From: Bacteroidota bacterium
Lineage (GTDB): Bacteria > Bacteroidota > Bacteroidia > UKL13-3
Assembly (NCBI GenBank): GCA_030699355.1
Contig: JAUYMZ010000428.1
Location: 1 to 39,526 of the forward strand
DNA length: 39,526 nucleotides
Reading direction: 5' to 3'
Shown: positions 1-39,526 of the stretch, piece after piece
Layout of the letters: each line of letters opens with the position of its first letter
Position numbering within the stretch: the stretch's first letter is position 1
Translations under genes and position numbers: made by a program
The notes under the pieces: model-generated
What the model saw: the letters and a program-made list of their open reading frames with translations, nothing else
Databases searched by the model: none
Told to the model about the DNA's origin: nothing

Positions 1-69
1 AGAAAATAGTATGGTACTTAATACCAAATACCAATTCTGCGGATTTGCTTGTAACATATTTATTTCCAT
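1..69 (-). CDS. nuoK: NADH-quinone oxidoreductase subunit K, N-terminal 23 codons only (gene runs off the window)
   Basis: Hand translation of the minus strand from the ATG at 69..67 gives MEINMLQANPQNWYLVLSTILFS, a hydrophobic NuoK-like start. The ATG overlaps the nuoJ stop (TAATG). The position fits the nuo gene order. Confidence 0.6.
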   Translation of the reverse strand, partial: MEINMLQANPQNWYLVLSTILFS

Positions 70-569
70 TAATGAACCTCCTTTTTAGCTAAAACAACTG
101 CCCCAATCATGGCGGCAATAAACAATACCGATGTCATTTCAAATGGCAACAAAAACTCGGTAAACAAAACCATACCTACATTTTGAACAAAGCCAGATTC
201 TGTGTATGCCGGCGATGCGTATTCCCCTAATTGGGTTGAACGCATACTAGCTAATAATACCAACAACATTAATCCGCCACTTACCATGGCAGCTAATTTA
301 TACAACAAAGGCTTGTGAGGTTCGGTAGCCTTATTTAAATTAAGCAACATTACCGTAAACAACATTAAAACCATGATGGCTCCAGCATATACAATAATAT
401 GAACGATGGCCAAAAATTGCGCGTTTAGCATAATATAGTGTCCGGCAATTGAAAAGAAACACACAATTAACCAAATCACACTATAAATAGGATTCTTAGA
501 AAACACCACAAACAGGGCACTCATTATAGAGAGCGCTGCAAGTATAAAAAATATTAACTGACTACTCAT
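69..569 (-). CDS. nuoJ: NADH-quinone oxidoreductase subunit J
   Basis: 166-aa polytopic membrane protein lying between nuoI and nuoK. The N-terminus LIFFILAALSIMSALFVVFSKNPIYSVIWL is typical of NuoJ/ND6. Confidence 0.9.
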   Translation of the reverse strand: MSSQLIFFILAALSIMSALFVVFSKNPIYSVIWLIVCFFSIAGHYIMLNAQFLAIVHIIVYAGAIMVLMLFTVMLLNLNKATEPHKPLLYKLAAMVSGGLMLLVLLASMRSTQLGEYASPAYTESGFVQNVGMVLFTEFLLPFEMTSVLFIAAMIGAVVLAKKEVH

Positions 570-603
570 TACAGGGTTATTATCATTAGGTTTATGCCGA
601 AGC

Positions 604-1134
604 TTATATTGAATATTCTTTTTTTCTCTTACTTACGTCCACTCTATCGTCGATTTTTTCAACCAACATATCTTTACCAAACACAAACTCACCGCGAGTA
701 TATTCTGATGGAACAATTCTATCGGTAAGGTAGATGGCGTCTTTCGGACAAGCTTCTTCGCACAAACCGCAATAGATACAACGCAGCATATTTATTTCAT
801 ATTTGGCTGCATATTTTTCTTCGCGGTACAAGTGTTCCTCCCCTTTTTTGCGCTCGGCTGCATCCATCGTAATGGCTTCGGCCGGACAAGACACAGCGCA
901 CAAACCGCAGGCCGTGCAATTTTCCCTGCCTTGCTCATCGCGCTTTAGCACATGCATACCTCTGTAAACAGAAGCAAACTCCTTTTTAACCTCTGGGTAT
1001 TTAAGCGTTGCTTTCTTTCTAAAAAGGTGCTTAATAGTAATTTGTAAGCCAGAAAAAATGGCAGGTAAGTATAACTTTTCTACCCAGGTCATTTCTGGTT
1101 GGGTAACTACTTTTGATCTATTTGTTAATTGCAT
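604..1134 (-). CDS. nuoI: NADH-quinone oxidoreductase subunit I (2x[4Fe-4S] ferredoxin)
   Basis: Two CxxCxxCxxxCP motifs: CTACGLCAVSCP and CIYCGLCEEACP. Operon position fits. Confidence 0.95.
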   Translation of the reverse strand: MQLTNRSKVVTQPEMTWVEKLYLPAIFSGLQITIKHLFRKKATLKYPEVKKEFASVYRGMHVLKRDEQGRENCTACGLCAVSCPAEAITMDAAERKKGEEHLYREEKYAAKYEINMLRCIYCGLCEEACPKDAIYLTDRIVPSEYTRGEFVFGKDMLVEKIDDRVDVSKRKKEYSI

Positions 1135-1156
1135 AAAACGTTTGGTTCAGGATTAA

Positions 1157-2221
1157 TTAATTTCCAAAAAGCGTAATCGCGGCTGCGGTTAGTAAAACAT
1201 TTACAATGGCAATAGGCATTAATATCTGCCAACCTAATCGCATCAATTGGTCGTAACGGAACCTCGGGATGGTCCAACGAACCCACATGAACAAGAATAT
1301 GAAGAAAAATATTTTGCCAAACATTACCAATACACTAATGATACTAACCATATTATGCGGCAAAATGGTGCCCAAATAATCTATCCCAGGAAAATTATAA
1401 CCACCAAAAAATAAGCAGGCAATTATAGCAGAAGAAATAAACATATTGATATATTCTCCAAATAAATACAACCCCAATTTCATGGAAGAATATTCGGTAT
1501 GGAAACCACCAATTAATTCTGATTCAGATTCAGGTAAATCAAACGGTGTTCTGTTGGCTTCGGCAAAGGCACATATTAAAAATATTAAGAAAGCAACCGG
1601 TTGGTAAAACACATTCCAGTTCATACCAGAAACATTAATAAAGCCATAAAGCTTGCCTGTTCCTTGTGCCTCCACAATATTATTTATACTCAATGAACCA
1701 TTGGTCATTAATAAAATAGCCACCACGCTCATACCCATTGCTAATTCGTAACTAATCATTTGGCTACTGGCACGAATGGCGCCCAATAAAGCATATTTAT
1801 TATTAGAAGCCCAGCCTCCAATCATAATGCCATAAACACCCAAAGAAACAACTCCTAACACATATAATATACCGATGTTTATATCGGCAACTTGCAAGGC
1901 ATAGGTTTCTCCGCCAAACTCAAGCGGCATTCCCCACGGAATAACTGCCGAAACCATGAGGGTGGTTACCATAAATACACTTGGTCCTAAAATAAACAAG
2001 AATTTATCCGACATGGTAGGGATAATTTCCTCTTTTAAGAACATCTTCACACCGTCTGCAATAGGTTGCAACAAACCAAACGGACCCGCTCTATCTGGCC
2101 CAATTCTATCTTGTAAAAAAGCGGCAACCTTTCTTTCGGCATAGGTGCTATAAGCCGCAATTCCTAAGCTAATTAAAAACAACAAAACAACCAATATGGC
2201 CTTAAATAAAATTATGCTCAT
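1157..2221 (-). CDS. nuoH: NADH-quinone oxidoreductase subunit H
   Basis: 354-aa polytopic membrane protein with NuoH/ND1 signatures (ERKVAAFLQDRIGP, FDLPESESEL). 4-nt overlap with nuoG. Confidence 0.95.
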   Translation of the reverse strand: MSIILFKAILVVLLFLISLGIAAYSTYAERKVAAFLQDRIGPDRAGPFGLLQPIADGVKMFLKEEIIPTMSDKFLFILGPSVFMVTTLMVSAVIPWGMPLEFGGETYALQVADINIGILYVLGVVSLGVYGIMIGGWASNNKYALLGAIRASSQMISYELAMGMSVVAILLMTNGSLSINNIVEAQGTGKLYGFINVSGMNWNVFYQPVAFLIFLICAFAEANRTPFDLPESESELIGGFHTEYSSMKLGLYLFGEYINMFISSAIIACLFFGGYNFPGIDYLGTILPHNMVSIISVLVMFGKIFFFIFLFMWVRWTIPRFRYDQLMRLGWQILMPIAIVNVLLTAAAITLFGN

Positions 2222-3201
2222 GCTTGCTCTCCTTCTTGTAAAGATAAAGGTTTAACCTCATTTAACTTAAACTCCGTTGGCTGCTTAAAAACCTCGTAAT
2301 GATTGGCCGAAATAACCGAGTGCCTGCTCACGGCAGTTGGACCTTCAATGGTCCAATCGGCAGTATTTTTCTTGTCGAACCTACACGTATTACAGATAAA
2401 CTCTTCTACCTCTCCCCACTGGTCTTTTCTGCCTGTTACACGCAAAACTTCCTCTCCTTTGTACCATAAATTTACTTTACCACTGCATTTCTCACAATTT
2501 CTGTGCGCATTTACAGGCTTTGTAAACCAAACCCTGCTTTTAAACCTAAATGTTTTATCGGTAAGGGCACCAACCGGACAAACATCAATAACATTTCCAG
2601 AGAAATCATTATCGATAGCTTGTTCCACATAAGTAGAAATTTCAGAATGGTCGCCACGATTTATCACACCATGTACCCTGCCATCCGTAATTTGATTGGC
2701 CACTTTTACACAGCGGTAGCAGAGGATGCAACGTGTCATGTGTAATTGGATTTTTTCTCCAATATCTATTTTTTCAAAAGTTCTACGTTCAAAATCTGTA
2801 CGGGTTTTGCTTGAACCATGCTCATAGGAAAGGTCTTGCAAATGGCATTCTCCCGCTTGGTCGCAGATAGGGCAATCGAGCGGATGGTTCAGCAATAAAA
2901 ACTCAACCACACCCTTTCTAGCCTCGGTTACCTTGGTAGAAGTAACATTACCTACTTCCATTCCATCCATTACATTGGTTCGGCAAGAAGCCACCAATTT
3001 TGGCATGGGGCGAGGGTCTCTTTCAGAGCCTTTGGTTACCTCAACCAAGCAGGTACGGCAATACCCACCGCTGGTTTTAAGTTTGCTATAATAGCACATG
3101 GTTGGCGGCGCCACTTCTGGCCCAATCATTCTTGCTGCCTGCAAGATGGTAGTTCCATCTGGAACCTCAATTGTTCTACCGTCTATTGTTACTTTTGCCA
3201 T
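2218..3201 (-). CDS. nuoG: NADH-quinone oxidoreductase subunit G, short form (Fe-S N-terminal module only)
   Basis: 2Fe-2S ferredoxin-like start (CYYSKL..C..C), HPLDCPICDQAGEC (an HxxxCxxCxxxxxC N5-type site) and CILCYRC...CPVGAL (N4-type site). Only 327 aa, with no molybdopterin-like domain. Confidence 0.85.
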   Translation of the reverse strand: MAKVTIDGRTIEVPDGTTILQAARMIGPEVAPPTMCYYSKLKTSGGYCRTCLVEVTKGSERDPRPMPKLVASCRTNVMDGMEVGNVTSTKVTEARKGVVEFLLLNHPLDCPICDQAGECHLQDLSYEHGSSKTRTDFERRTFEKIDIGEKIQLHMTRCILCYRCVKVANQITDGRVHGVINRGDHSEISTYVEQAIDNDFSGNVIDVCPVGALTDKTFRFKSRVWFTKPVNAHRNCEKCSGKVNLWYKGEEVLRVTGRKDQWGEVEEFICNTCRFDKKNTADWTIEGPTAVSRHSVISANHYEVFKQPTEFKLNEVKPLSLQEGEQA

Positions 3202-3253
3202 TTACAATTTTATTTAATCCACTCTCTAAAATCAAGATTGATAGTAGGAATGT

Positions 3254-3601
3254 TTAATTATCATTTATTTTTTTTATTTCACTTTCAATATCAAGAATTA
3301 AATTGTCCAAATGAAGGTAAACAATACCCCAAATAATTTCATAATTTGTATTTCCATAATCATGTATTATTCGATTTCTTAGTCCAATTATCTTTTCTTT
3401 ATTTCTAATTTCTAAAACATAATTTTCAGCTTTAATTTTATTCAAAGCCTCTGCAACAATTTCTATTTCCCGCTCAACTGCCCTATAAACCAATCTATTT
3501 CCCATAAATTGCACAAATGAAGTTATTCCTTCAGTATGTGATTGTATGGCTTTTGAAGCATCCAACATATCTTCTAAATATGCCAATACTTTAAGCAGCA
3601 T
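3254..3601 (-). CDS. HEPN/DUF86 (HepT-like) toxin
   Basis: 115 aa with RNRIIHDYG, which matches the Rx4HxY HEPN RNase motif. It overlaps the upstream nucleotidyltransferase gene by 11 nt. Confidence 0.8.
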   Translation of the reverse strand: MLLKVLAYLEDMLDASKAIQSHTEGITSFVQFMGNRLVYRAVEREIEIVAEALNKIKAENYVLEIRNKEKIIGLRNRIIHDYGNTNYEIIWGIVYLHLDNLILDIESEIKKINDN

Positions 3602-3899
3602 AGACTAACTCCTTTGTTTCTTCAATATTTTCTCTTAAATATTTGTTTCTGATTGTGCTGTTAATCATCAAATCTACACGCCTCCCAAACATTTTCTCTA
3701 ATGATTCAACACAATCAAAATAAAAATCAAAATATTTTTCAACAGGTAAGCTTTCTTCAAATCTTACAATCAAATCTACATCACTATCTGGTCTGAACCT
3801 ATTTTCATCTAATACTGAACCAAAGGCATACAATTCCTTTACCTGATGTTTTCTACAGATTTCAGAAATAGCGTCGATATGTTGTTCTATTAGGTTCAA
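3591..3899 (-). CDS. MntA-like minimal nucleotidyltransferase antitoxin
   Basis: 102 aa with FGSVLDENRFRPDSDVDLIV, the GS...DxD motif of the Pol-beta NTase fold. It lies directly upstream of and overlaps the HEPN gene. Confidence 0.8.
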   Translation of the reverse strand: MNLIEQHIDAISEICRKHQVKELYAFGSVLDENRFRPDSDVDLIVRFEESLPVEKYFDFYFDCVESLEKMFGRRVDLMINSTIRNKYLRENIEETKELVYAA

Positions 3900-3910
3900 A
3901 CCGAAATAAT

Positions 3911-5251
3911 TTATACAGCCATGCGTGTAACCTTGTTAATTGCTTTGGGATTTTTCACATACTCCTCAAACTCACCTCTAAAATGTCTGATGGCACTTGC
4001 CACCGGCCAAGCAGCGGCATCGCCCAACGGACAAATGGTATTGCCTTCAATTTTTGCCTGAATCTCCCACAACAAGTCGATGTCTTCAAGCGTGGCATGA
4101 CCATCAATCATTTTATGCAAAATTTTCTCCATCCAAGCGGTTCCCTCGCGGCATGGCGAACATTGTCCGCAACTCTCGTGGTGGTAAAAACGAGCAAAAG
4201 TAAACAAGTTTTCTACGATGCTTGTGTCTTCATCCATCACAATAAATCCGCCTGAACCCAACATGGTTCCACCGCCAAAGCCCCCATCTGCCAAACTCTC
4301 GTACGACATTAAGCGTTTTTCGCCATTGGCTAAATTCAATATTTTATCGGCAGGTAAAATAGGCACAGAGGAACCTCCAGCCACTACAGCTTTTAGTTTT
4401 TTGCCATTCGAAATTCCGCCACAATACTCTTCACTGTAAATAAAATCTTCTACTGTAATACCCATTTCAATTTCGTACACACCTGGTTTATTGATATGTC
4501 CGGAAGCCGAAATAAGTTTGGTACCGGCAGATTTTCCAATACCAACATTGGCATAAGCATCGCCACCTTCATTCACAATAAAAGGCACAGCGGCTAAGGT
4601 TTCTACGTTGTTCACTACGGTTGGACAACCATATAAACCTGCTATAGCCGGAAACGGCGGCTTAATTCTTGGGTTACCCCTTTTCCCTTCTAAACTTTCT
4701 AATAAGGCAGTTTCTTCACCGCAGATATAAGCACCTGCACCCACTTGCACATATAAATCCAAGTTATAGCCTGAACCTAATATATTTTTTCCTAACCATC
4801 CATTGGCATAAGCTTCTTCGATGGCTTTTTCTAAGATATTTACAATGTAAAAATACTCCCCTCTAATGTAAATATATGCTGTATTAACACCTAGCGCAAA
4901 GCTAGAAGTAATCATACCTTCTACTAAAATATGAGGTATGCGCGACATAAGGTATCTATCTTTAAAAGTACCCGGCTCGCTTTCATCTGCATTACAAACT
5001 ATATAACGAGGAACGCCCTCTGGCTTTGCCAAAAAGCTCCACTTCATTCCGGTTGGGAAACCCGCGCCACCTCTTCCGCGTAGGCCCGACTTTTTAACCT
5101 CTTCCACCACTGCTTCTGGCGACATGGTTTTGATGGCTTTCTCTACAGAATTATAACCTCCCTGTTTCCTATACACTTCGTAACCTTGAATGCCAGGTAC
5201 GTGATCGTGTGCTAATAATATTTTTCTACCCATGCTATTAATATTTATCAA
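3911..5251 (-). CDS. nuoF: NADH-quinone oxidoreductase subunit F
   Basis: GLRGRGGAGFPTG (FMN/NADH site) and ESCGQCSPCREG (N3 4Fe-4S site). 14-nt overlap with nuoE. Confidence 0.95.
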   Translation of the reverse strand: MININSMGRKILLAHDHVPGIQGYEVYRKQGGYNSVEKAIKTMSPEAVVEEVKKSGLRGRGGAGFPTGMKWSFLAKPEGVPRYIVCNADESEPGTFKDRYLMSRIPHILVEGMITSSFALGVNTAYIYIRGEYFYIVNILEKAIEEAYANGWLGKNILGSGYNLDLYVQVGAGAYICGEETALLESLEGKRGNPRIKPPFPAIAGLYGCPTVVNNVETLAAVPFIVNEGGDAYANVGIGKSAGTKLISASGHINKPGVYEIEMGITVEDFIYSEEYCGGISNGKKLKAVVAGGSSVPILPADKILNLANGEKRLMSYESLADGGFGGGTMLGSGGFIVMDEDTSIVENLFTFARFYHHESCGQCSPCREGTAWMEKILHKMIDGHATLEDIDLLWEIQAKIEGNTICPLGDAAAWPVASAIRHFRGEFEEYVKNPKAINKVTRMAV

Positions 5252-5774
5252 CCACTACATTATCTAAATACGTTTTGCGCTTGCCTTCTTGTTTGCAAGA
5301 ATCGATGATGGCATCTACTTTATCGTGCGTTAAATTTTCATGAAACTGAGCGCCAATCATCATCATTGGAGCAGTTCCACAACTACCCAAACACTCTACT
5401 GCCTTTAAAGTAAACATACCATCTGCGGTAGTTTCACCTTCTTTAATACCCAATTTCTTCTCGATGTGTGCTATCACCTCATTGGCGCCACGCAACCAAC
5501 AACTGCTGGTTCTGCAAACTTCAATCATGCATTTGCCAAAAGGTTGCAAGTTAAACATCGAATAAAACGATGCCACTTCATAGGCTTCAATATTTTGTAT
5601 GTTGAGTAAGGAAGCCACATAATCCATTGCCGCCGGACTTAACCATCCATCAAATTCGGCCTGAGCCAAATGTAACAGAGGAATCAATGCCGACTTATGT
5701 TTGCCTTCCGGATAACGTGCCATGATTTTTTTGGCTACCGCTAATGTGTCTTCACTAAATTTAATATCACTCAT
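5238..5774 (-). CDS. nuoE: NADH-quinone oxidoreductase subunit E
   Basis: Thioredoxin-like 2Fe-2S pattern CRTSSC...CLGSCGTAP. Operon position fits. Confidence 0.9.
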   Translation of the reverse strand: MSDIKFSEDTLAVAKKIMARYPEGKHKSALIPLLHLAQAEFDGWLSPAAMDYVASLLNIQNIEAYEVASFYSMFNLQPFGKCMIEVCRTSSCWLRGANEVIAHIEKKLGIKEGETTADGMFTLKAVECLGSCGTAPMMMIGAQFHENLTHDKVDAIIDSCKQEGKRKTYLDNVVVDKY

Positions 5775-5818
5775 TTTTTAGTCGTTGGTCTTTGGTCTTT
5801 AGTCATTCGTGTAATCCA

Positions 5819-5846
5819 CTATGGTCCATGGTCTATGGACTATGGA
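5819..5846. repeat. Four tandem heptamers (CTATGGT CCATGGT CTATGGA CTATGGA) in the nuoD-nuoE spacer
   Basis: Read directly from the sequence. The same 76-nt spacer also has GGTCTTT x2 (5787..5800) and a CACGAATG motif related to the REP-like repeats at 19.3-21.0 kb. Confidence 0.7.
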
Positions 5847-5850
5847 CATA

Positions 5851-7062
5851 TTAAGCGTCCAATTCTCCGGCAATTACATTTAAACTACTTAAGGTTACAA
5901 TGGCATCACTTAAAGTGGAGCCTTTAATCATTTCTGGATAACCTTGGTAATAAATAAAACATGGTCTGCGGAAATGTAAACGATAGGCCGCTCTTCCCCC
6001 ATCACTTACTAAATAATAACCCAATTCTCCGTTACCTCCTTCAACCGCGTGGTAAACCTCTCCTATTGGCACATCCGCTTCACCCATCACAATTTTGAAG
6101 TGCCAAATTAAGGCTTCCATATTGTTATAAACCTCTTGTTTTGGAGGCAAATAAAACTCAGGAACCTCAGCAAAGAACTTTCCTTCCGGCAAATTTTCTA
6201 ATGCAGCAGTTATAATTTTCAAACTCTCCCACATTTCCTGCTGGCGCACCATAAAACGATCATAGGTATCGCCATTAATGCCTACAGGAATTACAAAATC
6301 AAAATCTTGGTAACTACTATATGGATTCATAACACGTACATCGTAATCTAAACCCGTGGCACGTAAATTTGGTCCGGTAAAGCCATAATGCAAAGCACGC
6401 TCTGTGTTTATGGGTCCGGCACCAATCGTTCTATCCATGAAAATACGATTGCGTTCAAGCAAATTGGTAAACTCACGCAAGGCAGCAGGAAACTCTTTTA
6501 TAAAAGCACGAATTTTCTGAATACAAACAAGAGAGAAATCACGCTCTAAACCGCCAATTCTGCCGATATTAGTGGTTAATCTTGCTCCACAAATTTCTTC
6601 AAAAATATCATAAATATGCTCGCGCCATTGAAACACGTAAGTAAAACCAGTAAGCGCTCCTACATCCACACCAATTACGGAGTTACACACCAAATGGTCT
6701 GAAATACGTGCCAATTCCATAATAATTACACGCATATAATCTACACGCTTGGGCGTTTCTACTCCTAATAATTTTTCTACGGTCATATGCCATCCCATAT
6801 TATTAATAGGAGATGAACAATAATTAAGCCTATCAGTAAGTGGGGTAACTTGGTAAAACGGACGGTGTTCGGCAATTTTCTCAAATGCCCTGTGAATATA
6901 TCCGCAAGTTTGCTCTGTATCTACAATAATCTCACCATCCATGGTAAGAATATTCTGGAAAATACCGTGTGTTGCCGGGTGTGTTGGACCAAGGTTTAAC
7001 GTGGTATATTCTGATTGATGATCGTAATTTCCTAACGTATTTTCCATGTAATTACCTTCCAA
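5851..7062 (-). CDS. nuoD: NADH-quinone oxidoreductase subunit D
   Basis: LNLGPTHPATHG near the N-terminus and a 49-kDa subunit-like C-terminus (RRPCFIYY...IAGELDA). The real start may be the second Met at 7047. Confidence 0.95.
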   Translation of the reverse strand: MEGNYMENTLGNYDHQSEYTTLNLGPTHPATHGIFQNILTMDGEIIVDTEQTCGYIHRAFEKIAEHRPFYQVTPLTDRLNYCSSPINNMGWHMTVEKLLGVETPKRVDYMRVIIMELARISDHLVCNSVIGVDVGALTGFTYVFQWREHIYDIFEEICGARLTTNIGRIGGLERDFSLVCIQKIRAFIKEFPAALREFTNLLERNRIFMDRTIGAGPINTERALHYGFTGPNLRATGLDYDVRVMNPYSSYQDFDFVIPVGINGDTYDRFMVRQQEMWESLKIITAALENLPEGKFFAEVPEFYLPPKQEVYNNMEALIWHFKIVMGEADVPIGEVYHAVEGGNGELGYYLVSDGGRAAYRLHFRRPCFIYYQGYPEMIKGSTLSDAIVTLSSLNVIAGELDA

Positions 7063-7558
7063 AATAAGTATCGTCTTTATCAGTTCTTGTTTGGTCTTCG
7101 AGCGGGTATTCTTTGCGCATTGGGAAATAGTCCATTTCGTCTACATTTAAAATGCGTTTTAAGTTGGGGTGACCCAAAAACTCGATGCCATAAAAATCAA
7201 ACGTTTCGCGTTCTTGCCAGTTGGCAGCGCCAAAAATACCGCTAATACTATCTATTTGTGGGTTTTCTGCTGGCATAAAACATTTGATACGCACACGCAA
7301 GTTGTTTATGAAACTATGAAAATGGTAAACCACGCCTAGTTCATTCCCTACTTGGTCTGGGAAATGCACGCCACACAAATCGGTTAAAAACTGCATTTTC
7401 AATTGCGCATGGTCTTTTAAATATTGCACACAAGGAACAATTTGTTCTTTACGCAATACGATGGTAAGCATACCATAGGGTTCTTCTGCCGAAATAATGG
7501 CATCTGAGAATTGCTCTTGCAGTTCCTTGAGCAAATAGGCATTATTTATTTCACTCAT
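7052..7558 (-). CDS. nuoC: NADH-quinone oxidoreductase subunit C
   Basis: 168 aa with the 30-kDa subunit signature (ANWQERETFDFYGIEFLGHP). Operon position fits. Confidence 0.9.
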   Translation of the reverse strand: MSEINNAYLLKELQEQFSDAIISAEEPYGMLTIVLRKEQIVPCVQYLKDHAQLKMQFLTDLCGVHFPDQVGNELGVVYHFHSFINNLRVRIKCFMPAENPQIDSISGIFGAANWQERETFDFYGIEFLGHPNLKRILNVDEMDYFPMRKEYPLEDQTRTDKDDTYFGR

Positions 7559-8100
7559 TATTGTATTCCGTAACTTGCCATTAATGCTTTATACTCGGCA
7601 GAATTTCTGCGGTCTAAAGATTCATTTTTAACCAATTCTTGAATTTTCATAACGCCATCAATAATTTGTTCTGGGCGTGGCGGACAACCCGGTACGTATA
7701 CATCTACTGGCAATACCTTATCTACACCTTGTAAAACAGAGTAAGTATCAAAGATTCCTCCACTAGAGGCACAAGCGCCCACGGCAATTACCCACCTAGG
7801 TTCAGCCATTTGTAAGTATACCTGGCGCAAAACCGGACCCATTTTTTTGGAGATGGTGCCCATTACCATGAGTAAATCTGCTTGGCGCGGCGAAAAAGAG
7901 ATTCGTTCTGAACCAAACCTGGCCAAGTCGTAATTGGAAGCCATGGTTGCCATAAATTCAATACCACAGCAAGAAGTGGCAAAAGGCAAAGGCCAAATAG
8001 AATTGGCTCGAGCCAAACCAACCGCTTTATCTAAACTGGTTGCAAAGAAACCTTGACCTTCTAGGCCTGGAGGTGCTTCTGTTATTTGAATATTCGACAT
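7558..8100 (-). CDS. nuoB: NADH-quinone oxidoreductase subunit B
   Basis: N2-cluster cysteines (SCCGIEFMA, GACASSGG, PGCPPRPE). Confidence 0.95.
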   Translation of the reverse strand: MSNIQITEAPPGLEGQGFFATSLDKAVGLARANSIWPLPFATSCCGIEFMATMASNYDLARFGSERISFSPRQADLLMVMGTISKKMGPVLRQVYLQMAEPRWVIAVGACASSGGIFDTYSVLQGVDKVLPVDVYVPGCPPRPEQIIDGVMKIQELVKNESLDRRNSAEYKALMASYGIQ

Positions 8101-8125
8101 AATTAATATTTTAATTTAAAGGATA

Positions 8126-8488
8126 TTATTCCCATTTCAAGGCACCCTTTTTAAGGATGTACACATAACCCAATAACAATAATCCGGCAAATAATAGCAT
8201 TTCTACCATGCCCAACATACCCAATTGGCGGAAGTTTACAGCCCAAGGGTACATAAAAACAACCTCCACATCAAACATTACAAACAAAATGGCGGTCATA
8301 AAATAACGGATAGAAAATGGCATACGGGCATTGCCCACAGCATCTATACCACACTCAAAATTTTCGAGTTTATCTGTGGTTTTACGTTTGGGACCAGCCC
8401 AATGAGAAACCAACATGGAAACCACCACAAATCCAATGGCAACCAAAAATTGCATGAATATGGCGAAATAATCTACGGGTGTTGACAT
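8126..8488 (-). CDS. nuoA: NADH-quinone oxidoreductase subunit A
   Basis: Three-TM ND3-like protein. I place the start at the internal Met (MSTPVDYF..., ATG at 8488). The 22-codon extension in the ORF track is basic and not NuoA-like, and it lies upstream of a TAnnTTTG box. Confidence 0.85.
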   Translation of the reverse strand: MSTPVDYFAIFMQFLVAIGFVVVSMLVSHWAGPKRKTTDKLENFECGIDAVGNARMPFSIRYFMTAILFVMFDVEVVFMYPWAVNFRQLGMLGMVEMLLFAGLLLLGYVYILKKGALKWE

Positions 8489-8512
8489 ACAAATATATTT
8501 TATATAACCTCG

Positions 8513-8520
8513 CAAAAATA
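8513..8520 (-). promoter_or_regulatory. Candidate Bacteroidota -7 box (TATTTTTG on the minus strand) for the nuo operon
   Basis: Plus-strand CAAAAATA is TATTTTTG on the minus strand and matches TAnnTTTG. It ends 24 nt upstream of the proposed nuoA ATG. No clear -33 element was seen. Confidence 0.35.
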
Positions 8521-8588
8521 GATTTTTACCCCTATTCTGCACTGATTTTGACAAGAAAATAGTGTAAATTCTTTCAACAATTATAAAC

Positions 8589-8831
8589 CTATGAAATTGA
8601 GTTTCTTACACGTTCAAAAAAGGCTCTGGTTGCGGTTTTAAGGTCGATTTTCTCGTTTTCCACACGCTCTAAAATATCGATAGCACCCAAAATATGGGTT
8701 AATTGCTCGCCCTCATCGTCGCCACCCACCTCAAAAGGAAGTGGCTGTTCGTTACACAAGAATTCTTCGGCTTGTTTTAATTCGGACAGCGTTTTGCTTT
8801 CTGCTAAAGCTTTAATTACAGGTAATTTCAT
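8589..8831 (-). CDS. Small acidic hypothetical protein (80 aa)
   Basis: Clean ORF 4 nt downstream of the thioredoxin gene on the same strand. No motif recognised. Confidence 0.6.
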   Translation of the reverse strand: MKLPVIKALAESKTLSELKQAEEFLCNEQPLPFEVGGDDEGEQLTHILGAIDILERVENEKIDLKTATRAFFERVRNSIS

Positions 8832-8835
8832 ACAA

Positions 8836-9153
8836 TTACGCGTTTAACTGCTCCAACATTTTTACCAAAAATTCTTCTTTAGAAGTGGTTTCGCCCTGAA
8901 CCAATTGTCCGTTTTTAAACGTAGCGAAATAAGGCAGATTATTTACGTTAGCCACCTTTCTTGCCTCAGGACTTTCCTCTGCATTTACCTCTAAAAATTT
9001 GATCTTTTGATAGGTATCTGCATTGCTCAATCTGGTAAATTTAGGCGCAAACAAACGACAACTGCCGCACCAATCAGCATAAAACTTTATTACTACATTT
9101 TCATTGCCCGCCAACTCGGCGGCAAAATTTTCATCTGTTATTTTGTGTACCAT
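8836..9153 (-). CDS. trxA: Thioredoxin
   Basis: 105 aa with FYADWCGSCRLFAPKF. This is a thioredoxin fold with a CGSC variant of the CGPC active site. Confidence 0.9.
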   Translation of the reverse strand: MVHKITDENFAAELAGNENVVIKFYADWCGSCRLFAPKFTRLSNADTYQKIKFLEVNAEESPEARKVANVNNLPYFATFKNGQLVQGETTSKEEFLVKMLEQLNA

Positions 9154-9216
9154 AATACTTTTGGTAACAAATATAGGGGAGTAAAAGTTTGTTTAAAAGA
9201 ATTGAAGATGATAAAA

Positions 9217-10005
9217 TTACTTCTCCCCCTTCGCCTCATTCCAAATGGCATCCATTTCTTCGAGGCTCATGTCTTTGAGATTTTTGCCTAGGCTCTTGGC
9301 GCGTTCTTCAATGAAGGAGAATCGTTTGATGAATTTTTGATTGGTATACTCCAAGGCATCATCTGGGTTCAAACCAGATTTTCTGGCGAGATTTACCAAA
9401 GAAAAAAGTAAGTCGCCAAATTCTTGCTCTGTCTTTTCTTTGTTTTCGGTTTGAGCCAACTCTTCTTTAAACTCTTGCAACTCTTCTTGCACTTTGGCCC
9501 ATACTTGCTCTCCTGTTTCCCAATCAAATCCCACTTGGGCGGCTTTTTCTTGAATGCGGTATGCCTTTACCAAAGATGGTGCGCCTTTTGATACGCCACT
9601 TAATACAGATTTATTGCCTTCTTTAAGCTTAATTTGCTCCCAATTTTCTTTTACTTGCTCTTCGGTATCGGCTTGCACATTGCCATAAATATGCGGGTGT
9701 CTTACAATCAACTTTTCGCACAAAGTATGTATCACATGGCTAATATCATACAAACCCATTTCACTGGTTATTCTGGCATAAAAAACGATGTGCAACAACA
9801 CATCACCCAGCTCTTTTTCTAATTCTTTGAGATCGTTTTTAATTATGGCATCAGCCATTTCATAGGTTTCTTCTATGGTTAAATGCCTGAGACTTTCTAA
9901 GGTTTGCTTTTTATCCCACGGACATTTTTCGCGCAGCTCATCCATAATATCCAACAAGCGCGAAAAGGCTTGCAGTTTTTCTTCTTTGCTGCTTAAATTA
10001 TCCAT
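9217..10005 (-). CDS. mazG: Nucleoside triphosphate pyrophosphohydrolase MazG
   Basis: 262 aa with tandem MazG-type EExxE/D helices (TIEETYEMADAI, ELGDVLLHIVFYA; second copy EEL-EF-EE, EFGDLLFSLVNLA). Confidence 0.9.
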   Translation of the reverse strand: MDNLSSKEEKLQAFSRLLDIMDELREKCPWDKKQTLESLRHLTIEETYEMADAIIKNDLKELEKELGDVLLHIVFYARITSEMGLYDISHVIHTLCEKLIVRHPHIYGNVQADTEEQVKENWEQIKLKEGNKSVLSGVSKGAPSLVKAYRIQEKAAQVGFDWETGEQVWAKVQEELQEFKEELAQTENKEKTEQEFGDLLFSLVNLARKSGLNPDDALEYTNQKFIKRFSFIEERAKSLGKNLKDMSLEEMDAIWNEAKGEK

Positions 10006-11245
10006 GGTCTAATATAATTAAACCGGTGCGAATTTTTGGTTCAATCCAAGTAGATTTAGGTGGCATAATTAAGTTTTCTTCGGCTACTCGCTTCACCTCC
10101 TCCATACTGGTTGGGTATAAAGAAATAGCCACATCGTAATCTCCTTTATCTACTGCCTCTTGCAAATGGCCAATTCCCCTGCCACCATCCATAAAACTTA
10201 AGCGTGCGTCTGTTTTGCTATCTGTAATATTGAATATTCTTTTTAAGATAAATTCTTCCACAATGCTCACATCTAAATGCGCTAAAGTTCCCTGCAAAGT
10301 TGCTTCCCACTCTGGCTTTAATTGCAATAGAAAAGCCTTGCCTTGAAAATACAAGCCAAACTCTTTTTTATTTAAGGGCTGAACCGGTAAATGTCCGCTA
10401 GGGATTTTATGAAAATACTTCTTAATCTCCTCTAAAAAATCGGGACTATTCACAATGGCCTTATCCCTTACCAAACGATGGTATTCGAAAATACTTAACT
10501 TGCTAAAAGGAATTAAACATACCGGAAAAAAGTTAAATGTTTCTTCACCTGTATAATTTGGGTTTTCTTGACGCTTCAAATCACAAAAGGCAGCAGAACC
10601 TGCAGAGCGGTGGTGACCATCGGCAATATACAAAGTAGGAATGGCTTCAAAACGCGATTCCAACAATTGAATGTCTTTGTCTTCTGTTACCACCCACATA
10701 TTGTGTTTTACCTGATCTGAACTAATAAAATTATACTCCGGTACATGTTTAATAATGTACTGATTTATGAGCAAATCAATCGATTCATCATCGGGGTAAG
10801 TAAGCAAAACAGGATTGCCTAAATTGTTATAGAACTTAATGTGTTCGGCAATTTCATTCTGCTTATCGGTGAGCGTATTTTCATGTTTTAAAATACGGTT
10901 CTCCTTGTAATCATCTACACTGGCCATGGCAATAATACCAGCATAGGCTTGGTGACCTTTGATTAAACGATAGATATAAAAACTAGGTTTACTATCTTTA
11001 ATTAAATGGCCTTGGGCAATTAATTTTTGCAAGAACTCTAATCCAATTGGAAAATGTTTTTCTGGATTTTTCTTTTCCCCCTTAAAATGCAAATGCGGCT
11101 TTACCACATGTAAATAAGAAATCGGATTGTGGTCCATTTCAAACCAAGCTTGGTCTTTTGATGCGCCATCAAATGGAGTGGCACTCACCTCTCCTACTTT
11201 CTCTTTTGCTGGTCGTAAAGCCGCAAAGGGTTTAACTTTTGCCAT
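9998..11245 (-). CDS. DUF1015 family protein
   Basis: 415 aa. It starts MAKVKPFAALRP and contains YIADGHHRSA, the hallmark ADGHHR motif of DUF1015. Confidence 0.8.
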   Translation of the reverse strand: MAKVKPFAALRPAKEKVGEVSATPFDGASKDQAWFEMDHNPISYLHVVKPHLHFKGEKKNPEKHFPIGLEFLQKLIAQGHLIKDSKPSFYIYRLIKGHQAYAGIIAMASVDDYKENRILKHENTLTDKQNEIAEHIKFYNNLGNPVLLTYPDDESIDLLINQYIIKHVPEYNFISSDQVKHNMWVVTEDKDIQLLESRFEAIPTLYIADGHHRSAGSAAFCDLKRQENPNYTGEETFNFFPVCLIPFSKLSIFEYHRLVRDKAIVNSPDFLEEIKKYFHKIPSGHLPVQPLNKKEFGLYFQGKAFLLQLKPEWEATLQGTLAHLDVSIVEEFILKRIFNITDSKTDARLSFMDGGRGIGHLQEAVDKGDYDVAISLYPTSMEEVKRVAEENLIMPPKSTWIEPKIRTGLIILDHG

Positions 11246-11264
11246 TTAATTAGGTTCAGACAGA

Positions 11265-12230
11265 TTAATTACTAAAAAATTCTATTACCTTTTCTGCTAG
11301 CTCTAAGCTAATTCTATTTTGAGCCTCTTTGGTACTGCCGCCTACGTGCGGACTTAAAGAAACATGTGGATGTTGCAAAATGGCCATATTCACTGGAGGT
11401 TCTTTTTCGAACACGTCTAAACCAGCAAAAGATACTTGTCCGCTTTCTAAAGCAGCCAATAAATCTGACTCGCTGATAACACCGCCACGCGAGCAATTTA
11501 CCAAACCAACACCTTTTTTCATTTTGGCCATTTTATCGGCATCAATAGGTGCTTTTTCGCCCTCGTTAAAAGGAATATGAAAAGTTATAAAATCACTTTG
11601 AGAAATTACCGATTGCTCACTAACCGTATTTATGCTCACCTTTACACGAGAATTGACTCCAAGCATAGGAAGGTTAAGTGCTAAATCTACGGTATCTACG
11701 TATGGGTCGAAAGCCAATACCTTCATGCCTAAACCCACGGCAATTTTAGCTACCTCCTGACCAATTCTTCCAAAGCCATAAACACCCATGGTTTTGCCTT
11801 GTAATTCTATAGCATTAGAGGCCGTTTTTTTGAGTTCAGCAAAACGCGTATTGCCCTCTGTTGGCATAATTCTGTTGGTATGTTGCAAGAAACGAATGCC
11901 CGAAAACAAGTGAGCAAACACCAATTCGGCCACACTTATAGAAGATGAAGCAGGCGTGTTAATTACCTTAATACCCTTTTGTTTGGCATAATCTACATCA
12001 ATATTATCCATACCCACACCACCGCGGCCAATAAGCTTTAGGTTAGGACAAGCTTCAATTAAATCTTTACGCACTTTGGTAGCAGAACGCACCAAAATAG
12101 CATCAAAATTTTTGAGTTCAGTGATTAAATTCTCTTGGGCAATTTTCTCGGTTACCACCTCAAAACCTGCGGCCTCAAGCATGGCTTTTCCGCTGGCATC
12201 AATGCCATCGTTGGCTAAAATTCTTGTCAT
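11265..12230 (-). CDS. serA: D-3-phosphoglycerate dehydrogenase (D-2-hydroxyacid dehydrogenase family)
   Basis: NAD-binding GVYGFGRIGQEVA and catalytic-region motifs (NCSRGG, HVGGST). It is adjacent to serC. Confidence 0.85.
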   Translation of the reverse strand: MTRILANDGIDASGKAMLEAAGFEVVTEKIAQENLITELKNFDAILVRSATKVRKDLIEACPNLKLIGRGGVGMDNIDVDYAKQKGIKVINTPASSSISVAELVFAHLFSGIRFLQHTNRIMPTEGNTRFAELKKTASNAIELQGKTMGVYGFGRIGQEVAKIAVGLGMKVLAFDPYVDTVDLALNLPMLGVNSRVKVSINTVSEQSVISQSDFITFHIPFNEGEKAPIDADKMAKMKKGVGLVNCSRGGVISESDLLAALESGQVSFAGLDVFEKEPPVNMAILQHPHVSLSPHVGGSTKEAQNRISLELAEKVIEFFSN

Positions 12231-12242
12231 TATTTATTCTAA

Positions 12243-13313
12243 TTATGCGTTTGCTTTTTCAAAATCTTGCATGGCACTTACCAATGCTTGCACACTCTCT
12301 AATTCTAGGGCATTGTATAAAGAGGCACGTAAACCACCCACAGAACGGTGACCTTTTAAACCACTTAAGTGGCGAGATTCGCAGAACTTTAAGAAATCTG
12401 ATTCTAGGTTTTTATCTGTAAGTACAAAATTTACGTTCATTCTGCTTCTATCTTCAGGCACTACAGTACCAACAAAAAGTGGGTTTCTATCGATTTCGGC
12501 GTATAATAAATCTGCTTTGGCTTTGTTTCTAACTTCCATAGCCTCTAAGCCAATAGATTTAATCCAACGCAAGGTATGCATACAAACAAAAATAGCAAAT
12601 ACGCTTGGTGTATTATACATGCTACCATTTTCTATATGTATTTTATAATTAAGCATGGTTGGCACTTTTTCGTTGGCTTTTTCTAGCAATGATTTTTTAA
12701 TGATAACCAAAGTTGTTCCAGCCGGACCCATATTCTTTTGGGCACCTGCATAAATCATATCAAATTGAGAAGCATCAAAAGGTCGGCTAAAAATATCCGA
12801 ACTCATATCGCAAATTAAAGGTACAGGTGATGTGGGAAATTCGAACATTTCTGTACCATAAATAGTGTTATTGCTGGTGCAATGGTAATACGCGGCATCA
12901 GCAGGTATGGTATAATCTTTCGGTATATAATTAAAGTTCTTGTCTTCGCTGCTGGCCAACACATTTACATTTCCGAACATCTTGGCTTCTTTAATGGCTC
13001 TACCAGCCCAAACACCGGTGTTCACATAAGCAGCAGTTCGGCCTGAACCTAAAAAGTTCATTGGAATCATATCAAATTGCAAGCTGGCACCGCCTTGCAA
13101 AAACACCACTTCATAATCGGCACTTAGGTTTAAAATATCTTTTACCAATTGAACAGCCTCGGCAACCACTGCTTCATATTCTTTGCTGCGGTGCGAAACT
13201 TCTATCAAAGATAAATTGGTACCAGAAAAATTCTGAAGGGCCTCAATACTGGCGTCTATGGCTGATTGAGGTAAAATTGCCGGCCCGGCCGAAAAATTGT
13301 GTACTTTAGTCAT
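12243..13313 (-). CDS. serC: Phosphoserine aminotransferase
   Basis: N-terminal NFSAGPAILPQ and YAGAQKN (PLP-lysine region), both typical of SerC. Confidence 0.95.
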   Translation of the reverse strand: MTKVHNFSAGPAILPQSAIDASIEALQNFSGTNLSLIEVSHRSKEYEAVVAEAVQLVKDILNLSADYEVVFLQGGASLQFDMIPMNFLGSGRTAAYVNTGVWAGRAIKEAKMFGNVNVLASSEDKNFNYIPKDYTIPADAAYYHCTSNNTIYGTEMFEFPTSPVPLICDMSSDIFSRPFDASQFDMIYAGAQKNMGPAGTTLVIIKKSLLEKANEKVPTMLNYKIHIENGSMYNTPSVFAIFVCMHTLRWIKSIGLEAMEVRNKAKADLLYAEIDRNPLFVGTVVPEDRSRMNVNFVLTDKNLESDFLKFCESRHLSGLKGHRSVGGLRASLYNALELESVQALVSAMQDFEKANA

Positions 13314-13462
13314 GGTTTATTGCGTTAAAAGCAGTGCGAATTAATAAAACGTTTAGCTAATTTTATCCATTATTTTATTTTATTTTTGCCCATCATGAAA
13401 AAACTATCATTATACTGTCCATTCTCATTTTTGGCGCTACCTCTTCTTATGCCCAAAGAAAA

Positions 13463-13975
13463 ATGCAACAATTGGATGAAGACGAAGCCAAAAAGCAGGA
13501 ACAATTAAAGGCTTACGAAGGAAAGCAGCGTGGTTTTGATAAAGACAAAATGGTTTATGGTGGCAATGTGGGATTGGCCTTTAGCAATGGCGGAACCTTT
13601 GTTTTGGCTCAACCCATGGTTGGCTATCGCGTTTGGCCTAAAACCATTTTGGGTACAGGCGGAACCTATATTTATCAAAGTATACCCATTACAGCTAATA
13701 CTAAAATTAGCACCAATGCTTTTGGACCCATTCTATTTGTTCAACAAGAAATTTTGCCCATTATTTTTGCCCATGCCGAGTGGCAACCCATCAATTACGA
13801 GAGATTTAGAACCCTTACAGTAAGCGAAAGAGTTTGGTCGAACCAACTTTTTATAGGCGGCGGATATGGTGGAAGCGGGGCACAAATATTTTTACTATAC
13901 AATCTATTGTACGACGAACAAACGTCCTTTTATAGAAACAGTCCTTGGTTTGTGCGCGTTGGTTTTATGTTCTAA
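13463..13975 (+). CDS. Small beta-rich secreted or outer-membrane protein; the 5' end appears frameshifted (see findings)
   Basis: 170-aa ORF ending in ...VRVGFMF, an OMP-like terminal Phe. The 20 codons upstream in the same frame encode a signal peptide (TIIILSILIFGATSSYAQ), but the only ATG (13395) is out of frame. Confidence 0.6.
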   Translation: MQQLDEDEAKKQEQLKAYEGKQRGFDKDKMVYGGNVGLAFSNGGTFVLAQPMVGYRVWPKTILGTGGTYIYQSIPITANTKISTNAFGPILFVQQEILPIIFAHAEWQPINYERFRTLTVSERVWSNQLFIGGGYGGSGAQIFLLYNLLYDEQTSFYRNSPWFVRVGFMF

Positions 13976-14580
13976 AATTGGTTCAGGAAGTATTTAAAAA
14001 CGCTTGGCTTAAAAACCAAAGTAAACACAACTCCATACACAGCGCCATAAAAATGGGCTTCATGGTTAATGTTATCTTGGCTATTTTTACTCGAATATTG
14101 CGAATAAACAAGGTAAGCAATACCCGCAATATATCCCGGAATACCAATTAATCCGTACAAATAAATTTTGGCCGTTGGCTGAAATAATATGGAGGCAAAA
14201 ACTACAGCAGAAACTGCGCCAGAAGCGCCTAAGCCATTATATCCTGGGTTGTTTTTGTGCGCATAATACGTGCTTGCGTTGGCCGCAACTATGCTACTTA
14301 AGTACAATAAAATAAACAAGTAATTTCCGACTGAACCAAAGAAATAAGCATAGTATTTTTGCACGGCTGAACCAAAACTAAATAACACAAACATGTTTAG
14401 AAGCAGGTGAATCCAATCGCCATGCAAAAATCCCGAACTTAGGAACCGATACCACTCCTTTTTTTGGTTAATGGCATAGGGATTAAATATTAGTTTTTGC
14501 ATAAAACCGGCATTGTTAAATGCCTGAATGCTTATTATTGCAGTGATAACAACAATGCTCAAAGTTATATCTATATTCAT
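13972..14580 (-). CDS. Rhomboid family intramembrane serine protease
   Basis: Polytopic protein with HGDWIHLLLNM, GASGAVSAVVF (the GxSG catalytic Ser) and a downstream HFYGAVYG His motif. Confidence 0.85.
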   Translation of the reverse strand: MNIDITLSIVVITAIISIQAFNNAGFMQKLIFNPYAINQKKEWYRFLSSGFLHGDWIHLLLNMFVLFSFGSAVQKYYAYFFGSVGNYLFILLYLSSIVAANASTYYAHKNNPGYNGLGASGAVSAVVFASILFQPTAKIYLYGLIGIPGYIAGIAYLVYSQYSSKNSQDNINHEAHFYGAVYGVVFTLVFKPSVFKYFLNQF

Positions 14581-14613
14581 GGTTCAAAGAAACAATAAAA
14601 CAAACAATAAGCG

Positions 14614-15108
14614 ATGAAACAAATAGGCATCATGAGTGATACGCACAGTTTTTTGAATCCCGCATTGCAAACATTCTTTAAAAATTGCGACGAAATATGG
14701 CATGCCGGTGATTGGGGAGATATAAAAGTTTTACAGGAATTAGAAAAATGGAAGCCTATGAGAGGCGTTTATGGAAACATAGATGGGCAAGAAATTCGTC
14801 AAATTTTTCCCGAAGTAAATTATTTTCCCATCGAAGATTTGCAAGTTTGTATGCTTCATATTGGCGGTTATCCGCAACATTATGCACCCAATTTTAAAAA
14901 AATTATGCACCAAAAACCGATAGATTTAATGGTTTGTGGACATTCTCACATCCTTCGCGTGATGCGCGACACCCAATTTGGGTGGATGCATATTAACCCT
15001 GGAGCCTGTGGAAATCATGGTTTTCAGAAAGTTAACACAGCCATTAGGGTAAAAATAGACAAAAAACGCTTATACGACTTAGAGGTATGGGAACAAAAAA
15101 GAGGCTAG
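14614..15108 (+). CDS. YfcE/MJ0936-type metallophosphoesterase
   Basis: Motifs SDTH, HAGD, GNID, GGYP, CGHSH and INPGA appear in the canonical order. Confidence 0.85.
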   Translation: MKQIGIMSDTHSFLNPALQTFFKNCDEIWHAGDWGDIKVLQELEKWKPMRGVYGNIDGQEIRQIFPEVNYFPIEDLQVCMLHIGGYPQHYAPNFKKIMHQKPIDLMVCGHSHILRVMRDTQFGWMHINPGACGNHGFQKVNTAIRVKIDKKRLYDLEVWEQKRG

Positions 15109-15250
15109 GTTTACGCAACCTAGATAAATATTGAATTGACTTATATAAATAAATTATTATTTTGCTCACCCAAAAGAAACAAAACTTTGAGGCATCAAAT
15201 GATGTTTCATGTTTTGGTTCGAACCGAAAAAAATAAACAGAAATAGATAT

Positions 15251-17479
15251 ATGAAAAAGTTATTACTAGCTGGAGCCTTTTTAATTGCTACCATGAGCGG
15301 ATTTGCTCAGGTAAAAAACCACTCTTGTGGCACAGATGAACACTTGCAAATTCAAATGCAATCGCAACCGGAATTAAAACTCGAAAAAGAAAAGTTTGAA
15401 TCCAACATGCGAGAAGCCATGAAAAATTACAAGCCATCTGATTACAAAACCAAACAGGGCATGCAAAAAAAAGCCGGACCAAAATATATTATTCCGGTTG
15501 TGGTGCATGTTTTTCATGCCAATGGAAACGAAAATATCAGTGATGCTCAAATTAATGCTGAAATTGCATTTATGAATAGGGCTTTTAATAATACGGATCC
15601 AGATAGCACATTTAGAAGAAAAGGTGAATTTATTACCCCTTCTGGAGATACCAATTATTATGATTTTAAAGATTTAGCCGCAGACTCTGAAATAGAATTT
15701 AGATTAGCTAAAAAAGACCCACAGGGTAATTGCACAAACGGAATTGTAAGAATTTATACTCCCTTAACCAACAAAGGAAATGATGAATTAAAAAAGACCA
15801 GTGTTTGGGATACAAAAAAGTATTTCAACATGTGGATAGTAAAGTCTATCAATAGAGGAAACACCATTGGTATTGCCGGATATGCTCAGTTTCCTTTTGG
15901 ACCAGGTGGAGGTGCCTCTACAGATGGAATTATGGTAATGAGTCAATATTTTGGAACCAATGACGAAACAGGAACACATGAAGTTGGTCACTGGTTAGGT
16001 TTATACCATCCTTTTCAAATTAGCACTGATAGTTGTGGTTTAGATGGCGATGGAGTGATGGATACTCCTCCTACCTATTTCAACCCTACCACCTCAGAAC
16101 CATTGCGCAACAGGTGTAATAATAAAAACTTTAATACTTGCTCTACAGAAAAGCCAGACCTTCCAGATATGCAAGAAAATTACATGGATTACTTTACAGG
16201 TGCTTGCGCAAGTAACATGTTTACTTTAGAACAAAAAGCCAGAATGCATACTGTATTGAATAATATTCGTATTCCACTTTGGTCGCCGCAAAACCTTGCA
16301 TTCACTGGGGTAGATGGTTCTGTTACAACACCTTGTCCGCCAGTAGCTGCATTTAACTCGCCAGGTAGAACCATTTGCGCTGGTAATAGAGCTCAGTTTA
16401 TCGACTTCTCATACGGTGGTACCATTACAACATATGAGTGGACTTTTGAAGGCGGAGAGCCAGCAACTTTCACAGGTAAAACTCCTCCTCAAATTTTATA
16501 TAATACTCCAGGTCAATATAATGTTACCTTAAAGGTAACAGGTCCTAACGGAACCAGAACAGCCACTTTAGAAAAATATATCAACGTAATTCCTGCTAGC
16601 AGTCAGTTACCAGCTGGTTATTACACAGCCGATTGGTGGTACCAAAACAATTATGAGGCGCAAGGTTGGACATTTGAATACGAAAATCCGTTTAACAAAT
16701 TCAGAAGATTTGGTGTATCATACAATCAAAATGTTTCTATGTTATACCCTAGAGATCCTTTTAACATTAACAAATCTGTAGGTACTTTGAGTTCATTGAT
16801 ATCTCCAGCCTTTGATTTTACCGGACAGTCTGGTGCTTATTTTAGGTTTAATTATGCATTTGCCCAAGGAACCTTAGGTGCAAATCTTGGTGGTGGAAAT
16901 ACTAAAGATGAATTAAAAGTTTATACTTCTGTTGATTGTGGCAGAACTTGGATAAGCAGAGTTACTTATTCTGATGGCGGAACAAACGGAATTTCTACCA
17001 TTGGAACGGGCGCTGCTGGTACCTTAGCAAATAGCATCGATTTTATTCCTGCAAACCAAAGCAAATGGAAAACGGTTACCCTATCTGGCGGACAAATACC
17101 GAATAGTAATAATGTTCGTTTTAAAATTGAGTTTAAATACCAAGGTGGTAACAACTTTTATTTAGACAATGTGCATACCGGTTTAACGACAGGATTGAGT
17201 AACGAAAACTTAGCTGAGGCCATTGGATTTAAAGTTCAACCTAATCCATTTAACGTAAATACACAATTGCATTATGATTTAAGAAACGCAGAAGAGGTTA
17301 GCATTCGTGTAATGGATATTTTAGGAAAAGACAAAGGAATGGTATTCGAAGGCATGCAACAAGCCGGAACACAAACGGTAGAAATTAGCAAAAACGCCAT
17401 GCAATTAATTCCTGGAATGTATTTGGTTCAAGTAAAAATTGGACAAAACAGCTTCACACAAAAAATAATTGTAGAATAA
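15251..17479 (+). CDS. Secreted M43 (pappalysin/cytophagalysin-like) zinc metalloprotease with a PKD domain and a T9SS C-terminal sorting domain
   Basis: HEVGHWLGLYH (HExxHxxGxxH), NYMDY Met-turn region, PKD-like segment (YEWTFEGGEP...YNVTLKVTGPNG) and a C-terminal tail (VQPNPFNVNTQLHYDL...YLVQVKIG...QKIIVE) typical of the Por sorting domain. I place the start at MKKLLLAGAFL (signal peptide) rather than at 15209. Confidence 0.85.
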   Translation: MKKLLLAGAFLIATMSGFAQVKNHSCGTDEHLQIQMQSQPELKLEKEKFESNMREAMKNYKPSDYKTKQGMQKKAGPKYIIPVVVHVFHANGNENISDAQINAEIAFMNRAFNNTDPDSTFRRKGEFITPSGDTNYYDFKDLAADSEIEFRLAKKDPQGNCTNGIVRIYTPLTNKGNDELKKTSVWDTKKYFNMWIVKSINRGNTIGIAGYAQFPFGPGGGASTDGIMVMSQYFGTNDETGTHEVGHWLGLYHPFQISTDSCGLDGDGVMDTPPTYFNPTTSEPLRNRCNNKNFNTCSTEKPDLPDMQENYMDYFTGACASNMFTLEQKARMHTVLNNIRIPLWSPQNLAFTGVDGSVTTPCPPVAAFNSPGRTICAGNRAQFIDFSYGGTITTYEWTFEGGEPATFTGKTPPQILYNTPGQYNVTLKVTGPNGTRTATLEKYINVIPASSQLPAGYYTADWWYQNNYEAQGWTFEYENPFNKFRRFGVSYNQNVSMLYPRDPFNINKSVGTLSSLISPAFDFTGQSGAYFRFNYAFAQGTLGANLGGGNTKDELKVYTSVDCGRTWISRVTYSDGGTNGISTIGTGAAGTLANSIDFIPANQSKWKTVTLSGGQIPNSNNVRFKIEFKYQGGNNFYLDNVHTGLTTGLSNENLAEAIGFKVQPNPFNVNTQLHYDLRNAEEVSIRVMDILGKDKGMVFEGMQQAGTQTVEISKNAMQLIPGMYLVQVKIGQNSFTQKIIVE

Positions 17480-17502
17480 TTAGACTGATTCTCAATATTA
17501 AA

Positions 17503-17536
17503 TCCTCGTAAACGCATGTTTACGGGGATTTTTTAT
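17503..17536 (+). terminator. Rho-independent terminator of the protease gene
   Basis: CCTCGTAAA / TTTACGGGG form a 9-bp stem with one G-U pair and a 7-nt loop, followed by ATTTTTTAT. Confidence 0.7.
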
Positions 17537-17579
17537 GTTAAGGCATTGTATAAATGAAGCAGAATCCTCCTTATGCAGT

Positions 17580-17664
17580 GGAGAGTTGGCAGAGTGGTCG
17601 AACGCGGCAGTCTTGAACACTGTTGACTGTAACAGGTCCGGGGGTTCGAATCCCTCACTCTCCG
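17580..17664 (+). tRNA. tRNA-Ser (anticodon UGA), class II with a long variable arm
   Basis: Acceptor GGAGAGT/ACTCTCC, anticodon stem GCAGT/ACTGT with loop CTTGAAC (anticodon TGA), long variable arm, T-arm GGGGG-TTCGAAT-CCCTC and discriminator G. It aligns by eye with bacterial tRNA-Ser. CC follows, but no full CCA is encoded. Confidence 0.9.
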
Positions 17665-17705
17665 CCTTCGCTCACCGAAGTATTTTTTGTAGGTGAGCAT
17701 GTCCG

Positions 17706-17743
17706 ATAACCAACTATGATTTTTCGTAGTTGGTTATTTTTTT
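17706..17743 (+). terminator. Perfect 11-bp hairpin plus T-run downstream of the tRNA
   Basis: ATAACCAACTA-(10 nt)-TAGTTGGTTAT followed by TTTTTT. The right arm forms the start of 58-bp repeat copy 1. Confidence 0.6.
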
Positions 17744-17785
17744 GTCCTAATTTTCGGTGAGCTTCGGCGGAGGAGCTCCGCCTTT
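17728..17785 (+). repeat. 58-bp direct repeat, copy 1
   Basis: AGTTGGTTATTTTTTTGTCCTAATTTTCGGTGAGCTTCGGCGGAGGAGCTCCGCCTTT. It matches 19199..19256 with 2 mismatches and contains CTCCGCCTT, which is identical to the tRNA-Ser 3' end plus flank. Confidence 0.85.
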
Positions 17786-17824
17786 TAGGTTCTGCAAAGA
17801 TTTTTGGAATGATTGGCGCAAAAA

Positions 17825-17861
17825 AGCCCAGTTCTTACCGCTACGCTCCAAGAACTGGGCT
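17825..17861. other. Orphan 12-bp perfect hairpin (terminator-like, flanked by an A-run and T-rich sequence)
   Basis: AGCCCAGTTCTT-(13 nt)-AAGAACTGGGCT, preceded by AAAAAA and followed by TTAGTTTGATTTT. There is no adjacent ORF to terminate. Confidence 0.5.
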
Positions 17862-18017
17862 TTAGTTTGATTTTAATTAGGCAAGAAGATTCTACCCCCC
17901 ATGATTGAAAAATAATTGTGAATTTGTTTGGTGAGCCTAGTTAATTGAAATGCAGGCAATTTACTTTTTGAAATAAATTTTTAAAAAATATAATGCCTAA
18001 ACAGTTATATTTGGTTT

Positions 18018-18362
18018 ATGAAACAATTACAGAAAAAAACAACTAAAACAGAAACAATTGACCTTTTTACACAGGTGGAAATCTCTGAGAGTTTGATTAA
18101 TGCCCCAGAAGTTAGATTGCCCGAATTAAGATTTAACATCACTGAGCAATTGAGTCTCGCATTTCAAAATAGGGACAAACTTGCTCTTGAATTTTTGATT
18201 TCAGATAGTATGAAATCAGATGACTTGAAGGACAAACATGTTTTTATCAAAAATTATTTGGCATACTGTAAAACCTTAGAGCGCAAACATGGAAAAATAA
18301 TTGTTCAAACATTAAATGGTGTATTCCTACATTCAATACAAGCTCGACAAGCGAGGCCTTGA
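18018..18362 (+). CDS. Hypothetical protein (114 aa)
   Basis: ORF only; no motif recognised. Its 3' end runs into a GC-richer structured segment, so it may be a remnant. Confidence 0.45.
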   Translation: MKQLQKKTTKTETIDLFTQVEISESLINAPEVRLPELRFNITEQLSLAFQNRDKLALEFLISDSMKSDDLKDKHVFIKNYLAYCKTLERKHGKIIVQTLNGVFLHSIQARQARP

Positions 18363-18437
18363 ACAATTGCGCAGGCCTGCTCGCAGTTGGGCTGAACGCA
18401 ACACGGGCGTTGACTGCGATTGTATGAGCATTTTTCA

Positions 18438-18463
18438 GTCACATTATTTTTAAAAATTGTGAC
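18438..18463. promoter_or_regulatory. Inverted repeat GTCACA-N14-TGTGAC (candidate operator 1)
   Basis: Read directly from the sequence. It has the same architecture and 14-nt spacing as the second site 44 bp downstream. Confidence 0.55.
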
Positions 18464-18480
18464 ATAAAGCCGCTATATAT

Positions 18481-18508
18481 TGTCACAATTATTTCTATAT
18501 TTGTGACA
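18481..18508. promoter_or_regulatory. Inverted repeat TGTCACAA-N12-TTGTGACA (candidate operator 2) overlapping a TATATTTG -7 box
   Basis: The core is GTCACA-N14-TGTGAC at 18482..18507. TATATTTG (18496..18503) matches TAnnTTTG. The antitoxin ATG is at 18508, which implies a leaderless or very short-leader mRNA. Confidence 0.55.
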
Positions 18509-19119
18509 TGAAAGAATCGGTGAAACATATTATTGAACTGAAAATCAATAGATTTAAGCCTGGACAAGTCTTTTTGCCTTCCGATTTTAAGGAACTAGGC
18601 ACTTCTACCGCTATAAGAAAAGCACTTTCTAGGCTTGTCGAAACTGGGCAAGTGGAAAGAATGGGACAGGGAATCTATGTAATACCAAAAAATGACAAGG
18701 TATTTGGAAAAGTATTGCCATCCATGGAGCAGTTAGCTGAAGCATTGGCAAAAAAGGAACATGTTAAAATAAAACCTTCAGGACAATACGCTTTGAATAA
18801 AGTGGGGCTATCTACTCAAGTACCAATGAGGTTGGTATTTCTAACCACTGGAAATTCAAAAAGAATTCAGATTGGTAAAAACGCGATCATATTCAAGTCT
18901 ACGACCGCCAAAAAACTATCGATGAAAGGAGACATCACGAGTTTGTTGTTTTTAGGATTAGAAGAACTTGATTTACAAAAAATATCACCGACACAAATGA
19001 ATAGAATAATGGAGCTTTTGAAACTAGAGAGCCATGAAAATTTAAAGTATAATTTGCGATTGGCTCCATCAAAAGTGAGCGATTTTATTGTCAAAAATCT
19101 TTTAAACCCTGTACTATGA
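18508..19119 (+). CDS. AbiEi/DUF6088-like transcriptional antitoxin (type IV TA system)
   Basis: N-terminal wHTH-like segment (GQVFLPSDFKELGTSTAIRKALSRLVETGQVERMGQGIYVIPK) and central ALNKVGLSTQVPMRLVFLTTGNSKRIQIG match my memory of this family. The stop overlaps a downstream ATG (ATGA). Confidence 0.75.
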   Translation: MKESVKHIIELKINRFKPGQVFLPSDFKELGTSTAIRKALSRLVETGQVERMGQGIYVIPKNDKVFGKVLPSMEQLAEALAKKEHVKIKPSGQYALNKVGLSTQVPMRLVFLTTGNSKRIQIGKNAIIFKSTTAKKLSMKGDITSLLFLGLEELDLQKISPTQMNRIMELLKLESHENLKYNLRLAPSKVSDFIVKNLLNPVL

Positions 19120-19292
19120 TTGGTTGGTTAAAAAACTTAAATGATGCTTCAAGATTGATATCAATAAATGAAGCTTCAAGAATTTCAGGTATTTTCGCAG
19201 TTGATTATTTTTTTGTCCTAATCTTCGGTGAGCTTCGGCGGAGGAGCTCCGCCTTTGGAATGCCACAAATAATATTGCCACGGATGCACTAA
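19116..19292 (+). pseudogene. 5' remnant of an AbiEii/AbiGii-type nucleotidyltransferase toxin gene, truncated by 58-bp repeat copy 2
   Basis: The ATG overlaps the antitoxin stop. The first ~27 codons (MIGWLKNLNDASRLISINEASRISGIF) resemble the start of this toxin family (M..WL.L.......I..AS...GI). From 19199 the frame reads through the repeat and REP-like DNA to a stop after 58 codons. Confidence 0.45.
19199..19256 (+). repeat. 58-bp direct repeat, copy 2
   Basis: AGTTGATTATTTTTTTGTCCTAATCTTCGGTGAGCTTCGGCGGAGGAGCTCCGCCTTT. See copy 1. Confidence 0.85.
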
Positions 19293-19338
19293 TGTTTTTT
19301 GCCTGCGGGTGCATAATTATTGCCACGAATGCACGAAT
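19275..19338 (+). repeat. REP-like cluster, copy A (TTGCCACGGATGCACTAAT...GCCTGCGGGTGCAT...CCACGAATGCACGAAT)
   Basis: It has the same motif order as 20374..20423 and as the reverse complement of 20962..21010. Confidence 0.7.
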
Positions 19339-19424
19339 GGGTTGCCAAAGACTCAACACTAATGGCCAGCGACTAACGAGCAAATTGACTATCGCTTTTC
19401 ACCAAAATGAATTACAGTAGAACC

Positions 19425-20027
19425 TCAAAACTCGCGCTCAAACCTTTCGCCTGTCATGGATATGTGTGCTTTCAAAACACAATGGGAAGGATGATACCAC
19501 AAGGTATCATTTCCCCAATGGGTTTTACTTACCATTAAGGAAACATCATTATATTCCTTTCCTTCTATCCATAAATTAACACGTGGTAATTGACTAATTC
19601 TAACTCCAGGTGCGCCAACAAAACGATTTCCAAAGGCAGAAAATTCGTACCTAAAAACCACGCCTTCATCTAACTGTCTATAACAATAGTAAAACCCAAG
19701 CACACTAAGTTTACTTCTATAATGGTGCCCGTATAATTCTAATCTTGAACTTGTATTGCAAGTAAACTCAACTGTTCCATACCCAATATTCCATGTGGTT
19801 TCGCAATCATTCATTTTAGAAAATTCTAGAATTTCTTCGGTATCGAGGTTTTTAAATTTTAGGGTTCCAGGTATTCCACAATATAAATCGTCTCTGATAC
19901 TGTCTTGAATATAGGTATATTTAACGGCAGGCACGTCTTTACATTCATCTTTTTTAATACATCCTACAAAATGAAAGGATAAACAGATAGCGAAGACCAT
20001 AATCGAAATAGTGTTGTAATTTTTCAT
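19425..20027 (-). CDS. Hypothetical lipoprotein (200 aa, several Cys)
   Basis: Signal peptide ending in FVGC (lipobox-like, Cys23). No other motif recognised. Confidence 0.55.
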   Translation of the reverse strand: MKNYNTISIMVFAICLSFHFVGCIKKDECKDVPAVKYTYIQDSIRDDLYCGIPGTLKFKNLDTEEILEFSKMNDCETTWNIGYGTVEFTCNTSSRLELYGHHYRSKLSVLGFYYCYRQLDEGVVFRYEFSAFGNRFVGAPGVRISQLPRVNLWIEGKEYNDVSLMVSKTHWGNDTLWYHPSHCVLKAHISMTGERFEREF

Positions 20028-20373
20028 AGCATAAATTTAGTTTGCAAATATTCCAAAAACCACCTAGCCATTAAAAATTGAATTAAGCAAACACCGTTTT
20101 ATTATTTATTGATTTATACTAAAATTGGTCCTTGATTTGGTTTTTATCCCAGCTTAAAAAAAGATTCATGCATAACAAAAACTATGATATTAAAAATGAT
20201 TTTTTATCCTTGAATTAAGTTACGTAAGGGAATTGAACTAAAGGCCCCAATTCGAAATAGTGACGAACTCGTGATGTTGACGCCCTAAACGCTATGTTAA
20301 TTTTTTTTAGAATTAGGCTATAAAGAAATTAGAACCAATCCCCACTCTCTGCCACGAATCTGCACAAAAACTT

Positions 20374-20423
20374 TTGCCACGAATGCACGAATATCTTTTG
20401 GCCTGCGGCGGGTATGTATATTG
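20374..20423 (+). repeat. REP-like cluster, copy B (left arm of an inverted pair)
   Basis: TTGCCACGAATGCACGAATATCTTTTGGCCTGCGGCGGGTATGTATATTG. About 90 percent identical by eye to the reverse complement of 20962..21010. Confidence 0.8.
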
Positions 20424-20438
20424 ATACGAACCTATTTT

Positions 20439-20469
20439 GCCAGCAGCTAGAGGCCAGCAGCTAGAGGCC
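20439..20469. repeat. Tandem 14-mer GCCAGCAGCTAGAG x2 plus a partial unit
   Basis: Read directly from the sequence. It supplies the last codons and the stop of the 96-aa minus-strand ORF. Confidence 0.8.
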
Positions 20470-20692
20470 TTAACTCTTTAATCTCTCCTTGATGGGTGGA
20501 GGTATAAGAAACCAAAATTTGAACCAAAGAATCGTAGTAATTTTCGAGGTGCTTAATATTTATTTCTGGATGCTCTTTGTTTGGATTGGTTACCGGAAAT
20601 TCATTGATGTATTTAGATAATTCTGGATGCTTATCATTAATCAAAAGCGTAATTTTTAAAATGTCTTCGTTTAGTTGTTTTTCTGTTTTCAT
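20447..20692 (-). CDS. Small hypothetical protein (start probably at MKTEKQLNEDILK)
   Basis: ORF only. The C-terminal ...LRPLAAGL is encoded by the tandem 14-mer repeat, so the native 3' end may have been replaced. Confidence 0.45.
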   Translation of the reverse strand: MKTEKQLNEDILKITLLINDKHPELSKYINEFPVTNPNKEHPEINIKHLENYYDSLVQILVSYTSTHQGEIKELRPLAAGL

Positions 20693-20794
20693 ATAAGTAT
20701 AATTTAGGTTGTTATCAGGTAGCATATTTTTTATCACAACATTTTATTGCAAGTAAAAAGCAAAAAATTTTAGTTTGATTGGCTAGCTGTAATT

Positions 20795-20841
20795 AAAAAA
20801 CCATAGCATTACGCGTTGTTACCACAATTATAATGCTATGG
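20795..20841 (-). terminator. Terminator-like hairpin on the minus strand (11-bp perfect stem, then T6)
   Basis: Plus strand: AAAAAA-CCATAGCATTA-(19 nt)-TAATGCTATGG. On the minus strand this reads stem-loop-stem-TTTTTT. It lies about 100 nt upstream of the small ORF start, with no ORF of 60 aa or more upstream of it. Confidence 0.45.
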
Positions 20842-20961
20842 CAACTTAGACCTGTTACATAAAAAAGATAAAAACTTACATAAATAGAGCATTAAGTTAG
20901 GTGGGATGAAAGTTGAAAAAAATGGCTTCTGGCTTCTGGCTCTAAGTAAATAGATTTGTGG

Positions 20962-21010
20962 CAATATAGATACCCGCCGCAGGCAAAATAGATTCGTGCA
21001 TTCGTGGCAA
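20962..21010 (-). repeat. REP-like cluster, copy C (right arm of the inverted pair)
   Basis: The reverse complement is TTGCCACGAATGCACGAATCTATTTTGCCTGCGGCGGGTATCTATATTG. Confidence 0.8.
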
Positions 21011-21262
21011 GAATATTCGTGGCAATAAATTCCTCATTTAGCTTAGTGTTGATTTATATTTTTATTTCGAAACCAAAAGTTAGAAGTATTTGGCGTAGAA
21101 TGCCAGATACAAACTTGGACAATTGATTTTTTGAATATTATGCAAACACCTTCGTAATAAATTGCAAAATACACTAAATTATTACAAACCATAAATACCC
21201 ATCAATTATCATGATAGAAAGTATAGCCATAATATTGTACCACATTTTTAATACAACAAATT

Positions 21263-22114
21263 ATGAAAAACTATTTTACAAACAAAGCCATGATTATTTT
21301 ATGTATGGTATTCATGGTTGCTCAATCCTCTAAGGGACAAAATTTTTATGTTAAGTTTTCTGGTGGTTATGGATTAGGATCTAGTCCAGATGCATTTGGG
21401 ATGAATAACAGTTCACAAACAGGAAGCTTGGAAACGAACACTAAAGTAAATTTAACACTTGGTACAGGTGTTAATGTTGCTGGTACGCTGGGATACTCAT
21501 TTAACGAAAATATTGGAACCGAACTAGGGGTTTCGTATTTCATGGGCTCAAGTTCTTCATTTAAAAGCAGCTATTCTGGTTCATTTTCTTCAGAATCCTA
21601 TTCGGCAGAATTATCTGGAAAAATGTTAATGGTGGTTCCATCATTGGTATTAAGTCATACCTTTAATAGAATTAAACCCTATGCTAAGTTTGGACTAATT
21701 GTAGGACTTGGTTCAGCCACAATAAAAAATGATTATGAAGATTTTGACATCTCAAATAATGACAAAGATTATGGAAGCACTACCACAAAATTAAGTGGTG
21801 GATTGGCACTTGGATTAAATAGTGCGATTGGTATTTCATATGAAATAAACGATAGAATTTCTTTATTTGGAGAATTGCAGAATGTTAATTTAAACTATTC
21901 TCCAAAACAAGGTGAGGTTACAAAAAGCAGCCTAAATGGGGTGGATAATTTATCAACACTAAAACCTAGAGAAATTAAAACAGAATTCACAGATTCGTAT
22001 ACAATAGATAGGTCGCAAAATCCTGATGAAAATGCGCCAAGTAAAGAGATTTCACCAAATCTCCCCTTTAGTAATATTGGCTTTAATATAGGTATAACCA
22101 TTAACCTTAATTAG
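21263..22114 (+). CDS. Outer-membrane beta-barrel protein (OMP_b-brl-like), stand-alone gene
   Basis: Signal peptide (MIILCMVFMVAQSSKGQ), then an alternating hydrophobic pattern rich in G/S/Y/F (YVKFSGGYGLG, GTELGVSYF, GLNSAIGISYEI). Confidence 0.7.
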   Translation: MKNYFTNKAMIILCMVFMVAQSSKGQNFYVKFSGGYGLGSSPDAFGMNNSSQTGSLETNTKVNLTLGTGVNVAGTLGYSFNENIGTELGVSYFMGSSSSFKSSYSGSFSSESYSAELSGKMLMVVPSLVLSHTFNRIKPYAKFGLIVGLGSATIKNDYEDFDISNNDKDYGSTTTKLSGGLALGLNSAIGISYEINDRISLFGELQNVNLNYSPKQGEVTKSSLNGVDNLSTLKPREIKTEFTDSYTIDRSQNPDENAPSKEISPNLPFSNIGFNIGITINLN

Positions 22115-22136
22115 GTAAAATAACTATCAAAAACGG

Positions 22137-22198
22137 GACCCCAAAATAGCTTAGACCAATAAAATTGGCATAACCTATTTTGGGGTCTTGTTTTTTTT
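22137..22198 (+). terminator. Rho-independent terminator
   Basis: GACCCCAAAATAG-(25 nt)-CTATTTTGGGGTC form a 13-bp perfect stem, followed by TTGTTTTTTTT. Confidence 0.7.
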
Positions 22199-22309
22199 GC
22201 TCCTAAGCTTATCAGTTGAGTTAAGCAAGTAAATCGGCTAAAAATATACCGATAACTCAATTGCATTACCGTTAACTAATAATCATATATTGGTAAATAG
22301 TGCCATAGC

Positions 22310-22317
22310 TATTTTTG
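22310..22317 (+). promoter_or_regulatory. Candidate -7 box TATTTTTG for the 22331-34708 operon
   Basis: It matches TAnnTTTG and ends 13 nt before the ATG at 22331. A TTG lies at 22290..22292, 17 nt upstream of the box. Confidence 0.4.
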
Positions 22318-22330
22318 AGTTAGAAATGCT

Positions 22331-24028
22331 ATGAAAATATTTAACTCATTAGGGCTTTATTTGTTTGGTGCTTGCATACTCATTGGCGAGGCAAAAGCGC
22401 AGGAAAAAAAGTTTTCTTTGAAAGGAAATACGGGTGTTTATAGCGATTTTTATTCCCTCACAAATAATACAAATGGAAATACTTTGGCAAGAAGACCGCC
22501 CCTAAATGGAAGGTTTGTATTTAATGCCACTTTAAGTTTTCATAAATTTTCTTTACCAATTAGTGTACTTATATTTAACAAGCAATTTAGCACCGTTTAC
22601 CCCACCCTCCCCAACGAAAATTTATGGGAATTTATAAGTAATCCAGGAAACCGTGTGGGCATTGCACCCAAATATAAATGGATAGAACTGCAATTAGGTT
22701 CGCATGTTCCAAGGTTTTCAGAATTAAGCATCGGTGATTTACCTCAATTTGGCATCGGCCTGAACCTAAGTCCGGGTAAATTTAGGTTATCTGTTTTCAG
22801 TGGCTTGAGTGCGCAAGCGATTCAACCAGATAGCGCACGCAATGTGGCTGGGCAGTTTAAACAGCGCATGCAAGCTGCTAAAATTGGGTTTGGTGCAGAA
22901 GAATCTACACATATTTATCTTATTGCTGCCACCCTTGAAGATGATACTAGCTCTATTCAAAACACCAAGCGTTTGTTGATGCCTAAAAAAGGGCTGGTAA
23001 CTACCATAGATTATCGCTTAAATTTAGGAAAAAAACTATGGCTAAAAGGTGAAATTGCGGGCTCTGCATTTACCAGAGACCTACAAAGTAAAAAAATAGA
23101 TTCTACCCAACTACCTATAGACATTCCTACTCAAATTTTTGTTTTTCAGGAATCGAGCCGCCTGGATTATGCTTCTGTAATGACCCTAGGAAAAGAAGGT
23201 AAAATCGTTGGATTTCAAATTAATGCCAAATACATTGGAGATGGTTTTTATGCAGTTGGATATCCGTTTATGCAAACAGACAGAATGGATATTACAGTTG
23301 ACCCTAGGATTAGCTTATGGAATGGGAAATTTAATTTACAAGGCAGCGTTGGAAAAAGGTTAAATAATTTAAGTGGCATTCGCAGTGCAGTGTCTACCCA
23401 ACTATTAGGCATGGCCAATCTACAAATAAACTTTACTGAAAAGTTAAGTGCAGCAGCCAACTACTCTAATTTTGGATTTACCAATACCATTGCCAATGAT
23501 ACATTTAAAATAAACATGATTACTCAATCTATTGGGTTCAGCCCAGTTTATATGAGCAATGGGAAACACAACAGCCATTTTGTTAGCTTTACAATTAACA
23601 AGGATGAATTTAGAGATTATAATATTGTTAGTGGCAGTACCAATAACAATGATATGTTCTCTTGGATGCTAAATTATGGCTTAAGTGGTTTAAAAAAACC
23701 ATATAAATGGAACCTATTATACAACCAACTCAATAATCAAATGTATGCCGGCGAATTGCGCATGCAATCTATACATACAAGTATTTCCTATTCATTTTTT
23801 AAAAAGAAGTGTTTAACCCAATTAGGCTTTACTTATTCAGAAACGAGCCTATCTAGCAATGCGCCATCTGTTCAATTGTTAACCAATATAGGCGTAAAAT
23901 ATACACTCAATAAAAAAACCAGTTTTAGTCTTGCAGGCAATATCAATAATTTTAGTTATGGTGATACCAAACCAGGAGCATCATTTATAGAGAACTTTCT
24001 TAAAACATCAGTCACCTATCAATTTTAA
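22331..24028 (+). CDS. Predicted outer-membrane beta-barrel protein (565 aa), first gene of the candidate system
   Basis: Signal peptide (LFGACILIGEAKAQ), beta-strand-like alternation throughout and a C-terminal ...KTSVTYQF (aromatic terminal residue typical of BAM substrates). No TonB plug or POTRA motif recognised. Confidence 0.7.
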   Translation: MKIFNSLGLYLFGACILIGEAKAQEKKFSLKGNTGVYSDFYSLTNNTNGNTLARRPPLNGRFVFNATLSFHKFSLPISVLIFNKQFSTVYPTLPNENLWEFISNPGNRVGIAPKYKWIELQLGSHVPRFSELSIGDLPQFGIGLNLSPGKFRLSVFSGLSAQAIQPDSARNVAGQFKQRMQAAKIGFGAEESTHIYLIAATLEDDTSSIQNTKRLLMPKKGLVTTIDYRLNLGKKLWLKGEIAGSAFTRDLQSKKIDSTQLPIDIPTQIFVFQESSRLDYASVMTLGKEGKIVGFQINAKYIGDGFYAVGYPFMQTDRMDITVDPRISLWNGKFNLQGSVGKRLNNLSGIRSAVSTQLLGMANLQINFTEKLSAAANYSNFGFTNTIANDTFKINMITQSIGFSPVYMSNGKHNSHFVSFTINKDEFRDYNIVSGSTNNNDMFSWMLNYGLSGLKKPYKWNLLYNQLNNQMYAGELRMQSIHTSISYSFFKKKCLTQLGFTYSETSLSSNAPSVQLLTNIGVKYTLNKKTSFSLAGNINNFSYGDTKPGASFIENFLKTSVTYQF

Positions 24029-24034
24029 TACGCT

Positions 24035-27000
24035 ATGAAACCATATCTAGTAAGCTTTCTGTTGATTCTTCTATTTGGCAAATTTAGCCAAAGTCAAACC
24101 ATCCAATTGGTATTGAGTCCGAAACCCTCGCCTTATGTTTCTGATTGGACAAGCAAGAGAGAAACTGCGCAAATTATGGTTAGCAATCCTACAAGCAATA
24201 CGATAGATGCCAAAGTAAAGACCCAACTGTTTTTAAATGGAAGTACCTTGTATGCAGAAACAAAAACAAACGCAATGCCTATCATATCTATTAACCCTGG
24301 AATGAGTGTGTATGGTTCAGACGAAATTTACCCAGCTACAGCCATTCAGTTTCAAGGCACCAATATGAATAGCGTTTTACAAACAGGCAAAATTTCGGAT
24401 GGCGTATATACCCTCTGTGTGCAATTGGTTCACCCAGTAACGGGCTTAGCTTTAACCTCACAGCCGCCAGTTTGTAAGGTATTTACCATTGTAAGTTACC
24501 AAGCACCCATTTTATTATATCCAGCCAATAATGCGAGCCTAAACGAAAATATGGCAAGAAATGTATTGTTTAAATGGACAGGAATTAGTCCGAACCCAAA
24601 CGAACCTGTAAGCTACCGACTAAAAGTATTTGAAGTATTGGATGGACAAGCCGATATACAAGCCATTCGGAATAATATACCCATTGTAGAAAAAGACTTG
24701 CTGAACCAAACCCAAAGCATATGGCCTCACGAATTTATGCCTCCAGAAAAAGATAAAAATTATGTTTGGACAGTAGTTGCCCTTGATGCCACGGAGATAA
24801 ATTTTATAGACGGAGATGGTTTTGCACAGCCATTTATTTTAAAAGTAAGACAGCCACAAATGATGGGTATGACGCCTCCACCCAATAATAACTCATCAAC
24901 AAATTCGGGTCCAATTGCCGTTGGAGACACCATAAAAGCAGGCCAAAATGGCGAATTTAAAATTGCCATAACCCAAGTAAGTGTGGCCAATAATGGTAAT
25001 TTAACAGGCAAAGGAAAAGTTTGGATACCATGGATAAAAAGTCACTTTTTAGTTGGCTTTGAAAACATAAAAGTAGACTCAAATAGAACCCTTACCAAAG
25101 GAGGAATTATAGTGGAGAAAAACACCAGTATAAGTAACAACATCGCTACTTATCCGCAAGCATGGGCGCAAAGCCTTGTTGCTGGAAACTCTTGGATAAA
25201 CAACATGATAGATGGAGCTACCAATTATACCAATAATCAGATTAACTCTATTTCTAACTGGGTAGATAATAACAGCGGTTTGCCTCCCTTTAATTACGAA
25301 GCCAATGTATCGGCACCTGTTATTTCTGGCAACGGATTAAAACTCCCATTAGGATTGGTATTTTCGGGAGGCAATCATAAGTTTTTGATTACGGAAATGC
25401 TTTTTAAACCCAACGAATCTAAGTTGATTTTTTTGGTTCAGACCGAATGGATGGATAATGGCGTGGTAAAAAAGTTAGGATTTAAGGGCAGTGGATTTAT
25501 TTTTAAACCCAATAAAGTATTGTTTAACAATGGTAGAATTGAGTTGGTAGAGAATATTGGCTTTTTAAATTCGAACCAAAAGATAGAATATACCTTTAAA
25601 AAAGGCACATCTACCAATGGATGTTATTTGCAATGGGCAGATACAGGTTTGGTATCTGTGAACCTAGACATGGAAGTACAATTTACGAGAGATTGGTTAA
25701 TTCCTATACCATCTTCTAATGGCACCCAGCGCACAAAAGCTACCCTTGTGGGAAATGGAACCAGCATGCAAGACATTATTATTACTGGCAATTTAGGTGC
25801 TTGTGAATTTGTAAAAGTTAAAGGATTTAAAATAAAACAACCTGTAGCTATTGCCCTCGATTTTTCTGATATTAGAAACACCACTCTTATGCAATTTCCT
25901 AAAAACTACCCAGGAGATACAGGCGTAGATTGGCGTGGGTTTTATATACCTATTGCAGCCATTACCATACCTGAAGCGTGGACCAAAAACACCTTGCCTA
26001 TTCCAGTTAATCTATCCCATTTAATCATAGATAACATGGGATTAAGCATGAAAGCGAAGGCAAATAATGTGGTAAATTTAAGTCAGGGCTCTGTAAACAA
26101 TATGAATGCCAGCTTAGACTCTATAGAAATTGCGATTGTAAACAACTCTCTGCAATATGGCAAAGCCAAAGGCTTTTTGGTTATTCCTATTTGCAAAGAC
26201 AGCCTTATTAACCGAATGAAATATACTGCCACCTTTAACCAAAATAATGCCGATAGCGGATTGGAGTTTGTGCTTGTTCCTACACAAGCAATTTACACAG
26301 AATTGTTAAAAGGAGAAATTACCTTAAAACCAAGCTCTTCACTAAGCACTACATTTAAACAAGGCAACATGACCATAAGCTTAAAACTAGATGGCACCTT
26401 TAAATGGAACGATCCGAAATTAATGGCTACACAAAATCAATTAATAAGCGGATTGCCTGCACCAGTAAGGAACCTTGGTATTAAAGGAATAAAAATGGAA
26501 ATGGAATTTGAAAAGTTGAAGCTTGCCTATATCAATAATATGAGTAGCAATATACATACTGCCACCTTTGATATTGGAACATGGAGTTTTGCTAGTCCGC
26601 AAAAGCGCGCATTTAATTTACCCGTAACGATAGCCAACATCCAATATAAAACACTCTCAGTACAAAATTTACCTGCACCCAATAAAGAACTTTTTAGAGG
26701 GGCAATAACTATGGATATTATAGCCAATTTAACAGACGATATTGGAGGAGCAACCAAAATTGGATTAGCATTTGCGTTGCAAACAAATTTAACAAGCAAA
26801 AAATTTAAACCAGAATATAAATGCTCATTTGTGGATAGCCTTCAGGTAAGAATGGATGTAGCAGCTGTTAAGTTTGATGGTTATTTAAAAATATACGACA
26901 ACGATTTGATATTTGGAGATGGGTTTAAGGCAGAAATTAAAGTTAAATTTGTGCCCATTTCAGTTACCTCAAATGCCTTGGTTCAGTTTGGAAATACTGC

Positions 27001-28909
27001 CTATCAAAATGCCAACACACTATACAGATATTGGCGGGTTGAAGCCAATGCTACTTTTAATCCGGGCTTGCCATTTATTGCAGGAATAGGCTTTTACGGA
27101 TTAGGCGGAGGCGCCTATTACAATATGAAACCTATTAGCGCCTTGGTAGCGGGCAAATCTACCATTAGCTTTCAGCCCCAAAAAGGCACATCGGGCTTTA
27201 ACTTAAAAGCAACTATTGGCACCTATCCTAAAGTAGAAACATTTAATATGGATGCCGATATAAATGGCACATTTACACAAGGAAATGGCTTGGTAAAAAT
27301 TACCTTTAATGGCGATTTTTATGTGGCAGCCAGCATACCTAAACGCAGTACAGCTAAAATAAAAGGGAATGTAATTGTAGATTATGATTTTACTGTAAAA
27401 GAATTTAATTTATTTGCCAATGTTCATGTTAATGCCCCCCCTATTACAACGCCTGCTCCAGCAAATTTATCGTTAAATATTAAAGGTAAAGAAAACCTAT
27501 GGTACTTTAATTTTGGGCGACCATCCCAAACAAACACAGTTATAATAAATAATTTTAACGTTTACGAATACCTCATGTTTGGAAATAATTTAACAGATTT
27601 ACCCAACGGGTTTACGAGCGGTTTTAAATCATTATATCAAGAGAAAGTTGGATCTGCCCCCACCTATTCAGGGGCGAGCCAAGGAGGAGTAGATGATAAT
27701 ACTAAAACAGGAAAAGGAATGGCTTTAGGCGTGGGAGTAAAGTTTGACGACCAAATTAACAAACACATATATACCGGTACTTGCAGAAAATGGTCTGTAC
27801 AATCAAATTTGGCAGCGGGAGCCGAACTCCATTTGTCCTTTTTGGAATATGCAAGTTGTGGCAGTATTAATCCTTTTGGTATAAATGGTTACCGGGTAGC
27901 GGGTGGAATTGGCATGTATGCAAGGGCTAACGCCAGTGTTAAAGGAACCCCTAAAAACAATCATAATGGCTGCGACACCAAAAACTATCCCATAGCCGAT
28001 TTTAAAACGGGATTATGGCTACAAGGTGTTTTTCCAAACCCTACCTATTTGGCTGGGCGATTGGAGGGCGATGTTGAATTATTAGGGAACGATAACCTAA
28101 GCAAGCGATTTGAATGGGATTTTCAATTTGGTAATTTTTGCCAAGGAGCACCAGCGCCAGGTGTAATTATTCCAGATCAAGACAAAGCAGGCGATTATCA
28201 AAACGCATTGATACAATATGTTGAACCAAGTATCAATACCAACTTCCCTATTACAGCACCATTAGTAGTAAAATATGGGCTTGAACCAAATAAAGTATTT
28301 GATATTGGAGAAGGCAAAGCAGATGGAACAGTAAAAACACGAACTTTTAGAATGATTGTAAACACTGTAAAATTAGAGGTTAAAAACACCAATGGCGTTT
28401 ATTCGCAACTAACCATTGTAAACAAAAAAAACCTAATTGGAGAATTTCAATATACTGTTAAACCTCCAATAAATGTTAATGGTTTACAAACACTTGGCAA
28501 TAACATTGGTTCAGCTAGCAATTTGGCAACCAATAGTAATACAGGAAATGTAACAGCAGCTCCAAATAACTTTCAAGGACAAATGGTGAACTTTAGTATA
28601 CCAAACCCTACTGTAACAGCAGTTCCATATAACTCTCAAGGGCTAATGGTGAACTTTAGTATACAAAACCCAAATGAACCAGTGGTGCCAAATTACCCAA
28701 ATACACAAACCCTACCCACAAATTACTTAGAAAATAAAAAATCGTATCGATTTACGGTAACAGTTACCCTGCAAGAGTATAACCCCAATAATTATACTTG
28801 GCAAACAGCACTTACCAAAAATGGAACTCCTGTAACACAAACAAAAATTAAACTATTTAGCACGCCAAACCCAATTTCATTTAGCACTGGACCTCATTCT
28901 AATAAATAA
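24035..28909 (+). CDS. Giant secreted protein of unknown function (1624 aa)
   Basis: Starts 6 nt after the barrel gene. It has a signal peptide (FLLILLFGKFSQSQ) and an N/T/G-rich, beta-rich sequence. I recognise no catalytic motif, T9SS tail or lipobox. Confidence 0.8.
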   Translation: MKPYLVSFLLILLFGKFSQSQTIQLVLSPKPSPYVSDWTSKRETAQIMVSNPTSNTIDAKVKTQLFLNGSTLYAETKTNAMPIISINPGMSVYGSDEIYPATAIQFQGTNMNSVLQTGKISDGVYTLCVQLVHPVTGLALTSQPPVCKVFTIVSYQAPILLYPANNASLNENMARNVLFKWTGISPNPNEPVSYRLKVFEVLDGQADIQAIRNNIPIVEKDLLNQTQSIWPHEFMPPEKDKNYVWTVVALDATEINFIDGDGFAQPFILKVRQPQMMGMTPPPNNNSSTNSGPIAVGDTIKAGQNGEFKIAITQVSVANNGNLTGKGKVWIPWIKSHFLVGFENIKVDSNRTLTKGGIIVEKNTSISNNIATYPQAWAQSLVAGNSWINNMIDGATNYTNNQINSISNWVDNNSGLPPFNYEANVSAPVISGNGLKLPLGLVFSGGNHKFLITEMLFKPNESKLIFLVQTEWMDNGVVKKLGFKGSGFIFKPNKVLFNNGRIELVENIGFLNSNQKIEYTFKKGTSTNGCYLQWADTGLVSVNLDMEVQFTRDWLIPIPSSNGTQRTKATLVGNGTSMQDIIITGNLGACEFVKVKGFKIKQPVAIALDFSDIRNTTLMQFPKNYPGDTGVDWRGFYIPIAAITIPEAWTKNTLPIPVNLSHLIIDNMGLSMKAKANNVVNLSQGSVNNMNASLDSIEIAIVNNSLQYGKAKGFLVIPICKDSLINRMKYTATFNQNNADSGLEFVLVPTQAIYTELLKGEITLKPSSSLSTTFKQGNMTISLKLDGTFKWNDPKLMATQNQLISGLPAPVRNLGIKGIKMEMEFEKLKLAYINNMSSNIHTATFDIGTWSFASPQKRAFNLPVTIANIQYKTLSVQNLPAPNKELFRGAITMDIIANLTDDIGGATKIGLAFALQTNLTSKKFKPEYKCSFVDSLQVRMDVAAVKFDGYLKIYDNDLIFGDGFKAEIKVKFVPISVTSNALVQFGNTAYQNANTLYRYWRVEANATFNPGLPFIAGIGFYGLGGGAYYNMKPISALVAGKSTISFQPQKGTSGFNLKATIGTYPKVETFNMDADINGTFTQGNGLVKITFNGDFYVAASIPKRSTAKIKGNVIVDYDFTVKEFNLFANVHVNAPPITTPAPANLSLNIKGKENLWYFNFGRPSQTNTVIINNFNVYEYLMFGNNLTDLPNGFTSGFKSLYQEKVGSAPTYSGASQGGVDDNTKTGKGMALGVGVKFDDQINKHIYTGTCRKWSVQSNLAAGAELHLSFLEYASCGSINPFGINGYRVAGGIGMYARANASVKGTPKNNHNGCDTKNYPIADFKTGLWLQGVFPNPTYLAGRLEGDVELLGNDNLSKRFEWDFQFGNFCQGAPAPGVIIPDQDKAGDYQNALIQYVEPSINTNFPITAPLVVKYGLEPNKVFDIGEGKADGTVKTRTFRMIVNTVKLEVKNTNGVYSQLTIVNKKNLIGEFQYTVKPPINVNGLQTLGNNIGSASNLATNSNTGNVTAAPNNFQGQMVNFSIPNPTVTAVPYNSQGLMVNFSIQNPNEPVVPNYPNTQTLPTNYLENKKSYRFTVTVTLQEYNPNNYTWQTALTKNGTPVTQTKIKLFSTPNPISFSTGPHSNK
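28566..28691 (+). repeat. 63-nt (21-codon) tandem duplication inside the giant gene
   Basis: NNFQGQMVNFSIPNPTVTAVP / YNSQGLMVNFSIQNPNEPVVP. The exact 18-nt ATGGTGAACTTTAGTATA is shared at a 63-nt offset. Confidence 0.75.
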
Positions 28910-28911
28910 CT

Positions 28912-30978
28912 ATGAAATTACATATTTACATATTAATAGCCATTTTATTCGCTGTGTTTAAAATGGCAAATGCACAACAAGAAGAAGTAATTACACATAT
29001 TGTTGGCGTTGGAAGATACACCAATAATGCCGTTGAGCTGCGCTGGATTCCGGAACATTTGAGTGTTAGTAAACACGGCTTTAAAAACGGTTATTTAATT
29101 GAAAGAACCAATAACAACACCAAGAAAGCTCAAATAATAGCAAAAGTATTTCCATATACTAAAGCATCATTTGACTCATTGATTGCTATAGAAACAGACA
29201 ATGAAACAAACGTATTATTAAGTTTTGTATCCGATATAATTTATGGTGAGTCAGAAAAAAACACAGACCCAATAAACTTAGAGGAAGGAATAGGCGACAT
29301 TAAGAATAAAAAAGGAGCATCAGATATGAACGATTTAATACTCTCCCTTTCTGCCATTAAAAACAGTAAGGTTGCTGCTGCCATGGGATTTTTATACATA
29401 GACAAAAGCGCCATGCCTAATACCAGCTATACATATACCATTTCGCCCATTGGAAAAATTGCCATTTACAAGGTTGAACCAGCAAAAATTAGTCTAATAA
29501 GTACAGAGAGTAAACTTAGTTATCAAAGTAAAATATACCCCTATCCTGGCGAAGGAAAATTTACATTTTTTTGGGAAGCAAACCCACAAGTATCGGGATT
29601 TTTCATAGAGAGATCATCCGAGGCAAATGGTCCATTTGTACCCATTAATCAAACCCCATTTTATGCAAGCAAGGGCTGTATGGGTGTGTTTTCAGACGAT
29701 GATATTCCCAATTATACAAACCATTTTTACCGCATTTTCGGTTTAAACCATTTTGGCGAAAAAGTATACATCGGTTCAGCCCAAGGAATGGCTGTAGACA
29801 AAAAGGCACCTGCACAGCCCGCCATACAACAACCCAAACACATTTCCCAAAACAAAGTAGAAATTAAATGGAAGATGAATCAAATTGAATCTGATTTAAA
29901 AGGCTTTATTGTAGCGCGGTCTGATAAAGACACTGGTACTTTTACCATTTTACACCCAAGCATTTTGCCTCCTAAAACCAATACATTTATAGATACTGGA
30001 TTTTCGAAAACAAGCAATAATTATTATGTAATTTACGCCTATGATACCGCAGGAAACATGAGCGTTTCGTACGTTGGATATGTAGTAATTATTGACAGTG
30101 CTGGTCCGACTACACCAACTATTTTAGCCAGTAAAATGGACACTTTGGGTGTGGTAAAAATTAGCATTGAAGCACCCAAAGACTTAGATTTAATGGGCTA
30201 TAAAATATATAGAGCTAATGGCAGCGACCATGAATTTTCATTGGTAAATAATGTATTTCCAACAGACACAACATGGCTTAGCACCAAAGAAATTTTATTG
30301 TGGGATACAGTAAGTTTGAACACAAGTACGCAAGCAGTTTATTACAAAATTAAAGCCCTTGATATGCATTACAATCCCAGTAATTTTACCCCAATTATTG
30401 AGGTAAAGAGAATTGATACCATAGCCCCATCGGCACCAGTATTTACCGACCTTTTGGTTCAGGAAAATACCATAGTTTTACAATTTGAACCATCGCCAAG
30501 TGAAGATGTGGCTGCACATATTATATACAGAAAACTTTACGAAAGCGACCCATGGAAACCAATCGTAATTTTAAAAGGAACCATAAAACAATACATAGAT
30601 ACAGGCTTGGTTAGCAACCAAGAATATTATTATACCATGAAGGCCATAGATAAGAGCAATTTAGTATCAGAGCCTGCAAACGAGGTAAAAGGAATACCAT
30701 ACAACAATGGCCTATTAAAAAAAGTAACTAAGCTAAGCGCAAATAAAACAGATTCGGCCATTTTTGTAAAATGGGAATACGAACGTAAAGACAAAGAACT
30801 AAGCTATATTATATACAAAGAAGACAAAACTGGTAAGCTATTTCAATATGCCATTGTACCTAGCTTTGAGTTTATGGATAAACAAAAATTAGCAAAAAAC
30901 GTATATGCCATAAAAGTAGTGCATATTGATGGATCCAAATCTATACTGAGTGAAAAAATAACAGTAGAAATTGAGTAA
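28912..30978 (+). CDS. Secreted protein with about six FN3-like modules (688 aa)
   Basis: Starts 2 nt after the giant gene and has a signal peptide (LFAVFKMANAQ). Six repeats show the pattern W..........GY.I.R ....... Y.Y.I.A.D..GN.S. Examples are YYVIYAYDTAGNMS, YYKIKALDMHYNPS, YYYTMKAIDKSNLVS and VYAIKVVHIDGSKS. Confidence 0.75.
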   Translation: MKLHIYILIAILFAVFKMANAQQEEVITHIVGVGRYTNNAVELRWIPEHLSVSKHGFKNGYLIERTNNNTKKAQIIAKVFPYTKASFDSLIAIETDNETNVLLSFVSDIIYGESEKNTDPINLEEGIGDIKNKKGASDMNDLILSLSAIKNSKVAAAMGFLYIDKSAMPNTSYTYTISPIGKIAIYKVEPAKISLISTESKLSYQSKIYPYPGEGKFTFFWEANPQVSGFFIERSSEANGPFVPINQTPFYASKGCMGVFSDDDIPNYTNHFYRIFGLNHFGEKVYIGSAQGMAVDKKAPAQPAIQQPKHISQNKVEIKWKMNQIESDLKGFIVARSDKDTGTFTILHPSILPPKTNTFIDTGFSKTSNNYYVIYAYDTAGNMSVSYVGYVVIIDSAGPTTPTILASKMDTLGVVKISIEAPKDLDLMGYKIYRANGSDHEFSLVNNVFPTDTTWLSTKEILLWDTVSLNTSTQAVYYKIKALDMHYNPSNFTPIIEVKRIDTIAPSAPVFTDLLVQENTIVLQFEPSPSEDVAAHIIYRKLYESDPWKPIVILKGTIKQYIDTGLVSNQEYYYTMKAIDKSNLVSEPANEVKGIPYNNGLLKKVTKLSANKTDSAIFVKWEYERKDKELSYIIYKEDKTGKLFQYAIVPSFEFMDKQKLAKNVYAIKVVHIDGSKSILSEKITVEIE

Positions 30979-31011
30979 AACAATTACCTTTATGCTATAA
31001 TTAAAAGCCGT

Positions 31012-31809
31012 ATGAGCCCAGCATTACATGTACTTATTGTTGATGACGAAAAACCAGCTAGAGATAATTTGCGTTTTTTACTTGGCAAATTAGGGCTGAA
31101 CCTAAGCCTCGAAATAGTAGAAGCAGGCAGTGCACAAGAAGCCCGAGAAATACTAAATAAACAAAACATAGAACTCATATTTTTAGATATCCAAATGCCT
31201 GGTGAAGACGGTTTTGATTTTTTATTGAGTATTCCTCATTCTAAATATGCCATTATTTTTACTACTGCGTACCATCAATTTGCCATAAAAGCTTTTAGAG
31301 CTGGAGCCATTGATTACTTATTAAAGCCCATCGATTTTATGGAGCTGCAAGAAGCAGTGTTGAAAGCCAATATTAATCAATCTATTTCTGCTATACATGT
31401 TCCGCAAAAAATAGAAAATTCTGTTTTAAAAGACATTCAGCTACAAGCTAAATCCGGCCAAATTAATAAACTACGTATTGCCAATAAAAATGGATATATC
31501 CTGCTTTCCTTAGCAGACATAAGTTACCTAGAAGCAGATAGTAATTATACCATTTTTCACCTTATAAATTTAAAGAAAATTGTTTCGGCAAAATCGCTCA
31601 AAGAATATGAAGAATTGATAGAAGGTCAGGCATTTTTTAGAATCCATAAAAGCTATCTTATAAACCTTCATCAATTTAAATACATTTCTAAAACCGACCT
31701 AAGTATTGCTGTAATGAATGATGGCAGTAATTTGCCCATAGCGCGCAGAAAATTATCATCCTTTGAAGACACAGCTAAAGCAATGCAGCATGGAAACCTC
31801 TATCAATAG
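31012..31809 (+). CDS. LytR/AlgR-family response regulator (REC + LytTR)
   Basis: The REC domain has VDDE and LDIQMPGEDG (phospho-acceptor Asp). LytTR C-terminal region: YLEADSNYTIFHL...FFRIHKSYLINL. Confidence 0.9.
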   Translation: MSPALHVLIVDDEKPARDNLRFLLGKLGLNLSLEIVEAGSAQEAREILNKQNIELIFLDIQMPGEDGFDFLLSIPHSKYAIIFTTAYHQFAIKAFRAGAIDYLLKPIDFMELQEAVLKANINQSISAIHVPQKIENSVLKDIQLQAKSGQINKLRIANKNGYILLSLADISYLEADSNYTIFHLINLKKIVSAKSLKEYEELIEGQAFFRIHKSYLINLHQFKYISKTDLSIAVMNDGSNLPIARRKLSSFEDTAKAMQHGNLYQ

Positions 31810-34708
31810 ATTGCTGTGCCTTCTTGTCTTTGCCGTTTTCTGCTTAGGTTCAACCAAGGCCCAAGAACAAGTATTTAAAAACATCAGCGTAAAAGATGGG
31901 CTTCCCAGTGCTACCGTTTATTGTATGTTACAAGACAAAAATGGTTTTATTTGGTTTGGCACAGAGAACGGTGCAAGCAGGTTTGATGGGGTAAATTTTG
32001 TGAATTATACCACCAAAGACGGCCTCACAGATAATAGCATTTTATTTATGAACGAGGACCAAGAAGGCAGAATTTGGCTGCATGGTTTTAAAGGATTGCC
32101 TTGTTTTTATTTGGATGATACCATTTACAATGCGAGTAATTGTCCCTTTTTGGCAAGCTTACCCAAATGGGGTTTTGTGCTTTCTGCCAAACAATTAAGC
32201 AATGGAGAACTTTACCTTTCTACCGATATTGGTATTATAAAAATTATAAAAAATAAATTCGAAAATGTTCCTGCAAAATTAGACAATAACAAAAACAATA
32301 AAGCCAAATTAGACTCAAACTTATGGGTTATTATTCCCAGCAAAAAAAATTATAATAGATTGTTTTTCAACGAAAATGAACCCATTATTTACTGGTCGAA
32401 CCAAGGCTTTGTAGACCCACAAAATAGCTATCCAAGTTTGGCGAAAACAAGCATTCATAACAAGTTTTACGAACCTACTTTTCAAGAAAAAATTGGGATG
32501 GACTTTTGGATATGCTCCTATATAGATGGCGTGGCAAAAATAAACAACATACAAGCTAATAATCCAAAGGTAGAAGAATTTTTGAAAGGCATTCAAGTTA
32601 GCATGGTGCTTAAAGACAACGAAGGAAACATGTGGTTTTCTACCTTGGAAAAAGGTGTAATGTTGATGCTTGCCGACCAACAAAACATGAAATATTACCC
32701 ACAAGCACCCTATTTATTTAATGAAAATATCTTAAGGCTATGCAAGCATAAAAATGCAATTTGGGCCGGATTAACTAAAAACAAATTAGCGTATTTAAGT
32801 GCTTCCACCTATCAACAAATAGACTTACCCCAGCACAAAGACCAAATGAAATCTTCTGTATACGATATTGTTGTTGATAAACAGGAAAATGTGATTGTTT
32901 GCACATCTTTTGAATTATTTCAGCTAAGTAAAAATTTAGGTGTACATAGCAAATGGAAATGCAAGCCTATTGAAAATAAAAGGAAAAGTATTTCAACAAA
33001 TAATAAAGCAATGTGTATCGACAATAAAAATAGACTTATTGTGTGCGAAGCATTGTTTTACACTTTTTATAGTTTTGATTCCAAACGAAATACATACCAA
33101 TACGACACATCCTTTAAAATCAATAATAATCGACTATTTTCTTGCTTAGCAAGCAGCAGTGGAGAGGTTTATATTTCGAGCAGAAACGGACTGTTTACCC
33201 TAAACCAGTATCGACTTAACGCTTGTAAAATTAATAGCATATTAGGCGATGAACCCATCATTAAAATGGCAGAACTGCCCAACAAAAACCTTATCTTAGT
33301 TACAAGAAACAAGGGAATTTTAGTGTATGATAAGCAAAAAATTATTCAAACCTTTGGCGAAACAGAAGGCCTAAGCTCCAATATTTGTAACAAAGTTTGG
33401 GTTCAGAACAACCTTGTATATGTAGCAAGTGCCAAAGGAATAAACATATTAAAATTGGTTCAAAACAAATTGATTGTTATACAACACTATGATATTAGCA
33501 ACGGCCTTTTATCTGATGAAATAAACGATGTAAATACCATTGGCAATACCATTTATGCGGCTACAGCATCGGGTTTAAATAGTTTTCAACCAAAAAAAAT
33601 CAGCAAATCTAGCGGTCCGCCCATTTATTTTACGGGAATAAAAAACAATGCAAAAGAAATTTATCGCATGTCAAATCCAGTATTTAAGCAAGCTCAAAGT
33701 TCCTTAGAAATAGGCTACCGAGCCATTACCTTTCAATTGCCTCTCCAAACAGAATACGCTTACCGACTTGTTGGCTTAAACCCCGCTTGGAAAAAAAGTT
33801 TAAACAACCATATAGAATACCCCAACCTACCAGAAGGCCAATTTACATTTGAGGTAAAGGCAAAAAAAGTAAACAGCCAATGGTCTGAACCTATTCAATT
33901 TAGGTTTGAAGTAACTGCTCCCTTTTACAAAAAAATTGGCTTTATTTTGTTTGGGTACAGCCTAGTGCTAGCCCTCCTATTTTGGGGAATATTTGGCTAT
34001 TATAAACACCAAAAAAGGGAGCAAAGAAAAAAGAAATTGATTCAATCTAGGTTGGAAACATTAGAGTTTCAAGCCTTAAATGCCCTCATGAATCCGCATT
34101 TTATTTTTAATGCCTTGAATTCTATTCAGCAATTTTTAAATGAAAACAATGCTTTAGAGGCAAACCAATTTCTTTCAAAATTTGCCAGTCTAATCCGTAT
34201 GAATATGGAATCGGTGATGAAAAGAAACATCTTTGTGGAAGATGAATTGGAGCGTCTAAAGTTATACTTGCGTTTCGAAAAACTGCGCCTTTCCAATAAA
34301 CTTAGCTTTACTATAGAGGTATCAAACGAAGTAGAAATTGAGTTGCTACTCATTCCGCCTATGGTGCTGCAACCTCTGGTAGAGAATGCCATTTGGCATG
34401 GGTTACTGCCCAACAATACCATCCATATTCATATTCAAATTTCGCCTATAGATTCTCGGTTTTTCAAAATAGAAATTAGCGATAATGGCATTGGCTTCGA
34501 TAACAGTAAATTTATAAAACAGCCTCAAAAAGACCCTGGTCACCCAAGCAGGGGTTTAGATTTTATTAATCAGCGATTAAGCTTGTGGACCCACCTAAAC
34601 AATACAGAATTTAGCCTAGAAATAGAACAGTTAAGTTCTGCATTAAGCGATAAAAAACCAGGCACTCAGGTAACCTTAAAATTGCCAATGGTTTTTGAGG
34701 AGGGGTGA
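31790..34708 (+). CDS. Sensor histidine kinase: periplasmic two-component-regulator propeller repeats + Y_Y_Y domain + TM + LytS/YehU-type His_kinase/HATPase
   Basis: Signal/TM segment (LLCLLVFAVFCLGSTKAQ), propeller repeats (VKDGLPSATVYCMLQDKNGFIWFGTENGASRFDG), Y_Y_Y-like segment (EYAYRLVGLNPAWKK...GQFTFEVKA), TM segment (ILFGYSLVLALLFWGIFGYY), ALMNPHFIFNALNSI (His box), LVENAIWHG (N box) and ISDNGIGF (G1 box). I place the start at METSINRL, which overlaps the RR gene by 20 nt. Confidence 0.85.
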   Translation: METSINRLLCLLVFAVFCLGSTKAQEQVFKNISVKDGLPSATVYCMLQDKNGFIWFGTENGASRFDGVNFVNYTTKDGLTDNSILFMNEDQEGRIWLHGFKGLPCFYLDDTIYNASNCPFLASLPKWGFVLSAKQLSNGELYLSTDIGIIKIIKNKFENVPAKLDNNKNNKAKLDSNLWVIIPSKKNYNRLFFNENEPIIYWSNQGFVDPQNSYPSLAKTSIHNKFYEPTFQEKIGMDFWICSYIDGVAKINNIQANNPKVEEFLKGIQVSMVLKDNEGNMWFSTLEKGVMLMLADQQNMKYYPQAPYLFNENILRLCKHKNAIWAGLTKNKLAYLSASTYQQIDLPQHKDQMKSSVYDIVVDKQENVIVCTSFELFQLSKNLGVHSKWKCKPIENKRKSISTNNKAMCIDNKNRLIVCEALFYTFYSFDSKRNTYQYDTSFKINNNRLFSCLASSSGEVYISSRNGLFTLNQYRLNACKINSILGDEPIIKMAELPNKNLILVTRNKGILVYDKQKIIQTFGETEGLSSNICNKVWVQNNLVYVASAKGINILKLVQNKLIVIQHYDISNGLLSDEINDVNTIGNTIYAATASGLNSFQPKKISKSSGPPIYFTGIKNNAKEIYRMSNPVFKQAQSSLEIGYRAITFQLPLQTEYAYRLVGLNPAWKKSLNNHIEYPNLPEGQFTFEVKAKKVNSQWSEPIQFRFEVTAPFYKKIGFILFGYSLVLALLFWGIFGYYKHQKREQRKKKLIQSRLETLEFQALNALMNPHFIFNALNSIQQFLNENNALEANQFLSKFASLIRMNMESVMKRNIFVEDELERLKLYLRFEKLRLSNKLSFTIEVSNEVEIELLLIPPMVLQPLVENAIWHGLLPNNTIHIHIQISPIDSRFFKIEISDNGIGFDNSKFIKQPQKDPGHPSRGLDFINQRLSLWTHLNNTEFSLEIEQLSSALSDKKPGTQVTLKLPMVFEEG

Positions 34709-34725
34709 GTTTTTTTTAAGAAGGG

Positions 34726-34761
34726 TTAGGACATTTAGGACTGGGAGGACAATTAGGACGA
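34726..34761. repeat. Four tandem 9-mers (TTAGGACAT TTAGGACTG GGAGGACAA TTAGGACGA)
   Basis: Read directly from the sequence, 18 nt downstream of the kinase stop. Confidence 0.7.
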
Positions 34762-34795
34762 TTGAGTAAATTAAACGAGTTTAATTTACTCAATC
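34760..34795 (+). terminator. 17-bp perfect inverted repeat (probable operon terminator hairpin, no clear T-run)
   Basis: GATTGAGTAAATTAAAC-GA-GTTTAATTTACTCAATC. Confidence 0.45.
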
Positions 34796-34909
34796 GAAGT
34801 AAATCAAATCTGCGGAAACAAATTAGAAACATCTTATCTACTTTATACTACCAAACAAAACATTTCAAAAAATTTGACCTAAATTCGCGTGCTCAATAAA
34901 AATCGCAAC

Positions 34910-37900
34910 ATGATTTATTTCTTCGAAAATCCTCGCAAACATATTTTCGCCGTTCAATCTAATGAGGCTTTTACAGCCGAAACTACTCAAAAATTAAACT
35001 GGCTTTTTGGAGAAGCTATTGCCCTCCAAACCGAGGTTTTAAGCGGAAACTTTATTGGTCCGCGGGCTGCTATGGTTACGCCATGGAGCACCAATGCAGT
35101 TGAAATTACGCAAAATATGGGCATCAGCGGCATCATTCGCATCGAAGAATTTGAACCTGCCAATGATTCCAATGCCGCGTTCGACCCAATGCTGTTTCAG
35201 AAATATGAGGATTTGGATCAGACCATATACACCATAAACATTGTGCCTGAACCGATTTTGAATATTAGCGATATTGCCGCTTTTAACAAACAGGAAGGCT
35301 TGGCTTTGAGCGAGGAAGAAGTAGAATATTTGAATAACTTAAGTACAAAAATTGGCAGATTACTCACAGATTCTGAAATATTTGCCTTCTCGCAAGCCAA
35401 CTCAGAACACTGCCGACACAAAATTTTTAACGGCACTTTTGTTATTGATGGCGAAACCAAAGCAACGTCACTTTTTAAACTCATCAAGAAAACTTCTGAA
35501 ACCCACCCCAACGAAATTGTTTCGGCTTATAAAGATAATGTAGCGTTTTTAAACGGACCAACTGTGGTGCAATTTGCCCCAAAAAGTGCCGATAAACCTG
35601 ATTATTACGAAGAAAAAAGCTTCGATTCTGTGCTCTCTTTAAAAGCAGAAACCCATAATTTTCCTACCACGGTGGAGCCTTTTAACGGCGCTGCCACCGG
35701 TTCGGGCGGAGAGATTAGAGACAGGTTAGCGGGCGGACAAGGTTCTTTGCCTTTGGCAGGAACGGCGGTTTACATGACAGCCTACTCGCGCTTAGAAGCT
35801 GGAAGAACTTGGGAAAACGCCTTGGCAGCGCGACCATGGTTGTACCAAACACCCATGGATATTTTAATTAAAGCCTCTAATGGAGCATCCGATTTTGGCA
35901 ATAAATTTGGTCAGCCACTCATTACAGGCTCTATTTTAACCTTTGAACACCAAGAACAAAACAGAAAAACAGCCTACGATAAAGTAATTATGCAAGCCGG
36001 CGGTATTGGCTATGGTAAGCTGAACCAAGCCATAAAAAAGCATCCTAAGGCGGGTGATAAAATTGTAATTTTAGGCGGAGATAATTACCGCATTGGTATG
36101 GGTGGAGCAGCAGTTTCATCTGCAGATACAGGCGCCTTTGGTTCAGGCATAGAATTAAATGCCATACAACGCTCGAACCCCGAAATGCAAAAACGCGCAG
36201 CCAATGCCATTAGGGGTTTGGTTGAAAGCGACGATAATCCCATTGTTTCCATTCACGACCATGGGGCAGGTGGACATTTAAATTGCTTGTCGGAATTGGT
36301 GGAAGCAACGGGAGGATTAATAGATTTAGACAAATTACCTGTGGGCGACCCTACCCTATCTGCCAAAGAAATTATTGGCAACGAATCGCAGGAACGAATG
36401 GGCTTGGTAATTGGGGAAGAAAACCTAGATAGATTGCAGCGCATTGCAGACCGAGAGCGCGCTCCAATGTATGCGGTAGGTGATGTTACCAACGACCATA
36501 GGTTTACTTTTGAATCTAAAACTACTGGCGTAAAACCAATGGATTATGCCTTAGAGGATTTCTTTGGGAGCTCGCCAAAAACCATTTTAACAGATAAAAC
36601 CATCAACCGAAATTACGACGCTTTAAGCTACGATTTAACCCAAATAACAAGCTATTTAAACCAAGTTTTACAGCTAGAAGCAGTGGCCTGTAAAGATTGG
36701 TTAACCAATAAAGTAGACCGTTGTGTGGGTGGTAAAGTAGCCAAACAACAATGTGCCGGCGAGTTACAATTACCCTTAAATAATGTGGGTGTAATGGCCT
36801 TAGATTATAAAGGCAAAGAAGGCATAGCAACCAGTATTGGTCATGCCCCAATTGCCGCCTTAATAGACGCCGCAGCAGGTTCACGTTTGGCCATTGGAGA
36901 GGCATTATCTAATATAGTTTGGGCACCTTTAAAAGACGGATTGAGCAGCGTATCTCTATCTGCCAACTGGATGTGGCCATGCAAAAACGAAGGCGAAGAT
37001 GCCAGGTTATATGAAGCCGTAGAAGCTTGTTCACAGTTTGCCATAGCCTTGGGAATAAACATTCCAACCGGAAAAGATTCGCTTTCAATGAAACAAAAAT
37101 ACCCCAATGATGAAGTACTATCTCCGGGTACAGTTATTATTTCGGCAGCAGGCAATTGCACAGATATTACAGCCGTTGTAGAACCTGTTTTTAAAGGCAA
37201 TGGAGGCTCGGTATATTACATCAATTTATCACAAGACAGCTTTAAACTGGGCGGTTCGTCATTTGCCCAAATTTTAAATAAGGTTGGCAACGAGGCTCCA
37301 AATATGTTGGATGCCAATTACTTTAAAAAGGCATTCGGTTTGATCCAAAACTTGGTGAAAGCAGGCAAAATAAAAGCAGGTCATGATATTGGCAGTGGAG
37401 GCTTAATTACCACCCTACTCGAAATGTGTTTTGCCAATGTAAATGTGGGTGCCCAAATAGATTTAAGTAGCTTGCAAGAAACAGATACCGTAAAGGCCAT
37501 GTTTAATGAAAACATAGGCTTGGTGTTTCAGGCAGAGCATGAGGTAGAAGTTGCCTTTGCCCAAGCTGGCCTAAGCCTTCATAAAATTGGAGAAGTAACA
37601 GTAGGTAATGAATTTACCTTAAAGAATCACAGCGATTTGTTTACTTGGAATGTTTCAGAATTAAGAGATACTTGGTATAAAACATCCTTTTTACTCGACC
37701 AAAAACAAAGCAAGAACGGTATGGCAGAAGCACGTTTTGCCAACTTCAAAAACCAGCCATTACAGTTTCAATTTCCTTCCCATGTATCGGGCAAATTGCC
37801 GCAAATAAATGCCAGCAAACCTAGACCAAAAGCTGCTGTTATTAGAGAGAAGGGAAGTAACTCAGAACGCGAATTGGCCAATGCCATGTACTTGGCTGGT

Positions 37901-38572
37901 TTTGATGTGAAAGACGTTCACATGACAGATTTAATATCGGGCAGAGAAACTTTAGAAGACATTCAATTTATTGGTGCAGTGGGTGGGTTTTCTAACTCAG
38001 ACGTATTGGGTTCAGCCAAAGGTTGGGCAGGCGCGTTTTTATATAATGAGCAAGCCAACAAAACGCTCAAAAACTTCTTTAAAAGAACGGATACTTTATC
38101 GGTGGGAATATGCAATGGTTGTCAGTTATTCATGGAATTAGAGCTCATAAATCCAGAACACGAAAAGCATGGAAAAATGCATCACAATGTATCTCAAAAA
38201 CATGAAAGTGGATTTACTTCGGTAAAAATTCAAAAGAACAATTCGGTGATGCTTGCTAGTTTAGAAGGAGCCACCTTAGGTGTTTGGATATCGCATGGCG
38301 AAGGTAGGTTTGCTTTGCCGTTACCAGAAGACCAATATCAAATAGTAGGTAAATATGCCTACGATGCCTACCCTGCTAATCCGAATGGTTCAGATTATAA
38401 CACGGCGATGATGTGTGATGCCACAGGCCGACATTTGGTGATGATGCCACATATTGAACGCTCTACCTTCCCATGGAATTGGGCACATTACCCAGATAAC
38501 CGCAAATCAGACGAAGTGTCGCCATGGATTGAGGCATTTGTAAATGCCAGAAAATGGATTGACGCGCGATAA
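34910..38572 (+). CDS. purL: Phosphoribosylformylglycinamidine synthase (large single-chain FGAM synthase)
   Basis: About 1220 aa with SEHCRHKIFN, AETHNFPT, GAATGSGGEIRD, the PurM-like repeats and a C-terminal glutaminase (GICNGCQ catalytic Cys, HIERS). I prefer the ATG at 34910 (MIYFFENP) to the GTG at 34889. Confidence 0.95.
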   Translation: MIYFFENPRKHIFAVQSNEAFTAETTQKLNWLFGEAIALQTEVLSGNFIGPRAAMVTPWSTNAVEITQNMGISGIIRIEEFEPANDSNAAFDPMLFQKYEDLDQTIYTINIVPEPILNISDIAAFNKQEGLALSEEEVEYLNNLSTKIGRLLTDSEIFAFSQANSEHCRHKIFNGTFVIDGETKATSLFKLIKKTSETHPNEIVSAYKDNVAFLNGPTVVQFAPKSADKPDYYEEKSFDSVLSLKAETHNFPTTVEPFNGAATGSGGEIRDRLAGGQGSLPLAGTAVYMTAYSRLEAGRTWENALAARPWLYQTPMDILIKASNGASDFGNKFGQPLITGSILTFEHQEQNRKTAYDKVIMQAGGIGYGKLNQAIKKHPKAGDKIVILGGDNYRIGMGGAAVSSADTGAFGSGIELNAIQRSNPEMQKRAANAIRGLVESDDNPIVSIHDHGAGGHLNCLSELVEATGGLIDLDKLPVGDPTLSAKEIIGNESQERMGLVIGEENLDRLQRIADRERAPMYAVGDVTNDHRFTFESKTTGVKPMDYALEDFFGSSPKTILTDKTINRNYDALSYDLTQITSYLNQVLQLEAVACKDWLTNKVDRCVGGKVAKQQCAGELQLPLNNVGVMALDYKGKEGIATSIGHAPIAALIDAAAGSRLAIGEALSNIVWAPLKDGLSSVSLSANWMWPCKNEGEDARLYEAVEACSQFAIALGINIPTGKDSLSMKQKYPNDEVLSPGTVIISAAGNCTDITAVVEPVFKGNGGSVYYINLSQDSFKLGGSSFAQILNKVGNEAPNMLDANYFKKAFGLIQNLVKAGKIKAGHDIGSGGLITTLLEMCFANVNVGAQIDLSSLQETDTVKAMFNENIGLVFQAEHEVEVAFAQAGLSLHKIGEVTVGNEFTLKNHSDLFTWNVSELRDTWYKTSFLLDQKQSKNGMAEARFANFKNQPLQFQFPSHVSGKLPQINASKPRPKAAVIREKGSNSERELANAMYLAGFDVKDVHMTDLISGRETLEDIQFIGAVGGFSNSDVLGSAKGWAGAFLYNEQANKTLKNFFKRTDTLSVGICNGCQLFMELELINPEHEKHGKMHHNVSQKHESGFTSVKIQKNNSVMLASLEGATLGVWISHGEGRFALPLPEDQYQIVGKYAYDAYPANPNGSDYNTAMMCDATGRHLVMMPHIERSTFPWNWAHYPDNRKSDEVSPWIEAFVNARKWIDAR

Positions 38573-38603
38573 TGGTAGAGACGCACGGCCGTGCGTCTGC
38601 CAT
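38573..38603. repeat. REP palindrome 1 (core AGACGCACGG/CCGTGCGTCT)
   Basis: A 20-nt perfect palindrome at 38579..38598 that starts 1 nt after the purL stop. Confidence 0.85.
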
Positions 38604-38611
38604 TATCGCGT

Positions 38612-38639
38612 GTAGAGACGCACCGCCGTGCGTCTCTAC
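38612..38639. repeat. REP palindrome 2 (GTAGAGACGCAC-CGCC-GTGCGTCTCTAC)
   Basis: 12-bp perfect stem with a 4-nt loop. Confidence 0.85.
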
Positions 38640-38693
38640 ATATTGCATTTATTCTGCGTTTTCGGTATATTAGTTTTATAATTTTTTAAACCT

Positions 38694-39290
38694 ATGAAAA
38701 AATTTAAAAACAAATACCGCACGCAGTCCCAAAGGAAACCAGGATGGAATTATTCATCTGAGGCATTCTATTTTTTAACATTAGTAACCCAAAATAGAGC
38801 ATGCAATTTGTCTAAAATCACTGATGGCAAAACAAATTTATTGGATTTCGGAAAAATTATTGAAAAAGAATGGTTCAAATCATTTGAAATCCGAAAAGAG
38901 TTGTTTTTGCATGCCTTTGTAATAATGCCAAATCATCTACATTGTATTGTAGAAATCAACAAATCAAACGATGAGAAAACGCAAGTCGTAGTAGATACAA
39001 ATTTATCAGAATACCCCATTGATAACATTTTTTCAATTAAACGAAATAAACCAATCAGGTTACCAAAATCTATATCTTCTTTTATAGCGGGGTTTAAATC
39101 GGCCACAAACAATAAAATTGACAATTTTATAGACGAACAAAATTTAGCCATCCCAAAATACAATCGAAAAAATCATTTTTTTCAACCCGATTATCATGAC
39201 CATATCATCAGAAATGATGGTGAATTTATTCGCATTTCAAATTATATTCAACAAAATCCCAAAAATTGGGAGAAAGATAAATTAAAATAA
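38694..39290 (+). mobile_element. REP-associated tyrosine transposase (RAYT; IS200/IS605-like Y1 HUH transposase)
   Basis: 198 aa with FVIMPNHLHCIV (HUH motif) and a C-terminal DYHDHIIRN....I.NYIQQNPKNW (catalytic Tyr helix). It is flanked on both sides by the same palindrome family. Confidence 0.8.
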
Positions 39291-39391
39291 AACATTTTAA
39301 ATGATGATAGTGTCATGATATTGTTGAAATTTGTTTAAATAAATTGAATAATACACAATGTAATGATGATAGTTATGATGTATGATAATGG

Positions 39392-39417
39392 TAGAGACGC
39401 ACGGCCGTGCGTCTCTA
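39392..39417. repeat. REP palindrome 3 (TAGAGACGCACGG/CCGTGCGTCTCTA)
   Basis: 26-nt perfect palindrome about 100 nt downstream of the RAYT stop. Confidence 0.85.
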
Positions 39418-39425
39418 TGTACGAT

Positions 39426-39526
39426 GATGGTAATGACGTATATCAATGGTAATGACGTATAATAATGGTGATGACGTATAATAATGGTGATGACGTATAA
39501 TAATGGTGATGACGTATAATAATGGT
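39426..39526. repeat. 19-bp tandem repeat array (AATGGTGATGACGTATAAT), 5 units plus a partial unit, truncated by the window end
   Basis: Units start at 39426, 39445, 39464, 39483 and 39502, with a partial unit at 39521. The last three full units are identical and the first two are slightly diverged. Confidence 0.85.

Follow-up and report, generated by a model that had tools for sequence, protein, structure and literature searches.

A packed five-gene unit encoding a large outer-membrane barrel, an orphan giant protein, an FN3-like protein and a LytTR sensor pair: a candidate self-regulated cell-envelope system of Bacteroidota

Gene organization of the unit

Five co-directional open reading frames span positions 22331-34708 on the forward strand of the window, i.e., the whole 39,526-nt stretch of Bacteroidota DNA that was analysed, and they are packed with gaps of 6, 2 and 33 nt and one 20-nt overlap, exactly as the initial annotation had described them. 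The unit is composed of an outer-membrane barrel gene (22331..24028, 565 aa), the gene of a giant protein (24035-28909, 1624 aa), the gene of a secreted protein with about six FN3-like modules (28912..30978, 688 aa, hereafter the FN3 protein), a response regulator gene (31012..31809, 265 aa) and a sensor histidine kinase gene (31790..34708, 972 aa from its ATG). The mechanical reading frame of the kinase begins at TTG 31763, and the 972-aa start agrees with the gene called in locus L007. The dN/dS ratio was 0.05-0.22 for each of the five genes, which marks every one of them as a genuine gene under purifying selection. The signal peptides ascribed earlier to the three structural proteins were seen again, as typical N-terminal sequences read by eye in all three, and none of these proteins carries a lipobox cysteine.

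The boundaries of the unit were read on the same strand. The left terminator that had been claimed is present as a hairpin followed by a T-run (GGGACCCCAAAATAG...CTATTTTGGGGTC, 22137..22198), which was read directly in the sequence and ends an upstream gene for a 283-aa OMP; it is absent from the listing of the terminator scan because its loop exceeds the limit of the scan. A 17-bp perfect hairpin lies on the right at 34760..34795, between the kinase gene and purL, but the closing of the unit by this hairpin, as first proposed, is uncertain because it has no T-run. No convincing terminator was found within the unit, as also stated for the junction between the structural and the regulator genes, since the consensus scan gave 8 terminator-like sites as compared to 12.3 expected by chance. 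The -7 promoter box TATTTTTG (22310..22317, forward strand) had been noticed just ahead of the first ATG; it fits the Bacteroidota TAnnTTTG pattern, as a consensus match only, and stands 14 nt ahead of the ATG of the barrel gene.

The outer-membrane barrel

The 565-aa protein had been taken for a beta-barrel, and its AlphaFold model is confidently all-beta with about 25-26 strands (pLDDT 86.5, pTM 0.70). In this model the strands begin at residue 29, and periplasmic domains such as POTRA are absent, as is a plug; the protein has a signal peptide at its front and ends in ...VTYQF. No family was assigned by Pfam, NCBIfam or PHROGs, and the PDB sequence and profile searches gave nothing meaningful for it. 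More than 100 homologs of the barrel were found, with only weak matches to OM-barrel families in Pfam. Distant Chryseobacterium homologs carry the label "TonB-dependent receptor", which was assigned automatically and for which no supporting Pfam match is recorded.

The best Foldseek match was MtrB (6r2q_B, E 5.6e-11, TMq 0.55), while FimD and PapC were found among the fold matches with TMq of ~0.4 and LptD among the weak ones. MtrB forms a sheath of 26 strands whose lumen is occupied by a partner protein (PMC7198977). The unit is similar to the MtrAB(C)/PioB systems in that this closest barrel fold is large, plug-less, of ~26 strands and accompanied by a partner from a neighbouring gene, and the three-gene logic of MtrAB(C), i.e., a barrel, an inserted partner and a surface partner, may also be recognised here. 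However, the barrel of the unit has no MtrB_PioB family match in Pfam, and its partner is an Ig-type module with a 1300-aa all-beta body instead of a cytochrome. A porin-cytochrome identity was ruled out by the count of CxxCH haem motifs, which was zero in all five proteins.

Other large barrels were compared in the same way. SusC and the TonB-dependent transporters have a plug, a TonB box, a 22-strand barrel and a SusD-like lipoprotein partner, whereas the unit gave no Plug, TonB_dep_Rec or SusD match in Pfam and NCBIfam and its barrel model contains no plug. The chaperone-usher proteins FimD and PapC resemble the protein described here in their barrel portion only, as large barrels that could pass folded Ig-like domains, but the unit lacks the usher plug, the N- and C-terminal usher domains, a chaperone gene and pilin subunits, and there was no Usher or PapD match.

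The giant protein and the FN3 protein

The 1624-aa protein was described initially as an orphan without any motif that could be named, and this description holds in Pfam, NCBIfam, PHROGs and the PDB, none of which returned a family or match. The PDB sequence and profile searches were equally without meaningful result for the N-module, the core alignment and the FN3 protein. The giant can be divided into three segments, all on the forward strand. The first segment (24035..24889, residues 1-285) contains the signal peptide and the N-module, which consists of two Ig-like domains with the conserved cysteines Cys128 and Cys147 and is ~260 aa long without the signal peptide; the similarities that it shows, to Ig, FN3 or E-set domains, are all weak. 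A 538-aa protein encoded after a barrel homolog shares 42% identity with the N-module in its front part. Of the 141 core-family proteins, 120 have the N-module, always at their very N-terminus and never elsewhere, and it also exists in stand-alone proteins of 293-305 aa. What stands behind it varies across loci and may be the core, RTX repeats or FN3, or there may be no body at all; the alternative client bodies belong to extracellular kinds of domain (13 RTX repeats, FN3 with Gly_rich, CBM, DUF928). The N-module thus behaves as a separable module.

The second segment is the core (24890..28384, residues ~286-1450), which comprises ~1150 aa and is non-repetitive and all-beta. It has no Pfam, NCBIfam or PDB match of its own. 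In all, 1065 cluster representatives matched it at E<=1e-3. Its AlphaFold model (pLDDT 76.7, with a low pTM of 0.43) has long strands, each of 15-23 residues, with tight turns between them. A repeat-built fold of the RBG, Rhs or beta-solenoid type was ruled out by the self-comparison of the core, which showed no internal repeats. Foldseek searches against the PDB and viral models found just a generic long beta-sheet likeness with TM of at most 0.2, and the weak matches were LptD, SlpA and the ApoB100 beta-belt (TM-scores 0.1-0.2). The third segment is the tail (28385..28909, residues 1451-1624), an N/P-rich linker with a small conserved C-terminal beta segment; it is the most divergent part of the giant, with 49% amino-acid identity to L007.

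The very long strands of the all-beta core and its weak matches to LptD, SlpA and the ApoB100 beta-belt could be read as signs of a structural or lipid-handling machine, periplasmic or trans-envelope, like TamA/TamB or LptD, in which the amphipathic sheets of the giant would bind lipid or span the periplasm and the barrel would form the outer-membrane end. LptD is a weak fold match for both the barrel and the core, and the LptD/LptE pair is also similar in having a barrel of ~26 strands, which in the unit is proposed to house a partner domain as well. We consider this machine improbable. The TM-scores of the core are just 0.1-0.2 and it has no repeat units; no TamB/DUF490, AsmA, LptD or Omp85 match was found, the TamA/TamB features Bac_surface_Ag and POTRA were likewise absent in Pfam and NCBIfam, and no TamB appeared in Foldseek. 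TamB has an inner-membrane anchor, whereas the giant has a cleavable-type signal peptide and no such anchor, and the unit lacks the LptD/OstA domain, the N-terminal jellyroll, the lipoprotein partner and the housekeeping conservation of LptD/LptE. The extracellular type of the other N-module bodies also speaks against it, and the cassette replacement, patchy distribution and multiple copies described below are not expected of housekeeping envelope machines.

The 688-aa product had been described as an array of six FN3-like modules, which is plausible: Pfam gave one weak fn3 match, and residues 296-395 used as seed gave five further weak matches in register within the same protein. An FN3 protein of Chryseobacterium shares 25% identity with it over 649 aa. 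Homologs of the FN3 protein come after the core-bearing giant gene in every complete core-bearing locus examined, and the pairing of core and FN3 protein holds also for core homologs at 21-28% identity without N-module. Judged from this gene order, the FN3 protein is apparently an obligate partner of the core, which is in line with the accessory role suggested for it at first and with its exchange together with the distal part of the giant (see below).

Linkage of the barrel and the N-module across loci

A neighbourhood search, proposed in the initial annotation, revealed synteny of the unit across the Bacteroidota/Ignavibacteria/Kapaibacteria group. The barrel gene is followed by an N-module gene on the same strand within 170 nt in 33 of the 34 non-redundant loci, and in the 34th locus the N-module gene lies directly upstream of the barrel. 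This linkage supports the earlier proposal that the barrel is dedicated to the giant, for which it may serve as anchor or as translocator. The gene order is kept from 98% down to ~25% identity in Bacteroidia, Chitinophagaceae, Saprospiraceae, Kapaibacteria, Ignavibacteria and Chlorobiota MAGs. The alternative that the five genes are unrelated packed neighbours that form no system is refuted by this census, and we give it practically no weight. The closer homolog alignment was used for the genome scan for barrels because the broader barrel alignment was too diverse. The distribution of the unit is patchy, several copies per genome occur, and its close relatives are all from uncultured genomes. 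Core-family proteins without N-module were found in L046 and L047, and no barrel was seen in these short contigs, which indicates that the core is not strictly dependent on the barrel and the N-module. The trio consists of two separable modules, the barrel with the N-module and the core with the FN3 protein.

The arrangement of a barrel gene directly upstream of a giant exoprotein gene, with a conserved ~260-aa module just behind the signal peptide followed by variable bodies, resembles two-partner secretion (type Vb, CdiB/CdiA/CdiI included), and the co-variation of the downstream gene with the variable part is another similarity. Two-partner-like secretion with release was therefore weighed, in which the barrel would be the translocator only, the N-module the secretion signal, and the giant, and perhaps the FN3 protein, would be released. 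The size of the barrel is about that of TpsB (~570 aa), the N-module is conserved and strictly N-terminal while the C-terminal bodies vary and include RTX repeats, and one barrel can precede several client genes. On the other hand, TpsB is of Omp85 type with 16 strands and two POTRA domains (ShlB/POTRA_2), whereas the barrel of the unit has ~25-26 strands, no POTRA in its model and no Omp85 or ShlB signature in Pfam and NCBIfam. The N-module is predicted to form two Ig-like sandwiches and not a beta-helix, it has no TPS/Haemagg_act match such as TpsA would give, the stand-alone N-module proteins of 293 aa carry nothing to deliver, and the third gene of the unit encodes a secreted FN3 array. 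Release by a two-partner-like route is thus unlikely in our opinion. In some loci two to four N-module genes follow one barrel, an arrangement that suits a translocator shared by several clients better than a plug paired one-to-one with its barrel.

A recombining cassette in the distal part of the unit

The distal part of the giant gene (from residue ~466 to the end) and the whole FN3 gene form an allelic cassette at about 25440..31000 on the forward strand, whose boundaries are approximate as they were drawn in 300-nt windows. DNA identity to L007 is 45-78% inside the cassette and 97-99% in the flanks, while the pattern is reversed for L011, with 84-92% inside and 70-84% in the flanks. The dS is ~2.0-2.5 inside the cassette as compared to 0.06-0.14 outside, and dN/dS inside is 0.11-0.18. 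The results show that in near-identical strains the distal giant has been replaced together with the FN3 gene, in a single cassette. The breakpoint with respect to L007 falls after residue ~465 of the giant, so the barrel and the N-module are kept as one haplotype.

Such joint replacement might point to a polymorphic system by which cells recognise or antagonise each other, as CdiBAI or TraAB do. The variable distal giant would then serve in recognition or as toxin, and the FN3 protein, which varies with it, would be its matching partner or a protector. The diverse bodies and the multiple N-module genes would agree with it, and the order of barrel, giant and partner parallels cdiB-cdiA-cdiI. 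But the variable block consists of ~1150 aa and a 688-aa secreted FN3 array and thus differs from a toxin tip, which is short and paired with a small immunity protein of the cytoplasm; Pfam, NCBIfam and PHROGs gave no domain of toxin or immunity type, and dN/dS is low throughout. We regard this role as quite unlikely. This alternative concerns the biological role, and it is compatible with export by the barrel and the N-module.

The sensor pair and a candidate operator

The response regulator contains a Response_reg domain (5.6e-22) and a LytTR domain (5.7e-17) in Pfam, and its best NCBIfam matches, BtsR and LytR, are both under the equivalog cut-off. The kinase has an ectodomain of Reg_prop propeller and Y_Y_Y, one transmembrane segment and a His_kinase/HATPase_c part in Pfam, with an E-value of 3.2e-16 for the His_kinase domain (PF06580). 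The pair therefore has the domain composition of a LytTR two-component system, a receiver and LytTR regulator together with a His_kinase sensor. In ~14 of 34 loci the unit has a LytTR regulator and a Y_Y_Y kinase as neighbours (in L049 a hybrid Y_Y_Y sensor takes their place), and this linkage of ~40% was counted within the DNA available at each locus.

LytTR regulators such as AgrA and ComE bind direct repeats that come in pairs, spaced by about two helical turns, ahead of the promoter that they control. An 11-bp direct repeat, TACCGATAACT and TACCGTTAACT, lies on the forward strand at 22247..22277 with a period of 20 nt from start to start and ends 33 nt ahead of the -7 box. It is kept in L007 and L011 despite the diverged intergenic DNA around it, and similar TACCGTT repeats with a period of 21 nt are found upstream of the barrel genes in L027, L028 and L030. 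A loosened search found the repeat pattern in 6 of 38 barrel upstream regions as compared to a background of 0.01 per 300 nt; with 6 of 38 barrel genes it is not a universal feature. The direct repeat is a candidate site for the LytTR response regulator, to which the regulator may bind. Control of the unit by its embedded sensor pair, which had been offered as an inference, gains support from the sensors adjoining these loci and from the conserved repeat of LytTR type upstream of the promoter.

Comparison with T9SS and proposed mechanism

The giant surface adhesins of the T9SS, such as SprB with PorP/SprF, are another precedent in Bacteroidota for a giant surface protein with a co-encoded, dedicated outer-membrane barrel, and there is also a link by genome context, since the distant barrel homolog and the FN3-protein homolog of Chryseobacterium (locus of WP_076559465 and neighbours) flank a T9SS substrate with SprB repeats. 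At that locus the barrel homolog adjoins this kind of substrate and not an N-module protein. The host of the unit has T9SS substrates, as shown by an M43 peptidase with Por_Secre_tail at 15209-17479 in the same window. But neither the giant nor the FN3 protein carries a T9SS C-terminal domain of type A (Por_Secre_tail) or type B (TIGR04131) at E<=1, the tail of the giant included (NCBIfam, Pfam), and PorP/SprF (PF11751 / TIGR03519, ~300-400 aa) matched neither the 565-aa barrel nor 41 family members. The targeting information of the unit appears to be N-terminal, not C-terminal as in T9SS cargo. A phage or mobile-element origin was ruled out because there was no relative on viral contigs and no PHROG match. 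No described family, solved structure or secretion system matches the three structural proteins, and the earlier statement that the trio fits no named system still stands after searches of Pfam, NCBIfam, PHROGs, PDB sequences and profiles and Foldseek, none of which gave membership. No description of this system, nor of DUF5777, was found in the literature.

The reading that we prefer, to which we assign an even chance, is that the unit is a self-regulated cell-envelope system of two separately evolving modules that exports or anchors its clients independently of the T9SS. The first module would be the plug-less ~26-strand barrel together with the 260-aa two-Ig N-module right behind the signal peptide of the client. 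The client would be exported by Sec into the periplasm, its N-module would then engage the barrel, most likely in or at the lumen as MtrA does inside MtrB and LptE inside LptD, and the rest of the client would be exported and/or anchored at the cell surface by the barrel without the T9SS. The second module would be the client body, here the ~1150-aa core with its variable tail and the cooperating six-FN3 partner, which is polymorphic and would be moved between lineages as one cassette, as expected of a surface-exposed recognition or adhesion structure. The LytTR regulator and the Y_Y_Y kinase would drive expression through the direct repeat upstream of the barrel promoter. The analysis shows the structure of the genes, their folds, their strict linkage, the exchange of the cassette, purifying selection and the lack of membership in any family, and from these we infer the docking, the surface location, the direction of transport, the binding of the regulator and the biological role. 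Points that speak against this reading are the low pTM of the core model, the linked sensors in just ~40% of the loci, the repeat ahead of just 6 of 38 barrel genes, the several N-module genes behind one barrel, the core-family proteins that have no N-module, and the T9SS substrate beside the Chryseobacterium barrel homolog. A bolder version of the same reading is tentative and, in our view, rather doubtful: the barrel and the N-module may represent an unrecognised T9SS-independent export or anchoring pathway of Bacteroidota, Ignavibacteria and Kapaibacteria, and the core may be a new fold that forms, with its FN3 partner, a polymorphic surface organelle exchanged between strains.

Significance

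At present the T9SS, lipoprotein export and SusCD-type complexes account for how Bacteroidota bring proteins across the outer membrane and display them at the surface. If the proposed mechanism is true, the unit would add a further surface route, with a widespread conserved gene set, N-terminal addressing and a large barrel of its own. The core of ~1150 residues, found in more than 1000 protein clusters as an unnamed family with no solved relative or credible fold, makes up a sizeable part of the proteins still lacking annotation in environmental Bacteroidota and related groups. Experiments could start from the linked sensor and the candidate operator site, and the distant homologs of the barrel and the FN3 protein in culturable Chryseobacterium are a possible genetic entry point. 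The exchange of the cassette between near-identical strains points to surface diversity at the strain level. In the communities of freshwater, sediment and wastewater, such diversity could stem from phage or predator pressure, from specific adhesion or from the recognition of kin.

Results

In the six-frame ORF list the unit consists of five co-directional genes on the plus strand, namely the barrel gene (22331-24028, 565 aa), the giant gene (24035-28909, 1624 aa), the FN3-protein gene (28912-30978, 688 aa), a response regulator gene (31012-31809, 265 aa) and a kinase gene (31790-34708, 972 aa counted from ATG). The intergenic gaps of 6, 2 and 33 nt and the one overlap of 20 nt agreed with the initial annotation. 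The other signals that it described were also present: an upstream hairpin with a T-run read in the sequence (22137-22198), the TAnnTTTG box upstream of the barrel gene (TATTTTTG, the -7 box, 22310-22317) and a 17-bp hairpin on the right (34760-34795), which has no T-run. A consensus scan gave no convincing terminator inside the unit. It is bordered upstream by a gene for a 283-aa OMP_b-brl protein and downstream by purL, neither of which belongs to it.

The 565-aa and 1624-aa proteins had zero matches in Pfam and NCBIfam, and the 688-aa protein had a sub-threshold fn3 match and nothing else there. The PHROGs search gave nothing useful and the PDB sequence and profile searches gave no match, so the trio stays outside any named system, as had been proposed. 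The profile search likewise showed no T9SS C-terminal domain in the giant or the FN3 protein, as expected from the lack of a T9SS tail noted before. The M43 metallopeptidase in the window (15209-17479) combines a PKD domain with a C-terminal domain of T9SS type A, and thus the host possesses a T9SS, apparently not used by the giant.

The structure of the 565-aa protein was predicted with 41 homologs. The model was confident (pLDDT 86.5, pTM 0.70) and all-beta, with about 25-26 strands, the first at residue 29, which upholds the earlier beta-barrel call, and it lacks a plug, POTRA domains and any other periplasmic domain. The top PDB neighbour in Foldseek was MtrB (6r2q_B; E 5.6e-11, TMq 0.55), which has 26 strands and sheathes MtrA within its lumen (PMC7198977). 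The other neighbours were generic large barrels, including TonB-dependent transporter barrels, FimD/PapC and LptD, and members of the barrel family have weak Pfam matches to outer-membrane barrel models only.

BLAST against its own relatives divided the giant into an N-module (residues 1-285), a core (~290-1450) and a divergent tail. The N-module comprises two Ig-like domains and a conserved cysteine pair, and shares 42% identity with the front of a 538-aa protein which lies behind a barrel homolog in another genome and has a body unrelated to that of the giant. An exhaustive search for the core gave 1065 cluster representatives at E<=1e-3, 1400 to 5500 aa in length, all unnamed and with Ig-like accessory domains as their sole Pfam content. 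The N-module forms the extreme N-terminus in 120 of 141 full-length core-family members and never occurs elsewhere in the protein. The core model (residues 285-1480, 22 sequences; pLDDT 76.7, pTM 0.43) is all-beta, with unusually long strands of 15-23 residues and tight turns at both ends, unlike the alternation of long and short loops in the barrel model. No internal repeats were found in the core, and Foldseek gave no match among viral models. Against the PDB it gave a weak long-sheet likeness to LptD, SlpA and the ApoB100 beta-belt (TM 0.1-0.2). A TamAB-style machine, periplasmic or lipid-handling, is quite improbable. A 5511-aa relative at locus L049 (7653-24188) consists of the N-module, five tandem copies of approximately the first 440 core residues and a full core, which indicates that the core front is an independently duplicable sub-domain. 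A short C-terminal segment is common to the family (giant residues ~1565-1624, window 28727-28909; K-x-Y-R-F-x-V ... F-x-T-G/P-P); behind it comes a tail of about 15 residues, usually ending in Lys. The segment corresponds to no known sorting domain.

Forty-nine related loci were collected, and the close relatives all come from metagenome-assembled genomes of Bacteroidia, Chitinophagaceae, Saprospiraceae, Lentimicrobiaceae, Kapaibacteria, Ignavibacteria and Chlorobiota. Of the 34 non-redundant loci that had enough DNA, 33 have a gene starting with the N-module behind the barrel gene, on the same strand and within 170 nt; the remaining one has its N-module gene immediately upstream. The bodies behind the N-module are the core, 13 RTX repeats, FN3 plus a glycine-rich domain, or CBM- or DUF928-like domains; stand-alone N-module proteins of 293-305 aa occur in Chitinophagaceae, and in some loci two to four N-module genes stand behind one barrel. 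Each complete locus has an FN3-protein homolog behind the core gene, and core followed by FN3-protein homolog is also found in L046 and L047 (21-28% identity, without the N-module) and in L049. Taken together, these linkages make the unit two linked modules, barrel with N-module and core with FN3 protein, and they support the proposals that the barrel is dedicated to the giant and the FN3 protein is its accessory. That these genes are chance neighbours forming no system is practically excluded by this census. Two barrel/N-module loci were seen in single genomes (L024 and L031 on contig CAZTXB010000020.1, L018 and L023 in one MAG), ~12 kb apart in one case, so the system can be multi-copy.

DNA identity between the window and the near-identical relative L007 is 97-99% over the barrel gene, the first 465 residues of the giant and the two regulator genes, and 45-78% in a block from ~25440 to ~31000 that takes in the giant from residue 466 onwards and all of the FN3-protein gene. 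With the related locus L011 the pattern is reversed (84-92% in the block, 70-84% outside). Synonymous divergence is ~2.0-2.5 in the block versus 0.06-0.14 outside, and dN/dS is 0.05-0.22 throughout the unit, indicating functional genes. The divergence of the block between near-identical flanks indicates that recombination replaced the distal giant together with its FN3 partner, and the barrel and N-module lie beyond the breakpoint, in the conserved part. Such joint replacement is typical of exposed, co-adapted surface components. A cassette role in kin recognition or antagonism, which concerns biological role only and is compatible with an export mechanism, is unlikely.

Other differences lie around the unit. 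Window 17830-19191 is missing from the otherwise collinear L007; its gene at 18508-19119 is DUF6088/AbiEi-like, of antitoxin type, and the segment probably represents a small inserted element for defence or of toxin-antitoxin type. The OMP_b-brl gene (21263-22114, within window 21102-22143) has no counterpart in L007, and is thus a strain-specific insertion outside the conserved system. L007 carries a DUF4160 and HTH_3 gene pair (20675-21616) between the kinase gene and purL, where the window (34783-34863) has the 17-bp hairpin only, another small strain indel. A 198-aa ORF downstream of purL (38694-39290) weakly matches IS200-like Y1 transposase.

The response regulator (receiver plus LytTR) and the kinase (Reg_prop, Y_Y_Y and His_kinase domains) are both ordinary by Pfam and NCBIfam. 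The LytTR pair proposed to belong to the unit recurs in about 14 of the 34 loci, where it adjoins the unit, upstream in some and downstream in others, and which include some whose clients (proteins starting with the N-module) lack the core; L049 has a hybrid Reg_prop/Y_Y_Y/AraC sensor instead. A direct repeat, TACCGATAACT / TACCGTTAACT (22247-22277), with a 20-nt period, ends 33 nt before the -7 box and is kept in L007 and L011 despite diverged surrounding DNA. Related TACCGTT repeats with a 21-nt period occupy similar positions in three further loci (L027, L028 and L030), and 6 of 38 upstream regions contain the pattern, versus a background of 0.01 per 300 nt. The arrangement matches that of LytTR sites such as those of AgrA and ComE, and the repeat is a candidate binding site for the regulator. 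The octamer TTGAGTTA has three copies in the window, all within 110 nt upstream of the barrel gene (22216-22223; 22253-22260, minus strand; 22315-22322), one overlapping the first TACCG repeat and one abutting the -7 box, and it is partly conserved in L011.

Discussion

The observation in the initial annotation was confirmed and its interpretation is supported. Our best explanation, to which we give about an even chance, is T9SS-independent surface export or anchoring. Sec would carry all three structural proteins across the inner membrane, the barrel would go into the outer membrane, and the N-module would engage it in a plug-in-barrel manner or as a secretion signal. This engagement would lead to export and/or surface anchoring of the remainder of the client without the T9SS, the core and FN3 protein would form a polymorphic surface structure, and expression would be under the LytTR system.

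The unit is similar to the Mtr complexes in barrel size and fold but has no haem motifs. Its gene order and apparent N-terminal addressing recall two-partner secretion, but it lacks a POTRA or Omp85 signature and a TPS domain, and two-partner-like secretion with release is rather unlikely. The unit shares its proposed plug-and-barrel logic with LptDE, and lineage and theme with T9SS adhesin modules, from which it differs in having no C-terminal sorting domain and no PorP/SprF barrel. A plug, a TonB box and usher domains are all absent from it. Assignment to the Mtr, two-partner, LptDE or T9SS adhesin systems was rejected because the defining features of each fail.

No close member comes from a cultured organism, and this restricts what can be tested immediately. 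The sole link to a cultured organism is a distant one in Chryseobacterium, where a barrel and an FN3 protein, each with 25% identity to its counterpart, flank an SprB-repeat T9SS substrate, all of them under generic names. In C. indoltheticum (L009, 1715-11755) the cluster encodes a 490-aa hypothetical protein, the FN3-protein homolog, the 1075-aa SprB-repeat substrate, a PKD protein and the distant barrel homolog, and this cluster may represent a cousin of the system that is tied to the T9SS. Searches of the literature gave no account of the system. We infer its function and physical mechanism. The unit itself is an envelope system that is widespread, conserved and so far undescribed, and it includes a large domain whose fold is unknown.

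Follow-up and report, generated by a model that had tools for sequence, protein, structure and literature searches.

Synteny suggests barrel-coupled export or anchoring of a giant all-beta protein in Bacteroidota

The giant gene, its product and its neighbours

The window analysed here, a 39,526-nt contig of a Bacteroidota bacterium (JAUYMZ010000428.1, assembly GCA_030699355.1), carries the gene of a 1624-aa protein (the giant) between the genes of a predicted outer-membrane beta-barrel and of a protein with Fn3-like repeats, followed by those of a response regulator and a sensor kinase (Table 1). Gaps of only 6 nt (barrel/giant) and 2 nt (giant/Fn3 protein) separate the first three genes, no terminator-like sites beyond chance were found inside this three-gene cassette, and a hairpin with a T-run at about 22137-22205, after the gene preceding the barrel, sets the cassette apart from that gene. 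The candidate promoter motif ahead of the barrel follows TAnnTTTG, the Bacteroidetes -7 consensus.

Table 1 Features of the cassette and its flanks, with coordinates in the window
Feature	Coordinates	Strand	Basis and remarks
Candidate -7 promoter motif TATTTTTG	22310..22317	+	Regular expression (TAnnTTTG); lies 14 nt ahead of the start codon of the barrel gene
Predicted outer-membrane beta-barrel, 565 aa, N-module partner	22331..24028	+	AlphaFold2, Foldseek
Giant, 1624 aa	24035..28909	+	ATG start; signal peptide, N-module, all-beta core and C-terminal region
Signal peptide, residues 1-20	24035..24094	+	Predicted signal peptidase I cleavage before Q21; by eye from the sequence
N-terminal tandem module (N-module), residues 21-~280	24095..24874	+	Alignment of 18 N-modules; phmmer
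All-beta core, ~1,100 residues (295-1385)	24917..28189	+	Specific to a small family; conservation profile, AlphaFold2
C-terminal region, residues 1386-1624	28190..28906	+	Small beta domain, linker and terminal domain; conservation, AlphaFold2
Fn3 protein, 688 aa, with signal peptide	28912..30978	+	Fn3 matches in Pfam/NCBIfam
LytTR response regulator	31012..31809	+	Pfam
Y_Y_Y/His_kinase sensor	31763..34708	+	Pfam

The open reading frame of the giant is not a chance one, since full-length homologs at 26-77% identity are present in the protein collection (~25 full-length); it is a genuine gene whose product is exported and almost all-beta. Inspected by eye, the N-terminus reads MKPYLVSFLLILLFGKFSQS, then Q; its n-region contains a lysine, its hydrophobic stretch spans 12 residues and a small-x-small site follows. 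Q21 is invariant in all 18 aligned N-modules and is preceded by A or S in every one, all of which agrees with the cleavable-looking signal peptide of the first-pass annotation. Because the earliest cysteine of the giant is residue 128, it has no lipobox, and the stand-alone N-module proteins also lack the cysteine at the cleavage site that would mark a lipoprotein. The annotation's description of the giant as N/T/G/K-rich and poor in cysteine was accurate (N 10.2%, G 8.1%, T 7.8%, K 6.8%; 10 Cys, 0.6%). It had also listed motifs as missing: a motif scan indeed found neither HExxH nor RTX GGxGxD, but one GxSxG is present (GASQG at 1213), inside a poorly conserved loop. The giant carries no catalytic motif.

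Searches of Pfam, NCBIfam, PADLOC and PHROGs returned no match for the giant, and a PDB sequence-profile search with the profile of the whole family gave 0 matches. The sequence ends ...FSTPNPISFSTGPHSNK, and no T9SS C-terminal domain (TIGR04183, TIGR04131 or PF18962 at E≤1, in Pfam and NCBIfam) was detected in it, nor is such a domain, or any other Pfam domain, precomputed on the ~25 full-length homologs. The same run served as its own positive control, finding TIGR04183 at 1.1e-11 in the M43 protease open reading frame (15209..17479); the earlier observation that the protease has a T9SS tail and the giant has none therefore holds. By these profiles the C-terminal region is not a T9SS C-terminal domain. 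It consists of a small beta domain, for which AlphaFold2 gives strands in residues 1393-1475, an N/P/T-rich and poorly conserved linker in which a short segment is duplicated (QGQMVNFSIPNP / QGLMVNFSIQNP), and a conserved domain formed by the final ~65 aa.

The core is shared with seven homologs in a BLAST map and belongs to a tiny family of about 30 proteins with a patchy distribution. Conserved within it are the motifs DxSDxRN (607-614), ASxD (692-695), WSFASPQK (850-857) and FYGFGGGA (1020-1027), and C1275 and C1369 are invariant. An AlphaFold2 model of residues 290-1485 (pLDDT 77.8, pTM 0.45) is almost entirely beta, as the texture of the sequence had led the first-pass annotation to expect, with many strands of 15-23 residues joined by turns of 2-6 residues; strand amphipathicity marks residues 883-1365 as long amphipathic hairpins. 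Foldseek found no specific fold match for the core in the PDB, where the top matches were generic large barrels and sheets (SlpA, LptD, the ApoB belt) at TM 0.10-0.14, which we set aside as a fold assignment, and against viral BFVD models it returned noise (TM≤0.10). The core has no detectable relative of known function.

The Fn3 protein has a unique N-terminal region of ~200 aa followed by roughly five or six Fn3-like repeats. Its homologs lie directly downstream of giants in 12 loci and it co-occurs with the core in 8/9 loci; it is co-inherited with giant passengers. The LytTR gene starts 33 nt past the Fn3 gene on the same strand, with no terminator-like site between 30978 and 31012, and tblastn found homologs no more than 10 kb away from the barrel, those of the response regulator in 29 and those of the histidine kinase in 26 of 80 barrel loci, and also in one of the 12 loci above (L092). 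The two regulatory genes are likely, from this arrangement, to control the cassette.

The N-terminal module and its partner barrel

Behind the signal peptide the first-pass annotation had seen two segments resembling beta-sandwich modules. They form a conserved tandem module of two domains of about 130 aa each (~260 residues together), in which W38, C128/C147, P158, P163, W181, Y194, R212 and W245 are conserved among the 18 aligned members. The sandwich fold itself is likely on sequence grounds, the Fn3/SusE-type similarity being weak: the second half resembles the Fn3 domain of Tie2 at E 0.13 in a PDB profile search and matches SusE in 6/18 members (best E 0.004), beyond which Pfam returned nothing for the 18. 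A phmmer search of 1.84 G representatives recovered at least 2,366 protein clusters at E≤1e-3, 167 of them at E≤1e-30. The proteins that carry the module range from 185 to 2,848 aa, and it occupies residues ~21-290, directly past the signal peptide, in about 144 of the 150 best of these 2,366 matches. The N-module is a widespread unannotated domain that heads thousands of otherwise unrelated proteins.

The 565-aa protein encoded upstream has a signal peptide and a C-terminus ending in ...TYQF, and AlphaFold2 predicts it with confidence (pLDDT 87, pTM 0.71) as a barrel of about 26 strands (26 strand elements), whose loops are long and short in turn and which has neither plug nor POTRA domains. 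Conserved loops of the barrel contain NRVGIAPKYKW (106-117), YSELSxGDL (129-137), GDGF (303-306) and YPFMQTDR (311-318). Foldseek matched it best to MtrB (6r2q_B; TMq 0.57 at E 4.8e-10) and next to Occ porins, SlpA, TonB-dependent transporters, ushers and LptD, with TMt values of 0.41-0.50. No Pfam family covers it (Bac_surface_Ag, POTRA, ShlB/POTRA_2 and PorP_SprF included), and a PDB sequence search with the barrel profile gave nothing significant. The model places the protein in the large plug-less (~26-strand) class of barrels, as MtrB and LptD. MtrB is a barrel that encloses a protein, and the lumen predicted for the 565-aa barrel belongs to the class occupied by a protein in MtrB, LptD and ushers. 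The protein collection contains 101 homologs of the barrel, and relatives occur in at least 194 species genomes.

We collected 80 loci via the barrel alone, scanning genomes with an alignment of its closer homologs. In all 70 loci from other genomes that carry at least 900 nt downstream of the barrel, the next open reading frame begins with an N-module: 53 of these are stand-alone proteins of ~300 aa, 9 are fused to other passengers, 5 are fused to the core and 3 are cut by the contig end. Locus L039 has a stand-alone pair, with the barrel at 9893..11680 and the N-module protein at 11677..12561. Full N-modules number 81 among the 1,171 open reading frames of the 80 loci, and the 11 that do not directly follow the barrel are extra copies within the same loci. 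The reverse test gave the same picture, since the loci of four N-module giants without the core each contain a barrel homolog and a gene resembling that of the Fn3 protein. One locus has a single barrel followed by three N-module proteins, two loci have two N-module proteins per barrel and three combine a giant with a stand-alone N-module. Passengers reach 4,141 aa and carry Fn3, Y_Y_Y, PKD or Ig repeats, or in one case RTX Ca-binding repeats (E 2e-51). A Chitinophagaceae protein of 1857 aa upstream of the barrel was considered as a relative of the giant and rejected (hhalign 1.25%), being instead a protein of PKD repeats.

The coupling does not hold everywhere: in a distant Chryseobacterium branch of the barrel family the Fn3 protein is present and the N-module is not adjacent; a SprB-repeat protein whose T9SS tail (Por_Secre_tail) is weak is found instead. 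With this exception the N-module is tied, at the level of the genome, to a single family of plug-less barrels with ~26 strands. The suggestion of the first-pass annotation that the giant may leave through the adjacent barrel thus gains strong genomic support, in the form of a predicted ~26-strand neighbour and of the 70/70 adjacency.

Possible roles of the cassette

The synteny suggests that Bacteroidota have an undescribed barrel-coupled mode of export or anchoring, and speaks less for a bridge like TamB or for a cargo of the T9SS. We put at about 0.5 the probability that the giant, as passenger of a barrel-coupled envelope cassette of three genes (barrel, giant and Fn3 protein), is exported or anchored by the barrel, a step that we infer from gene order. 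The giant, which is made with a signal peptidase I-type signal peptide, would leave the cytoplasm by the Sec route, after which the N-module would dock in or thread through its cognate barrel, and the barrel would translocate the passenger, anchor it at the cell surface, or both. There the beta-rich core may form an adhesin-like or shield-like structure, with the Fn3 protein as a putative stalk or assembly accessory, and the adjacent LytTR / Y_Y_Y two-component system would control expression. The passengers look extracellular because they carry Fn3, Y_Y_Y, PKD, Ig or RTX Ca-binding repeats. The stand-alone N-module is the commonest form (53/70), and a structural role as plug or cap therefore fits at least as well as a role as secretion signal.

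That second role is the substance of a rival in which nothing is secreted: the N-module would plug or cap the barrel from the periplasm, by analogy with LptE in LptD and MtrA in MtrB, and the core of the giant and the Fn3 protein would form a periplasmic envelope scaffold. The many barrels paired with an N-module that has no passenger, the MtrB/LptD-like size of a barrel without a plug and its lack of any known secretion motif are all consistent with such an insert. RTX Ca-binding repeats normally fold outside the cell, however, and their presence among the surface-type repeats of the passengers argues against it; moreover, three different N-module proteins behind one barrel are easier to reconcile with a common conduit than with a plug paired 1:1, and the periplasm would need to hold passengers of up to 4,141 aa. 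We regard a purely periplasmic complex as rather unlikely. Less probable again is that the core is itself one or more membrane-embedded barrels, so that the cassette would encode two outer-membrane barrels. Multi-barrel outer-membrane proteins do occur in Bacteroidetes (PMC8346858), the strands of the core are long and amphipathic, and its top Foldseek matches include the 30-strand SlpA, LptD, porins and ushers, with E 5e-5 to 1e-3 for outer-membrane barrels in the PDB. These matches nevertheless align at the low TM values given above (TMt≤0.32 even against small porins, compared with 0.41-0.50 for the 565-aa barrel), the pTM of the core model is low, its strands have short turns at both ends where the 565-aa barrel alternates long loop and short turn, and the last domain of the giant is of soluble type and lacks the aromatic beta-signal at the C-terminus.

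The first-pass annotation had itself raised, as a possibility, a TamB/AsmA-like architecture, in which the giant would be an envelope-spanning beta-taco that moves lipids or aids outer-membrane biogenesis together with the adjacent barrel. A long, all-beta core whose strongly amphipathic strands have one hydrophobic face, encoded beside a barrel gene as in tamA-tamB, is what such a protein would look like, but closer searches did not support the comparison. Pfam AsmA, TamB and DUF490 are unmatched at E≤1, hhalign gave the family profile a probability of 0.08% against E. coli K-12 TamB and the barrel 0.14% against TamA, and TamB is absent from the 50 best Foldseek PDB matches of the core. The barrel, with ~26 strands and no POTRA, is not Omp85-like, the 12-residue hydrophobic stretch looks by eye cleavable, unlike an inner-membrane signal anchor, and the small, patchy core family is unlike a housekeeping biogenesis factor. 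Bacteroidota also have a TamB/TamL of their own (PMC12045153). The all-beta core may still form a groove-like sheet, but we consider this architecture highly improbable, and give equally little credence to the idea that the giant is an ordinary cargo of the T9SS with a sorting domain so divergent that the profiles miss it. The organism does have a T9SS cargo in its M43 protease, the last ~65 residues of the giant form a conserved small beta-type domain, and the distant Chryseobacterium barrel locus includes a protein with a weak Por_Secre_tail. Against this stand the failure of all three T9SS profiles at E≤1 and on the ~25 homologs, and the position of the family-defining, barrel-linked conserved element at the N-terminus and not the C-terminus.

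Export or anchoring of the giant by its neighbouring barrel may be one case of something wider. Known routes for Bacteroidota surface proteins are the lipoprotein route and T9SS, and the giant bears neither signal. Barrel and N-module could constitute an undescribed outer-membrane pathway by which Bacteroidota and related FCB lineages export or anchor proteins. In function it would parallel two-partner secretion, with components unrelated to those of that system, and it would serve thousands of Sec-exported clients that have no T9SS tail or lipid anchor, the giant being one cargo; we offer this tentatively and judge it possible, at somewhat less than even odds. A search of the literature on the barrel/N-module/Fn3 cassette, on T9SS-independent routes and on 26-stranded barrels found no description of the cassette. 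If the barrel does export or anchor N-module proteins, the Bacteroidota, which matter in the communities of soil, water, gut and wastewater, would have an additional outer-membrane route, and the N-module would be a simple N-terminal tag for predicting surface proteomes. Even if the barrel and its partner are no more than a barrel with its plug, the cassette defines three sizeable families of envelope proteins that are uncharacterised and have a clear partnership.

Comparison with known systems

Several known systems share parts of this design. As in TamA/TamB, the gene that follows the barrel encodes a beta-rich protein of great length whose strands are amphipathic, but its taxonomic range is narrow and patchy, its signal peptide seems cleavable where TamB has a membrane anchor, and its partner is not Omp85. 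Chaperone-usher pili likewise combine a large barrel that can take a plug with two-domain Ig-like periplasmic or surface proteins, and the Foldseek matches of the 565-aa barrel include ushers. We rejected a reading on these lines, since the N-terminal, plug and C-terminal domains of ushers are absent, PapD and usher Pfam families are unmatched, and the two-domain module, being fused to passengers, is not a free chaperone. MtrB/MtrA and LptD/LptE resemble the cassette in having a plug-less ~26-strand barrel (TMq 0.57 for MtrB) with a small dedicated partner encoded alongside. The cassette, however, has no haem motifs and no sequence similarity to LptD/LptE or MtrA/MtrB, and, unlike MtrA and LptE, its N-module partner, whose insertion into the lumen is putative, often continues into a passenger of 1,000-4,000 aa.

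Within Bacteroidota the closest parallel is the T9SS type-B pair SprB/SprF, in which a large surface-repeat protein lies beside a dedicated barrel; the PorP/SprF-like outer-membrane barrel is thought to hold type-B cargo on the surface. A distant relative of the 565-aa barrel adjoins a SprB-repeat protein, as described above. The sorting element of the cassette is nevertheless N-terminal and not a C-terminal domain, PorP_SprF is unmatched and the barrel is far larger.

In its organisation the cassette most recalls two-partner secretion (type Vb, FhaC/FHA), where a dedicated barrel gene adjoins the gene of a large beta-rich passenger, and a conserved N-terminal domain of ~250 aa past a Sec signal peptide heads variable passengers, sometimes with several clients per barrel. 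The parts have no sequence or fold relation: TpsB is a 16-strand Omp85 protein with two POTRA domains where the 565-aa barrel has ~26 predicted strands and none, and the N-module is a tandem of probable sandwich type without a match to the Haemagg_act/TPS beta-helix of TpsA; transport by the cassette is putative. The likeness to two-partner secretion is one of organisation, seen in the adjacency of barrel and N-module in 70/70 loci and in the N-terminal position of the module in ~144/150 of its best matches, and not of family membership.

The barrel and the N-module form an obligate genomic pair

The 1624-aa protein (the giant) begins with a tandem module (N-module) and lies 6 nt downstream of a gene for a 565-aa outer-membrane-type barrel. 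With only the barrel as query, a scan of 185,579 species genomes revealed relatives in 194; 80 loci were retrieved and all their ORFs searched with HMMs made from individual slices of the alignment of the giant. Downstream sequence of 900 nt or more was available for 70 barrel loci, and in all 70 the very next ORF opens with the N-module, which stands alone (∼290–300 aa) in 53, heads other fused proteins, or passengers (416–1,592 aa), in nine, heads the giant's all-beta middle (the core) in five and meets the contig end in three. Full N-modules occurred on 81 of the 1,171 ORFs that were 120 aa or longer, 70 of them directly after the barrel and the remaining 11 as extra copies within the same loci. 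The N-module therefore travels with the barrel. One locus (L030, 9941–20840) has a single barrel and, after it, three N-module proteins in a row (416, 1,336 and 1,235 aa), the last containing nine stretches of RTX Ca-binding repeats (HemolysinCabind, E 2e-51), while three others (L051, L061, L068) are ordered giant, Fn3 protein (the product encoded after the giant in the window), barrel, stand-alone N-module.

Searching 1.84 billion representatives with giant residues 21–292 (phmmer) returned 2,366 proteins at E≤1e-3, of which 771 reached E≤1e-10 and 167 reached E≤1e-30. In about 144 of the best 150 of these 2,366 matches the module lies at residues ∼21–290, directly after the signal peptide, in proteins of 185 to 2,848 aa. 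Repeats in the fused passengers include Fn3, Y_Y_Y, Ig and DUF928-like types. The N-module has no Pfam family, SusE matching weakly in 6 of 18 members (best E 0.004), and its PDB search gave only a weak Fn3 match. These data demonstrate that a plug-less ∼26-strand barrel and the N-module are an obligate pair within a modular cassette, in which variable beta-rich passengers, the giant among them, are fused behind the N-module.

The AlphaFold2 model of the barrel (45 homologs; pLDDT 87, pTM 0.71) comprises 26 strand elements between which long loops alternate with short turns, as is typical for outer-membrane proteins, and has no plug, POTRA region or any additional domain. In the PDB it is matched best by MtrB, a sheath of 26 strands enclosing MtrA (Foldseek E 4.8e-10, TMq 0.57), and next by Occ porins, SlpA, TonB-dependent transporters, ushers and LptD. 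No Pfam family covers the barrel; DUF5777 is matched by only two distant relatives.

Organisation of the cassette and its surroundings

The order barrel, giant relative, Fn3 protein recurs in Kapabacteria (L001), Ignavibacteriae (L003/L004) and Bacteroidota contigs (that of P0011, L008, L009, L010, L014, L019, L025). It is also found with giants having only the N-module in common (P0036, P0027, P0033, P0032); P0036, of 4,141 aa in complete genome CP030158.1, has a barrel 25% identical (E 9e-27) and an Fn3 protein 22% identical (E 6e-18) to those of the window. The core and the Fn3 protein occur together in eight of nine loci, so the Fn3 protein travels with giant passengers. In the Ignavibacteriae a second, shorter N-module protein (∼546–596 aa; L003 8176–9966, L004 8147–9787), its module 34% identical to the window's, sits between barrel and giant. 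A distant barrel branch (25% identity) in Chryseobacterium indoltheticum (L006/L007, 1715–11755) has a clear Fn3 protein homolog (E 3e-33); between the two lie a PKD protein and a SprB-repeat protein whose T9SS tail is weak. The N-module is absent from this locus, whose gene set may connect the barrel/Fn3 pair with T9SS adhesins.

In 29 of the 80 loci a homolog of the window's LytTR regulator is encoded no more than 10 kb from the barrel, and in 26 the same is true of its Y_Y_Y kinase (tblastn E<1e-10); both are present also in L092. By a rough estimate, made without formal control, these counts are higher than the copy number of such pairs would lead one to expect. In Chitinophagaceae operons the regulators come first (HK, RR, 780 aa, PKD giant, barrel, N-module), the PKD-repeat protein upstream of the barrel being of 1,857 aa.

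Within the window, a terminator-like hairpin, missed by the terminator scan because of its loop length, sets the small OmpA-like barrel gene apart from the cassette. Upstream of that gene, in a long intergenic region, 20363–21021 looks like a small inserted cassette.

Features of the window and parts of the giant
Feature	Position	Strand	Details
M43-type protease ORF	15209–17479		TIGR04183 T9SS tail, E 1.1e-11
DUF6088/AbiEi-antitoxin-like protein	18508–19119		E 1.6e-49
Inverted-repeat arms	20363–20447, 20948–21021		∼85 nt, imperfect, 84–86% complementary; bracket the next ORF
96-aa ORF	20447–20737	−	No Pfam match
Small OmpA-like barrel gene	21263–22114
Hairpin	22137–22205		ccccaaaatag ... ctattttgggg, long loop, then T-run; 3' of OmpA-like gene
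Barrel gene	22331–24028	+	565 aa; signal peptide; C-terminus ...TYQF
Giant ORF	24035–28909	+	1624 aa
Giant, signal peptide	residues 1–20
Giant, N-module	residues 21–∼280		Tandem; common to many large, otherwise unrelated proteins
Giant, linker	between N-module and core		Short, N/S/P
Giant, core	residues ∼295–1385		Common only to small family and few longer proteins (P0023–P0030, up to 3,959 aa)
Giant, C-terminal region	residues 1386–1624		Variable linker, conserved last ∼65 residues
Giant, duplication	28574–28672 (residues 1514–1546)		QGQMVNFSIPNP / QGLMVNFSIQNP
Fn3 protein gene	28912–30978	+	688 aa; signal peptide, Fn3-like repeats; starts 2 nt past giant's stop
LytTR response regulator, Y_Y_Y histidine kinase	31012–34708	+	Pfam; 33 nt past Fn3 protein gene
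IS200/Y1-transposase-like ORF	38694–39290		Near window's end; E 6e-7

Sequence and predicted structure of the giant

About 30 proteins match the giant in a collection of 5.8 billion clusters, all unnamed, from Bacteroidota, Kapabacteria or Ignavibacteriae MAGs, mostly of 1,600–1,670 aa and most without a precomputed Pfam domain. Its division into five parts follows from the conservation profile and BLAST mapping. The N-terminus is MKPYLVSFLLILLFGKFSQS followed by Q, with predicted cleavage before Q21, a residue invariant across 18 aligned related N-termini. Each of these has a short hydrophobic leader with A/S as its last residue, the arrangement usually seen at signal peptidase I sites in Bacteroidota. 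The first cysteine is residue 128, hence the giant is no lipoprotein. The C-terminal duplication falls in a poorly conserved N/P/T-rich linker where alignment occupancy is 0.38–0.56, and is therefore lineage-specific.

The ORF encodes 1624 aa as the first-pass annotation described, rich in N (10.2%), G (8.1%), T (7.8%) and K (6.8%). Its remarks that cysteines are few (we counted ten) and that HExxH and RTX motifs are missing also hold; the sole GxSxG falls within a poorly conserved loop. The reported lack of a T9SS sorting domain was borne out, Pfam and NCBIfam searches giving zero matches at E≤1, whereas the M43 protease matched TIGR04183 in the same search. That tail, also noted previously, indicates that the organism has a T9SS; the protease ORF, placed there from 15251, can also start at an ATG 42 nt upstream, at 15209.

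The AlphaFold2 core model (residues 290–1485, 26 sequences; mean pLDDT 77.8, pTM 0.45) is nearly all beta, residues 883–1365 forming ∼23 strongly amphipathic strands of 10–23 residues with turns of 2–6. Foldseek matched it to large outer-membrane barrels and sheets in the PDB (Deinococcus SlpA, LptD, the ApoB100 belt, porins, ushers) at E 5e-5 to 1e-3, yet with TM-scores of just 0.10–0.14, and a viral structure library gave only noise. We take the predicted core to be a large antiparallel beta architecture, with no fold assignment.

A TamB/AsmA-like architecture, raised earlier as a possibility, is unsupported: Pfam gives no AsmA, TamB or DUF490 match (E≤1), the family profile scores 0.08% against E. 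coli K-12 TamB (hhalign), and no TamB/AsmA entry is among the best 50 PDB matches of the core. The N-terminus has the look of a cleavable signal, not of an anchor; the barrel shows no relationship to TamA (hhalign 0.14%); and the family's small size and patchy occurrence do not resemble those of an envelope-biogenesis factor. PMC12045153 describes a TamB/TamL system of the Bacteroidota's own. The core may still form a groove-like sheet, and the TamB-like reading is a minor possibility.

Candidate mechanism and known systems

We infer that the N-module either docks inside the barrel or threads through it, and that the barrel exports the passenger, fixes it at the cell surface, or does both, with the Fn3 protein as a putative accessory. 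In the main rival reading the N-module would serve as the barrel's periplasmic plug, with nothing being secreted; the many N-modules without a passenger would suit such a plug, whereas RTX and surface-type passengers, and several clients per barrel, fit it less well. Two lesser alternatives concern the giant itself: its core may be membrane-embedded, or the whole protein may be T9SS cargo with a cryptic tail, which the null sorting-domain searches do not favour.

We found no paper on the barrel, N-module or cassette, and Pfam contains none of the three cassette protein families. Should export via the barrel be demonstrated, it would constitute a new secretion or anchoring route. By analogy, the cassette organisation resembles two-partner secretion; however, each feature that would mark it as part of that family (Omp85/POTRA barrel, TPS domain) is missing, making the cassette an analogue rather than a member. 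Conservatively rated, it belongs with the barrel-plus-partner outer-membrane systems.
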